NCBI RefSeq assembly: GCF_006345805.1
Contig: NC_043011.1
Span: 50,542,464 to 50,606,463, forward strand
Length of the DNA: 64,000 nt
Source of the DNA: Octopus sinensis
Lineage: Eukaryota
Reading direction: 5' to 3'
Translations under genes and position numbers: made by a program
The notes under the pieces: generated by a model
The model's database searches: none
What the model saw: only the letters and a program-made list of their open reading frames with translations
What the model was told of the DNA's origin: nothing
Shown here: positions 1-64,000 of the stretch, piece after piece
Numbering within the stretch: position 1 is the first letter of the stretch
How the letters are laid out: each line of letters opens with the position of its first letter

Positions 1-150
1 CAATTTTAACGAATAATTTTACAAGTAGTTCGGTATGTAAAATGAATCATTATCGGTAAATTTATCAAAACCTAATTATGAGCATAATTATAATTAGGGT
101 TCTGCAAAATTTGTTTCACCACATAACAAAATGTAGGCTTACAATTATAT

Positions 151-240
<90 letters not shown>

Positions 241-439
241 GGAGAGAGAGAGAGAAGGGGGAGGAGAAAAGAGAGAGAGAGAGAAACCAATACATAAATA
301 CATGCCTATCACTGTTTGAGTTGCATAATAGTGGTTTTATCTCTAACTTATATTTTATATATTTATACTGTGAAATATGATTTAATACTAAGTTGAATTT
401 TTCGCTGTAAGTCTGGAGTTATACTCCCTAATAACATTA

Positions 440-473
<34 letters not shown>

Positions 474-1012
474 GCATACATACATACATACATATTTATA
501 TATGTAGATATAGATAGATTCATACATACATATATGCATATATATGTGTGTGTGCGTGTGAATTCACATACACATACGTATAGTTGTAATTTGAACATAT
601 GCAATTCATGTGTCTGTGTGTGGGGGTGAGAGTGTGTGTGGGGGTGAGTTTATGTGTGTTTGTGTGTGAGGGGGTGAGAGTGTGTGTTGGGGTGAGTGTA
701 TGTGTGTTTGTGTGTGTTGTGTGTGTGTGTGGTGTGTGTGTGTGTGGTGTGTGTTTGTGTGTGTTTGTGTGTGTTTATCTCTCATCTATTTTTCTGTATA
801 TTACTGAGGGATTTTGACGTCCAAATACTCGACCGGAATTATACTGAAATATATTCCTCGCTCCCACATATCTACAAATTCGAACATGAAACAACCATGT
901 GTATACTCTGTATGATATGAATGCGCAACAGGCAGAAACGACGGTGTTGTTACAAAAATTTAATATCGCAACAATCATTTGAGATTTTTAAAGGAAATTT
1001 CATATCTTTTAG

Positions 1013-1109
1013 GTGTCAGGGCTTATTTTAGAGAGATATGCACTAAAGAGGCAAGACGTTTCTGTCCATCTACCTTTGTACAAGTTACCAGAAGGGATTT
1101 ATTTTGCCG
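1013..1109 (+). CDS. Gene A exon 2 (97 nt, phase 1/2) of a secreted, GPI-type 6-Cys protein: (C)VRAYFREICTKEARRFCPSTFVQVTRRDLFC(R)
   Basis: Acceptor tttcatatcttttag|, donor |gtatgt, open frame, phase-compatible with neighbouring exons, same length and frame in copy B. Confidence 0.88.
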
Positions 1110-1135
1110 GTATGTATGTATGTATGTATGTATGT

Positions 1136-1214
<79 letters not shown>

Positions 1215-2400
1215 TGTTTCTTTATTAGCCACACAGGGCTGCACACAGACAGGACAAATTACAAGGTAGAGCTTTTCTTTTAAGGGTAAAAAAAGAGGGT
1301 TTGGTTTTCGATCAGAAGGGATCGGAAAGGGAAAGAAAGATGACAAAAAAAGGGGGGAATAAATTTTTTTAAAGGGGGGGAGAGGAAACAAAAATTGATC
1401 AATAGGGTCCGTTATCACAGAAATGTCAATATGAAGTGCAAAGGGGAGGACAGGTGAGGTTTACCTGTGGAAAGAAAAGCCTACGGAAAAGACCACGGTA
1501 ACCTCGGTCAATGAAGTCACATGTTATATTTCTTTTTTTTTTGCAGATAAGCAACTCTCTGTATTAATTTTTACGGTTCATAGAATCATAGGCTCAAGGA
1601 GGCTTCGTCATTCATACGTGCCATCCTTGCTACATTCACCCATCTTTTTTTAAAGCATTCACTAGACAAAACTTGCCTCTCTACTCTCACTTTCCACTTC
1701 AAGTGATACTTGAAGAAGTTGATGAGAGATTGACCAGAGAGGAAAGTGTTTGTCTCTATTCCTTTCAGGCGCGTCCACCAGATACATTCTTTCGCCATAG
1801 CCACAAGTATGATAAAAATAGCTCTTCCTTTCCGTTTGAAGGAAGGGGACGTGACGATATTAACGATAGACTCGGCTGATAAACCGACACGTCCCACACG
1901 TGACAGCAGTCGTTCGACATAAGCCCACAGGTCGGAAATTGCTGGACACTGCACGATTGCGTGCAGAGCGGTTTCGTCGCTCTGCCCGCATCTCGGGCAG
2001 GTCGTCCCCGTGTTTCTCGAGCCATGCCTATAGAGCTTATCCCGAACGGGTAGCGCTTCTCGGTAGCACTGCCAGGCCAGGGATCTCTGGAAGTTGTCCA
2101 AAGGTCCCGGCCCGAAAGTCGTTTCAAACAGGCGGGTCAGGTATTCCTCGTCGACGCCCAGGTTTGCCCCAAGATCGTCGTCGTACCTCCCCTCCACTAA
2201 TCCCCTATAGAATGCTTTGGTTGTGTTGAAGTCACTCAAGGTCGACCCGGGACGGCAGAGTTGCTTGAGAGCAACGCGACACTCGCGGTGCCATTCGCCC
2301 TTCCTCGACCTCTTTTTGATCCACGACTGCAGTTCGGTCATGGAGACGAGCTGCGGGAACGCGTGCCTCACAAACGGCGACCACACCTGTTCACCGTCGT
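1215..2400 (-). mobile_element. 5'-truncated Tx1/L1-clade non-LTR retrotransposon (ORF2 C-terminus with zf-RVT CCHC, plus 3'UTR) inside (GATA)n in gene A intron 2
   Basis: Uninterrupted frame with LAWQCYREALPVRDKL and CPRCGQSDETALHAIVQC; AATAAA just before the (ATCT)n flank; absent from the paralogous site near 10900-10985. Confidence 0.9.
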
Positions 2401-2411
2401 GACAGACAGAC

Positions 2412-2517
<106 letters not shown>

Positions 2518-3152
2518 TCTTATTGTTGCTATATGTGTTATATTTCATATGTATGCAATACTATATTGACAAATATTTGTTTTTATAAAAGCGTTTTCGT
2601 TATTAAAATGCTAGATGTATCTAGATGGATCCAAGTCGATGAAAGCAAGTATATGCATTATTTATATATTATGATGTCTTTTTGTACGACGAAATATAGA
2701 CGCAAATTTTGTCCAGTATTGATTGAAGAAATGATATCTCCGTTACCAATTCTCTCATTCTCTCCGCCGAGATATTAGCGGTTTACTGATATATATATAT
2801 ATTTCTGTCAACTAATTAGACAAAAGACAATACAAATTGTGCTAGGCAACACTCAGTTGCATATAAATAATTAGACAATTATTTTGGACAATTTTGTATT
2901 CAATTTTGTATAATTTTTCTATCGATGTTTAAAGATCTCCCACAGTTAGGTTAAATTTTCTATCTAGTTGTAGAACTATGAATTTGTTAAGTAATTTTGT
3001 TTTTAAAACTGAGTATTAACTTTGGTTTAATCTTCTTATAATTGGGAGTCATTTGGAAGGCGAGTTTGAGTCCAGAATAGAGTTTATTTAAAAATATAAG
3101 CAATACAAGACTACCTGAATATGTAATTTTCATTCATATTTTTACCTTCCAG

Positions 3153-3249
3153 TACTTTCAAGGATTTTGATAATTGTTACTCGAAACATGTACCATATAG
3201 GACAAGTTGTTCAATGCAACTCAGAAAGGACTATGATATTAAGTGTAAG
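3153..3249 (+). CDS. Gene A exon 3 (97 nt, phase 2/0): TFKDFDNCYSKHVPYRTSCSMQLRKDYDIKCK
   Basis: Acceptor tttttaccttccag|, donor aag|gtaaat, open frame conserved in copy B. Confidence 0.88.
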
Positions 3250-3878
3250 GTAAATAGTTTTCATTAAAAGTTATTTGTCTACAACAATGAGCGAGTGAGA
3301 TGCTTACGGTTTAAAAAGAATTGTTCTATTGTAAGAATATAAGACATCATTGAAATATGACATTTCTAAATATTTCAGAGAGATATGAGCAGCAGTGGTA
3401 CGATAGAGTAGTTGTATACTGTCAACTTAATGTGACAGTCCCTTTTATTTAGCCCTAGGAAGCATCAACGCTTCCTGTCGGCCTTGACACATTTCCTGTG
3501 TCCTTATGTTTACAAGGAGGAGACAAGCACACCCAATCTAAAAACAAAATAATTATTTTGCCTAAAAACACCTTTCAAGGAACAATCGATCAATGAAAGA
3601 GAGAACATGTTATTTAGTTACATTTTTATTTTCTTTCAATTGGATACTAAATAATGTGGCTTAAGACTTAACGCGATGACATAAACGTATCGAATAGCCA
3701 TGGCTGCAATATTTTTTAATAGTCTCTAACAATCTATTATGTCTTACTTGCGAGATTTTTAATCGATCATAGTGCTATGGCAGCTATATTCAGTAGAGAA
3801 CTATAAATTTCACATGTGTATATGTCTGTATATGTCTGTAATAGCAAGTATTCACGATAATTTATCATTTTCTTTCAG

Positions 3879-3902
3879 GGTGGCTCTGGCAACACATTTG
3901 GT
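3879..3902 (+). CDS. Gene A micro-exon 4 (24 nt, phase 0/0): GGSGNTFG
   Basis: Acceptor ttatcattttctttcag|, donor |gtaagc, identical in copy B. Confidence 0.82.
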
Positions 3903-4804
3903 GTAAGCAAAACATTTCTACTACCGCTGAATATTCAGTATATGACTACAACTGCATCAATTTGAAGGATTGACTTTTTTTAATTTATTATAATACGGTT
4001 GAAACATTTCTTTAATGCAAACAGCTGTCTTTTTGCTATTAGTGATCTAGTGTGGTAAACATTTTTTCAATATGGCTTCAAAAACAGAAACATAAACATA
4101 AACAGATTGTTTTTTATATAGTATTATAGAGTGTAATTTCCCTATTATTTAATTGCAAAAGATCAAAGGAAAATATTGAAAAGTCAAATTTTTAACGTCC
4201 TAACTGGAATAGGAGTGTTCATAGTAATATAAAAAAACATGCGCCATATATGTAATACATATTCCGTGTCTGTTCTAAGGGAAGTTGTAGAAAATTGAAT
4301 TATGAAACCGCATAGTTACAATAACATTATGGATAGTGTAACTTATGTTATACACGGAATATCGCGTTTTGCATAAGAATAACAGTTAAAGGAATGATGT
4401 GCTACATTTATAATACGGATACGCTAGAGTTATTCCTTGCAGTAATATTTTGAATGTATTTTAGTAAAATATGATTGACTTTAATAAGAAATATGATATA
4501 ATTGTGATGGCATTACATAGCCATCTCAAATAAAATTCTATCGAATAAATTTTCAATGACGATGCTGTTTATTACGAGAAAGCACTCGGAAGGAAAATTT
4601 TGAAGAATAGCATTATGTACATTCCTCCGAATGAACAAGGATACCATAGCAGCAGGTCCGGTAATTCCCATAGCAGGAGAAATAGCTTTAGGACAGCATT
4701 ACTCTGCTATGAATCTATCAACCATTCTACTAAACCTAGGCCTACGTCATATTTTAAAAGAATCTCTAAGCATGCCTTATATGCTAAAATATGTAACATA
4801 CACG

Positions 4805-5090
4805 AGGGTTCCAGTTGATCCGACCAACGAAAAAGCTTGCTTGTGAACTTAACATGCAAGACGCAAAGCACTTCACAATCACTTTTACCCTTAATGTAGT
4901 TGTAAGGGAGATTCAGCGTGACACAGGATGTGTTGAAGCTGGTCCCTTGAAGTACAGATACTACTCATTTTTGCTAGCCGGGTGGACCTGTGCAATGTAA
5001 AATTAGGTTTCTTGCTCAAGAACACAAAGCGTCCCTGTGAATTTAACTTACATTCGGGAGCCGAATACCCTAACCAAAAGCCTCGCGCCT
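4805..5090 (-). mobile_element. Diverged tRNA-derived SINE
   Basis: Similar to the SINEs at 19116-19496 and 35308-35635 (gagattcagcgtgacacag, cttgctcaagaacacaa). Confidence 0.7.
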
Positions 5091-5298
5091 TTACACCTTA
5101 ATATATCCTCACAAATAACATAAAATTATATGTGGGCCTTACTAATATATTTTATGCTCACAGCACCGTAAAAAAACATAGGCCAATTGTATACTAATGG
5201 AAATGCAAATAGTAGCAGACTAAACTAGCTTACCTAGATCACTATAAATGTTTGTCGATATAAAACTTTGAATAACCAAACTTTTCTGTCATTTACAG

Positions 5299-5358
5299 GT
5301 TAGGAGCCAGTCACTATTCGCAACTGCTGTTATAAATCAATTACTCGCATATATATAA
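5299..5358 (+). CDS. Gene A terminal coding exon 5: VRSQSLFATAVINQLLAYI* (hydrophobic GPI-signal-like tail)
   Basis: Acceptor cttttctgtcatttacag|, phase 0, TAA stop; AATAAA at 5662 and 5820. Confidence 0.82.
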   Translation, partial: VRSQSLFATAVINQLLAYI

Positions 5359-6141
5359 GTATATATTATGTCACTACAAGTATGTCTGAGTATTATTTTG
5401 AAGACGTATTTTAATGAGATGAGTTATAGAAGGGAATTCTTAATATTGCAAGAGATCAGCTCTACTACACACATATCTACAACTCTATCTGTGACATTGA
5501 AGATAATTTCTAATGTTCTACACTGTATGCTGTAAATTTTGATTAAAATAACTATAAGACTTCATCGATTTTTACTATGATAACTCGTGTTATTTTCATA
5601 TCGGTTTAAACGTAACATTCGAAATATTCACACCCGGACAACAATGGTGCCACACCAGCAGAATAAATAGCATTAAGAGAAGGATAAATTGTTGTACGAT
5701 TAATTTTAAGCCACATATTCTACATTAAACAAAAAGTAACATTATCGTAACGTAAACTAGAATCTGACAGACACAGTACAATAACTAGACCTATACGACA
5801 TATTATAGACCCATACCTAAATAAAGCTCACATGACTGAAACAAGTAAAAGAGTAAAAGAGTAAAGAGTATATAATATATATATATATTTATATATAGGT
5901 TAAGTAATTGAGATTCTAGTGAATTCTAAAGAATTCACATGAATATGGTCCTTAACTAGGATGCACCGGAAATCTATATGGTGTTAACCATACGACAAGT
6001 GGGGTGATTACAAATAGGAAAAAAGCAACAAGAATGGATTAAAATCTCGGTACGATTTTTTGTAGCTTATTAAAGATGTCCTCGTACAAAACGATCGTAC
6101 CGAGATTTTAATCCATTCTTGTTGCTTTTTTCCTATATATT

Positions 6142-6213
<72 letters not shown>

Positions 6214-6290
6214 AATATATCTATTTATATATATATATGTACGTATGTATATATATACATATGTGAGTGTGTGCCTGTATGTATGAATAT

Positions 6291-6322
<32 letters not shown>

Positions 6323-6582
6323 CAAACACACGCACGCACACATACACACACATATGGTTCTCAGATGAGGTCCTGATAACCTCCGTATAGAAGACATTTA
6401 GTAGTGCTCAAAAGATTGAAGTTTAATCGCCGATGTTCTTCACGGGGGATTGTTACGAAAGGTGAAGAAAAGCTATGATGGATTATCTTGAGGAGGTATA
6501 GAAGCAATTACGCGGATAAACAAACAAGACGCTTCAATTATATCAAAGAAAATAATTAGATCAAATACAAAATATGTATATA

Positions 6583-7413
6583 CAGGGGTTGGACAGAATA
6601 AGGGAAACACCAAGCATCACAGCATCATAATTTTGAATTATCTATAAACCGTCAAAAGCTTGTTTTTTGGTTTATTATTAGAGTTGCTAAATATGTTTTG
6701 CTAAAATTGCTATTTCGTTTCATATATCATCAGAAAAAGGTAATTAAAATTCATTAAAATGACGGATCTATCGGACTTTCCAAGAGGTCAAATTGTTGGT
6801 GCTCGTATGACAGGCGCTAGCGTAACGAAAACAGCCGAAATGTTTGGTGTATCAAGAAGTACTGTTTTGAGAGTAATGACAGCCTTTCAGAAAGACTGTC
6901 ATTGAAACAAAACTCCGGAAGAAAACCAAAACATTCAGATAGGGACCGTCGGACTCTTACGCGAAATGTTAGAAAGGTTCAAAAACGTGCAGTTCCCAAA
7001 ATTACTGCAGAGCTTAATGACCACCTCAGGAGCCCAGTTTCTACAAAAACCGTTCGCCTGGAGCTGAACAAAACCGGACTTCACGGGAGGGATGCAATCA
7101 GAAAACCATTACTTTCAAAAAACAAACTTTGCAAAGCGTTAAGAGTGGAGTAAAAACATATAGAATTGGTCCCTAGAGCAGTGGAAGAATGTTATTTTCT
7201 CAGATGAGTCCTCCTTTACCTTATTTCCGACCACCGACCAAGTATACGTGTGGAGACAGCCAAAAGAAGCATTTGACTCAGACTGCCTTCTTCCAACTGC
7301 TAAACATGGAGGAGGATCTGTGATGATTTGATGGGCTATATCTTGGAAATCTGCCGGGCCAATGGTTTCCCTTCATGGCAGAATTAATAGTGAAGGCTAT
7401 TTAAGCATTTTAT
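6583..7413 (+). mobile_element. Tc1-family DNA transposon, 3'-truncated and degenerate
   Basis: TA + TIR caggggttggacagaataagggaaacacc; ATG 6759 MTDLSDFPRGQIVGARMTGASVTKTAEMFGVSRSTV; HTH region and WKNVIFSDES motif with frameshifts. Confidence 0.9.
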
Positions 7414-7861
7414 GACCTTAGTCATAAATAGGTGTAGAATAAGGTCCATAATGCATTAACTAATTCGATCCAAGTCTGATTTAGTGGGCCAGAACAGTCT
7501 GTAAGAAGGCTTAGTGGAGATGTTGGGTTTGTGGTCTTTCATGCTAATAATGCATTAACTAAATAAGGTTGAAGTAAGTTTTCACGGGAAAGGAGTCAAG
7601 ATTTCCCGTTTTGTCCGCACGAAGTTTTGTCAGTGAACAGGTCGCGGTTTCAAAGTGACTATATTTTGACACTAATTAAATTTAAATGTTAAAGTGAATC
7701 TAACGGTTGTTTCTGTGTGTGTGAGTGTATGTGTGTGTGTGTGCGTGTGTGTTCTTAAATTGCATATAAACATCTTCCATGCAGCAATAGTTCTTGTTTC
7801 AGCACACGATCTCAGATCAAGTCATTTGCCATGCAAATACATCTCCGTAATATATATATAT

Positions 7862-8045
7862 AGGGAGAATTCACAAAAGAACAAAAAACGAAGACAGGTT
7901 GTGTAGAAAACAAGCAGATGTATTAGTATAACGCTCGGAAAGGGAAAAAGACTTTAACATTTCGAGCCTACGCTCTTCCACAGAAAGGAACTCAGAAAGA
8001 AACAAGAAGAGAAAATAAAGAATGTGTGGTGGTTTGCGATCTATC
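7862..8045 (-). mobile_element. Penelope-like pLTR fragment with a degenerate minimal hammerhead
   Basis: Minus strand cttt-CTGTGGA-a-gagc(gtag)gctc-GAAA-tgtt-aaag at 7952-7987. Confidence 0.5.
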
Positions 8046-8205
8046 ATGGCGGCTCTGACGAAAGTAGCATTAATTTTTGGGGGTCGTTCAATTTTTGTCA
8101 GCTGATCAATTGACCAACTGTGTAAAGCTATTAGTAACGTACCTGTAATGGCTTGTATAAACAGTTGTAAGCTAAAGTAACTTTAATTAATACATGAAGA
8201 TGTAT

Positions 8206-8252
8206 TATAATAGCACGTCATAGATCAAATTTCCATGCCTTTGTCATCAGTT
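8206..8252 (+). promoter_or_regulatory. Candidate core promoter of gene B (TATAA plus Inr-like TCAGTT)
   Basis: TATAA 8206-8210 and TCAGTT 8247-8252, about 90 nt before the ATG; spacing is somewhat longer than canonical. Confidence 0.3.
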
Positions 8253-8341
8253 GAAACACATGTTACACCATAATAAAATTACAAGTGAAATCGCTACGTG
8301 TAAGTCGACATAACATAAGGTTTTCATCACGAAATTAGACA

Positions 8342-8378
8342 ATGAAATATTTTATCCTTATTTTCCTTGTCGTTTCTT
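8342..8378 (+). CDS. Gene B exon 1 (37 nt, phase 1): signal peptide MKYFILIFLVVS(C)
   Basis: ATG, basic residue, hydrophobic core, consensus donor t|gtaagt; joins exon 2 in frame (T+GT=Cys) giving a VRA cleavage motif after residue 16. Confidence 0.85.
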
Positions 8379-8576
8379 GTAAGTAGCAATATGGTAATTA
8401 TTTCTGAATTAGCATTACTATTTGTGCGCAGAATATAGATATAAGTGATGTAATAATATCATTATTTTGCCTTTTTCTTCCTCATTCTCTGTCTCTTCAT
8501 ACCTATACACATACAAACATATGGATACATATATATATAAATGAATGCATGTACGTGCGTGAGTGTATGTATCTGT

Positions 8577-8670
<94 letters not shown>

Positions 8671-8715
8671 TGTATATATATACTGACTCATACATATGCA
8701 TGTATTTATATACTA

Positions 8716-9120
8716 TTAGGTTGTCAAGAAAGTTCTTGCGGTTTTTAACCTTTATATTCAGATGCATATTATATCGATTCAAACAAAACTTTATTAATCG
8801 AAATAAACACCATCAGAATCAACACACTTTTGCCATGTTTATTTATGCCAGTAGCGTAAAAGTCCTGCGTTCTGGTGGTGATGAAGTCGTTGAAAGCGTG
8901 TTTGGTATCGTCTTGATGTTTGAAGCATTTCTCACGCAGGAAGTTGTCGAGAAGCTTGAAAAAGTAGTAGTCAGTAGGTGAGAGTTCTGGTGAGTATGGC
9001 GGATGAGGCAGAGTTTCGTAGCCCAATTCATTCAACTTCTGCAGGGTCAGTTGTGAGATATGCGGCCGAGCGTGGTCGTGGAGAAGAATTTGACGACTCC
9101 CCTAGAATGGACGAAAACGC
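8716..9120 (-). mobile_element. Mariner (DD34D) transposase 3' fragment in gene B intron 1
   Basis: LPHPPYSPELSPTDYYFF motif; TA + TIR ttaggttgtcaagaaagttcttgcggttt. Confidence 0.9.
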
Positions 9121-9223
9121 TGATATACGATATATGATATATGATATATAAAAACATGTAACATACAAATAAATATCTGTAAATATAAAACCATCCGAAT
9201 TTCTGAGTACCTCATTTCTTCTA

Positions 9224-9258
<35 letters not shown>

Positions 9259-9259
9259 C

Positions 9260-9327
<68 letters not shown>

Positions 9328-9667
9328 GCACGCACACACCCATATATGTATATACACATATACATATTTGTGTGTGTGTGTGTGTGTATTATTATAAACA
9401 CAGTATACACATTTGTGCACTTTTAATAGTTTCATGCGATGAAAACACGCGTTACAAAATGCAATGTAAGTTGTGGTCATCGCATGAAATAGTTACTAGC
9501 GCATGCGAGTATATAGAGCGTACATTAAATAATACTCACTTCTTGCAGATGTAGTGCATGCTGTTGAACTTACTATCTCGGAACAGTACACTATATATAT
9601 ACACACATGTATGTTTATATATACATATTTGTGTGTACATATAAATATATAAATATATATATATATT

Positions 9668-9678
9668 ATAATAATAAC

Positions 9679-9776
<98 letters not shown>

Positions 9777-9784
9777 TAATAATG

Positions 9785-9819
<35 letters not shown>

Positions 9820-9826
9820 TAATAAT

Positions 9827-9867
<41 letters not shown>

Positions 9868-9881
9868 TAATAATAATAATG

Positions 9882-9923
<42 letters not shown>

Positions 9924-9995
9924 GTATAATGATAATAATAATAATAATAATAATAGTAGTAGTAGTAGTATAGTAGTAGTAGTAGTAGTATAGTA

Positions 9996-10058
<63 letters not shown>

Positions 10059-10072
10059 TAATAATAATAATA
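9668..10072. repeat. (AAT)n/(GATAAT)n/(AGT)n compound microsatellite
   Basis: Direct reading. Confidence 0.95.
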
Positions 10073-10235
10073 AAGGTAAAATTAATTAATCAATTAATTA
10101 TGAATAATTTTACCAAGTAGTTCGGTATGTTAAATGAACCATTATCGGTAAATTTATACAAAACTTCTATAATTATGAGCATAATTATAATTAGGGTTCA
10201 GCAAAATTTGCTTCCCCGAAATTATATATATATAC

Positions 10236-10297
<62 letters not shown>

Positions 10298-10437
10298 GAG
10301 AGAGAGAGAGACATAAACCAATACATAATAACATGCCTATCACTGTTTGAGTTGCATAATAGTGGTTTTATCTCTAATTTATATTTTAGATATTTATATT
10401 GAATTTTTCCCTGTAAGTCTGAAGCTATACGCCCTAA

Positions 10438-10491
<54 letters not shown>

Positions 10492-10801
10492 TACATACAT
10501 ACATATTTATATATATAGATATAGATAGATGCATGCATACATATATGCATATATATGTGTGTGTGCGTGTGAATTCACATACACATACGTATAGTTGTAA
10601 TTTGAATATATGCAATTCATGTGTCTGTGTGTGTTATATTATACTGAAATATATTCCTCGCTCCCACATTTCTACAAAATGAACCATGTGTATACTCTGT
10701 ATGATATGAATGATCGACAGGCAGAAACGACGGTGTTGTTACAAAAATTTGATTTCGCAACAATCATTTGAGAATTTTAAAGGAAACTTCATATCTTTTA
10801 G

Positions 10802-10898
10802 GTGTCAGGGCTTATTTTAGAGAGCAATGCACTAAAGAGGCAAGAAGTATCTGTCCATCTACCTTTGTACATGATGCCGGATGGGATTTATTTTGCAG
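10802..10898 (+). CDS. Gene B exon 2 (97 nt): (C)VRAYFREQCTKEARSICPSTFVHDAGWDLFC(S)
   Basis: Acceptor ttcatatcttttag|, donor cag|gtatgt, open frame. Confidence 0.88.
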
Positions 10899-11609
10899 GT
10901 ATGTATGTATGTATGTAAGTATGTATGTATAGATGGCTGGATGGATGGATGTATAGATGGATGGATGGATTGATGGATGGATAGTCTTATTGTTGCTATA
11001 TGTGTTATATTTCATATGTATGCAATACTATATTGACAAATATTTGTTTTTATAAAAGCGTTTTCGTTATTAAAATGTTAGATGTATTGAGATGGATCCA
11101 AGTCGATGAAAGCAAGTATATGCTTTATTTATGTATTATGATGTCTTTTTGTACGATGAAATATAGACGCACATTTTGTCCTTGAACAAATGATATCTCC
11201 GTTACCAATGTTCTCATGCTCTTGGCCGAGATTTTAGCGGTTTACTGATATATATATAATTCTGTCAACTAATTAGACAAAAGACAATACAAATTGTGCT
11301 AGGCAACACTCAGTTACATATAAATAAATAGACAATTATTTTGGACAATTTCGTATTCAATTTTGTATAATTTTTCTATAGATGTTTAAAGATCTCCGAC
11401 AGTTAGGTTAAATTTTCTATCTAGTTGTAGAACTATGAATTTGTTAAGTAATTTTGTTTTTAAAACTGAGTATTAACTTTGGTTTAATCTTCTTATAATT
11501 GGGAGTCATTTGGAAGGCGAGTTTGAGTCCAGAATAGAGTTGATTTAAAAATATAAGCAATACATGACTACCTGAATATGTAATTTTCATTCATATTTTT
11601 ACCTTCCAG

Positions 11610-11706
11610 TACTTTCATGGATTTTGATAATTGTTACTTGAAACATATAAAATATACCACAGGTTGTTCAATGCATTTCAGAATGGACTATATGTTTAAG
11701 TGTAAG
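11610..11706 (+). CDS. Gene B exon 3 (97 nt): TFMDFDNCYLKHIKYTTGCSMHFRMDYMFKCK
   Basis: Acceptor tttttaccttccag|, donor aag|gtaaat, open frame. Confidence 0.88.
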
Positions 11707-12307
11707 GTAAATAGTTTTCATTAAAAGTTATTTGTCTACAACAATGAGCGAGTGAGATGCTTACGGTTTAAAAAGAATTGTTCTATTGTTAGGATATAAA
11801 ACATCATTGAAATATTACATTTCTAAATATCTCAGAGAGATATAAGGAGCAGTGGTACGATAGAGTAGTTGTATACTGTCAACTTAATGTGACAGTCCCA
11901 TTTATTTAGCCCTAGGAAGCAGCAACGCTTCCTGTCGGCCTTGACACATTTCCTGTGTCCTTATGTTTACAAGGAGGAGACAAGCACACCCAATCTAAAA
12001 ACAAAATAATTATTTTGCCTAAAAACACCTTTCAAGGAACAATCGATCAATGAAAGAGAGAACATGTTATTTAGTTACATTTTTATTTTCTTTCAATTGG
12101 ATACTAAATAATGTGGCTTAAGACTTAACGCGATGACATAAACGTATCGAATAGCCATGGCTGCAATTTTTTTTTTAAAGTCTCTGACAATCTATTATGT
12201 CTTACTTGCAAGATTTTTAATCGATCATAGTGCTATGGCAGCTATATTCAGTAGAGAACTATAAATTTCACATGTGTATATGTCTGTATATGTCTGTAAT
12301 AGCAAGT

Positions 12308-12856
12308 TGTAAGAGTTAGCACTTCCTTCTCTAAGCTTGGATTCGAAATTGAATCCAAGAATCATCGGTCGTCAAAAACCAATGCATGTATAGGCGCGAA
12401 ATTTAAGGATCCCTTTGTTCTGTCAAAATGTGATTGATCATCTCCCTTTGACCTGCGACCTCAGCCATGTCAGGCGAAGTTCAACTGGACAAGCGCTGAC
12501 CTACTTAAGTAGAAACTCTGTTGCAGTATGTCTATGTTTCTAGCTGTTTCAAATATTATAAATACAAGGGAAAAACAGAGAAAGAAACAGAATCGCAGCT
12601 GACACACGAGCAGACAAGATTTATCTCGCCCCGCGTTTTGGAGGCGACAGAGAAATGCCTACAGGCTACTGTTTCGAATGATTCACGCACGCACCCACAT
12701 ACACAAACATATTCATCTTTAATATGTGCTCTATACAAGCAATGCGTAGCATTTGCTTACATTTGTATGTAGTGTATTTATAATCCATGTAAATAAATCC
12801 CTTTTTAATCATGAAACAATTTATGTATTTATTTATACACACACACATCCACTACA
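12308..12856 (+). mobile_element. Solo LTR (549 bp, probably Gypsy-type)
   Basis: TGTA...TACA termini; 4-bp TSD AAGT (12304-12307, 12857-12860); single AAGT at the empty site in copy A (3846-3849); TATA-like near 12554 and AATAAA at 12792. Confidence 0.9.
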
Positions 12857-12889
12857 AAGTATTCACGATAATTTATCATTTTCTTTCAG

Positions 12890-12913
12890 GGTGGCTCTGG
12901 CAACACATTTGGT
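12890..12913 (+). CDS. Gene B micro-exon 4 (24 nt): GGSGNTFG
   Basis: Acceptor ttctttcag|, donor |gtaagc, identical to copy A. Confidence 0.82.
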
Positions 12914-13760
12914 GTAAGCAAAACATTACTACCGCTGAATATTCAGTATATGACTACAACTGCATCAATTTGAAGGACTTTTTAAAATTTATTATAATAC
13001 GGATGAAACATTTCTTTAGTGCAAACAGCTGTCTTTTTGCTATTAGTGATCTAGTGTGGTAAACCTTTTTTTCAATATCGCTTCAAAGACAGAAACATAA
13101 CCATAAAACATAATGCAAAACCTCTGGAACATAAACAGATTGTTTTTCATATAGTATTATACAGTGTAATTTCCCTATTATTTAATTGCAACAGATCAAA
13201 GGAGAATATTGAAAAGTCAAATTATTAACGTCCTAACTGGAATAGGAGTGTTCATAGTAATAAAACATGCGCTATATATGTAATACATATTCCGTGTCTG
13301 GTCTAAGGGAAGTTGTAGAAAATTGCATTATGAAACCGTATAGTTACAATAACATTATGGATAGTGTAACTTATGTTATACACGGAATATCGCGTTTTGC
13401 ATAAGAATATCAGTTAAAGGAATGATGTGCTACATTTATAATACGGATACGCTAGAGTTATTCCTTGCAGTAATATTTTGAATGTACTTTAGTAAAATAT
13501 GATTGATTTTAATAAGAAATATGATATAATTGTGATGGCATTACATAGCCATCTCAAATAAAATTCTATCGAATAAATTTTCAATGACGATGCTGAGGGA
13601 CTTACTAATATATTTTATGCTCACAGCACCCTAAAAAACATAGGCAAATTGTATACTAATGGAAATGCAATTAGTAGCAGACTAAACTCGCTTACCTAGA
13701 TCACTATAAATGTTTGTCGATATAAAACTTTGAATAACCAGACTTTTCTGTCATTTACAG

Positions 13761-13820
13761 GTTAGGAGCCAGTCACTATTCGCAATTGCTGTTATAAATC
13801 AATTACTCGCATATATATAA
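13761..13820 (+). CDS. Gene B terminal coding exon 5: VRSQSLFAIAVINQLLAYI*
   Basis: Acceptor cttttctgtcatttacag|, TAA stop, AATAAA at 14123. Spliced CDS 37+97+97+24+60=315 nt = 104 aa plus stop. Confidence 0.82.
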   Translation, partial: VRSQSLFAIAVINQLLAYI

Positions 13821-16073
13821 GTATATATTATGTCACTACAAGTATGTATGAGTATTATTTTGAAGACGTTTTTTAATGTGATGAGTTATAAAAGTGAATT
13901 CCTAATATTGCAAGAGATCAGCTCTACTACACACATATCTACAACTCTATCTGTGACATTGAAGATAATTTCTAATGTTCTACACTGTATGCTGTAAATT
14001 TTGATTAAAATAACTATAAGATTTCATCGATTTTTACTATGATAACTCGTGTTATTTTCATATCGTTTTAAACGTAACATTCGAAATATTCACCCCGGAC
14101 GACAATGGTGCCACACCAACAGAATAAATAGCATTAAGAGAAGGATAAATTGTTGTACGTTTCATTTTAAGCCACAGATTCTGCATTAAACAAAAAGTAA
14201 CATTATCGTAACGTAAACTAGAATCTGACAAACACAGTACAATAACTAGACCTATACGACATATTATGACCCATACCTAAATAACAGCTAAAGACAATGA
14301 GAAGTTCTGCATCTAATTCCAATACAGACTTCTGAGAGCATAAATAATACGGAATATTCATGAAACTTTACACCGGGTTTTGGGAAATATTTCAATATGA
14401 CTTTAATAACAATTTCCTCATATAAGCCGTTATGTATGTTTGTTGTGTGGACGCTCCCAGACGATGAAGTAGGCTAGCCCAATACGTAGATATATAGGGA
14501 GATGTCTAGAAGTCGGGAGTTGAGTAGAGGTCATCGGAACGTGTTATATAACAATATTCCTATGACAGTAGTATTTAAAAGATCTTACAAAGCAAATCTA
14601 GAATGAAAACAATGTGATTCAAAATTAGCCAATCGAAAAATCATATCTTTCTGAGTTTCATCCAACCTTTTTGCTACCGTTTATGTTTATGAAATAAGTA
14701 CTAAATTCGTTATAGCAACGGAAAAGCAAATTCTCATAGGAAACTATTTAGCAGCACGGCTACTTACCTCGGCCTAAAGCAGTTTTGAGCTAACTACGCC
14801 CCGCGGCAGCTCTTAAATGGCAGGCATACTTCACAAAAATTGCCTGGTATCTTTTGAATAATTCTGTCTACATGATGATATGCCATGTCTTATAGCATCA
14901 GCTTCTAGGAAAATGTTTCCTTTGCTCGGTTTAAAACCTGTAAATCAAATATGATTAACTATTTAAGTCTAAACTCACAACCATGCGTATATGTATGAAT
15001 GTATGTGTGTATGTTATATGTTTGTATTATTTACGCCATTTTTGTTTGGTACCAACATGAATACACACACCCACATATAAAGACGTGTATGTATTTATAT
15101 ATATGTGTTTGTATACATATATATGAATGTATGTATATACGTACATATAATATATATATATATATCCTTATATATGTATGTGTATATATATACAACATAT
15201 ATATATCCTTATATATGTATGTATATATATATATATACAACATATATATATCCTTATATACATATGTATATATATATATATATATATATTATATTATATT
15301 ATATTATATTATAGTATATTATATTATATTATATTGTAGTATATCATATATATCTTAGTTTTTATCACCGTAAACAGGAAGTTTATTCAGCTATATTTTA
15401 GGTCAGAGAAAGACGAGTAAACCACTAGAAAGCTACAAAGCGTAATGGATACGCAAGGATATGAGTGGAGGAATGTCATAGAAAAGGTGGCCGAGCAAAA
15501 GCGAAAGAGTAAGAGAATCAAGAACTAGAGAGAAAGGCAAAAATAAATGGCGGAATGAATTAGGAAACAGAATGGAGAATGGGATTACAATGTCATGCAG
15601 TGAATAGCCGTTGTCCTAACGACAGGGAAGGTTATTTGCCGTAATTTTAAGAACTCCGGAAGAAAAATTACAAAGCTGAGAAAATATAGCAGAATAATAT
15701 TGCTAATGCAAGGGAATTTGAGACTCGTGAGCAAGCAACACGCAGGCTACAAATTGAAGAAAGAAGTTTTACTAATGCAAAGTCATTTCAAACAAAGGGT
15801 GAAGAAAGGGCTTTAATGGCTGCTTTGAAAACAAACAAAACAATATCGGAAGACTATTCCGCATTATAAGACAATTTGTGAATTTGAACAACCGAATATA
15901 GAGACTAGTTATATTAGCAAGATGGCTGCCAGTGATGCAAGATGGCGGCTTGATATTGAAAATATGGTGAAAGATATGGCTCAAAAGGAAAATTTTAAAC
16001 TTTGATTTATGCTGTAGTAATGTTGCTATCATTATCGTTGTTGTTGGTGTTGTTGTTGTTGGTGGTGGTCGTG

Positions 16074-16120
<47 letters not shown>

Positions 16121-16329
16121 GTTGTTTTTGTTGTTGATATTCAAGTTGTTGATGATAATGTTGGTGGTGATGCTGCTGCTGCTGCTTATGATGATGAGGA
16201 TGATGAGTATGATGAGGATGATGATGAGGATGAAGAAGATGATGATGATGTAGCAGTTGTCATTATGGATAATAATGTTGATGTTTGCATTGTTGATGAT
16301 GTTGTTTTGTCGTTATTATTATTGTTATT

Positions 16330-16770
16330 GTTAAGGAGGCGAGGTGTCAGAATCGTCAGCATAATGAGCAATATGCTAAACAGCATTTCGTCCGTCTTCA
16401 TCATGTCCTGGGTTCAAATTCCGTCGAGGTCAACATCAGCTTTCATCCTTTCGGGGTCGATAAATTAAGTGCCAGTGAAACGCTGGGGTCGAAGTAATCG
16501 ACTAATTCCCTAAGGCCTTGTGTCTTTCATAGAAAGGATTATTATTGTTATTGTTAAGGTGGCGAGCAGGCAAAATCCTTAAGCACAACGAGAAAAATTC
16601 TAAGCGGCATTTCGTCCGTCTTCACGTTCTGAGTTCAAATTCCGCCGAGGTCAACTTTGCTTTTCATCCTTTCGGATCGATAAAATAAGTACCAGTATAG
16701 CACCGAGAGTATATGTAATCGATTTGCCACCTCCCACGAAATTGCTGGCTTTGGGCCTTTCATTCTTCGG
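16330..16770 (+). mobile_element. Two adjacent tRNA-derived SINE copies
   Basis: Both carry gttcaaattccg.cgaggtcaac..gctttcatcctttcgg..tcgataaa; same family at 45950, 46305, 49440 and 41740. Confidence 0.8.
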
Positions 16771-16894
16771 GGTCGACAAAATGAGAACCAGCTGAGGACC
16801 AGGGACGCTGAAATCGACTACCTCCTCCTCTCTACCGCCTAATTTAATAAAAATAATTATTGTTATTGCCATTTTTACTGTTGTTGCTGTTGCC

Positions 16895-17010
16895 TTCTTC
16901 TTCTTCTTCTTCTTCTTCTTCTTCTTCTTCTTCTTCTTCTTCTTCTTCTTCTTCTTCTTCTTCTTCTTCTTCTTCTTCTTCTTCTTCTTCTTCTTCTTCT
17001 TCTCTTTCTT
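16895..17010. repeat. (CTT)n microsatellite
   Basis: Direct reading; source of the poly-K ORF 16651..17028. Confidence 0.95.
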
Positions 17011-18169
17011 CTTCCAATCAAGGCTCACGCCATTAGCTACAAAGGATAATCTCTAATTCGAGCCTACTCTAAGCTACTAAGAATGCGTGTGGCAACTTGA
17101 AGATCCACCCACCACACGCGATAGACTGGCGGTTGCACGGGCGCGAAAGCTACGTTGTTATCCTCATTCCGTAAACGGTGGCTTTTAATGGGTGGAGAGC
17201 TGAACCATCCTGGGGTACAGAGGATTTGCAATTTAGACTAGGGTCTGAAAGTTTACCGCACCATAGTGGGTTACACCATGGTTCCTCTGCTTTGTGGCAG
17301 AAGTAGGAAGAAAGAGTGAGAGAAAGTTGTGATGAAAGAGTACAGCGGGGTTCACCACCTCCACCCCCGCCGGAGCCACGTGGAGCTTAGGTGTTTTTAC
17401 TCAATAAACACTCACAATGCTCGGTCAGGGAATCGAAACCGCGTTCTTACGACCGGGCCATTGCGCATCCACTGTTGCTGTTGTTGTAGCCGTTGTTGTT
17501 CTTATTCTTGTTGATCCTTCCGACAATATTCTATCATATATTAAGAAACATAGCGAACTCTGGATACAAAAACAACGAATTCTCAATTTTTCAAGATGGC
17601 GGGTTGGATTGTGAGTGATTTGACTGCTGTTTCTAATAGATCTAAAGACATCAGTTCAAAGTCGTAACCTTGTCAACACTTTTTTTGTTGCTGCTGTTGC
17701 TGTTACCGTTGTTGGTGAGTCTCCTGTTGCTATCATTGTCAATGATGTAATGACTACATTCATTTCACTTATTTAACAGAGCAGAACCTCTAATATAGAA
17801 ATAATGGAACATAAAGCTATTAGAATTCCAAGAGACAAACGCTGATTTCTCAAGGCAACAACCAATACTGTAATGGAAAATATGGAATGGTTTCAGCAGA
17901 GATTCCATAATCTAATGAAATAATCGCCACCCTACCTTCTCCCCAAGCATTAGATTTTTTTCATTTACCTGTTTTTTTTTCTTTTTTGGTTGATGTCATC
18001 CATGATCAAATGGACACAAAGCGGAATATCATAAAAGCTATTTTAGCCAATGACAATCCTGTATTGTTTACAAGTTTCTGTATATCTCGAATTATATTAT
18101 CTAATATTGAATACTAATACATACGCGCTCGCACACACGCGCACACACACATACATACACACAAATATA

Positions 18170-18331
<162 letters not shown>

Positions 18332-18389
18332 GGGTGTACTTGAAAATGTATAGACACTTTAACCGTTACTTTAACTGTTGATTATTCAA

Positions 18390-18905
18390 TTGTCTTAGAA
18401 AAAATTAAAGGAGTCAGACAAAACTTTGAACGATGGAAACTTGTCCTAAAGCGCAACTGCAAGTTTGAATATACTGTCGAAGTGCAAAGATAGTTTAAGA
18501 GGGAATTTCAAACAGATCCACCTACACGACTTAACATCACCGGAACTAAAATTTGATATAAGTTTGAGGCAGACGGAACTGCTTGCAATGTCCACACGTA
18601 ACGTTCCGGAAGACCGCGGACATCGACGAACCCCATAAAGCAAGAAAGTGTACAAGACGCGTATTGCCAGAGTTGTAAAACATCTGTTGTGCGGCAACCG
18701 AGTTGTGAGATAGGAATTTCAAATTCAAACGTCCATCAAAATTTGAATTGCTGTCATTGAAGAGCCACATTCGAAGAATACTTGATCCTCTGAACGAAAA
18801 AAAAAAACCGATTGAAGAGTGGAGTTTTTCTTAGTATTTGTCAAGATGTGCAGAAGTTTCATACTTTCCAACAAAGTTTGTTTGGAGTGACAAAGTTACA
18901 TTTAA
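18390..18905 (+). mobile_element. Tc1/mariner (DUF4817-type N-terminus) transposase remnant
   Basis: Frame-broken VEVQR*FKREFQTDPPTRL...KFEADGT...RSGRPRTS...IGISNSNVHQ, typical of the HTH region of this group. Confidence 0.7.
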
Positions 18906-19115
18906 ATACTTTTCTATTCTAGGCACAAGGACTGAAATGTTTGGGGAGGGGGCCAGTCGATGAGATCGACCCCAGTACGCAAACTCAATGAAAAAGTTTG
19001 TAATGAGTTTTAAATTACGAAAAACAATTAATTTCAGGCATGAATAAGGCTGACAACAAACCTACTGCATGTTGTTTTCAAATATAATATTGATGTAAAT
19101 TCTAAACCATCCTAT

Positions 19116-19496
19116 GGAAGCACTCCGTCGGTTACGACGATGAGAGTTCCGGTTGATCCGACTAACGGAACAGCCTGCTTGTGAAATTACCGTGTAAGTG
19201 GCTGAGCACTCCACAGACACGTGTACCCTTAACGTACTTCTCGGGGATATTCAGCGTGACACAGAGAGTGACAAGGCCGGCCCTTTGAAGTACAGGTACA
19301 ACAGAAACAGGAAGAAAGAATGAGAGAAAGTTGTGGTGAAAGAGTACAGCAGGGATCACCACCATGCCCTGCCGGAGCCTCGTGGAGTTTTAGGTGTTTT
19401 CGCTCAATAAACACTCACAACGCCCGGTCTGGGAATCGAAACCGCGATCCTACGACCGCGAATCCGCTGCCCTAACCACTGGGCCATTGGGCCTCC
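19116..19496 (-). mobile_element. Full-length tRNA-derived SINE with 12-bp TSD
   Basis: A/B-box head at the right end; TSD aaaccatcctat at 19104-19115 and 19497-19508. Confidence 0.92.
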
Positions 19497-19796
19497 AAAC
19501 CATCCTATATTGATTGAAGGAATCGTATGAAAGGTGTAAAAGATACAAATCTTAAGAAGATAGTGACGAGTGTGGAGTCTGTTTCTTAATGATCCTGTGC
19601 TAACAATACCCGTCCTTATAGAAATTTAAAATGATTCAATCAAGTTAGTTTGGCATCCCAAATTTCGAAACTAGTAACGGGTCTATAATCACGTTTTATA
19701 AATCGCCAAGATAATAAAATAGAAATGGTGGAGCAGGTTACACAGCAATTAAGCAAATAAAACCATTCAGAAAGAAGTTACATTACTTAATTTGTG

Positions 19797-20198
19797 GCAG
19801 GAGTGGCTGTGTGGTAAGTAGCTTGTTTACCAACCGCATGGTTCCGGGTTCAGTCCCACTGCGTGGCATCTTGGGCAAGTGTCTTCTACTATAGCCTCGG
19901 GCCGACCAAAGCCTTGTGAGTGGATTTGGTAGACGGAAACTGAAAGAAGCCCGTCGTATATATGTATATATATATATATATATATGTGTGTTTGTCCCCC
20001 TAGCATTGCTTGACAACCGATGCTGGTATGTTTATGTCCCCGTTACTTAGCGGTTCGGCAAAAGAGACCGATAGAATAAGTACTGGGCTTACAAAAGAAT
20101 AAGTCCCGGGGTCGATTTGCTCGACTATAAAGGCGGTGCTGCAGCATGGCCGCAGTCAAATGACTGAAACAAGTAAAAGAGTAAAGAGTAAAAGAGTA
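19797..20198 (+). mobile_element. Full-length tRNA-derived SINE with (AAAGAGT)n tail
   Basis: Head tggctgtgtggtaag...ggttcagtccc, body cttgggcaagtgtcttc, tail tgactgaaacaagtaaaagagta. Confidence 0.92.
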
Positions 20199-20393
20199 AT
20201 TAAGTGTTAATGGCTTTTAATGTACAAGAAGAATGTAACCAGGTTCTATGGGTGGCATAACCCAGGAACACCAAAGTTTTTAAGAGGCGAAACTTCACAA
20301 TTGGTCATAAATTAAATAAAGAACGTTTAACGATGTGTGCTTTATGAATGCCAATGCACCTTTTAAAGTTAGTGGTAGTGAGATAGAAAGATC

Positions 20394-20695
20394 GTGGAGG
20401 CACATGGCATAGTGGTTAAAGCAGTGGACTCGCGGTCGAGGGATCGAGGGTTCGAATCTCAGACCGGGCGATGTGTGTGTTTATGAGCGAAACACCTAAG
20501 CTCCGCACGGCTCCGGCAGAACGTAATGGCGAACTGCTGCTGACTCTTTCGCCACAGCTTTCTTTCACTCTTTCCTCCTGCATCTCGCAGCTCACTTGCG
20601 ACGGACCAGTGTCCCGTCCTGGTGGGGAACCTATACGCCAAGGAAACCGGGGAAACCGGCCCTTATGAGCCAGGCGTGGCTCGAGAAGGAACAAG
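20394..20695 (+). mobile_element. tRNA-derived SINE with alternative 3' end
   Basis: Head ggcatagtggttaaagcagtggactc...ggttcgaatctc; its 3' end recurs inverted at about 46100-46175. Confidence 0.85.
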
Positions 20696-21860
20696 CATAA
20701 AAAAAGATAGAGAGATCAAAACGTTTGTGAGTTTTAAAAGACACAATGGACCAGCTACCAATTCTTCGCTAACAACCAAACAAATAAGCGTTCAATATGT
20801 GTGTTTTTCAAGCATTTCATTCCTGCAGTACGGGAATAGAACAACGATATTCTCTACATTTCCGCAGATCATGTAAAAGTGCTATCATACTTAAAGACGT
20901 TCCTTCTCAACCAGGTGGTCACCAACTTGTCGAAAATTATAGTATAAAAAAAATTATGTGTTCTTGCTGTGTGATGTTAACTCCACAATCCAGATAATGA
21001 ATTATAACTCAGAAAGTAGTTGAATAAAGTTCTCGTAGTGATCGAGGGGGGGGCATCTTAGGGTAGAAACCGTGGACAAAAAACTTTTAGTAAGATCAAG
21101 AAAGACAACTTTCAGCCTGCAAATGTTGATTTACAAACTTCAAGGAAGACACTAATGCTTTAGAGAAATGCCTGTACACTACCTGGGTACTATATGGACA
21201 TAAAATAGCCTAATCAAGTACATACGTTTTTTTCTTTCCAAGCGTTGGCTACACTGGCTTTTTATAAAAACTGGTCCATGACCAGTTTTTATAAAGAATC
21301 GACGTAAGGGATTTTCATTGTATAATTCATAGGAAACAAAGCAAAGGACATCTATTTATAACTACATTTTGTACATTGTCCTTATCGAAAAGAAACACAA
21401 GTCCATAAGCTAATTTTCTGAAGAGAATTGCACAGAAAACAGGAAATTTCATGACAAAAGATTTATGAAAGCAAAATATATAATCAACTTTCATCACAAA
21501 CACACATGTAAAAAACAAAATATGAAAAAACATAAAAGTTACCGGTTGAGTTAATGGCCAAGCAACTTTCAAGCCAGGAATGATGAATTTATCAGCTATG
21601 GCAGTATTTCAATTAAAAATGGTACCACTGGCAAAGCGCACCGTCAATAAGCTGCTACAATTTTTTCATTGACATGACGATGCTGACGACGTCTTGAAAC
21701 ATTACGAGACTTATTGATCCAATCTAAGCAAAGTTATTGAACCAAGCTAAACAAAACAAACTAATAAGGAAATATGAAAAGATTTTAATGAGGACGATTA
21801 AAGTCGAACATGATTATGTTTCCTATGTAAATTTGAAAGAAAAACAACTGCACCTTTAAG

Positions 21861-21901
<41 letters not shown>

Positions 21902-21925
21902 CATATATATATATATATATGTATG

Positions 21926-21964
<39 letters not shown>

Positions 21965-22053
21965 ATATACAATATATATATATATATATATATACATATA
22001 TACATATTTATATATATATATATATATTTATAAATATATGTATATACATATAC

Positions 22054-22086
<33 letters not shown>

Positions 22087-22782
22087 CGTGTGTGTGTGTG
22101 TGTGTATGCATGTATACATATACTTATACGTACGTCTGCATAAGTTAGTATGAATATATATTTTATACATGTATACACATGTATACATATATATGTATGG
22201 ATATATGCATGGTGGTATACATGATGTAGTGGATGGATATATATATAGAGAGAGAGAGAGAGAGAAAGAAAGAGAAGGAGAGAGAGAGGAAGAGAAAGAG
22301 AGGTGAATGTGTGTATGCGTGTATATATGCTTATATATATATATGTGTGTGTTTGTCAGTGTGAGCTTATCAATGTGTGTGGGGGGTGCATGCGTGTGTG
22401 TTTCTGTAAGTATATGTTTGGTGGCACAAATATTACGTACATAGAAACACAAGTATGCGTTACCGGGAAGTAAAAGAATATTACGTAAAGCATTGCTACA
22501 AAAACTCATTTAAAACACCATTTTATCAGTCGGATGAATTTAATAGACATCCAACTAATTACCCATTTATCGTGACATTATTCACTTCAAAAAGAATGCT
22601 TTAAATGTACGTACTTTGGTTCATTCATAAATGCATATAAATATACATATACATATATATATATACAAAGGGAGTGAGAGACAGAGACACAGAGAGACAG
22701 ATAGAGAGAGAGAGATGGAGAGACAAACAGACAACTAGACAGAGAGACAGACATACAGACAGACAGGCAGATAGATAGATAC

Positions 22783-22845
<63 letters not shown>

Positions 22846-22895
22846 GATAGAGAGATAGAGAGAGAGATAATGTGTATATATATATATGTATAAAT

Positions 22896-22948
<53 letters not shown>

Positions 22949-22954
22949 ATATAT

Positions 22955-22997
<43 letters not shown>

Positions 22998-23005
22998 ATA
23001 TAATA

Positions 23006-23114
<109 letters not shown>

Positions 23115-24133
23115 ATATATATATAATATATATATATACATACATACATACATACATACATACTACATACATACATACATACATACATACATGCACGTAT
23201 AAATGTATATATATATACATATATATATCTTCGAGCGAAGTGTTAACCACAAACTGACTTAGATAGTATTTTCGTTTAGAAATCTAATTGATTTAATTAG
23301 ATATATTATTTTTATCACATGAAAATAATTTACCTTTAATTAACATTAATTATGGCATTGAAATAATTCCTGATTGTTCTGTAGACGTAATACACACGCG
23401 TGAATTTCACAAGCATGGCTTTGTACGTATGAGTATATATATATATATATATATATTTGTATGTGTGTGCGAGTGTCTGAGTTGGTGTGGTTGTCTCCTG
23501 CGTGTGTGTGCGTGTCTGTGTCTGAGTGCATATAAACCCACATTTATGCTATTATGTATATATATATATGCATGTATGTATGTATATACACTTAACGCAA
23601 ATACATATAAACATACATGTACATGCATACATATACAGGCATACATATGTGTACAATACACACAATCTTACATATTACGTATTAACGAATGCAGTCTTTA
23701 TAATAAATATGCATACTGTAACATATATATAGAGAGTGAGAAGGATTATACACACACATGTATCTACATATTCTTTTAGACTTCCACACACAGACATCCA
23801 CACGCACACATACACACACAGACACATACACATACGCACACACGCACGCACACGCACATACATACACACAAACACACAAACGCACACATGCACATATATC
23901 TTAAGTAATGCTTTCTTATATGAACCAAAACTGCGTACGCAGTGACATTGTAGATGAAATATGAACACAGTAGTATAGTCCGTTTGTGAATATACATCGA
24001 AAATTCATGCTTCCTGTTTCGTCAATGCTATTCGAAAAATAAGAAAGCGAAGAATATGAAAGCCTGTGGGTAAGTGAAAAGCTCTCTACGTTTATACTAG
24101 TTCCTATATAGGGAACGGATAGACAGACAGGCT

Positions 24134-24218
<85 letters not shown>

Positions 24219-24278
24219 ATAGGTAGGTAGATAGATAAATAAATAGATAAATAAATAAATAGGTAGGTAGATAGATAG

Positions 24279-24393
<115 letters not shown>

Positions 24394-24604
24394 AAGATAG
24401 ATAGATATGCTATAATATATAAAACACATACTAACAGACACATAAAGATATATATATGTAATGTACATATATGCACATATATAATATAGACATAATTATA
24501 TACTGTTATAGGTATGCAGTCATATTACATATACAGGTGTATGTATTAATACGTGTTTATATCTACGTATCTTTCTATCATTGTAATTTCTCTCTCTCTC
24601 TCCC

Positions 24605-24656
<52 letters not shown>

Positions 24657-24934
24657 GTTTCTATGAATATATTAATATCATTCCCTCCACTCTCATTGAG
24701 TTCTACCACGTAGAAATTTGTACAGAGGTATGATTTAATTAATATTAATTTTTAGCTCTCACGTGAATCTCAATGTACGAAATAAAATGTGTTTCATTCT
24801 ACATCGTTCTACAGAAACACCCGCTAAATTTTTGTTTTTGCGAACCTCTTCTGCTTTCTACGGTCTGACAGATTAACCTTATGGAGTTACCGGAACCATT
24901 CATATCCGAGGGTTACTAAAATGTTCTCGGCTTT

Positions 24935-25120
24935 GAGGGTGTCGGGAAAGACCTGACTGGAGGCCCAAACTTCCGAGTTCTTTTACAGCACTTAGAAAAA
25001 CTGAAGGACCGCTGCACCAAATGTGTGAATCTGAGAGGGGAATACGTTGGAAAACATAATGATTAACTAATCCTCTTGTATTTTCTTTTACCCAAAGCTG
25101 GGAACTTTTCAGCACCCCCC
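24935..25120 (+). mobile_element. Mariner 3' end fragment
   Basis: WLEAQTSEFF...LEKLKDRCTKCVNLRGEYV followed by a TIR-like ggaacttttcagcaccc. Confidence 0.7.
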
Positions 25121-25324
25121 CCCCTTGAATCGTCGGGAACTACTCTAATCACAAATTGCACGTTTCTTAAAGTAGCTTGACAAAGTAACTTTCTAAAATA
25201 CATATTGAAGTCATTCTAGCCACATTAGCGTTCTCATATATATTTACATGCCTCGAAATTACCATATTTATAACTCGCTTTGTTCTTTGAGTTCTCTTAT
25301 ATCTAACGCTGTATATCTAACGCT

Positions 25325-25820
25325 CTTGTGGGGGCGCAATGGCCCAGTGGTTAGGGCAGCGGACTCGCGGTCGTAGGACCTTGGTTTCGATTCCCAGATC
25401 GGACATTGTGAGTGTACATTGAGCCAAAACACCTAAAGCTCCACGAGGCTCCGACAGGGGATGGTGGTGAACCCTGCTGTACTCTTTCACCACAACTTTC
25501 TCTCTCTCTCTTTCTTCCTGTTTCTTTTGTACCTGTATTTCAAAGGACCAGCCTTGTCGTACTCTGTGTCACACTGAATCTCCCCGAGAACTACGTTAAG
25601 GGTACACATGTCAGTGGAGTGCTCTGCCACTTGCACGTTAATAAATGAGCTGTATCGGCCTTTGCCTTTCCCTTGAATAACATCAGTGGCGTGAAGAGGG
25701 GAGGCTGGTATGCGTGGGCGACAGCTGGTCTTCTATAAACAACCTTGCCCAGACTTGTACTTCAGAGGGTAACTTTCTAGGTGCAATCCCATGGTCATTC
25801 ATGACCGAAGGAGGTCACAG
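25325..25820 (+). mobile_element. Chimeric SINE (5' part of one family joined to 3' part of another)
   Basis: 25325-25640 matches the 19116 family, 25645-25815 matches the 39072 family; flanked by an imperfect 25/26-bp direct repeat. Confidence 0.8.
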
Positions 25821-25849
25821 TATCTAACACTGTTATATCTAACGCTTAT

Positions 25850-26165
25850 ATCCGAACATGAATGGGCTCCTGGGCCAAACAGGAGCTTATACATGTTCAG
25901 ATTAGACAAAGGAAAAGGAGATGGATCGGGGACACACTGCAGAAAAACCCTCAAATGTGACATGACAAGCACTTGACTGGAACCCGTAGGGGAAAAGGAA
26001 GCGAGGACGCCCGAAGCAGACATGGAAGCGGAGCATTTTGGATGAGCTCAGGACCACCGGCCTGACATGGGAAGCAGCCAAGAAACACGCCAATGACTGC
26101 AAAAAGTGAAAAACAACTGTTGAGGCCCTATGCTCCACAAGGGGCAAAAGGGATTAAGTAGAAGA
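25850..26165 (+). mobile_element. RTE-clade LINE 3' end
   Basis: QIRQRKRRWIGHTL...ALDWNP*GKRKRGRPKQTWKRSILDEL...VEALCSTRG. Confidence 0.88.
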
Positions 26166-26232
26166 ATATCTAACGCATGAAACATACATACAGGTATTCA
26201 TATTTTAAAAACAGTGACACCTGTGTGTATGC

Positions 26233-26271
<39 letters not shown>

Positions 26272-26574
26272 TGTGTATGTGTGCGCGTGTGTGTGAGTGC
26301 CTCTGTGTGTGCATTTGTAAGTGTTCATGTTTGTGTGCTCGGTGTGCATAATTGAAAATAGATTAAAAAGCAACCACGGTTAGATACAAATGCTGGTTTT
26401 ATAATTGCATTGATGTAATGGAAGTTAAAATTTAATTATTTTTATAATTTTAAATATCCTGTTTCTAATTGATATCAATTATGGCATAGAACTAATTCCC
26501 GATTATTTTGTTGACTTAATATACACACATATACAACATAAATTTCACATATCTATATCTATATATCTATATAT

Positions 26575-26619
<45 letters not shown>

Positions 26620-26621
<2 letters not shown>

Positions 26622-27040
26622 ATAATAAATATTAGGGAATAAATCCAAATTTACAGGGAAAAATCAGATTTAGGATTAAATCCAATTTTATAGTAAAATA
26701 TTATATAATATTAATTAGAGACAAAACCACTATTTTGCAAAACAAACAAGGAAAGACTTAATCAATACATAAAATTTTAATAAAAAGTCAAAAAAACCGC
26801 CACTACAATTGTTTCTTGTCCTGATCGACAATCTTCAGGTGGACTTCCAATAAGTCAGTTTCAAATTATGAAGTCATTTGAAACTGACTTATTGGAAGTC
26901 CACCTGAAGATTGTCGATCAGGACAAGAAACAATTGTAGTGGCGGTTTTTTTGACTTTTTATTAAAATTTTATGTATTGATTAAGTCTTGCCTTGTTTGT
27001 TTTGCAAAATAGTGGTTTTGTCTCTAATTAATATTATATA
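26620..27040. mobile_element. Penelope-like pLTR fold-back (165-bp arms, 9-nt loop)
   Basis: Arms 26702-26866 and 26876-27040 with one mismatch; same family as about 320-435 and 10345-10440. Confidence 0.85.
26900..26942 (+). ncRNA. Minimal type-I hammerhead ribozyme motif (mirror copy on - strand at 26800-26842)
   Basis: ccac-CTGAAGA-ttgtc(gatcag)gacaa-GAAA-c(aatt)g-TA-gtgg: intact core, 4-bp stem I, 5-bp stem II, palindromic stem III, GUA cleavage triplet. Confidence 0.8.
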
Positions 27041-27472
27041 TATATATATATATATCGCGAAAGTCCCTATATGCATGTGTTATTTATGTATATATATGTA
27101 TGTATGTATATATGTATGCATGCATCTATATATTCATGTCTGCATGCATGTATGTGTGTATGTTTTCATGTGTATATGTATGTTTGTATGTATGTATGTA
27201 TATATACAAGGATACAACTTGTTTGCATCATATTCTGATGAGCATTGGCGAGAAAACAATGAAAATCAATGTGCTTTTTTTTTTCATTTGATCAAAAAAG
27301 TTCATCTATTTATACTCGGTTGCATTTGGGTAGATTTCGAAAAATTATAACCACGGTTGGGTAATACACAAAAGAAAGGGGAAAAGATCCAAAACGTTTA
27401 ATCCACAACTGTTAAAAGAATTCTATTTTGCATTCCAGAACAATAAAAAGAAGGTAAGTCATACATACAAAG

Positions 27473-28000
27473 TCAAATTAGTTGCGGTAAGTCATTTGAG
27501 AGAATGAATCGCAATGGCATGTTGGCTTTGTTCTTGCATGTGGCATGTAGTTCTTGCATGATTCTAATTGCTCGCTCATTGCATTGATTGCTTCTGCTGA
27601 TGTTTAGTTTTGATAGCTCTTGTTTCCAGTGATTTGTCAAGTATTTCAAAGCAGTCTTGTAGTGTAGTAAGCCTTGCGATAGCTCTGCATTATCTTCAGC
27701 TCTATACATTTGGTCACTGAGCCAGTGTTCCGCCCAGTCATATAAGTTGAACTGGCAGACCATCTTCAATCTTTCTCTCATATGTGTCATGAGGAAAAAT
27801 GCAAGAAGGGCATTACTGATGTTCGGAATTTTCTAAAACTTGATGAAAAGTAGGTCTCCGTTTTTATGGAAGAACCTGAAAGCAGAGGTTAAATGGAACA
27901 GAACTTCACATCATCTCTCCAGCCAGATTGATCTTCAATGACATGAGTTCCATTCTGGAAGGAGCCTATTTCTGCCTATGATTTTGTGACAGAGGACTAT
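27473..28000 (-). mobile_element. DNA transposase C-terminal remnant (hAT/hATm-like)
   Basis: ISNALLAFFLM...SNQCNERAIRIMQEL resembles the NDxAERGVxLxxE dimerisation motif; family assignment is from memory. Confidence 0.5.
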
Positions 28001-28182
28001 CACGCAGAAAATATGCGGTTTCCGATTCCTATTTTCTGACTGAGTAGACATTATACAATTCTAACCCTCTGAAGCAATTCGGATTCAGTGTTAAAACTTA
28101 CTATACCAAATCGGAGAATGCTCACTTAATTCTAAAATTTATAATTCTGCGACAGCACCCGGAAATATCCATATATATATAT

Positions 28183-28230
<48 letters not shown>

Positions 28231-28659
28231 ATCAAAGGGTAATTGATATATTAGAAATTTCCATTATCAGTGGCATAGCGTGTAGAAATTTAGTCAATAA
28301 ACTATATATTATTCATATAAATACAGTGTACATTTAAACACATAAGAGGTATCCATCATAGAACTAACTGCACGCTAGAGAGGACAGTTAAATTCTAAAC
28401 CACTATTAGGGATAAAATTTCGAAGGGAACGAAAAATAAAAACATTTGCCATCTAACTCCTGGTCCAATGGTTTCAGATGGCTACCTCATGTGTGTTGAA
28501 ATGTACAATGTATGTATGTATATATATAGGTCTTAAAAAAAGTAAATAAAGTTGGTAAAAGCACAGAAGTATGTTTCAGAGAATGTTTAATAAAATATTA
28601 TCGGTTTCGATGTATTCATCTTATCAAATATTAGAAATATTAGAAAGAATTTTGGTGGG

Positions 28660-29447
28660 TGTCAGAGAGGAAAAATATTTTTGGTGGGGTTTAACAGTTT
28701 GTGCTCAAATACACATTTTGAAAGAAATACAGAAGATGTTAAGGATAATACAGCATCGTGGGTATGGCTTGAGTGAGGTGATTTGAAGCGTACCACTGAA
28801 AGCCTGATCATTACTGCACAAGACCAGGCTCTCGCTACCAATTCAGTGAAGTATAATATCTATAAGACTTCTGACACCCAGAAAGCAGACTCTGTGGAAA
28901 GAGTGTGGAAAATGTGACCCACTTGGTAGATGGATGTGAGAGCCTTGCAAAAAAAGAATGCAATCGGCGCCAAGATAAAATGTGTGTGTATCTTCATTGG
29001 CTCTTATGCCGTAAATATGAAGTAACAGGGAACTGGCATGAGCATGTACCAAGTAGAGTTATGCAGGAGGATGGAAAAGTAACGATACTCTAGGACTATG
29101 ATTTTCAAACGAATCGTGTAATCGAACACCGTGGGCCGGATATTTTCATATTGAATAAGAGAGACATATACTGTCGGATCATTGATGTAGCCATACCAAA
29201 AGACATGAATGTTGTGAGTAAAGAGGTCGAAAAAAATCACCAAGTACTCCGAATTGAAAGTGGAAATAGCAAGACTGTATGGAACATGAGAGGGTAATGT
29301 AAAAGTGATACCAGTGGTGATCGGAGCACATTCCTATTGAAACTTCAAAACTTCTTAAGGCAACTGGAAATCCCATGCAAGATTGATGTCTTACAAAAAG
29401 CAGCCTGATTGGGCACAGCGTACATCTTAAGGGAAGTATTATCTGTT
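28660..29447 (+). mobile_element. R4/Dong-clade non-LTR retrotransposon 3' end (CCHC plus restriction-like endonuclease), degenerate
   Basis: TESLIITAQDQAL, LCGKSVENVTHLVDGC, RGPDIFI...IIDVAIP...EK.TKY, VIPVVIGA, LQKAA.LGTAYILR. Confidence 0.9.
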
Positions 29448-29710
29448 GTGACTTGACAGACGCTGCATTTTTACCTACACTGTGTTACGAAGGGATAAGA
29501 ATAATAATGGTTTCAAATTTTGCCACAAGGGCAACAATTTGTGAGGAGAAAGTAAATCGATTACATTGACCCCTGCGTTCAGCTGGCACTTCTTCCAACG
29601 ATCTCGAAATAACGAAAGGCGTAATCGACCTCGGTGATATAACGACCGAAATGCCGCTAATCATTTTATCCGGCACGCTAACGACTTTGCCAGCTAGCCG
29701 TAATAATAAT

Positions 29711-30058
29711 CCGGGATCCGGGACCCCCTTCGGTCACGACACTGACCATGGGATTGCACCTAGAAAGTTACCCTCCTAGTCACAAGTCTGGGTATGGTTG
29801 TTTATGGAAGACCAGCAGTCGCCCATGCATACCGGCCTCCCCTCTCCACGCCACCAGTGTTATCCAAGGGAAAGACAAAGGCCGATACAGCTTGGCACTC
29901 GTGACGTCGCAACTCATTTCTACAGCTGAGTGAATTGGAGCAACGTGAAATAAAGTGTCTTGCTCAAGAACACAACACGCAGCCCGGTCCAGGATTCGAG
30001 CTCACAACCTCACGATCGTAAGCTCGACGCTCTAACCACTGAGCCATGCGCCTTCACA
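29711..30058 (-). mobile_element. tRNA-derived SINE inserted in (TAA)n
   Basis: Reverse complement of the 39072-39406 family. Confidence 0.9.
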
Positions 30059-30542
30059 TAATAATAATAATAGTAATAATAAAATATATATGGCTGTGTG
30101 TGTGTGTGCATACATGTATGTAGGAGTGTGTATGTGTACGTACATATATTGTTAAGTCGAGAGTTCATGTACACGATCGGTGTAAAGTCTTTACGGTAAC
30201 CATATACTTATGACAGTAACTACATAGACATTATGAAATATAACTCTTTACTTAAATATGTATTGAATCTAACTAATCTGAATATCTATATATTTCTCTG
30301 GCTAGCAGGCGTCTACTTACTGCTTCAGCCTGTGTCGTCTGTCTCTCTCCGCTAACACACATAGGTTTATGTAACAGTCTGTCTTATATTAATGTACCTA
30401 CTCAAAAATTCTTATCATCAAGACGATAGAATACAAATCTGTGGTAAATCTAGGAAACCTGTTTACGGGATGGATTATTACTCAATGCATATAAAATATG
30501 TATTAAAAACAGCAAGTACTTATTCGCAGTAACATACGCATG

Positions 30543-30600
<58 letters not shown>

Positions 30601-30601
<1 letters not shown>

Positions 30602-31030
30602 TATCCCTTTTGCAACATCCTTGTAACGTAAGATCGGTCTACCCACAGACCTAGTACCACTAGCAAGCTCTCCGTAGAGTATGTTTGCAAAAGGGATATG
30701 AAGACCTGCAACATCAATATTAGCGGTTGGGAGGCAGTTGCCGGCAACCGTGGAGAATGGCGACGTACCGTAAAAGAGGGAATACAAAGGAGTGACAGAG
30801 AGAGAGAGGAGAAATGGAAAGAAAAGAAGAGACGTCAATAAGAGACTATGGCATTACAACCAGCCAGGAACAGTCTTCGCTACATTTGCGGTACCTGCCA
30901 GAGGGAGTGTTTGTCAAGGATAGGACTACACAGCCACAGCAGGAAATGTATCAGGACATGAAATATAAAAGCCGGACTAGACTATTTCATGCGCAACTCC
31001 ATTGTCTCCCGAGACAGAAAGGATGCCAAT
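30601..31030 (+). mobile_element. RTE-clade LINE 3' end with inverted 5' segment
   Basis: Minus 30601-30690 ILYGELASGTRSVGRPILRYKDV; plus 30685 onward DMKTCNINISGWEAVAGNRGEWRRTVKEG...YICGTCQRECLSRIGLHSHSRKC. Confidence 0.88.
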
Positions 31031-31079
31031 ACAATACAATATATATATATATACAAATATATATGCACATATACATATA

Positions 31080-31297
31080 CAGTAATCCCTCGGAATCGCG
31101 AATGTTACGTTCCAAACCACCCTATGATAGGTGAAAATCTACGAAGTAGAAACAGAACTTATATTTTTTCATTATTCTTATAATTTGTATAAATTTATTT
31201 TATCATAAATGCGAAATAACACCACTGATAAATCGACGAAAGCTTAACAAACCGCAACAGATGAACCGCGGTGTGTAAACCGTGATAGATGAACCAG
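31080..31297 (+). mobile_element. pogo/Tigger-like MITE 5' fragment
   Basis: TA + cagtaatccctcggaatcgcg TIR-like start; right TIR not found. Confidence 0.45.
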
Positions 31298-31469
31298 TAA
31301 GAATTACAATTACACTTCATGGTCTTGCTTTTCTTAATTCTTTTGTATTCATTAGTTTAAGGGAGAGAGAATAGTTATATGGATGTGGTCGTATTTCTTT
31401 TTATTAAGATTCCAGACGTTTTTGATTTAGCTGTGTATAGATGTATTTAAATATATATATATTAACAAC

Positions 31470-31523
<54 letters not shown>

Positions 31524-31668
31524 GTTGTTATTTGACGTTGTTGAAAAGCTGGTCACTTTCACTTTGTACCCAGAGCAATAGCCTTTGACCTCAATAGGCA
31601 ATAAATACTGGAGACGAAATTCCTTCTGTACCCAAAACGAGGCACATACATACATACATACACGAACA

Positions 31669-31714
<46 letters not shown>

Positions 31715-31759
31715 AGTGTGTCTGTGTGTGTGTATGTCTGTGTGAGTGTGTATAAATGG

Positions 31760-32530
31760 ATACAGATATTGTTTGCTCACTATCCCCAAGAATCTCAATT
31801 CATTCGTTGCAACTGGCTGTCATCGCGGCTTCCTCAGTTATCTCAAAGTCAGTCTACTTGATGTCTCTTCACGATGCACTGCATGATTCACCGACAACAT
31901 TTTGTTGCACGAAACCTCAGTGGCCGTCTTCACTATTCCCTAAATACGGTCCTCACCGCTGTGAATAAAATCAAATCTCATGCTCTGAACTCTCGCTTGT
32001 TTCAACAGATTTGCTTTGAAAACGACGAAGACTCAAATCTTGCTGCTCCACACAGAGGTGAGGTGGTTTTCACGGGGAAATTGTCTGTATCGCTTTGATG
32101 CTTTGTTTGATTCAGTAACGAAGTTCTTTGATACTGCCTTTTCAGAACTTAGAGTGAGGCTTAAAAGTATAAAGAATGATATTGCATACTTGTTTGACTT
32201 ATTCACTAAATTCAACGAAGTGAATAAGAAGCTGTAAGGAGATGGTGTTAATCTCATCGAAGTTAAGTCAACCATTTGAACATTTCAAGCGAAACTTGAT
32301 ACGTATAAGCGCAATACTGTACGCAGGGAATTATTCCAGCTTCCCTGCTTGACTGGTTTTGTAAAGGACGGAAAACCTGCAGACGAGGATCTGCTTGTCT
32401 TTTGCTCCCACCTCACCAAACTGCACGAAGATATGGAGAATCGATTTCAAGATCTGTTTGCTCTTCGTGTTCCTGACTGGATTGTCAACCTCTTCATTGA
32501 CATCGGGGAAGAATGGAATAGAAGCCTAAA
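31760..32530 (+). mobile_element. hAT (Charlie/Buster-type) transposase remnant
   Basis: HCMIHRQH, LLLHTEVRWFSRGNCL, IAYLFDLFTKFNEVNKKL, HLTKLHEDMENRFQDL. Confidence 0.9.
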
Positions 32531-32619
32531 TTCCGCAAGTGCTACATACATACATACATACATACATACATAATGAAGACTAAGCAGACCGAAATACTGA
32601 ACTTACTATCAGCACATTC

Positions 32620-33005
32620 TCTTTACTCTTTTACTCTTTTACTAGTTTCAGTCATTTGACTGCGGCCATGCTGGAGCACCGCCTTTAGTCGATCAAATCG
32701 ACCCCGGGACTTATTCTTTGTAAGCCCAGTACTTATTCTATAGGTCTCTTTTGCCGAACCGCTAATTGACGGGGACGTAAACACACCAGCATCGGTTGTC
32801 AAGCAATGCTAGGGGGACAAACACAGACACACAAACACACACATATATATATACATATATACGACAGGCTTCTTTCAGTTTCCGTCTACCAAATCCACCC
32901 ACAAGGCATTGGTCGGCCCGGGGCTATAGCAGAAGACGCTTGCCCAAGATGCCACGCAGTGGGACTAAACCCGGAACCATGTGGTTGGTTAGCAAGCTAC
33001 TTACC
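32620..33005 (-). mobile_element. tRNA-derived SINE (19797 family)
   Basis: Near-complete reverse complement of 19797-20198. Confidence 0.92.
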
Positions 33006-33554
33006 AAAAATTAATAAACATGTGCTCTAAAAAACAATAATTTATAATCCTTAAGTTTAATGTAAAATTCTTCCTATTGTAACTCGGCATACAACCAAGC
33101 ATTAATATAAACACAAGCACATACACACACACAAACACACAGACACACACACACAGACACACACACACAAATATTCACACACGCACATATATATATATAC
33201 CTATATCTATATAAATACATATATATTTATATACATACATCTATATATACGTATATATATATGTATGTATATATATATATGCACACCAACATGCATACAT
33301 ATATATGTATACATAGATATGTGCGTGTATATATATATTCATATCTAAAAGCTATGTACAAAACAGTCTTACATATGTGCTCTTATTAAAAATTCAATTC
33401 AATTATTCAAAATATTATCACACGAAAGTAATTTACCTCCAATTAATATCAATTAGAGCATGGAAATCATTTCTGATTTTTTCTATAAAAGAACTTTTCA
33501 TACATGTTTGTTTGCATGTGTGTGTACAGATATATTACATACACATATATATAT

Positions 33555-33587
<33 letters not shown>

Positions 33588-34211
33588 ATAATATATATAT
33601 ATATAATAAATATATATATAGGCTTACAAAGAAAAGTCCTGGGGTCGATTGATCGACTAAGGCGTGGTGCTCCAGCATGGGCACAGTCCATGACTGAAAC
33701 AAGTAAAAGAGTAAAAGAGTAATAATATATATATATATGTATTATATATATATATATAATATATATATATATATATAATATATATATCTATATTATATAT
33801 ATATATAACATATATATATATATATATATAACTTATAAAATAAGGGCGTATTTATCGCTTAGGAGAAAATTCTTATGAATTAACTCTGAAATTGGGACCA
33901 TACGGTAATAACGGATTTTTTTAGAAATTTCTATCTGTTTGTTTCGAGACGCATGTTAATTGTGATAAATTATAATGGTTATTGACAATTTGTCTATTTT
34001 CGGCATATTTGGCACTAGAATTTTTTTCTTTTGCCCTTATTTTATAAAGTTATTTATAAATTTAACCTTTAAAGGTATTTTTTAATATGCTGGCCATTGA
34101 TAAAAGTTTTTTCGAAAATTTTATCCTATTTTAGATGTATATATATATATGCACACCATAATATATGTGTATGTGTGTATTTATAGATATATATATGTGT
34201 GTGTGTACATA

Positions 34212-34252
<41 letters not shown>

Positions 34253-34282
34253 TATAGTATATATATATATATATATATATAT

Positions 34283-35790
34283 GTTCGGGATGCGTAATTA
34301 TTTGAGGACATAACTTTTGGGGTTATTGCTGCATTTTTTGCTAACTCTGTATAATCTTTGTTTCAGAAAATAATAATGCCAGAATCTAGGCTTACCCAAG
34401 AAATGAAGAGTCGTGTTGGTATTGTGCTTATAAAGGCGGAACATAGCGATTTACAAATATCTCGATTTTTAAATTTTGTCACATCTTTAACCTACAAAGT
34501 TTGTAAGGAGCGAGAGACTGAAGACAAAAACATATCACCAGTATCAAATCATAAAAAGTATTCTAAACACTCTGAAGTCTTCAGAACACCTGAATTTATT
34601 CAGCAAGTTCAACAGACCATTAATTACAATCCCAGACAGACCATGAAGTCAATTGCAAAATAGCTCCATGTGTCAGAAGGAACAGTCAGAAATGTTGTCC
34701 GCGAAGACATCAGATATAAGTCTTATACGATGTGGAGCGGTCAATTTGTCAGGAAAACCAAAAGAAAATCACTACATCAGATCTAAAAGGATCTTAATCA
34801 AATTGAAAAATCCAGCAGAAGAAGATTTGATTTAGTTTTTTCTAAAACAAGAAATACTTCAACTAAGATCAAAAAGTTAACAAAACAAATGATAGATGGT
34901 CATGTGCAAACCCTTCTGCTGTTCTAAGTGTTAAGCATACAAAATTTCCTGCAATTGACACGGTTTTAAGGGTTGTCAGCAATGAAGGATATCTGATGAC
35001 TCCTTACTTCTTTCCGCAAGGCCTTAGAATTAACTCTGCCGCCCACATTGAGGTCCTGGAAATAATTGTTAAGCACTGGATAGACAGTGTATGCAATGGA
35101 AGGCCATATGTGTTTCAGTAAGACTCAGCACTATCATACATGGCTCTAGTAACACAGGAATGGATGGCTGAAAATTTTCATGATCACATAACCCCTAACA
35201 TTTGGCCTCCTAATACCCCAGATCTCAATCCATTGGACTATTACATGTGGAGCGTTGTTGAGAAAGAGGTCAATGAAAGATTCTTTGAAAGCTGCCTTAG
35301 TCAGAATTAAAAAGACTCCGCCGGTTACGACGACGAGGGTCCCAGCTGATACGATCAACGGAACAGCTTGCTCGTGAAATTAACGTGCAAATGGCTGAGC
35401 ATTCCACAGACACGTGTACCCTTAACGTAGTTCTCGGGGATAATCAGCGTGACACAGAGAGTGACAAGGCTGACCCTTTGAAATACAAGTACAACTCATT
35501 TTTGCCAGCTGAGTGGACTGGAGCAAGGTGAAATAAAGTGTCTTGCTCAAGGACACAACGCGTCGCCGGGAATCGAACTCACAACCTTACGATCATGAGC
35601 CGAATGCCCTAACCACTAAGCCACGCGCCCTCACATAGTCAGAATAATGTCTATAATGAACCAGGACCTCTTATTTCGAGCATGTAGATGGTTTAGGTCT
35701 CATATGGAAGCAGATGTTGATGCTGAAGTTGGCTTTATTGAATAGCATTATAGAAACGGTATATTTTTATCCTCATAGCATTTTTTGATA
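34283..35790 (+). mobile_element. maT/DD37D-like Tc1/mariner transposon remnant interrupted by a SINE
   Basis: RTPEFIQQVQ...LHVSEGTVRNVVREDIRYKSY, WPPNTPDLNPLDYYMWSVVE; second copy at 42700-43635. Confidence 0.85.
35308..35635 (-). mobile_element. tRNA-derived SINE with 10-bp TSD
   Basis: TSD tagtcagaat at 35298-35307 and 35636-35645; the second transposon copy is uninterrupted near 43470. Confidence 0.92.
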
Positions 35791-36901
35791 ACTAGTTATT
35801 ATCTGCTATTATATATCTATTTTTATATGCATAAATATATCCTAAAATATCTTATGCACCTTGTATGTATGTATGTATGTATGTATGTATGTATGTATGC
35901 ATGTATGAATTATATATGTATGTGTGTATGCATGTATGCATGTACTATGTTTGTATATATGCATGCATGTACGTATGCATATATGTATGTATTATGGGCA
36001 AATCATATGTACGTTAATATGTGTGTGAGTGTGTGTGAGTGTGTGTGTGTGCGCGCGTGTGTGTGTGTGCATGTGTGTATACATATACAAACTCATCAGT
36101 CCTTTGGACGGAGTAATTTATTATAATGGCGCACGACTTTGGACGGTTTAAGGTGAATTCGCCTGCAATTAGAAGTCGTTTCAAGTTGATAAACTTAAAA
36201 TGTATATTTACCAATTTTGTTGGCAGTTAATTATATGATAAAGAATTGAGTTTTTCGAACACAAATTTGGCAGTTAGTAAGAAATGAAAGCCCATGAAAT
36301 GAGATCGCAATTGCAGTAGGCATTAGGGATCCTATATCTTACCTTAAGCGTTCTGTAGCATGTGGTTATTTTTCTCGTGATGCATGACACAACCGCATTG
36401 AAGCTTATTTCAATAAAAGTTATGTATGATAAACTAAAGCAAACATTTATAACAAATGCACAAATAGAATAATAGCATGTACAAAAATAAATGTCAAGAT
36501 TAATAGCGTATGACCTTGCAGGTGGGGCCCAGTTAGAATTTTCTTCACGTCGAGTAGCCCATCCCGCTCAAAAGGTCCTTGAAGAAGGGTTGTTTAAGGA
36601 TGTTTCACGAAACACCCATGTTTCCAGAGATGAATTATCCAAACCCCAAAGAATTCCTCTCAACACGTGGCTATGATGCACCCCCACTACTTCTGCTCGT
36701 GATCAGAGATGCACATATCGTCAGCCATGAAGGGACATGCTCAGCTGGTTATGGTCAAACAACTGACAAGCAAATCTGTAGTACTGAGCAGAATATTTGC
36801 TGTATCCCATCTTTTATACCAAGACAAAACAATGTACATAACACTTCCAATCAGTTAAGATGAAAAGTCATGAAAGCCACGGCCTGGTACTGCATTATTG
36901 C

Positions 36902-36967
<66 letters not shown>

Positions 36968-36985
36968 TATTATTATTACTATTAC

Positions 36986-37037
<52 letters not shown>

Positions 37038-37068
37038 ACACACATATTATTATAGACAGATCATAGAG

Positions 37069-37102
<34 letters not shown>

Positions 37103-37116
37103 TAGATAGATAGATA

Positions 37117-37172
<56 letters not shown>

Positions 37173-38695
37173 TAGATAGATAGATAGAAGATAGATAGAT
37201 AGAAGATAGATATATAACTACAAACCTTATTTTCATTGTTTCATGTCTCGACATTTCATCTATGTTTGTGCCTCAAGGCTTTCACTGCACATGTCACCTC
37301 AACTTAAATTAACCTTATTAGTCGAAAGATACTCTTGTTATTCTTTTGTTGTTTGTATTTGTAATCGTGTAACATTTTCTCTGTTTTCTCGTTTTTTTTT
37401 CTGTGTTTTCGTGCACATTCGCTTGCTTTCTTCCGAAAGTTTAATGCTCTTAGCTTGGATTTTTGGGGCCTACCAATTTTTAACAGTCTCGAGTATAACA
37501 AGCCGAAACTGTAATGATAATTGGAAGCTTGACTGATGAACAGAGCACCACAACATGATCCGTCCTGCTCTTTCCTGTCAGTCTTTGTATCGTCTATTTC
37601 TGTCTGTATGTTTTTATTGTCATCCGTTACATTCTTATTCCGCTTGGGGGATTTATATATAGATACACACACACACACACACATTCATACACACACACAC
37701 ACACACATTCATACACACACACACACACACACTACATATTTATATACACTGGTGGGCCCCGTGTAAATTCCACAGAATGAAAAATTAAGAGGAACTATTT
37801 TAAGAACGAAAGGACGATTTGCATTTTTATGGCACTCGTAATTTAGCTGTCTTTAAATATGCTTGACGTTCATCCACATCCATTTCCTCACGTGTCCATC
37901 GGTGTTGTCTTTTCCCTCTTTTTATTATATCTTCTCCCCGTAATTTTTCACTATCAACCCATCGCCACCACCACCACCACCATCTCTATAATTTTCAGTA
38001 ACAAAGCACATTTCAGTTGAGTTGGGTTTTTTGGGGTGATACATCTCAACTCTGACAATAAGAAACGTTATCTGCTTCTGTCTCTTTCTCTCTCTCTCTC
38101 ATCCTCTCTCTCTCCTCTCTCTCCCCCTCTCTCTCTCTCTCTCTCTCTCTATTTATTTCAGTTTGGAATTTACTGGAACCTACTCTCTTAAATTAAGTCA
38201 ATACTCTGGCTCTGTTAAAAGTTCAAGATATATAGTAACGCTAACACCACACAAAAGAATAATTTTGGTTGAGCTTATACACAATTCAGATGATATCTGA
38301 ACTACAGTTATATCCGAACCTGATAAAGCAGCACCGGTAATTAACACCAAGATGCACACTTTGCAGTTTTCACCGGCTTGCAGCGGAAACGCGCGTAGCT
38401 CCTGACAAATAAAGATGTGATTAACTATATAATAAAACTTAAATGTGTAAATCTTTGTTCTCATGATATTTATTAATTTCCTATTTCTTCTCTACCGGCA
38501 CTATGCAGTCTTTATAAGGACATTTGGATTTACCGAAGTGAGGATCAAGTGAGCAGAGTAAATTTAACTAACCGGAGTTTATCTACATTCAGCACTGTTA
38601 ACCAATAAGAGCGAGCACGGTACCTGCTTGGATTATATATCCCTCTTAACGATTTCTGAAATTTACTTGCGTAATAACCCTCATACTATAGTACT

Positions 38696-38699
<4 letters not shown>

Positions 38700-38733
<34 letters not shown>

Positions 38734-39070
38734 AACATATAACAGGGGTGACCACTACGTGGACATCCATTATGATAGAAGTAGTTCCGCTAGGAATGTT
38801 CTCAAGAAAAGTTACCAAATGCCAGAACGTAAGCGAGCAAGACAAATGAAAATAAACAAAATATAGTTTAATCATAAAGTAGTTTCGCTATTACCACTTA
38901 GGCAAATTACTTACGTAATTGTCCGTAGCTCATCAGTATGATCGTCATTCCATGTAGTATGTATGTAATATAATTTTTTTGAATTTTCAGATTTTAATAT
39001 AGTAGACCACTGGTTTTAAATTGATATGAATCAAATTAATATTCAATTTTTCATCCTTATTATTTTTAAT
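38700..39070 (-). mobile_element. Penelope-like repeat with hammerhead-like motif; related copy at about 41990-42430
   Basis: Shared blocks gttctcaagaaaa, gccagaa.gtaa, tagaccactggttt; motif at 38871-38942. Confidence 0.55.
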
Positions 39071-39071
39071 T

Positions 39072-39406
39072 TGTGAATGCGCATGGCTCAGTGGTTAGAA
39101 CGTAGAGCTTACGATCGTGAAGTTGTGAGTTCGATTCCCGGACTGGGCTGCGTGTTGTGATCTTGAGCAAGACACTTTATTTCACATTGCTCAAGTTCAC
39201 TCAGTTTTAGAAATGAGTTGTGACATCACTGGTGCCAAGCAGTATCGGCATTTGCTTTTCCCTTGGATAACATCAGTGGTGTGCAGAGGGGAGGCTGGTA
39301 TGCATGGGCGACTGCTGGCCTTCCACAAACAACCTTGCCCGGACTTGTACCTCAGAGGGTAACTTTGTAGGTGCAATCCCATGATCATTCATGACCGAAG
39401 GGGTCT
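39072..39406 (+). mobile_element. Full-length tRNA-derived SINE
   Basis: Head ggctcagtggttaga...gagttcgattccc; ends atgaccgaaggggtct. Confidence 0.92.
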
Positions 39407-39954
39407 CTTCCTCCTCCTCCTCCTATTATTTTAAATTTATATATGTGTATATATATATGTGTGTGTGTGTGTACATGCATACATACATGCATACATACAT
39501 ACAAACATACATACATACATACATGCATACATACATACATACATGCATGCATGCATGCATACATACATACATACATACATACATACATACATACATACAT
39601 ACATACATACAGGTATGCATGCATGCATACATACATACATACGTGTACATTCACTATAATTTATCATGAAAATTTCTCGATGTAGACAGCGTAAGAAGGA
39701 TCAAACAACTGAAATACACTGATTTTATTTCGTTTCTGGTTTATTATCATATAATTACATAAATGATTAATTGAGTAATCTGTTAATTGACTGTTTGGTT
39801 TCTCGAAATCCACATCATGTTCCAAGCAAGTGACACATAGCATGGCGTGGGTGCAACAAAGTGTACAGAAGAGGAAAATCATCATCGTTAAAAATAAGAA
39901 CTTCAACAAGCCAATTAATCAATTAATTATCTAAATAATTATGTAATTAATTTA

Positions 39955-40410
39955 TCATAAAACTGAAGTGAATAGTATGCGGCAGGAAGCCCCTTCAAAA
40001 TTACAAATGCATGTATATGTGTGCTTATATATACACGAGAAAAATCCCTCCCCCCGCGTCCAATGGATGGTGCTGAGTTGTGAAACATTTAAACCAAATT
40101 TACTCAAAACAACTTGTCCGACCGTCCCATAGGCATCCCCTTTGAGAAACACTGATTTAACCTAAATTTGAGACACCAGCAAAAGAAGAAATAAAGATAG
40201 ACTTTTTTCCTGTTCCAAAGAAAAACGATTTTATTCACTTTATCGATCGCATTCTCACCTGGAATCGAGTTTTGTAATTTTTTCAAGACTGACACACGCC
40301 CTGATACCGTCGATATGTACATATCAAATTTGAGCGCAATCGGATGGAGGATGCCCGAGATCTTAGAAGACACACACACAGACATACAGAACGGATTTTA
40401 TATAATAGAT
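39955..40410 (+). mobile_element. Non-autonomous Helitron/Helentron-like element
   Basis: 3' end aaatttgagcgcaatcgg...cacacagacatacagaacggattttatataatagat resembles DINE-1/HINE ends. Confidence 0.45.
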
Positions 40411-40599
40411 AAGTATTCCTTATTCTTTTGTTTATTTATGCTGTCTCCGTCAATAGATTGCGGTCATGCAAAAGCGCTGCCGTTTCCAGATTTATATTTA
40501 TTTATTTATTTAATTATTCGTTTATTTATTTATTACAACTTCTCAATTTTGTAGAAGCTTTGTAGCTGGAAGTTACTCTATACTTAAGTTAGAAGCAGC

Positions 40600-40900
40600 T
40601 GACCTTCCTTTAATGTAAACTTGTATATTTTTTGCTGGGCTGGAATTTTGGCGAGTAGTCCATCCAATGTTTTCTTAAATATTTCGATAGAATTCCCTTT
40701 TACGTGTCTGATTTGCTTAGGTGATCAGTTAAACACTTGAGAGCCTTGAAATATTAGATTGTTGTATTAAAATGCTTTTGTTTGTGATATTTGAGACAGT
40801 ATATGTGAAAGCTGGCAGTATCTACCAGTTTTTGCATTAAAGTTTTCTTTCATGCCGAAGTTTGGAATATGACCTTCTAAGATCTCGTATACATAAAAAA
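40600..40900 (-). mobile_element. CR1-like LINE C-terminal remnant
   Basis: Minus QGSQVFN*SPKQIRHVKGNSIEIFKKTLDGLLAKIP. Confidence 0.55.
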
Positions 40901-41925
40901 GACAACATATCTCTCTCTACGACTATCAAAGGAATAGCAACGTAAAGTTCGAGTCGTTTCCAATAATCAAGTCTTTAGAGCGAAGTTATCTCACGAGTGA
41001 ACGTTTTCTGTAAACTTTGAACTGATTCAATGTGAGCGGGCGTGTTTGGAGACAAAAGCTATGAAAAATAATCTAGTCGACTTAAAATTAAAGTTTTCTC
41101 TTCTACTTGAACATTCCCATCTTCTCCTCCCACCTTCCTTACACAATAGCCATTCCTCCAGTCTCTACTCGTTATAACCAGAAATGGCTCTGATGAAAGT
41201 AGCATTAATTTTCTTAGGTAGTTCAATTTGCCTCAATTGATCAATAGACCAACTGAGTAAACCTATCAGTAACGTATCTATAATAGCTACTGGAAACAGC
41301 TGTAAGCCAAATTTACTGCAATAGAGGAATATGTAATGACCACTATTTTTAACTTGTTTCTTATCTAACACTCTGTCTAAAAACCAGTTTGTCTGAGCCC
41401 ATCCACGGATTTACAATATAGAATTGTGATGAACCATAACCTTGGAGCCTACCAGAAAATTACCTGGAGTTCTTCACTAATCTAAGAAATATTGTCAACC
41501 TTATGTGCCAACAGAGAGCTTATGAAGTATTTTGCCCGGATTAATAATCCCTCGCTGTTTGTTCTGTTTTAAAACTAAAGTATGTATACATTTTATATAT
41601 GTATATACTTGTGTATGTGAGCGTGTATGCACGTGCGTGTGTGCACGTGCGTACGTGTGTGTATATGTATTCATCATACATCTTTGTATATGCGTATATA
41701 TATATATATCTTTTGTACATTAGTTACAAGGCTAGAAATTTTAGAGCATGGTGGCTAGCCGATTGGATCGACACCACCAGTACTCAAGTGATATTTATTT
41801 TATCAATCCGGAAAGAATGAAATACAAAGTCGACCTCAGCGAAATTTTCAGTCAGAACGTATATATGGACAAAACGCCGCTGAGCATTTTATCCGGTGTG
41901 CCAGGATTCTACCAGCTCACCACCT

Positions 41926-41990
<65 letters not shown>

Positions 41991-42441
41991 TACAATTTAT
42001 AAGAGTGGATTCATATACGCTAGAGATAGACGTCAAACCGCCTTACCACAAAGAGTGTGTTCTCAAGAAAAAAACTCAGCAAACGCCAGAATGTAAAAAA
42101 ATAAGCAAGGCAAATGAAAATTTACTAAATAAAACGATTACCTACGTATCATGATTTTATTATTAATACTTTCAAAATACAAAATGCAAGTATCTGTAAA
42201 TCCTCAGCGTAGCCTGTCGTATTTCAAAACATATTTCAAAGAACTATTCACAGAAACGCTTTCCCGAAAGAAAACTCATGTACAGTTCTACAAAATATAT
42301 CTCTAGCGTATAGGAAACCACTTTAGTGGTCATTCCTCTTATTAATTGTAATATAATTTTAAATCTTCGGATTTTTTTAATATGCTAGACCACTGGTTTA
42401 AATCGATGTTAATTGATTGATATCTCTTTCTACCCTCATTA

Positions 42442-42497
<56 letters not shown>

Positions 42498-42699
42498 CAT
42501 ATATATATAAATAGGGATATAATCATAAAAATGATATCAGTGGGCCTAGCGCATAAAAATGACCGTATAAGTAATATTAATTCTTTTACATATATAATAA
42601 TAAAAGTATAATTATATTAATAGTTAAGGGCTACTGGAAATAACCAGCACCTGCGCTAGAAGTAGATGTCAAATACCTACAATCCATTCTAAAATTTGC

Positions 42700-43635
42700 T
42701 CTCTATATTCAACTACAGGTACGAACGCGAGGGAATCAGCAAAAAAATATACAAAATTGTGGATAATTCTATACCTCGAATTTATTCAGCGCAAGTTCAA
42801 CAGATCATCGATTACAATCCCAGAAAGTGCATGAAGTCAATTGCAATAGATATATCTATGTGTCAGAAGGAACAGTCAGAAATGTTGCCCACGAAGACAT
42901 CAGATATAAGTCTTATATGATGAGAATTGGTCAATTTGTCACAAAAAGCAAAAGAAAATCACTATATCAGATGTAAAAGGCTCTTGAGCAAAATTGAAAC
43001 ATCTAGAGGAAGAAAATTTGATCAGTTTTTTTTTTTCTAAAACGAGAAAAACGTCGACGAAGATCAAAAGGTTAACAGAAGAAATTATAGATGGTTATGT
43101 CAGACCCTTCTGAAGTTCCAAGTGTTATGCATACAAACCTTCCTGCAACTGTCATGGTTTTAAGGGTTGCCAGCAATGAAGGACATGTAACGCCTCCTTA
43201 CTTCTTTCCACAAGGCCTTAGAGTTAACTATGCCGCCCACATTGAGGTCCTGGAAATAATTGTTAAGACAGTGGAAGGCCATATTTGTTTCAGAAAGACT
43301 CTGCGCTATTACACATGGCTCTAGTAACACAAGAATGGATGGCTGAAAATAACCCCTAACATTTGTCCTCCTAATTGCCTAGATCTCAATCCATTGGACT
43401 ATTACATGTGGAGCGTTGTTGAGTGAGATGTCAATAAACACGCCCGTAACGCCATAGATTTTTTGAAAGCTGCCATAGTCCTAGTAATGTCCAAAATGAA
43501 CCAGGTCCACTTGATTCGAGCATGTAGATGATTTAGATCTCATATAGAAGCAGTTGTTGAAGCTGAAAGTGGCTTTATTGAATAACATTATAGAAAAGAA
43601 GGTTTATTTTTATCCTCATAGCATTTTTTGATAAA
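42700..43635 (+). mobile_element. Second maT/DD37D-like transposon remnant
   Basis: Colinear with 34550-35790; VMHTNLPATVMVLRVASNEGHVTPPYFFPQGLRVN. Confidence 0.85.
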
Positions 43636-43766
43636 GTTATTATTATATATACACATATGTATGCATATGTGTGTTTAATAACGAAATAAAAGCACCGTAT
43701 ATACATATATGCAAGCATAAATAAATATATATATATTTGGTGTGTATATACTAATATGTATATATA

Positions 43767-43815
<49 letters not shown>

Positions 43816-43849
43816 GATGTATGTTGTATATGTGTATATATATATATAG

Positions 43850-43909
<60 letters not shown>

Positions 43910-43951
43910 TATATATGTTATATATATGTATATATGTGTATAATATATATA

Positions 43952-44015
<64 letters not shown>

Positions 44016-44232
44016 AGTTCTAGCAAATTACAAGCGTTTGTCAGCCTTAAATTTTCATATCGATAATCCATTTAAATACACAGTTTGGATTAAATGGCGT
44101 AACTGAGAATTGGTGGAGTTTAGTCATGCGCAAATGAAGGCACTTTTCTGGTTCCCTAAATGCCTCTGATCTGCAAACGGAACATTAATTTCTCGCTGTA
44201 GAAAATAAAGATTCACATTATTATTACTATTA

Positions 44233-44267
<35 letters not shown>

Positions 44268-44346
44268 GAGTGAGAGAGCAGTTCATGCCATCAAAGTGAC
44301 ACTGGGGTAAAATATACGAAGCCCAATATACCCATCATGACTACCC

Positions 44347-44379
<33 letters not shown>

Positions 44380-44399
44380 AGTATTCTGTATAGCATTTG

Positions 44400-44516
44400 A
44401 CGCTACAGAAGACGATTGCATGACGACGACAACGACGTTGATGGTGATAATTGTGATGACGACAACAATAGTGATGAGAATGATAATGATGATGATGATG
44501 ATAATGATGACGCTAC

Positions 44517-44557
<41 letters not shown>

Positions 44558-44864
44558 ATGACTATGGTGATTATTGACGATGTTATGTTGTAATCATTAC
44601 TGTTGTTCTTTTTCTTATTGTTAACGATGGTTTTTCGATGATGACAACGACGACGACGACGATGATGACGATTACGGCGACGACGAAAACGACGATAATA
44701 ATAGACGTTGTCGTATCGTAATTATTACGGTCACTGTTTTTTTTATTATGGTTGTTGACAATGATTTTGATGATGATGATCATCATCATCATCATCTTGA
44801 TGATGATCATGATCGTGATGGTAGTGGTGGCAGTGGTGGTGACAACGACTATGGTGACGACGAC

Positions 44865-44904
<40 letters not shown>

Positions 44905-45100
44905 TTGATGATGGTGATGGTGATGGTGATGGTGATGATGATGATGATGATGATGTTGATGATGGTGATGGTGATGGTGATGATGATGATGATGATGATG
45001 TTGATGATGGTGATGGTGATGGTGATGATGATGATGATGATGATGACGAGGACGTCAACGACATCTACGGCGACAATAATGATGATGATGATGATGGTGG

Positions 45101-45141
<41 letters not shown>

Positions 45142-45420
45142 TTGATGATGGTGATGGTGATGGTGATGATGGTGATGGTGATGATGGTGATGAAGAGGGG
45201 GAGGAGGAGGAGGCGGACGACGACGACGAGGAAGAGGAAGAGAAAAAGGAGGAGGAGAATAATGAGGAGGAGGAAAATGAGGAGGAGGAAGTGGAGGAAG
45301 AAGAAGTAGGAGAAAGAAGGAAGAAGAAGGAGGAGGAAGAAGGAGGAAGAAGAGGAGGAAGAAGGAGAAGGAGAAGGAATAGGAGGAGGACGATAAGGAA
45401 GGTGAAATGAAAGAGAAGGC
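44400..45420. repeat. Compound trinucleotide array (GAT/GGT/GAC/GAG/GAA)
   Basis: Direct reading; open in several frames on both strands. Confidence 0.9.
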
Positions 45421-47104
45421 GGAAACAACAGATAATGAGCAAGCCTATAGTTACGACCAGCCTATCTATAACCATAATTACGGGCAGCGATGATAAAGAG
45501 GTCCGGAATAATGTTATCGTTCACCGTTATGATTTTAAAAAAAAGGTTTATTTAGTGCTAAAGATTAGCAACTGTGTAATTATGCAAGATTTTAATGAAC
45601 TTCTATGTTTGAAATATTTAAGGTTTAACTATGCAGTTGCAATTTAAATCTCCATTAAAATTTTATTTCAGTGTTATACGCATAAATAAAACATGCAAAT
45701 TCATTTTCATTCAACAGTTTATCATTTCCTTTTTAATATTTGTAGTCTCAAACTGAATGGAATTACTTAATCAGAAATAAAATTTCGGCCCCGTAATTAG
45801 TGTGAATTGCAAATGTATCCGATTAATTATAATGGATACATGTTGAACGGCATGTTAATTATTCCCGGCACCATATTCGTTAAGTGGGGCCTGATTTTTA
45901 AGATACATACTGAATAATTGTTCATTACTGTCATACAAGATTATACTTCCGTTCAAATTCCGCCGAGGTCGAATTTACTTTTTATCTTTTGGGGTCGATG
46001 AAATAAGAACCCGTCAAATACTGCAGCCGATGTTAATCGACTAGCCCCTTTACCCAAAATTTCAGATTTATTTCTATGGTTTTTATTGGGGTTTCTTTCC
46101 TTCTCGAGCCACGCCTGGCTCATAAGGGCCGGTTTCCCGGTTTCCTTGACGTATAGGTTCCCCACCAAAGGGTTCCAGTCAAGTAATGCAGTCGATATAT
46201 TCGTCTTACCCTCTTCCCTCCAAAGGAATGGCCATGCGATTAAATGACCGAGACTTATTGTAAATACAACAATCAAAGACGACGGAATTGTTAGAGCGTC
46301 AGGAAAAAAACTTGGCAGAATCGTTAACACGCTGGGCAAAATGCTTAGCAACATTTCCACCTTCTTTACGTCCTGAGATCAAATTCTGCCGAGATCGACT
46401 TTTGCCTTTCATCTCTTTGTCCGAGCACTGAGTACCATTCGACGGGAAAATGTCGACCTCGCTTGCAAAAAACCTTAGATCTGGTTTTGCAACCACTAAG
46501 CAAATTTCGTTTCTGCACTTAGACCATATGTATAATTTCCTTCACGCACATATACCTTGTGTCTGAATTCCCGGCATTCATCGTTATTATGTCTAATGTC
46601 TCTTTAATAACAAACTTTCTACACCCACTGTACAGACGTTCCTTAGACTTTTTGACATCAACTTTCCTGGAACTGAAAACCTTCCATCAAGATTTCTTCG
46701 AGGTTTATAATTAAAACACCGGCTTAATGAGGAGAAAATTATTGGAATAAATTCTTCATTATTTTCGAAATTAATTAAAACAACGGCAGTGCATTTCAGC
46801 AGAAATATGGTAGCAAAAGGGCTAAGCTGTTTATAACATAGAACCAGGGCTGGTCTCAAGAGGGTTGTTGGTATCAAAAGCGCTGAAGTTATTTTAATTA
46901 AAGCCATCCATCAAAATTTCGTGTTAATTTATGTCCCAAATTCTAACAATTAAGTTAGTATTTGGCACATAAATGAACATAAAACGATAAACTTATTTTT
47001 CTAAATTCTTCATTATTCCTAAAATTAATTACGTAAGTCAAAGGCAATGAATTTCAACATAAATATTTCAAAAGGGTTAATAGGGTGATTTTTAATATTT
47101 CCAG

Positions 47105-47204
47105 NNNNNNNNNNNNNNNNNNNNNNNNNNNNNNNNNNNNNNNNNNNNNNNNNNNNNNNNNNNNNNNNNNNNNNNNNNNNNNNNNNNNNNNNNNNNNNNN
47201 NNNN
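47105..47204. other. Assembly gap (100 N)
   Basis: Direct reading. Confidence 1.
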
Positions 47205-47245
47205 GCACAAGCACTCACCTACATACACACACACACGCGCTCACA

Positions 47246-47296
<51 letters not shown>

Positions 47297-47494
47297 AACG
47301 CACGCACATCCACGCATGCGTTTACCCTTATACACATTCAAACACACGCACGTACACGCGCACATGTGCATACTTGTAAACACGTGTACGTGCACACGCA
47401 AGCATATGCGCGTGATTTGTTTCCGTGTGAGTGCACCTTACATGTGTGTGTGTATGCGTGTATATATATATATATGTGTGTGTGGGTGTGTGCT

Positions 47495-47542
<48 letters not shown>

Positions 47543-47831
47543 GATGTAGAAGAGAAAAAAAATGGACACATATATACATAATACATATGTGCACATATAT
47601 ATATACATAGACATATACATACATATATACACATACACACACACACATATATATATCTATATATATATATATATTATAGATATATAATATATATATATCA
47701 TATATATATATGTATGGTATATATATGTGCATATAGGATATACACACACATTCATATATACATATATATATATACACACACACATATATACGTACATATA
47801 ATCATAGATGTGTGTGTGTGTGTGTGAGTGT

Positions 47832-47901
<70 letters not shown>

Positions 47902-48148
47902 ATACAGTTGCCACTGAAAGTTTGAAGCCATTGAGTAGGTTGATTTTTGTTTTATTTTGTCTCATTTTTGGGGAGTTTTTTTGCTTTGTTTCTTTGTTTT
48001 TGTTTTTTTGTTTTAATTTTGTATATATTTTGTATATACACTTGTATAATTTTATGGTTTATGAAGCGAATGGACGAACTAAACCCGTGTTATTTAATTC
48101 TGCATTAAATTGCCTACTAAAAAAATCATTATCTTCAGTAACATGTTG

Positions 48149-48207
<59 letters not shown>

Positions 48208-48559
48208 TCCACCTCTTTTTCTTTCCACTTATTTCTCTCTCTTTCTCTCTTTCTTTTTCCATATCTCCACGTCTATCTCTATATCTATCCATCAATCTAC
48301 CTGTCTATTTCTCTTATATCAATGAGTTTTAATTTTCTATTTGAACGTAGACTTCAAGACGCCATATATATCTATATCTATATATATACATACACTTTGA
48401 AAGTATCATCATCATCATCATAATCATCGTCGTCATTATCATCATCATCCTCATCATCATCATCGTCGTCATCTTGATCATTATCATCGTTATTCTTCAC
48501 ACAAACAACTGTTTGCTATTGAGTAAAATATACACAAAAGTTTATATCCAATGTCTTTC

Positions 48560-49280
48560 TTGTACCGTTCTTCTCTTTCAATAACTTTATGATACTTGTG
48601 AGACACGAACGCAGTCAGACGCTGGTTATGAGAACGAGGAATTCTTTCTTTGAACAAATTACACAGACATTTGGACCTTCGGCCGTTCATGAGTCCTGAT
48701 GCCATGATGATTCCATAGATACGCGTCTCTATAAGCACATGCACAAATGTGCAGGGTGAAAGGTAATGTACAGTAAAAAATATATAAAAATATATAAAGC
48801 AATAAAATATATAAAAATATATATAAAAATATGTACAAATATAAAAATATATATGTAAGAAATGAAATGGTTGTACGTGGATACAATCTAAAAAGCAGGT
48901 TCTGTCTGTGGTCTCGAGGGGACCAAAAACGTAACAAATATTTAGCCATATGTGGACATGAACCAAAAAGTTCAGTTCTTGAATTTAGGCATGTAGCAAG
49001 GTCTTAGCTGCTTTTCTAGATGAGCCATCTTTCCATATCACCAAGACCGCACTCTGCACTGCCGTTGGTGTAAGGCTTACACTTGGCTAAGATCTTCCAA
49101 TGGATGTTATAGTTGACACCTTTTTCTTTTAAGGACCATATATAACTGGATAATTTGGCTGTTTTTCTTTTTTCCCAGTGTCTGAAGCTCAAGGTGTGAT
49201 TGTTGAACCTGGCGTTGAAATTTCCCTCTGTGCGACCCACGCATTTCTTTGACGAAACTAAGTCCTTATTGGTTGTCATC
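48560..49280 (-). mobile_element. Penelope-like element: GIY-YIG endonuclease C-terminus and 3' region
   Basis: CVGRTEGNFNARFNNHTLSFRH...LSSYIWSLKEKGVNYNIHWKILAKCKPY...LNSRTELFGSCPH. Confidence 0.9.
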
Positions 49281-49839
49281 GATAGTCGGAGACCGTTCTA
49301 CATGTGCACAATCTAGTTATGGAGTTTTCATTCGTGAGAATGAACGCGAGAATGTCGTATTTACAAAAAAAAAAAGAAAACAGAATATCGAAAGTCTGAA
49401 ATACAGAAAACTCGTGATACCAAATTCCATAATATTCGTTTCAAATTTTGGCTCAAGGCCAGCAATTTCGGTGGAATGGTGTAAGTCGATTACGTCAACC
49501 CCCAGTGTTCAACTGGTACTTGTTTTATTGACCCCCGAAAGGATGAAAGGCAAAATCGACCTCGGCAGAATTTGAACTTAGAAAGTAGGGGCAGGCGAAA
49601 TATCACTAAGCATTTTGTCCGGAGTGCACATGCATATTATATATAATTATATAACAACCAACATACGAAACTCTCGGACCTTGAGTCACTCTGTCGTTTC
49701 TGCTAAATATTGATAAAAATATACTCAGACCAACCAGGGGAAACAACATCTTGTACCTCTGCTTCACAAATAATATGAACCTTATCCATAATGTGAAGGC
49801 GACAGCAACAGCACTCTCAGACAACAACATTGTTGAACT

Positions 49840-51038
49840 ATGTATGGTCCTAAGCGAACTGCTGTTATCTACCCTATCAGGAGGACTCAGGCCTTATCCA
49901 ACCTGAATTTCAATAAAGCAAAATGGGAATCTATCCGCAAAGAGATCCACAAACGAAACTAGTCTCACATTCTATGTATGCAAGACATTGACTTGAAACT
50001 CAACCCGTTTAAGAAAGAAAGGCCATCATTCGGACAAAGAAGATTCCCAGGGACAGAAAAATTCTTATGAAACGCAGGTCAAAGGTCTCAAAGCGGCTGA
50101 ATAGACAACTGAAGGTTAGGGAGAAGTCTACCTTAATACGGGCACTCTTAGAAATCAAGAACAAAGATCAAACACTCTCACGAAAGGGAAAAAGCAGAGA
50201 GAGAGAGAACAGAGCTGTGGAGAGCATCAAAACAAATCCAAAGCTTTCTATGAATTCGCAAAACGAAACAGCCACATACAATATAAAATAGGACCATTGT
50301 TCCAAGGGAATGACTCACTGACCGCGGACCCAGAAAGGATAAGTGAGGTATTCAGTAAACAATTTAAAAGTGTCTTCCCTTCCTCGCTTGGTCACATACA
50401 GATAAAAAAAAACCGGCTAAACTCTTTAATATTGCGGCTCTAAAAAGGAGGCGCCAACCATCGATTACATCAACATCGAGGAGACAGATGAAATGAGCTC
50501 AAACTCAACTGGTCCTGATGGTCAACTAGTACTCAAGCTCAACTAGTTCTGATGGCTTTCCAGCTATTCTCCTGAAGTCATGCAAGCAGGCTTTAGCGAA
50601 ACCACTTCAGATACCTTTCCAAAGTTTCCTTGCAAGTGGTAAACTTCCTAAAAAGCTAAAAGAAAGCATTATATGTCCTATCCACAAAGGTGGAAGCAGA
50701 GCAGAGGCTAAAAACTACAGGCCAATTTCTCTGACTTCACATATCAGTAAAGTCATGGAGCGAATCATCAGAAAGAAATTGATTGTGTTCCTAGAAGAAA
50801 TGACCTACTGAACTAGACATCCTCCTCTCCACAATACCGGATGAACCAACGGCCCGATATGAGGTACAGACGAGGGCAGCGGAACCAAACTCCTTTATAC
50901 ATCAAATGGGCCGACAGCTGGGACAAAGGCACATACAGGAGTGGTGATATGAAACATCCCAGACTGAGGCAGTCAGAAAGACCGTGGTGGTGCCTCCAGC
51001 ATAACCGTAGCTGTATGGCTGAAACAAGTAAAAGAGTA
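49840..51038 (+). mobile_element. Internally deleted CR1-clade LINE
   Basis: IKTNPKAFYEFAK, GFPAILLKSCKQALAKPL, PIHKGGSRAEAKNYRPISLTSHISKVMER, then jumps to LDILLSTIPDEP...RAAEPNS and a tail ending aaagagta. Confidence 0.88.
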
Positions 51039-51658
51039 TATATATATGTATGTATATATGTATGTGCGTTTATATATAGATATACATGGTGGCTGCCCCC
51101 TCGTTATCGAGTATGGCCATTGCACGAAGCTTAATCAATGTTGTTATTGTGCAATGCCTGTGCAAGAAGATTTTTTTTAAGTGAGGAAAGGCTGTGCACT
51201 GAGTCAATCCCACTCACTAAGCAACAGCAGCTATAATCCGAAAAGAAGAACAAGTCAACATCATCGGTAACCACTGAGCCGCAGGTTTTATGTCGGAGTT
51301 ATCCCAGTTACCTGAGTTACCTTCTCCTAAAAGGATACCCTAACAAAGGCTAGGAGTCCTTCACTCCCAATGGTTTAACCGCGCGATCGGGTATTCAGTC
51401 CGATTATTTCTATGTCCCCGCGCATGATACAGCCTTAAGACATTTATTGGAGTTCCTCCGCCCTTTGACGGATTTTGTTTTTCATCCCGCAGGGTGTCCA
51501 ATAAGCACCCTCCTCACCAAGCAAGCTTGGTGGGGTTGCCGGTTTAGTCGCCGACGACCCGACCATGCAACAGGTTTTACTGGGTTACATGTTACCAGTA
51601 GCACTCGAAAGTGACCTGACATAATAGACATGCATACATACATACATACATACATACA

Positions 51659-51689
<31 letters not shown>

Positions 51690-52130
51690 GTAGTGACTTC
51701 ATTTAGGCATAGAGTAGTTTCGAACCTGAATCGGCAAATTTCCCATAATACTTCAACAGCACGGAAAAAAAACAATAGTCACAGCAGTTACATTTAACAC
51801 ATGGCTTTGCAAAGCCGATTTGTCTTTGCCACTTGACCCTTCTAACCTCTTCTATATCACCGAGAATGGAATTGAGATAACAGTGGAACCCCAAAGAATA
51901 TCTTTTGTTCTCTGCAATATACCAATTTTTCTAACTAGTTTTGCATGGTTATAAATACTAGAATTTGGTAAGACAAAGTTAGTTGGTGAACGGAGGCAAC
52001 TAGAGATAGCCACAGTCAGACAGCCACTCGAGACAAAGGACCACAAGGAGAAAGAAAACAATCAGCCATGATGAGACATACAACTTCCCACCACCCTCAC
52101 TTCCACTAGCTCACTTTCTTTTCTCTACAA

Positions 52131-52331
52131 CAGTGCTTTTCAAACTTTTTGCTGGAGCGGAACCCCAAGGAAACATTCCACTGGCTCGAGGAACCCCTGT
52201 GCAATGATTTAATAGTCTTATGCACACATATCTGCACAGGAGAATTAAAAATTACTGCCGATTTTAGCAGTTTTGTAACTTCTTGCGGAACCCCTGGACT
52301 GTACTGGCGGAACCCTGGTTGAAAACCACTG
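52131..52331. mobile_element. hAT (Charlie-type) MITE, 201 bp
   Basis: TIRs cagtgcttttcaaac / gttgaaaaccactg; perfect 8-bp TSD CTCTACAA (52123-52130, 52332-52339). Confidence 0.93.
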
Positions 52332-52546
52332 CTCTACAACATTACTTTATATCTATCTGTGGTTTTCCTACCACGCAATGACGAGAACACAAACACAAAC
52401 TATACAAGGAAGATCCACGATATCTCTCTTTACCTAGCATGCTTTACGAATTTACCGCACCAGCCCGTCGTGTTAGGCTATAACAATATGTTACGGTAAA
52501 TAAATGTTTGCTTACAACTTCGATCTCTGTTCTTCTTTCATCTTGA

Positions 52547-52655
52547 ATATCTGCAACATCAACACCTGTTACAGTCAGTAACTGCCGACACCAACAATTA
52601 TCATTACACATACAGTTACAAATGATGACCACTGACTCCACCTAACATATACCGT

Positions 52656-52719
<64 letters not shown>

Positions 52720-53128
52720 ATATATAAAAAGAGTAAAAAGTGAAAAAACTACAGAAGGCTTGTTTTAAAAGGTTAAAAAATATATATTTGAGTCATTATG
52801 TCAGAAGAATGTTATAAATTTTTTTCATACAATGACATAGTTTTTGAAGAAATGACCGGTTTCGCGTTCAGCTTTTCAAATTTCTTACATCGTTATGATT
52901 TCGTTGAGAAGTGTAAAGAAGAGTTCCAGGTAAGGGGAGGTAATAAGTGATTTCTTCCGGTGTAAGGGAGATAATCGCTTAATATTTCTTGCCTTTGGGG
53001 GGGGGGAGTTTCTCTGTATAAGAATGTTGGAGTGGTTAAGTTTGGGCTTATATTTGTAACAGTATGTGTAATGATAATTGTTGGTGTCGGCAGTTACCAA
53101 CTATAACAGGTGTTGATGTTGCAGATAT
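52547..53128 (-). mobile_element. Penelope-like fragment with about 77-bp inverted repeats and a degenerate hammerhead
   Basis: Arms 52547-52623 and 53052-53128 (4 mismatches); motif at 52849-52884. Confidence 0.6.
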
Positions 53129-53246
53129 ATTTTTCAGATGCCGGCCGGATAACTGAAGAGATGGCGGCGTGGATTTCCACCCCGGCACCCGAAACTCGGA
53201 GTTTTATCATGGCTACCGAATAATTGTCACATATTAAATTTACGCA

Positions 53247-53289
<43 letters not shown>

Positions 53290-54447
53290 CTTGTATATGT
53301 TAACATCGTATAGATTGTAAATATTATTAATGATTATATATGAATACGTACGTACATACATACATACATACATACATACATACATACATACATGCATGCA
53401 TGAATGCATGCATACATACATACATACATACATACATACATACATACATACATACATACATACATACACACATACATACACACATACATACATACATACA
53501 TACATACATACACACATACATACACACATACATACACACATACATACATACATACATACATACATACATACATACATACATACATACACACATACATACA
53601 TACATACATACACACATACATACATACATACATACATACATACATACATACATACATACATGAATGCATACATACATACATACATACATACATACATACA
53701 TACATTACACAACATACATACACAACATACATTACATACATACATACAATACATACACACATACATAACATACATACATACATACATACATAAATACATA
53801 CATACATACATACACACATAAATACACACATACATACATACATACATACATACATACATACATACATACATACATACATACATACATACATACATGCATA
53901 CATACACACACTGATATACATGTATACATCACCATCGTTTAGTTTGTTATTATTGTGTAATGAGCAGGCCTAACCAACAAGAAAACATTCAAACACTTAC
54001 AGTGAAACACTGTGTCAATAAACAAGTTGTTAATATAACACGGAAACATTGATTACTTGAAAATATATGTTGTTATCACAAAATAATCTTTCGAAAAATA
54101 AATGTAAAAATTAATATAATGGCATATGCGCATTATTAATGAAAACAGCGACTGTTTCGTGATTTATTTTATATATAAAATAACTGGCATTTCGTTGGTT
54201 GCGCCGTCGAGTGTTCCAGTTCGTGAAATTAAAATGCAAGTGGCTGAGCACTCTAGAAACACGTGTACCCTTAATGACACCTCGCGCCGCTACGAATCGA
54301 ACTCGCGACCTTACGACCTTGAGCCGAATACCCTAACCACCAAACCACGTGCCTGTCTCTCTCTCTCTTCCCCTCTCTCTCTCTTCCCCTCTCTCGCTCA
54401 CTCTTTCTTTCTCTCTCTCACTCACTCTTTCTTTCTCTCTCTCCCTC

Positions 54448-54498
<51 letters not shown>

Positions 54499-54914
54499 TA
54501 TGTATGCATGTATGCATGTATGTATGTATGTATGTATGTATGTATGTATGTATGTATGTATAAGGGGTGGAATATCAAGGCTACCACTGGTTTCATTTTA
54601 AGAAGATATCTCAAGAAAATATCTCGCGTAGAAAAATTGGTGTTCGTCTCAATTTTGGATTAACACACGAAAAATTACGGAAAATCACAATAAAAGCTTT
54701 TATATCCTGCCACAGGTTGGTATAGATAAAGTTAGGTAGCAGAGGTTTAATCAATGTGTTCACACGATGTACTTCGCAAGACTACAAAACGCTCTCGCCG
54801 ACAACTACTCTTTATAAGAGTTCGGCTAGTCCATTCTTTCAATCCCCCAGGGGTGTCAATGACTCTCACCACAACATCTCCTCCTCTGAAATTGACTTCT
54901 GTTGGAAGTTAATA

Positions 54915-57352
54915 TTATTATTACCTCTGCCTTAGCGAAGTGGGAGGTATTGTTTTCAGTTGCGTTTGTTTGTTTGCTTGTATGTCCCAGGATAAGATAT
55001 CTCAAGAACCGCTAAATGGATTCGGATGAAACTTTCATGGATGTTCGGCCTTGTAACTAGCACGAACTGATTAAATTTTGGGATCGACCGGACACCGGAC
55101 AAGGAATCTGGATTATTTTTCTGAGTTTTTTTTTTTACTTAATTTTAGAGAGCGGTCGTGTTCATTTTTAGTATTCTCGTTTGTGAAAGCAGTCGAGTTC
55201 ATTTCAGATATTAGCATTTTAAAAATCATTCCTGGCTAATCGTTGAGAGAACGTTAGTGTTGTAGTGGAGTCATGTGATTTCCTGTTGCATTTGATGTGT
55301 ATTCGCTTCATGTGAGTCTTGTTGTTGTTTAAATTGTTGAAGGTCTACCGCAGCTAATTGTTGCATTACTGAATTGTTAAATTCATTGTTACCTGTGAAT
55401 TTTTATTTCCTTCCCCATTTATGGGTGAAGTTGTGAATAACAACATTATGGAAAGTCAACCAATTCCAGCAGGCAGTTATGCTGCAGTAACTGGGAATAG
55501 TCTAACGGCAGATATCCTGCAAGTAAGAGAAATTCGACTGAACGACACAAATTTTAAGAAATATAATGAATTGTTACGAAAGGAGGGAGTCAGCATGATG
55601 CTGACCCGCCCAAGGAAATGATGGAAAAAAAACAGAAAAAAAGACAGTAATATTCAGAACACTGTCTATCGCTACAAAAAGAGTTGAAATAGCTGCAGCA
55701 GAGGCAATCGAAGAATGCTTGAAAGAAATCAAAAGCCTAACTAGGAAAGAAATATGGCACAATGGAGGTACGCTTCACGAGTGAACAAGAAGTGATAAAA
55801 CACTCCACTGCGCCTTTGAGATCAACTGAGTGGGTACTACTACCAACCTACTGTGTCAAACGTGCGGCCAGAGTTAGGATTGGTAGAGTACCCCCAGAAA
55901 TTGACGAGGCGTGACTGGTGGCAGCCATCCTCTATAATACAGAAGAGGAAACTGAAATACTTAAAATCACAAGAACTACGGAGGTGAACTGTGTGGATAC
56001 GGCCTTGAGATGACGGTCCACATCAATTTACCAGACCTCCACAAAATTGCAGAGGAATTAGTGTTACCGGACAAAATGAAGCTAAGACCTTCCATATGTT
56101 TTTAGTGTGGAATACGGAGACACATGAAAGCTAAGTTCCCCAGAAACACGAAGAGGAGGCGACGGAGATGGAACAGCAAGAAGAGGTATGGAAGAAAGAT
56201 ACACAGTGATGAAGAGGAAGAAAAGACAAGAAAATGCGGACTCACCACCAAAGAGTCCCGTGAAGAAAAGAAAAGGAAGAGTAGAGGAGAGACAAGGGTT
56301 ACCAAAAGGAGGAAAAGCGAACGAACAGAAAAGAAACGAGATGTCGGCAAAATTAAACGAGAAAGATGAAGAGAGAAAACAGAGAGTGATACCAGCAACT
56401 AGCACGGAGGAGAAAGTAAAAGGACAGGGAAAAAGGAAGATAGAAGAGAACTGACAACAACATCGAGAGAGAGACAAACAGAGAAGGAAGTAATGGAAAC
56501 GCCAGCAACAGCAGCCGTCCGAGAATTTGGACCTGGAGATTTCCATTTCCAGCGACTTCGTGGGCTGCCTCCCAGTGCTGTCAGGCGTCAACGAAAAACC
56601 CTCGACAACAACAAGACGACCAAAGTTTTTTTTTTTTTCAAGGTCTGGGGTCTCCCGCCCCTAAGTCCTAGACCATCACCTAATCACCCTTATCCGTCTT
56701 GTTGCTTAACAACAATAACAACAACAACAACAACCAGCAACAGCAGAAGGGATTGGTGATGGAAATCAAAAAGTAACACTGACGGGAAAACATTTAAGAA
56801 CTGATACAGGACAGAAAAATGTGGAAATTGGAAAAAATGATCACGAAAATGAAAAATGTAATAAGGGTGAAGTTAGTTCCCAGGGAGTGCAATGAAGGAT
56901 TTAATGCAGTCTTGCTTGTAAAAGAGAAGTGTGAAAGATTGACGGAACTATTCGGGGAAATGATAGAGATATTACCGTTACAGTTTCGATTCAATGAGTT
57001 GCCACCGGTGATGGTATTTGATGACATAGTAGAATATCTAATATAAAAGAAAGTGAAATATTTAAAATTTTTAAATCAGGACTTTTTTTTTAATGACGGG
57101 GAAAAAAGAATAATGAACTGTGAGATACATAAACAGTAAAATAGAACTGCCTGCTTGTGGGGGACAGGTAAGTCATTTCATCTCATTTATCAGTTATTCA
57201 TAATTTCATCCGTTATGTTTTGTGTATCCCACTGTATTGCTTCATCTGTCTTTGTATTGTCCTATCTTTATAAGAAGCCTTGTGCCTAATAAAAGAAATC
57301 AGGACGTTGGTGTTGCCTTGGCGGAGATTTGCCTTCTCTGAGTACTCTTGTT
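54915..57352 (+). mobile_element. Helentron-like (HINE-type) non-autonomous element, about 2.4 kb, with internal cargo
   Basis: 5' ttattacctctgccttagcgaagtgggaggtattgttt hairpin end; 3' ccttggcggagatttgccttctctgagtactcttgtt end; typical gatatctcaagaac..ggattcggatgaaactt body. Confidence 0.65.
55420..57300 (+). pseudogene. Degenerate Tx1/L1-type ORF1 (gag-like, zinc knuckle) followed by a Tx1-like 3'UTR, no ORF2
   Basis: LLPTYCVKRAARVRIGRVPPEI, RPSICF*CGIRRHMKAKFP (decayed CCHC), K/R/E-rich tract; 3' end ttgtattgtcctatct...gccttgtgcctaataaaagaaat resembles the Tx1 end at 1215. Confidence 0.6.
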
Positions 57353-57870
57353 TTTATTTATCTTTACGTAGTCACTTTTATATCCTGACGACTCGTTGTC
57401 AGATGTTGTAACGTAATTGTTACCCGACTCTTGAGTAGTATTGTTAGTTTTTTTGTACATAGCACTCGTATTTCTCATTGTACTAAGTACTCTTGTGATT
57501 AGTACAACGGACTTTAGTGCGATTTTTTAACCCCAAGAAGACATCTCCCCTAGCTGGTTAACACTTCACAGCTGTATCCGATATATTGTGAGCAGGGGAA
57601 TCGAACCCTTACCACATTCTAGCGATGGAACCAATACACAGTAATTCGAACAACTACCATTACAGCAGCTTACGGGTTCGGCGCGAGTTCAGCGCGGAAC
57701 TAACACACCGACTCTTACCGACTTCTAGCAAAACTCTTCGACGACTTCTGCTGACTTGCCGCCTTTTCACGGGACATTATAGGTATTTTACTGGTGGTAA
57801 TTTGGCTGCCGAGCGTGCAACTTCTACCAGCTTTCACCAACTTCTCGATGTCCTGGTGCATGCAACAGGT

Positions 57871-58276
57871 ATTATATAGGCTCTGGAGTGGCTGCATGGT
57901 AAGTAGATTGCTTACCAATCACATGGTTCCGGGTTCAGTCCCACTGCGTGGCACTTTGGGCAAGGTATCTTCTACTATAGCCTCGGGACGACCAAAGTCT
58001 TCTGAGTGGATTTGGTAGACGGAAACTGAAAGAAGCTCGTCGTATATATGTATGTGTGTGTGTGTGTGTATCTGTGTTTTCCCCCCCAACATCGCTTGAC
58101 AACCGATGCTGGTTTGTTTAGGTCCCCGTAACTTAGCGGTTCGGCAAAAGCGACCGATAGAATAAGTGCTAGGATTACAAAGAATAAGTCCTGGGGGTCG
58201 ATTTGATTCGACTAAAGGCGGTGCTCCAGCATGGCCGCAGTCAAATGACTGAAACAAGTAATAGAGTAAAAGAGTA
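57871..58276 (+). mobile_element. tRNA-derived SINE (19797 family) with 18-bp TSD
   Basis: ctggtgcatgcaacaggt at 57853-57870 and 58277-58294. Confidence 0.92.
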
Positions 58277-58809
58277 CTGGTGCATGCAACAGGTTTTTAC
58301 TGCGTTACACCATACCAGTAGCGCCCAAGAGCGACCTAACCTTGTAATGAAGAAGGCATTACGACCCTCTGTGTATATATAAGCACATTATCACATATCG
58401 AATACAAATTCGACACTGTGTTACGTCTAGCCACACTACATCTTGTTTCTGTTGCAAGCGACTTAGTTATGTCGCCATCAAAAGAGTTTTTTCTTATTAT
58501 TATTCTTTGTTTCTTTTGCAGGGTGGAAGCGGACGTTGCGTAGAAACGATGCATATGTAGCTCGAGTTCTTTGAGCTGTTGTCATGGATGATTACTTTGT
58601 GCGGAAGAATAAGGATGGGTATTAGTAGTGTGATTAAAAATTAAATTGAGATAACATTGAGATTATCATTAAGAAAAGTATGGCGGCAAGAGTGTAGAAA
58701 ACATAAATAAACTTTCGAGATACACCAAAGTTGATAGAAAGTTAAATTCGATGCAGCGAAGAAATATGAGAGGAAAATTCGTAACAGACTGAAATGGCCT
58801 CTTGTCACT

Positions 58810-59072
58810 GTGGGATGACGTCAGCAGCTGGACGTCAGCAGCCGGGTGCGTTGACCGGAAGCTGGAGCAACCGGAAGGGGTCAGCCGTCAGGCGTGCGCA
58901 GGGAGCGGGGAATTGCGCCTTTTTCCAAGGTGGGTCGAGTAGGTGACAAGACGTGTGAGGACGTCGCTAAGGGTTTGGGCTAGCAGCTGTTATCGTTAGT
59001 GTTCGGGTCGGGGCTGTGTGGAAGGACTAGTCACCACTGGAGGGTCTCCGTCACTAAGAAGAGAAGGTAGGT
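58810..59072 (+). promoter_or_regulatory. GC/CpG-rich island with promoter-type motifs (or LTR internal promoter)
   Basis: TGACGTCA 58816, GACGTCA 58831, CCGGAAG 58855 and 58871, GCGTGCGCA 58892, donor aag|gtaggt 59067. Confidence 0.35.
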
Positions 59073-60234
59073 GCCTCTATATTCAAATCGCGCACACACT
59101 ACAAGCTATTTCGGCCACTGTGCTTGGCTGGGTAGGATTGGTGATCACCGACACTACAGTCACACTACTTAGCTATTACACCTCCCAAAGATTACACTTG
59201 CCACTGCAAACCTTTATTTAATTTTTTTAACCATTTAAATATCAGAGTTTTCTCCCTTGTTGTTACCATCTTTATCATTTACAAGAATTGCTATTATATC
59301 TGATGATATTTCTTCTCATTAAGGCTATAATTTTAATCTTAATTAGAAATTAGTTTTGGTTAATTACATTAAAATATGTCAGTTTGAACTTAACTCTGCT
59401 GAGAATGAGATCACTGACAAGCAATTTAGTCACTCTGACTACTAACTATCACACACCCTACTGTGCTTCTCCATTTAATTATTAAACAACTTAAATTGGA
59501 GAATTCTCTCCCTTGCTTCCCGCTCTTTTGTTTTGTTTTTTTACAAGAATTTTTTATTAACGCTGACGGCTTTTTTCTTCATTGAAGCTATAACTTTAAT
59601 TTTAATCAAAAATTATTTTTGGTTGATTACATTAAATACGTTATCCTGAGCTTAAACTTAGCTGAGAAAGAGGTTGTCACGTACAACACAATCGATTGTT
59701 TGGTTGATTTAATGATATCACTTTCGCTGCAGTTCTCTAAAGCGACAGACAGACCAGTGGTGCATAATGAATAAACGTAAACCCTCCGGTAAACTTGGCT
59801 TCTATGGAAACCGAACTAGTGATGTATAAGTACCTTCCGCTCTTGTGTATACTTTCTATGAAAGGACATTGACCTCACATAACAACGTTAGACTACTCAA
59901 TTCAATGTAATGTATGCGAAAGAACAGTACAAAGCGAGATGACAGGCGGAAGCCGCCGAACAAATGTGATTGTCATCAACGACTTTTATTGCCAAACGTA
60001 AAATGTTCTGATAAATAATCTATTCAATAAATTACTGCCGTATATAAATGCTTTACCGATAAAAGAAGACGATACCATCTAAATAACTTGATCTATACCA
60101 TAAGTCATAGTATTTCTACTGCCGCTGCTGTTATTGTTGTGATTGCTGTTGCAATTTAAAACCAGCGTTCTGTTTTTTCCAGATATAGTTTATCTAGGAA
60201 TATATTATTCAAAGTATTCTTGCATTCTTTTATT

Positions 60235-60515
60235 ATTTTATTCTTTTACTTGTTTCGGTCATTTGACTGCAGCCATGCTGGAGTACCGCCTTTCGGGTGG
60301 GGGGGGCTTTTTTAAAATACTTTTTAGTCGAAGAAATCGACCCCAGGATTTGTTCTTTATAAGCCTAGTACTCATTCTATCTTTCTCTTTTGCCGAACCG
60401 CTAAAGTTATGGGGATGTAAAAACACCAAATTCAGTTGTCAAGCGATGGTGGGGGGACAAACACAGACACAAGGACACACACTCAAGTAAATATACACAT
60501 ACATACATACATACA

Positions 60516-60608
<93 letters not shown>

Positions 60609-60610
60609 CG

Positions 60611-60650
<40 letters not shown>

Positions 60651-60805
60651 ATATATGATGGTCTTCTTTCAGTTTCCGTATACCAAATCTACTCACAAAG
60701 CTTTGGTCAGCTCGAGGCTTAAGTAGAAGACACTTGCCCAAGGTGCCACGCAGTGGGACTGAACCCCGAACTATGTGGTTGGGAAGCAAGCTCCTTACCA
60801 CACAG
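60235..60805 (-). mobile_element. tRNA-derived SINE (19797 family) with expanded internal microsatellite
   Basis: Reverse complement of the family head and tail around (CATA)n(TA)n. Confidence 0.88.
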
Positions 60806-60914
60806 CCACGCCTGCATCTGACCTTCATTTTTAAAACAATAGGGTGCAATTTTAGTCGGATTTTCTTTCTTTTGGTGGTTGGATGGACGGAGACAATCCT
60901 ATTATCTTTATTTT

Positions 60915-61790
60915 TTTATCTTTTACTTGTTTCGGTCATTAGACTGCGGCCATGCTGGGGCACCGGCTTGAGAAATTTTATTCGAGCTAATCGATCCTGG
61001 GATTTCTTTTTTTTTTTTTTTTAATCTGGTACTTGTTCTGTCAGTCATTTTTGCCGAACTGCTAAGTTACGGGGACATAAGCACACCACCACCGGTTGTC
61101 AAGCGGTAGTGGAGAACAAACACACACACAAAGCCACACAAACGCACATACACGTGCGTACGTACGTACGTACGTACATACATACATACATACATACATA
61201 CATACATACATTCATACACACACACACACACATACATACATACATACATACTACATACATACATACATACATACTACATACACACAACACACACATACAT
61301 ACATCATACATACATACATACAATACATACATACATACACACATACATACATACATTCATACACCACACACACACACTACATACATACATACATACACAC
61401 ACATACATACATACTACATACCATACACACACACACATACACACATACATACACACATACATACATACATAACATACATACATACATCATACATACATAC
61501 ATACATACATACATACATACAATACATACATACATACATACACACACATACACACACATACATACACACACATACACATACATACATACACACACACACC
61601 ACACACACATACATACATACATACATACATACATGACAGGCTTCTTTCCGTTTCCGCCTACCAAATCAACTCGCGAGGCTGGTCGGTCCGAGGCTATGGT
61701 AAAAGACGTTTGCTCCATGTGCCATTCAGTGAGAGTGAACCCGGAACCATGTGGTTGGGAAGCAAACTTCTTACCACAGTCTCGCCTCAG
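60915..61790 (-). mobile_element. tRNA-derived SINE (19797 family), diverged, with about 500-bp (CATA/CA) expansion
   Basis: Family head near 61740-61790, tail near 60920-60960. Confidence 0.8.
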
Positions 61791-61984
61791 CTTATATTAT
61801 TTATCTTGTTTTCTTGTTTTACTCGTTGGACCGCAGTTATGTTGAGGCCCCGCTTTGAAAGGTTTGGTTGAACAAATCGACCCCAGGACTTAGCTTTTTA
61901 AAAACTGGTACTTGTTCTATTGGTCTCTTTTGTCGAATCAACACCGGTTGTGAAACGTTAATGAGAACAAACACAAACACAAAG

Positions 61985-62039
<55 letters not shown>

Positions 62040-62080
62040 ATGAGGTGGTGATAGACAGACGGACGGACAAGCAGACAGAC

Positions 62081-62147
<67 letters not shown>

Positions 62148-62165
62148 CAGACGGATAGACAGACG

Positions 62166-62207
<42 letters not shown>

Positions 62208-62211
62208 TAGA

Positions 62212-62341
<130 letters not shown>

Positions 62342-63261
62342 TGTAGATAGATATGTAGATAGATAGATATGTAGATAGATAGACATAAATACATATACAT
62401 GCATACATATTGATTAGTTTGACATGCGTATCTAATTTTTAGTTGATTCTTTATATGTGTCATTTAATTCTTATTTGAATTGTTGATTAACTTATCGTGT
62501 GTAACAATGTAATCGGGTTATAGGTGGTTAAGTTTATAATAATGAACCGCGTGCAAAATTTTAGCTCTATATATTCCCAGGCAGGTTAGACTGTATTTTT
62601 GCTACGAGCGTTTGACATTGTCGGAAATAATGATCTTGCCTATATGTGCCGAAACAACGTTGATATCTGTTAGGCAGCTGAAGAGGGAATATAAGTATAT
62701 TCCTTAGTTGGTTACGTTTCTGAGGCTAACGGATGTATTAAATACTATATATTTCTAGACATCATTGTTTATTGGTTTTATAAGTTTTAGTGATTAATTC
62801 TGATATTCATTTGTGGTGTTTATCTGTAGATTTATATCAGTTTTTCACATATTCTTAAGTTAGACATTTGATTCTGGAATTGTTAAAGATTTTTGGCTAA
62901 TTTATTTCATACCTTACCGGATTGTACTGGTTTAAGTTATTTAATTTTATGAACATAATTTTTAGTTGAGGAGTATGACTTTGTTAATTTATGAACATAG
63001 GATATATGTGTTACCTTCATACTTACATACATACATAAATTCGTACACACATGCACACATTTATACACACATGCATACATTTATATACATATTTACATGC
63101 TTAAATACATACATATATATATATGCATACATAGAAATAGAAATAAATACATGCAAGCATACATGCATACATATACACACATACATACATACATACATAT
63201 ATACACACATACACACATGCATACAAACATATATATATACATACATACATACATACATACA

Positions 63262-63292
<31 letters not shown>

Positions 63293-63369
63293 TTTATAAA
63301 TCAAAAAAAGAACTGAAAATCATTTAGATTTTCATTTGTTTGTGGATATGGATTTTAAAGATATTCTTT

Positions 63370-63820
63370 GCCATACACCAACCAGGTGTTAAGCATTACC
63401 GTTTCCGAAGAGAATATATTAAAATTTTTGCATTCGTGGAAAACATTAAGTTCTTATTTCTTCTGCAGACCTACTGGTTGCTTCGAGCATTTATTTAAAC
63501 TACGTTCGACTGAAGAAGTTTCAACAGAGATATCACAAATAATTATTGAAATTTATTTGTTATTCTCACAGAACGCATTTGAGATATTCAGATTAATTTT
63601 TAAAGAATTAATGGCAATTCCACTGCAGATGTTCCCATGTTCTGTCTAATTTTTTAATCAAAGATACGATATAAGTCAAAGGCTTCTGACGAAGAATTTT
63701 TTGTCTATCAACTTCACAAACATTTTAAGAATTTGGATCTTACAGAGACTCAAAAATATCGAAGATTTCAAATTATTTCAAATTATTCCATAATCTTTCG
63801 ATAATCACACGATTACTTAT
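63370..63820 (-). mobile_element. hAT transposase C-terminal remnant
   Basis: Minus ISVETSSVERSLNK resembles the hAT dimerisation motif; many stops. Confidence 0.4.
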
Positions 63821-63834
63821 CTCAGAAATTATGG

Positions 63835-64000
63835 AGGCGGTCATGGCTGTAAGAAGCTCGTTTTGAAACTACATCATTTCGGGTTCAGTCCCACTTCACG
63901 GCACCTTGGACGAGTGTCTTCTACTATAGCCCTCAACCGACCAATACTTTGTGAATGTCAGTGAATTTTGTTGATGGAAACTGTGCTGAAGCCTACCATG
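63835..64000 (+). mobile_element. SINE 5' part (19797 family), runs off the window
   Basis: gggttcagtccc...caccttggacgagtgtcttctactatagcc. Confidence 0.85.

Follow-up and report, generated by a model that had tools for sequence, protein, structure and literature searches.

An unannotated tandem pair of fast-diversifying six-cysteine mini-protein genes in Octopus sinensis, and their unsupported likeness to neuritin

The window, by which we mean the whole 64,000-nt stretch of Octopus sinensis DNA that was analysed, carries two copies, and only two, of a gene for a small six-Cys protein. The exons of these copies (A and B) and the segmental duplicates in which they lie are listed below:

11-5828, forward strand: duplicate unit A (segmental), pairing with 10102-14289 through collinear blastn blocks of 85-96% identity and repeat families D8-D11, D13 and D16
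1013-1109, forward strand: copy A exon 2, encoding VRAYFREICTKEARRFCPSTFVQVTRRDLFC
3153-3249, forward strand: copy A exon 3, encoding (R)TFKDFDNCYSKHVPYRTSCSMQLRKDYDIKCK
3879-3965, forward strand: copy A exon 4 in its read-through form, encoding GGSGNTFGVSKTFLLPLNIQYMTTTASI and a stop, with an internal donor after 3902
5299-5358, forward strand: copy A alternative exon 5, encoding VRSQSLFATAVINQLLAYI and a stop
8192-8341, forward strand: copy B proximal promoter and 5'UTR, where a TATA-like AATTA(C/T)AA and the E-box CACGTG occur
8342-8378, forward strand: copy B exon 1, coding part (37 nt, phase 1), encoding MKYFILIFLVVS plus T, which is most of the signal peptide
10102-14289, forward strand: duplicate unit B (segmental), the counterpart of unit A
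10802-10898, forward strand: copy B exon 2, encoding (C)VRA/YFREQCTKEARSICPSTFVHDAGWDLFC, which covers Cys1-3 and the last residues of the signal peptide; acceptor ttttag, donor gtatgt
11610-11706, forward strand: copy B exon 3, encoding (S)TFMDFDNCYLKHIKYTTGCSMHFRMDYMFKCK with Cys4-6; acceptor ccttccag, donor gtaaat
12890-12973, forward strand: copy B exon 4 in its read-through form, encoding GGSGNTFGVSKTLLPLNIQYMTTTASI and a stop; acceptor ttctttcag
12890-12913, forward strand: copy B exon 4 in its short form, with the internal donor GGT/GTAAGC after 12913
13761-13820, forward strand: copy B alternative exon 5, encoding VRSQSLFAIAVINQLLAYI and a stop, a GPI-signal-like hydrophobic tail; acceptor catttacag

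The gene model of copy B has four or five exons, and in both copies the splice sites are canonical AG/GT and the frames intact. The copy B precursor is 104 aa long and consists of a signal peptide, a six-Cys domain of ~64 aa and a C-terminal tail. Its exon 1 is the sole upstream ATG-ORF that is hydrophobic and has a GTAAGT donor in the right phase, and in the O. bimaculoides paralogues, too, this exon has 37 nt and a donor of the cgtaagtag type. When exon 1 is joined to exon 2 the product reads C-VRA/YFREQC, and the putative signal peptide MKYFILIFLVVSCVRA, judged by rule, combines a hydrophobic core with V at -3 and A at -1. At the next junction, exon 2 ends in ...TTT TGC AG/gtatgt and exon 3 starts with ccag/T ACT TTC ATG GAT TTT GAT AAT TGT TAC, which gives FCSTFMDFDNCY after splicing; the corresponding junction of copy A (TGC CG/gt plus T ACT TTC AAG...) gives FCRTFKDFDNCY. 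The cysteine strings quoted in the original prediction for this DNA are therefore present only in the spliced copies A and B, across the exon 2/3 junctions, and not in contiguous DNA. Two further features named there were also recovered: the last Cys followed by KGGSGN forms across the exon 3/4 junction of copy B, where exon 3 ends AAG TGT AAG/gtaaat and exon 4 opens GGT GGC TCT GGC AAC, and the signal peptide ending in VRA is split over exons 1 and 2. Position 12913, at which that prediction ended, is the internal donor of copy B exon 4, and in the O. bimaculoides orthologue RefSeq model P0126 splices at the equivalent donor. The orthologue of copy B exon 5 is the final exon of O. bimaculoides XP_052830261 (VRSQSLFATAAITLLLTHI and a stop).

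Copy A (1013-5358) lies inside a tandem duplicate of ~5.8 kb. No first exon was found for it within 1-1011, and its exon 1 is expected to the left of the window, ~2.2-2.5 kb upstream. Two of its introns carry retroelement insertions. The exon 2 products of the two copies share 75% amino-acid identity, exon 3 differs at about 14 of 97 nt beside a flanking intron that is 97.2% identical, and exon 4 shows zero substitutions and one in-frame 3-nt indel. Copy B could be chimeric, given that its predicted exon 1 lies outside the duplicated block and is orthologous to a different O. bimaculoides first exon (L002:18224). Weak tblastn matches elsewhere in the window, at 46412-46447 and 53073-53144, have the wrong Cys pattern and were set aside as chance, and neither an Rfam nor a tRNA scan of the window gave a match.

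To look for relatives, an exhaustive HMMER search compared a profile of copies A and B with 1.84 billion representative proteins. Four of the six matches are O. bimaculoides proteins, namely P0122 (E = 6.8e-9), P0123 (3.4e-8), P0124 (1.5e-7) and P0126 (7.2e-5), and the other two, a 1530-aa repeat surface protein (P0121) and a repeat translation (P0125), were judged spurious from their sequences. These E-values, together with the intact frames and the AG/GT sites conserved in A and B, argue firmly that this is a real gene, far beyond chance. A family profile run against 5.8 billion clusters retrieved five proteins only, with E = 1e-37 to 7e-16. The relatives are products of three uncharacterized genes, LOC128249797 (XP_052830261.1), LOC128249758 (XP_052830203.1/204.1) and LOC128249826 (XP_052830327-329), all located on O. 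bimaculoides chromosome CM046618.1. Judged from these matches, copies A and B can be assigned to the LOC128249797/249758/249826 family, which appears, so far, to be restricted to Octopus. No protein identical or nearly identical to that of the octopus gene turned up in the searched collections, and a word-indexed homology search with mature copy B returned no candidates from the protein collections.

The LOC128249797 locus is syntenic with the window at 81-92% nucleotide identity and is the counterpart of copies A and B; window positions 2445-8612 are collinear with L002 12686-18485 of O. bimaculoides. The alternative exon 5 is found there as well, whereas the locus holds one gene body against two in the window. 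In addition, the first donor of the O. bimaculoides orthologue has changed from GT to CT and its exon-2 acceptor from AG to AA, and its truncated read-through tail has a 7-nt deletion. The damage to the exon-1 donor and the exon-2 acceptor suggests that members of this subfamily can decay. In the O. bimaculoides RefSeq models, either exons from adjacent paralogues are combined or the signal exon is missing.

In an alignment of eight members, the six Cys are the sole invariant residues, with the spacing C-x7-C-x12..14-C-x8-C-x7/10-C-x11-C, and the signal peptide and the tail are conserved. Common to the family are a signal of the form MK[YC]xI[FI]IF..., a tail of the form VG[VI]SKxFLLPLS[IL]QY[MI]TT, a first coding exon of 37 nt and a split codon after Cys3. 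By comparison, the O. bimaculoides members are only 30-45% identical to copies A and B at the amino-acid level in the mature domain. A block of ~150 nt upstream of the gene is also common to the family of the window copies and the O. bimaculoides members. When ~150 nt of upstream sequence plus exon 1 were aligned from the window and from O. bimaculoides loci L001/L002, mean column identity in the promoter region was 80% across eight family first exons (aligned segments of ~200 nt), and this promoter/first-exon block is more conserved than the mature coding exons.

The substitutions that separate the two window copies follow the opposite course in the mature domain. Of the 194 nt of exons 2-3, 25 are different between the copies, compared with 53 of 1846 nt (2.9%) in the non-coding flanks (Fisher p = 1.2e-8), and these exons contain 20 nonsynonymous codon changes against ~0.7 synonymous ones (dN 0.17, dS 0.019, dN/dS about 9). 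The test for dN/dS > 1 alone gives p = 0.045, a modest value because synonymous sites are few. Exon substitutions are 4-5 times denser than intron ones and nearly all are replacements, and they leave all Cys in place and create zero stops, while the net charge goes from +6.8 in copy A to +1.0 in copy B. Relative to the O. bimaculoides orthologue, dN reaches 0.66-0.70, and syntenic non-coding DNA differs by ~8-19%.

Two C-terminal tails can be read from the gene. The read-through protein ends 28 residues past the last Cys, and in copy B this tail is the one conserved family-wide and used in RefSeq models P0122-P0124. The exon-5 isoform would instead continue with GGSGN, a run of small residues, followed by a spacer of 8 aa and a hydrophobic end of 14 aa that is interrupted by N-Q. 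The last 14 residues of the exon 5 tail have a mean Kyte-Doolittle hydropathy of 2.07, compared with 0.54 in the read-through tail and 1.69 in neuritin. The paralogues g1 and g2 have no internal donor and make the read-through tail only, which in g1 ends NEGYAVETFL. A GPI-like tail can arise only if exon 5 is used, and its layout and hydropathy would allow GPI anchoring, albeit through a hydrophobic stretch that is short (14 aa). A possible switch between GPI-anchored and soluble forms, made by alternative splicing at the 3' end, would, if confirmed, be a neat piece of regulation.

For the fold, AlphaFold2 with a seven-sequence alignment returned helices at 2-29, 40-57 and 63-75 and a disordered tail, with a mean pLDDT of 73.7 and 78-89 in the domain; the model rests on these seven sequences, and one built from A and B only reached pLDDT 35 and was discarded. 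The domain is predicted to be all-alpha, with three helices, and not the three-finger beta-sheet of Ly6 type against which the original prediction had asked its idea to be weighed. A Foldseek search with the model of the PDB, a database that includes RGM N-domain structures, gave a best E of 2.9, TM <= 0.3 and zero RGM chains; the query kept the signal helix as well as the disordered tail, and the method is weak for tiny helical bundles. Sequence searches of the PDB, with A and B or with the family profile, returned an EndoAI antitoxin, RnfA and a melatonin receptor, all chance matches at E >= 0.5. Saposin-like, insulin-like, insect OBP, Ly6/three-finger and Aplysia attractin folds were also rejected, as their Cys patterns do not fit the spacing and they are absent from the Pfam scan.

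The reading that we favour, and consider probable, is that the locus encodes an octopus-restricted, diversifying, tandem-duplicated helical mini-protein, secreted or GPI-anchored, that is not a relative of neuritin. Each gene would be expressed as a precursor of ~104 aa, whose 16-residue signal peptide would lead it into the secretory pathway and be cleaved before YFREQC. The remaining domain of ~64 aa would form a bundle of three short helices and, since each helix has two Cys within it or at its edge, three disulfides would staple the bundle. The C-terminus would be set by 3' splicing: reading through exon 4 would yield the weakly hydrophobic family-wide tail ...GVSKTLLPLNIQYMTTTASI, as a soluble form or a C-terminal propeptide, and use of the internal donor at 12913 with exon 5 would yield GGSGN, the 8-residue spacer and LFAIAVINQLLAYI, in a GPI-signal layout that would tether the protein to the outer membrane leaflet. 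The loops and helix surfaces between the fixed Cys would be the working (binding) surface, under strong diversifying selection, with promoter, signal peptide, Cys scaffold and tail preserved meanwhile. Such a pattern agrees with a recognition ligand, secreted or at the surface, that co-evolves with prey, predator, pathogen or mate, and does not fit a conserved neurotrophic factor. An analogy of architecture is offered by the Er pheromones of the ciliate Euplotes, very small three-helix bundles of ~40 aa, stapled by three disulfides, which act as highly polymorphic extracellular recognition signals, although their Cys pattern differs and homology is not expected.

Conotoxin-type gene superfamilies combine a conserved signal and non-mature region with a hypervariable mature part on an invariant Cys framework, and the eight-member alignment has the same layout of conservation. 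One may argue from this that the octopus genes encode secreted effector precursors of the venom, antimicrobial or pheromone type, in which signal and C-terminal tail are removed and the hypervariable core alone is released, and that the exon-5/GPI form is minor or an annotation artefact. Tandem duplication, the dN/dS of about 9 and the charge shift between copies (+6.8 vs +1.0) agree with such precursors, as do g1 and g2, whose sole tail, being too polar, would not serve as a GPI signal. However, obvious cleavage sites, dibasic or other, are absent between domain and tail, searches of Pfam, the PDB and the 1.84 billion proteins revealed zero similarity to described toxin, antimicrobial peptide or pheromone families, and exon 5 has an intact frame and a good acceptor and is conserved in A, B and the orthologue. 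The likeness to conotoxin-type superfamilies is one of evolutionary mode only (tandem duplicates, fixed Cys, a mature region faster than introns) and involves no relation in sequence or structure; moreover, the conserved extra region here is C-terminal rather than an N-terminal propeptide, and the possible GPI anchor would be atypical of a toxin. We regard an effector precursor of this kind as unlikely.

The original prediction had proposed a relative or analogue of a neurite-outgrowth fold. Its descriptive half is sound: the protein is compact, six-Cys and of secreted type (a signal peptide and a ~64-aa domain, with the Cys invariant in eight members), it evolves fast, with exons diverging faster than flanking DNA, and its outer Cys spacings are shorter than those of neuritin (x7/x13/x11 here, x9/x24/x27 there). 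The kinship half fails in the Pfam and hhalign comparisons and gains no support from Foldseek, an outcome that the prediction itself had set against kinship. The corresponding reading would be that of a true but extremely diverged and miniaturised relative of neuritin and/or the RGM N-domain, acting as a GPI-anchored neuronal surface ligand with three helices and three disulfides. On paper the architecture matches, since octopus protein and neuritin/CPG15 (NRN1, PF15056) both have a signal peptide, a small six-Cys domain and small residues followed by a hydrophobic, possibly GPI-directing tail. Both also contain a central C-x8-C, followed by x7-C in most octopus paralogues: the exact C-x8-C-x7-C occurs in five of eight members, as in NRN1 and RGMA/B, where position +3 is aromatic or hydrophobic and position +6 hydrophobic, and hhalign sets this module in register in every pairing. 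The RGM N-domain is described as three alpha-helices tied together by three disulfides (PMC7354924), and the octopus domain, with its six Cys and three predicted helices, resembles it (PF06535; PDB 4UHY, 4UI0, 6Z3G-J) in that same spacing.

Nevertheless, the profile comparisons are non-significant. Against 24 vertebrate neuritins, hhalign gave a probability of 1.1% for A and B (0.049, reported both as E and as P) and of 0.13% for the eight members (0.43, likewise), a score that falls as paralogues are added, and the alignments span only 19-27 columns around C-x8-C; against the N-domains of RGMA and RGMB the probability was 0.4% (E 0.15). In hmmscan the eight members had zero matches to Pfam NRN1 or RGM_N even at E <= 10, whereas the same library, as a positive control, assigned PF15056 to every true neuritin match. 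The Foldseek search, within the scope given above, listed no RGM match either. Furthermore, NRN1 and the RGM N-domain are undetectable to each other by the identical hhalign method, so their common spacing has no demonstrated phylogenetic meaning, and the C-x8-C-x7-C that remains shared with the octopus family is best treated as a lead, not as evidence.

The finer resemblances do not extend to the family. VRA, DFDNC and GGSGN are private to copies A and B, where the match of VRA, DF and GSGN to neuritin would be due to chance; the paralogues have ILA/VSS/VKA, YQMLWKC/FEGFVKC/YPQFQKC and NYHGH/VLWN/KSGD in their place. Neuritin has the spacing C-x9-C-x24-C-x8-C-x7-C-x27-C, with which the octopus family agrees in the central module only, and a domain of ~88 aa against ~64 aa. 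The invariant neuritin motifs YW..FH and GSLF.LC are absent from the octopus family. Neuritin also keeps 74% mean column identity across vertebrates, in contrast to a hypervariable, multicopy, octopus-only family, and the GPI-like tail of the octopus gene depends on an alternative exon, unlike that of neuritin. As for RGM, the Cys appear to be distributed otherwise among the helices: Cys5 opens helix 3 in the octopus model, but in RGM it precedes the RGD that is assigned, in the paper cited, to the short alpha2-alpha3 linker. The RGM N-domain, moreover, heads a protein of ~400 aa with a GDPH autocleavage/vWD-like C-terminal region, which the octopus protein does not have. A search of the literature yielded nothing relevant on neuritin in cephalopods or invertebrates, or on Cys-rich tandem families described from octopus. 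The neuritin likeness is not beyond chance and looks like chance on this sequence evidence, and its best explanation is convergence on a generic disulfide-stapled helix layout plus chance motifs; we hold true kinship to be very unlikely. Also very unlikely is the broader idea that the family is a miniature, fast-diversifying offshoot of an ancient C-x8-C-x7-C fold with three helices and three disulfides, also the source of neuritin and the RGM N-domain, which toggles between GPI and soluble forms by 3' splicing and represents a cephalopod-specific expansion of neuronal guidance or plasticity ligands.

It is likewise very unlikely that copies A and B are decaying or never-expressed relics with incidental open frames: the gene is unannotated, no matching protein is found in the collections, the syntenic O. 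bimaculoides gene has broken splice sites and a 7-nt tail deletion, and two copy A introns carry retroelements, but neutral decay would produce equal rates and hit Cys and stop codons, whereas every exon is open and every splice site canonical in both copies, the single indel is in frame, the promoter is conserved, and exon changes, mostly replacements and several times denser than those of introns, spare the Cys and create no stop.

In summary, the preferred reading of an octopus-restricted, diversifying mini-protein corrects the record, in that the likeness to neuritin and RGM is unsupported and a neuritin-like annotation unwarranted. Cephalopod genomes are rich in lineage-restricted genes of unclear role, and this gene pair is a clean example of them. 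The pair is unannotated here, and its family is known only as 'uncharacterized LOC' entries of one other octopus. Its core of ~60 residues evolves several times faster than the adjacent introns, a signature that marks co-evolving interfaces in venom, immunity, reproduction and chemical communication, and the family is thus a good candidate for expression and binding studies.

The segment 10861-12913 is part of a spliced + strand gene, the second (copy B) of two tandem copies of a gene for a small secreted six-cysteine protein, in eukaryotic, AT-rich window DNA that is full of microsatellites and in which no RNA genes were found.

Exons of copies A and B in the window
8342-8378, + strand: copy B exon 1, MKYFILIFLVVS plus one base, donor gtaagt
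10802-10898, + strand: copy B exon 2, end of the signal peptide and Cys1-3, ttttag...gtatgt
11610-11706, + strand: copy B exon 3, Cys4-6, ccttccag...gtaaat
12890-12973, + strand: copy B exon 4, tail and stop TGA, acceptor ttctttcag
13761-13820: copy B exon 5, VRSQSLFAIAVINQLLAYI and stop
1013-1109, 3153-3249, 3879-3965: copy A exons
5299-5358: copy A exon 5, VRSQSLFATAVINQLLAYI and stop

The predicted product of copy B has 104 aa (MKYFILIFLVVSCVRAYFREQCTKEARSICPSTFVHDAGWDLFCSTFMDFDNCYLKHIKYTTGCSMHFRMDYMFKCKGGSGNTFGVSKTLLPLNIQYMTTTASI). The strings singled out by the original prediction, FCSTFMDFDNCY and FCRTFKDFDNCY, are both found in copies A/B, as are the K-GGSGN after the last cysteine and the signal peptide ending in VRA. 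Copy A sits in a tandem segmental duplicate of ~5.8 kb (11-5828 vs 10102-14289), and its first exon is expected to the left of the window. The duplicated block does not include copy B exon 1, whose orthologue in Octopus bimaculoides is a different first exon (18224 in L002, the LOC128249797 locus), and thus copy B may be a chimera.

The copies also differ in their repeats. An insertion of ~1.27 kb in copy A intron 2 (1196-2461), absent from copy B, carries an ORF (1589-2548, - strand) matching Pfam zf-RVT (PF13966, E 1.3e-7) and is therefore a 3' fragment of a non-LTR retrotransposon. In addition, copy A intron 4, between exons 4 and 5, holds a SINE-like dispersed repeat (4567-5130) that copy B lacks, with relatives at 19122-19302, 35315-35629 and 25529-25641 (- strand). 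Other repeats, dispersed or segmental and 80-91% identical (34660-35073 vs 42850-43267; 19879-20119 vs 57965-58205; 25648-25811 vs 39238-39401), bear no relation to the six-cysteine family. An imperfect trinucleotide repeat of ~1 kb (44340-45430, period 9-15, family D5) yields long pseudo-ORFs of poly-Asp and poly-Ile, and GC skew spikes there at 0.376; the N run at ~47100-47210 is an assembly gap that places an X in ORF 47085-47549.

The gene, so far unannotated, joins an uncharacterised family restricted to octopus as a new member. A word-indexed homology search found no relatives; an exhaustive HMMER search with a profile of A and B across 1.84 billion representatives found four true ones (E 6.8e-9 to 7.2e-5), all of them O. 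bimaculoides "uncharacterized protein" entries (LOC128249758, LOC128249826, LOC128249797) on a single chromosome, CM046618.1. Two further matches were repeat proteins and were judged spurious. The family profile, run against 5.8 billion clusters, added one extra isoform and nothing more. L002 and the window align collinearly (81-92% nucleotide identity), and therefore copies A and B are the counterparts of LOC128249797; 8 Mb away, a tandem array (L001) holds at least four family members. Across eight members reconstructed from exons and splice sites, only the six cysteines are invariant (C-x7-C-x12..14-C-x8-C-x7/10-C-x11-C) and mature domains share only 30-45% identity, while the signal exon and a tail, VG[VI]SKxFLLPLS[IL]QY[MI]TT, are conserved. 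Moreover, ~150 nt upstream of the ATG (8192-8341 in the window, and at the L001 and L002 first exons) are conserved in all eight paralogues, at a level above that of the mature coding exons: aligned windows of ~200 nt, exon 1 included, average 80% column identity. The block includes an E-box, CACGTG, and a TATA-like element, AATTATAA, and its conservation suggests shared tissue-specific regulation.

In L001 (CM046618.1:49203989-49238299), the RefSeq "isoforms" of LOC128249758 and LOC128249826 mix exons from adjacent tandem paralogues, XP_052830204 opens by translating the conserved exon-1 region out of frame, and the array contains orphan first exons (5178-5315 and 17686) besides its four or more separate genes. 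LOC128249797 (L002 7841-7885, ~10030, 14126-14185) has a changed exon-1 donor (GT>CT) and exon-2 acceptor (AG>AA) and a 7-nt deletion truncating the read-through tail, and the RefSeq model for it lacks a signal peptide, beginning at an internal ATG. The copy may be decaying, or the model may be wrong. This splice-site and tail damage shows birth-and-death turnover in the subfamily.

The exons are real coding sequence under strong diversifying selection. Between A and B, 25 of 194 nt differ in exons 2-3, against 53 of 1846 nt in flanking introns and downstream DNA (Fisher p = 1.2e-8), with replacements in twenty codons and ~0.7 synonymous changes (dN 0.17, dS 0.019, ratio ~9; binomial test of the ratio alone p = 0.045). 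None falls at a cysteine or creates a stop, and exon 4 has no substitutions and one 3-nt in-frame indel. The replacements concentrate in loops 36-40 and 58-63 and on helix 3, and shift net charge from +6.8 (A) to +1.0 (B). Against the O. bimaculoides gene, dN reaches 0.66-0.70 where syntenic non-coding DNA differs by ~8-19%.

A likeness to neuritin (NRN1) and the RGM N-domain, as originally predicted, found no profile match. A Pfam scan of the eight members at E <= 10 returned neither NRN1 nor RGM_N. Of 255 neuritins retrieved, 24 from mammals to sharks were aligned; hhalign gave a probability of 1.1% (E 0.049) for A plus B, dropping to 0.13% (E 0.43) for the eight-member profile, over only 19-27 columns around C-x8-C. 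The family scored 0.4% against the RGMA and RGMB N-domains (checked against PDB 4UHY and taken from the 6Z3M chain alignment, respectively), and NRN1 against the RGM N-domain was equally undetectable (0.07%). VRA, DFDN and GGSGN occur in A/B alone within the family. Most octopus members share C-x8-C-x7-C with neuritin and the RGM N-domain, and hhalign sets it in register in all three pairings, none significant (0.07-0.4%); this residual likeness, the spacing plus hydrophobic residues at +3 and +6, is generic for a cysteine-stapled helix.

An AlphaFold2 model built with seven sequences (mean pLDDT 73.7; domain 78-89) predicts three helices, the first reaching residue 29 and the others spanning 40-57 and 63-75, with the tail disordered, and a beta or three-finger fold is therefore not supported. 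The RGM N-domain is likewise described as three helices with three disulfides (PMC7354924), matching the picture predicted for the octopus domain. Foldseek against the PDB returned only matches with E >= 2.9 and TM <= 0.3, no RGM chain among them, at a sensitivity limited by the tiny bundle and the included signal helix and tail. The original prediction is partly supported: the picture of a compact, helical, cysteine-tied, fast-evolving and possibly GPI-anchored protein stands, without demonstrable kinship or structural match to neuritin or RGM-N.

The end coordinate of the original prediction, 12913, coincides with an internal donor (GGT|GTAAGC) within copy B exon 4, and a short exon 5 with a good acceptor (catttacag) lies downstream of both copies. 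For the O. bimaculoides counterpart, RefSeq model XP_052830261 splices from exactly this donor to exon 5; other members lack the donor (GGG ATA or GGA ATA instead), and their RefSeq models read through exon 4. The exon-5 end resembles a GPI signal in layout: the small residues GGSGN are followed by a spacer of 8 aa and a hydrophobic end of 14 aa. Its mean Kyte-Doolittle hydropathy is 2.07, against 0.54 for the read-through tail and 1.69 for neuritin's final 14 residues. Judged by layout and hydropathy, GPI anchoring is therefore possible for the exon-5 isoform only.

In the mechanism considered most likely, the precursor would enter the ER and lose its signal after VRA, and the ~64-aa core would fold into a bundle of three helices, stapled by as many disulfides. 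Splicing at the 3' end would then set its fate: exon 5 would give a GPI-anchored core, and read-through a secreted core or one with the conserved C-terminal extension. The variable loops and helix faces would bind an ever-changing partner, and candidate interfaces for this octopus protein include prey or predator, microbes, gametes and conspecific signals.

Follow-up and report, generated by a model that had tools for sequence, protein, structure and literature searches.

Comparison with described cysteine-rich families

Ly6/uPAR proteins are small, disulfide-rich and often GPI-anchored, and they are encoded in tandem clusters with rapidly evolving exons. RGMs are also GPI-anchored, and the N-terminal domain of RGM is a disulfide-linked helical bundle. 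The Er pheromones of Euplotes and the attractin of Aplysia are small proteins with three helices and three disulfides, and their surfaces diverge fast. In the case of conotoxin-type, venom and defence peptides, a conserved signal is combined with a hypervariable mature region and an invariant Cys framework; these families undergo tandem duplication and birth and death, and their mature exons outpace the adjacent introns. MgCRP-I of Mytilus galloprovincialis possesses the array C-C-CC-C-C, resembling that of cysteine-rich neurotoxins; likelihood-ratio tests indicate positive selection, and Cys have been lost in some of its members (PMC4558851). The MgCRP-I genes consist of four exons with the mature peptide wholly in the last one, and in the precursors a dibasic site is located in a pro-region and a hydrophobic tail is absent (PMC4558851).

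The six-Cys family of Octopus examined here shares all of the conotoxin-type traits listed above, from the conserved signal to the mature exons that outpace the adjacent introns, but there are also differences. The Octopus proteins possess neither a pro-region nor a dibasic cleavage site and have no sequence similarity to conotoxin-type peptides; furthermore, their mature domain is encoded by two exons, contains long helix-forming loops (x7 to x16) and is followed by a GPI-like tail. Compared with MgCRP-I, the Octopus array is C-C-C-C-C-C, without the adjacent Cys pair. Membership of the conotoxin/MgCRP-I/ICK type was rejected, both the C-C-CC-C-C array and the dibasic pro-region being absent. 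The three-finger fold of Ly6/uPAR is beta-rich and contains 8-10 Cys, whereas the Octopus family has 6 Cys and an all-helical prediction; with these two differences, the latter taken from the model of the relative P0001, and no Pfam match, Ly6/uPAR membership was also rejected. The nearest analogy to the predicted fold is found in the Er pheromones and attractin, which nevertheless differ from the Octopus family in Cys spacing and gene organisation, show no sequence similarity to it and are secreted without a GPI-like tail.

Literature searches returned no description of an Octopus six-Cys family. The locus analysed here, which contains a tandem pair of genes (A and B), presents an undescribed, Octopus-restricted family in combination with a well-known evolutionary pattern, namely positive selection on a young duplicate. 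The family and the A/B pair are new; the evolutionary pattern is a textbook one and introduces no new principle. Cephalopod genomes are rich in lineage-restricted genes, and one such family, previously present only as 'uncharacterized LOC' entries, is now defined in three Octopus species.

Organisation of the tandem duplication

The window, which is the whole 64-kb stretch of Octopus sinensis DNA that was analysed (C15, 50542464-50606463), has a GC content of ~35%, and microsatellites are dense and transposon remnants present. Self-comparison reveals a tandem duplication, with one five-exon gene in each unit. The gene models of A and B were rebuilt from the DNA sequence and are predictions. 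Their features are as follows (window coordinates).

7.2 kb left of the window: copy A exon 1
1-5828, plus strand: 3' part of unit A, which starts ~11.2 kb left of the window
1013-1109, plus strand: copy A exon 2, last residues of the signal peptide, then the mature domain with Cys1-Cys3
1110-3152, plus strand: copy A intron 2, the last ~635 nt homologous to B intron 2
1586-2560, minus strand: tail of a non-LTR retrotransposon in A intron 2 (zf-RVT, E=1e-7)
3153-3249, plus strand: copy A exon 3, Cys4-Cys6
3879-3902, plus strand: copy A micro-exon, GGSGNTFG
5299-5358, plus strand: copy A exon 5, hydrophobic C-terminal tail resembling a GPI-attachment signal, then stop
6134-14289, plus strand: unit B, from self-comparison
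8342-8378, plus strand: copy B exon 1, signal peptide MKYFILIFLVVS plus one base, donor GTAAGT
10802-10898, plus strand: copy B exon 2, 10 differences from A, all 10 non-synonymous
10899-11609, plus strand: copy B intron 2, unique part 10985-11609
11610-11706, plus strand: copy B exon 3, 15 differences from A, all 15 non-synonymous
12890-12913, plus strand: copy B micro-exon, same as that of A
13761-13820, plus strand: copy B exon 5, hydrophobic tail and stop, one I/T difference from A

Both predicted precursors are 104 aa long. Exon 1 encodes the signal peptide MKY(F/L)ILIFLVVS; exons 2 and 3, of 97 nt each, complete the signal peptide and specify a mature domain of 61 residues with six Cys; and exon 5 encodes VRSQSLFA(I/T)AVINQLLAYI before the stop codon. 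The predicted junctions are AG/GT throughout and are the same in both copies. The collinear blocks of the two units are 92-96% identical in the gene body and less so where repeats are rich. Simultaneously, the units differ considerably in length. Intron 1 is longer in A (8.2 kb) than in B (2.4 kb), and intron 2 measures 2,043 nt in A and 711 nt in B, the excess being made up of a (GATA)n expansion and the retrotransposon fragment; in addition, introns 3 and 4 contain inserts of ~0.55 kb. Searches with single B sequences found no match in Pfam, among the PDB sequences or in a set of 5.8 billion proteins; A and B themselves are absent from this set, which may not include entries from the genome of the window.

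Differences between A and B

The initial annotation had placed 25 differences among the 194 nt of exons 2 and 3, and recounting (10+15) gives the same figure. These differences sit in 20 codons; all 20 change the residue, no codon is synonymous-only, and 33% of the mature residues (20/61) are replaced between the two copies. Also correct are the contrast of QVTRR with HDAGW at precursor residues 36-40 and the identity of the six Cys, the micro-exon and the splice sites in A and B. Exon by exon, the differences number 1/37 in exon 1 (L/F), 10/97 in exon 2, 15/97 in exon 3, 0/24 in the micro-exon and 1/60 in exon 5 (T/I), the last of these being the single exon 5 change reported before. Over the whole gene, every one of the 22 differing codons changes the residue, and 20 of them are located in the mature domain. 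Codon positions 1, 2 and 3 carry 13, 8 and 4 of the 25 differences in exons 2 and 3, respectively. Transitions and transversions stand at 7:18 in the exons and at ~46:53 in non-coding DNA, which is not a significant difference (P=0.12).

The replacements also alter the charge of the mature domain: A has a net charge of +7 and B one of +1, and Y, an older neighbour in the same array, has +5. The drop of six charges in B looks like an at least partly directional shift and not pure diversification.

The surrounding non-coding DNA is far less diverged. In the unique part of intron 2 (~625 nt), where an estimate by eye had been given earlier, alignment confirms it with 22 mismatches and 2 small indels. 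Over the collinear blocks with simple repeats masked, 230 of 5,220 non-coding columns differ (4.4%), with values by segment from 2.0% in intron 3 up to 5.9% in the 5' flank; the overall figure is approximately a quarter to a third of the divergence between O. sinensis and O. bimaculoides. Non-coding windows of 97 columns that match the divergence of the exons are microsatellite or block-edge alignments.

Excess of amino-acid replacements in the mature domain

Nei-Gojobori counts for the mature domain of A versus B (N=151, S=32, nd=24.3, sd=0.7) give a dN of 0.18 and a dS of 0.02. Within exons 2 and 3, pN is 0.16 and pS is 0.02, compared with non-coding p-distances of 0.020-0.059 by segment and 0.044 overall. 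The exons exceed both the unique intron 2 (Fisher P=8e-6) and the 5,220 masked non-coding columns (P=3e-6). The expected number of non-synonymous differences was calculated under three neutral proxies, as follows.

Intron 2 rate: expected 5.3, P(>=24)=2.6e-9
All non-coding DNA: expected 6.7, P(>=24)=1.6e-7
5' flank, the most divergent segment (5.9%): expected 8.9, P(>=24)=2e-5

These strong P values presuppose that non-coding DNA is a fair neutral proxy. The amino-acid-changing substitutions in the mature-domain exons are thus confirmed at about four times the neutral-proxy prediction, on a six-Cys scaffold that is unchanged. Meanwhile, the 0-1 synonymous differences observed are unremarkable against the ~1.1-1.4 expected. 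When 25 substitutions are placed at random and the runs that create a stop are discarded, 4.7-6.8 synonymous steps are expected, and the probability of none is 0.0003-0.005. The Fisher test of dN against dS within the exons is only marginal (P 0.007-0.04), because the synonymous sites are few (~32), and the 95% upper limit of dS is 0.09-0.15. As the within-exon test is weak, the case for selection rests jointly on three lines of evidence: the exons exceed non-coding DNA in divergence, synonymous change is lacking, and the excess is confined to exactly two exons. Taken together, positive selection acting on the mature domain of A and B is well supported.

Decay of one copy under relaxed constraint, or the overwriting of exons 2 and 3 by a distant third paralog, would be another way to concentrate changes in these exons, and the family does undergo birth and death, as evidenced by a pseudogene (X) in the same array and by several frameshifted copies in a second cluster. 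However, relaxed constraint tops out at the neutral rate, and the excess here is ~4x. Decay should also bring stops and synonymous changes, and only 23-42% of the simulated runs of 25 substitutions are stop-free; the open reading frames, splice sites and Cys are nevertheless intact in both A and B, and the changes fall on both lineages when Y serves as the outgroup. As for overwriting, six-frame searches of the genome yield no donor, and Y shows no tract-wise match to A or B. The conversion from a third paralog that the initial annotation had named as an objection is in the same position, since no closer paralog of A or B is found in the assembly. Either form of this explanation appears barely probable. 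Assembly error, another objection raised there, is judged unlikely, the substitutions being frame-preserving and limited to exons.

A second alternative is an old duplication in which conversion between A and B homogenised the introns and flanks, with selection excluding the tracts from exons 2 and 3. Non-coding divergence varies between segments (2.0% in intron 3, 5.9% in the 5' flank), which would agree with a certain amount of conversion, but an old duplication requires old synonymous divergence, and the 0-1 synonymous differences over ~32 sites resemble the introns instead. If dS were equal to dN (0.18), the probability of at most one synonymous difference would be 0.03 and that of none 0.005. 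Exons 1, 4 and 5 are near-identical too, the conversion tracts would have to end exactly at four splice sites, and the excess persists at P=2e-5 with the most diverged non-coding segment as the reference. We regard this explanation as highly improbable.

The preferred reading, which we consider likely, is of two young tandem paralogs, A and B, in a family known so far only from Octopus, with positive selection having acted on their mature domain since the duplication. On this account, a recent tandem duplication would have yielded A and B, selection would then have fixed ~24 amino-acid replacements in the mature domain on both lineages, and B would have shed about six positive charges, with the Cys, an alanine, several aromatics, the signal peptide, the tail and the splice sites kept throughout. 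The replaced residues may form the ligand- or receptor-binding surface of a cell-surface or secreted recognition protein. With Y as the outgroup, 3 of the A/B differences are derived in A and 3 in B; therefore, both lineages have changed.

The initial annotation had gone further and proposed diversifying selection on a binding surface, and this proposal stands only in part. The approximately fourfold excess of replacements agrees with it, but the A/B-variable sites are not enriched in variability across the family. When these sites were compared with the A/B-invariant non-Cys positions, entropy was 2.59 versus 2.60 bits (P=0.65), and the idea that the A/B changes are aimed at the family's most variable positions was rejected.

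The array of X, Y, A and B

The array contains four members in the order X (pseudogene), Y, A and B, of which A and B are the youngest. Two of them are located outside the window, as follows.

About -37.7 to -33.5 kb relative to the window, same orientation: X, pseudogene
-30261 to -19743 relative to the window, same orientation as A and B: Y, intact, five exons, six Cys

In X, exon 3 contains an in-frame TAA, has lost one Cys and carries a GC donor; a search for its exon 2 did not find it. Y is only ~30% identical to A and B in the mature domain. Between Y and A or B, dN is 0.71-0.75 and dS 0.45-0.59 in the mature domain (omega 1.3-1.6), and dN is 0.13 and dS 0.26 in the signal and tail. The mature coding sequence of Y is 44% diverged from that of B, compared with 12.5-21% (~18%) in the alignable non-coding blocks. 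The Y comparison repeats the exon-over-intron excess seen for A and B. Six-frame searches of the 2.72-Gb genome recover only A and B with the B query and only Y with the Y query, and within 124 kb around the locus a pattern scan picks up no exons other than those of A, B and Y.

This arrangement bears on a further alternative, in which A and B are divergent haplotypes of one locus assembled in tandem and the excess is produced by balancing selection. Haplotigs are commonly kept in assemblies of marine invertebrates, and in the second cluster (see below) a block of ~97.7 kb is present in duplicate, its gene copies being near-identical, and a 100-N gap is close by; therefore, this assembly may hold false duplications. 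In the case of A and B, however, the sequence between them is uninterrupted and contains no run of N. Several large insertions separate the units (intron 1, the 1.3-kb insert in A intron 2 and ~0.55 kb in introns 3 and 4), and for alleles, 4.4% would be a high level of non-coding divergence. Furthermore, the older X and Y, in the same orientation and the same array, are what repeated real tandem duplication is expected to leave. The haplotype explanation is unlikely on these grounds; were it true, the label would change from paralogs to alleles and the selection signal would stay. As young paralogs, A and B form a clean natural experiment and a good entry point for questions about the binding partner.

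The second cluster and the family in Octopus

A second cluster is located on the window's own contig (C15) at 66.6-66.95 Mb, 16 Mb from A and B. It was found by DNA queries with the conserved 3' and exon 1 regions, not by protein queries, and contains at least 14 DNA matches of ~70% identity. The 170 kb examined in it include three intact members (M1, M2 and M4), together with partial members and pseudogenes.

A profile of six members, including A, B and Y, matches the 'uncharacterized' O. bimaculoides proteins P0001-P0003 at E 6e-23 to 2e-17, and the O. bimaculoides matches include LOC128249827 and LOC128249826. When 1.84 billion representative proteins were in turn searched with a profile built from P0001-P0003, 18 of them passed E<=1e-3; each belongs to O. 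bimaculoides, O. vulgaris or O. sinensis, and no family member outside Octopus appears in this search. In a small family database, A or B as the BLASTP query matches P0004, P0005 and P0008 with E values of 1e-10 to 6e-14. The annotated members comprise LOC128249755-249946 and others in O. bimaculoides and LOC115219848 in O. sinensis. In total, O. bimaculoides possesses at least 15 'uncharacterized' loci of the family, and O. sinensis possesses ~20 loci, pseudogenes counted. An ortholog of A or B was not identified in O. bimaculoides; the best match of B is P0008 with 32% identity (37.5% to Y). P0007, which shares the motifs CPSTF and FCRxFKDF, is located in the region syntenic with the second cluster.

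Two ortholog pairs of O. sinensis and O. bimaculoides from the second cluster can be compared with the A/B pair, as follows.

M1: dN 0.139, dS 0.194, omega 0.72; exon divergence 13.4%, intron 2 divergence 12.6%
M2: dN 0.142, dS 0.294, omega 0.48; exon divergence 14.8%, intron 2 divergence 26.5% in an unreliable alignment

With more sequences, the earlier expectation of an elevated dN/dS therefore divides: it is borne out where Y is set against A and B (omega 1.3-1.6), but the M1 and M2 pairs lie below 1, and omega > 1 is not family-wide. The family evolves fast overall, and it is the lineage of the first cluster (Y, A and B) that shows the strong excess.

Cysteine scaffold and predicted structure

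Behind the signal peptide, most members possess the framework C-x7-C-x12-16-C-x8-C-x7-C-x11-C. In A and B the Cys spacings are 7, 13, 8, 10 and 11, loop 4 being three residues longer, as in Y; in three family members, the length of loop 4 or loop 5 deviates by one or two residues. Across an alignment of 18 O. bimaculoides proteins, only the six Cys are invariant, and one Ala is nearly so. In smaller alignments containing A and B, the Phe that precedes Cys3 does not vary either, and a few aromatic positions are kept in most family members. The exon plan is equally characteristic, with a phase-1 signal exon, two Cys exons of ~90-100 nt and one or more tail exons, and is present in A, B, Y, M1, M2, M4 and the O. 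bimaculoides ortholog of M1.

AlphaFold2 was run on the relative P0001 with an alignment of 18 sequences. The mean pLDDT of the model is 61 with three sequences, and the pLDDT of the domain reaches 79-86 with 18. The domain contains three helices, one ending at residue 27 and the others spanning residues 38-55 and 57-72, with two Cys on each helix; beyond the domain, a disordered linker leads to a hydrophobic C-terminal helix. Judging from this model, the mature domain is probably a three-helix bundle held by three disulfides, the pairing being inferred.

A possible relation to RGM comes from the spacing (F)C-x8-C-x7-C, which the Octopus family has in common with Pfam RGM_N (PF06535). M1 scores 16.8 bits (E 0.008) and M4 16.3 bits (E 0.012) against RGM_N, for which the gathering cut-off is 24.2, and A, B and Y show no RGM_N match in Pfam. 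The family profile reaches E 0.13-0.37 with the PDB chains of RGMA, RGMB and RGMC and weakens to 0.83 when the profile is deepened, while hhalign with the N-domain of the octopus's own RGM yields a probability of 0.6-1.3% with Cys3-Cys6 aligned. Foldseek searches with the P0001 model, its signal and tail helices included, did not recover RGM and returned no PDB neighbour, each E being >=3.3. In addition, Cys2 has no partner in RGM, and the vWD/GDPH module of RGM is absent from the 104-aa precursors; in the canonical octopus RGM, the GDPH autocleavage site is present as CGLFGDPHLRTF. The family thus has no significant Pfam or PDB match; its recurrent similarity to RGM_N stayed below threshold, with no gain from the deeper profile, hhalign or Foldseek, and may be taken as a lead to a relation with the RGM N-domain, not as membership.

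C-terminal tails

In nearly all members, the C-terminus is short and hydrophobic and comes after a small/polar linker. Mean Kyte-Doolittle hydropathy is 2.07 for the tail LFAIAVINQLLAYI and 1.70 for the tail LFATAVINQLLAYI. Judged by eye, GGSGN with a polar spacer and a hydrophobic end of ~14 residues looks like a GPI-attachment signal; against such a signal, the tail is only ~14 residues long and contains N and Q.

A more far-reaching reading, rather unlikely in our estimate, would make the family an Octopus-specific array of GPI-anchored three-helix proteins, perhaps derived from the RGM N-domain and releasable via an alternative tail, which act as a diversifying recognition code, either at the cell surface or secreted. 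Candidate roles under such a code would be the modulation of nervous or chemotactile receptors, gamete recognition and immune recognition, and the whole exposed surface would then be under recurrent positive selection.

The alternative tail itself arises on read-through of the micro-exon donor, which opens a second C-terminus, ...GVSKT(F)LLPLNIQYMTTTASI*, extending to 3965 in A and to 12973 in B. This tail is open in both copies, which are one in-frame 3-nt indel apart in this region, and it matches the C-termini of the O. bimaculoides isoforms P0007 and P0002; therefore, alternative C-terminal tails are likely in the predicted products of A and B.

Probable alternative C-terminal tails

In the six-Cys genes of the two young tandem copies, A and B, reading through the donor of the micro-exon opens a conserved alternative C-terminus, GVSKT(F)LLPLNIQYMTTTASI* (window 3879-3965 in A and 12890-12973 in B), in which the two copies are separated by a single in-frame 3-nt indel. 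The O. bimaculoides isoforms P0007 and P0002 terminate in the same tail; hence, the six-Cys gene likely carries two C-terminal tails, the choice between them being made by splicing.

Tandem copies and repeats around A and B

Two older tandem copies are situated upstream of A/B, left of the window (negative coordinates count leftward from its start).
-37708 to -33483 (approximate), copy X, pseudogene
-30261 to -19743, copy Y, intact
Copy X is marked as a pseudogene by an in-frame TAA in exon 3, the loss of one Cys, and a GC donor. In copy Y, exons 2-3 are extremely diverged and the gene is intact.

Within the window, the following repeats, transposon remnants and gap were located.
1586-2560, minus strand, non-LTR retrotransposon tail (zf-RVT, E=1e-7), within intron 2 of copy A
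6821-7153, plus strand, and 8769-9101, minus strand, DNA-transposon remnants (Tc3-type HTH transposase and DDE_3 endonuclease)
8051-8190 (approximate), short interspersed repeat, immediately upstream of B exon 1
47105-47204, assembly gap of 100 N
Only copy A has its intron 2 interrupted by the retrotransposon tail and by a long (GATA)n array. Both DNA-transposon remnants of unit B have counterparts in unit A, and are therefore older than the duplication. The short interspersed repeat occurs in many copies, on many chromosomes, with approximately 80% identity. Long low-complexity stretches occupy window 44340-45520 and produce, on either strand, spurious open frames with a high content of D, E, I, and S; the DNA here is simple repeat and not a gene.

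Second family cluster on the same chromosome

A second six-Cys cluster, larger than the A/B array, is located on the same chromosome (C15).
C15:66.60-66.95 Mb, minus strand, second six-Cys family cluster
C15:66853447-66853546, 100-N gap within the second cluster
In the stretch examined (C15:66.795-66.965 Mb), intact members, partial members, and pseudogenes were observed. A block of approximately 97.7 kb is present twice there with near-identical gene copies, one of the copies of the intact member M2 containing a 1-nt frameshift. The doubled block may be an artefact of assembly, or it may stem from a segmental duplication of very recent date.

RGM comparison and a two-domain family member

As the comparison standard for the sub-threshold likeness of the six-Cys family to the N-terminal domain of repulsive guidance molecules (RGM_N), the canonical octopus RGM gene was utilized.
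C2:164242613-164242819, canonical octopus RGM gene
In this gene, a single exon holds both the N-domain and the GDPH autocleavage motif. Separately, one family member of 147 aa, P0014 / P0020 (O. vulgaris CAI9735827.1, O. sinensis LOC115219848), contains two tandem six-Cys domains within one protein.
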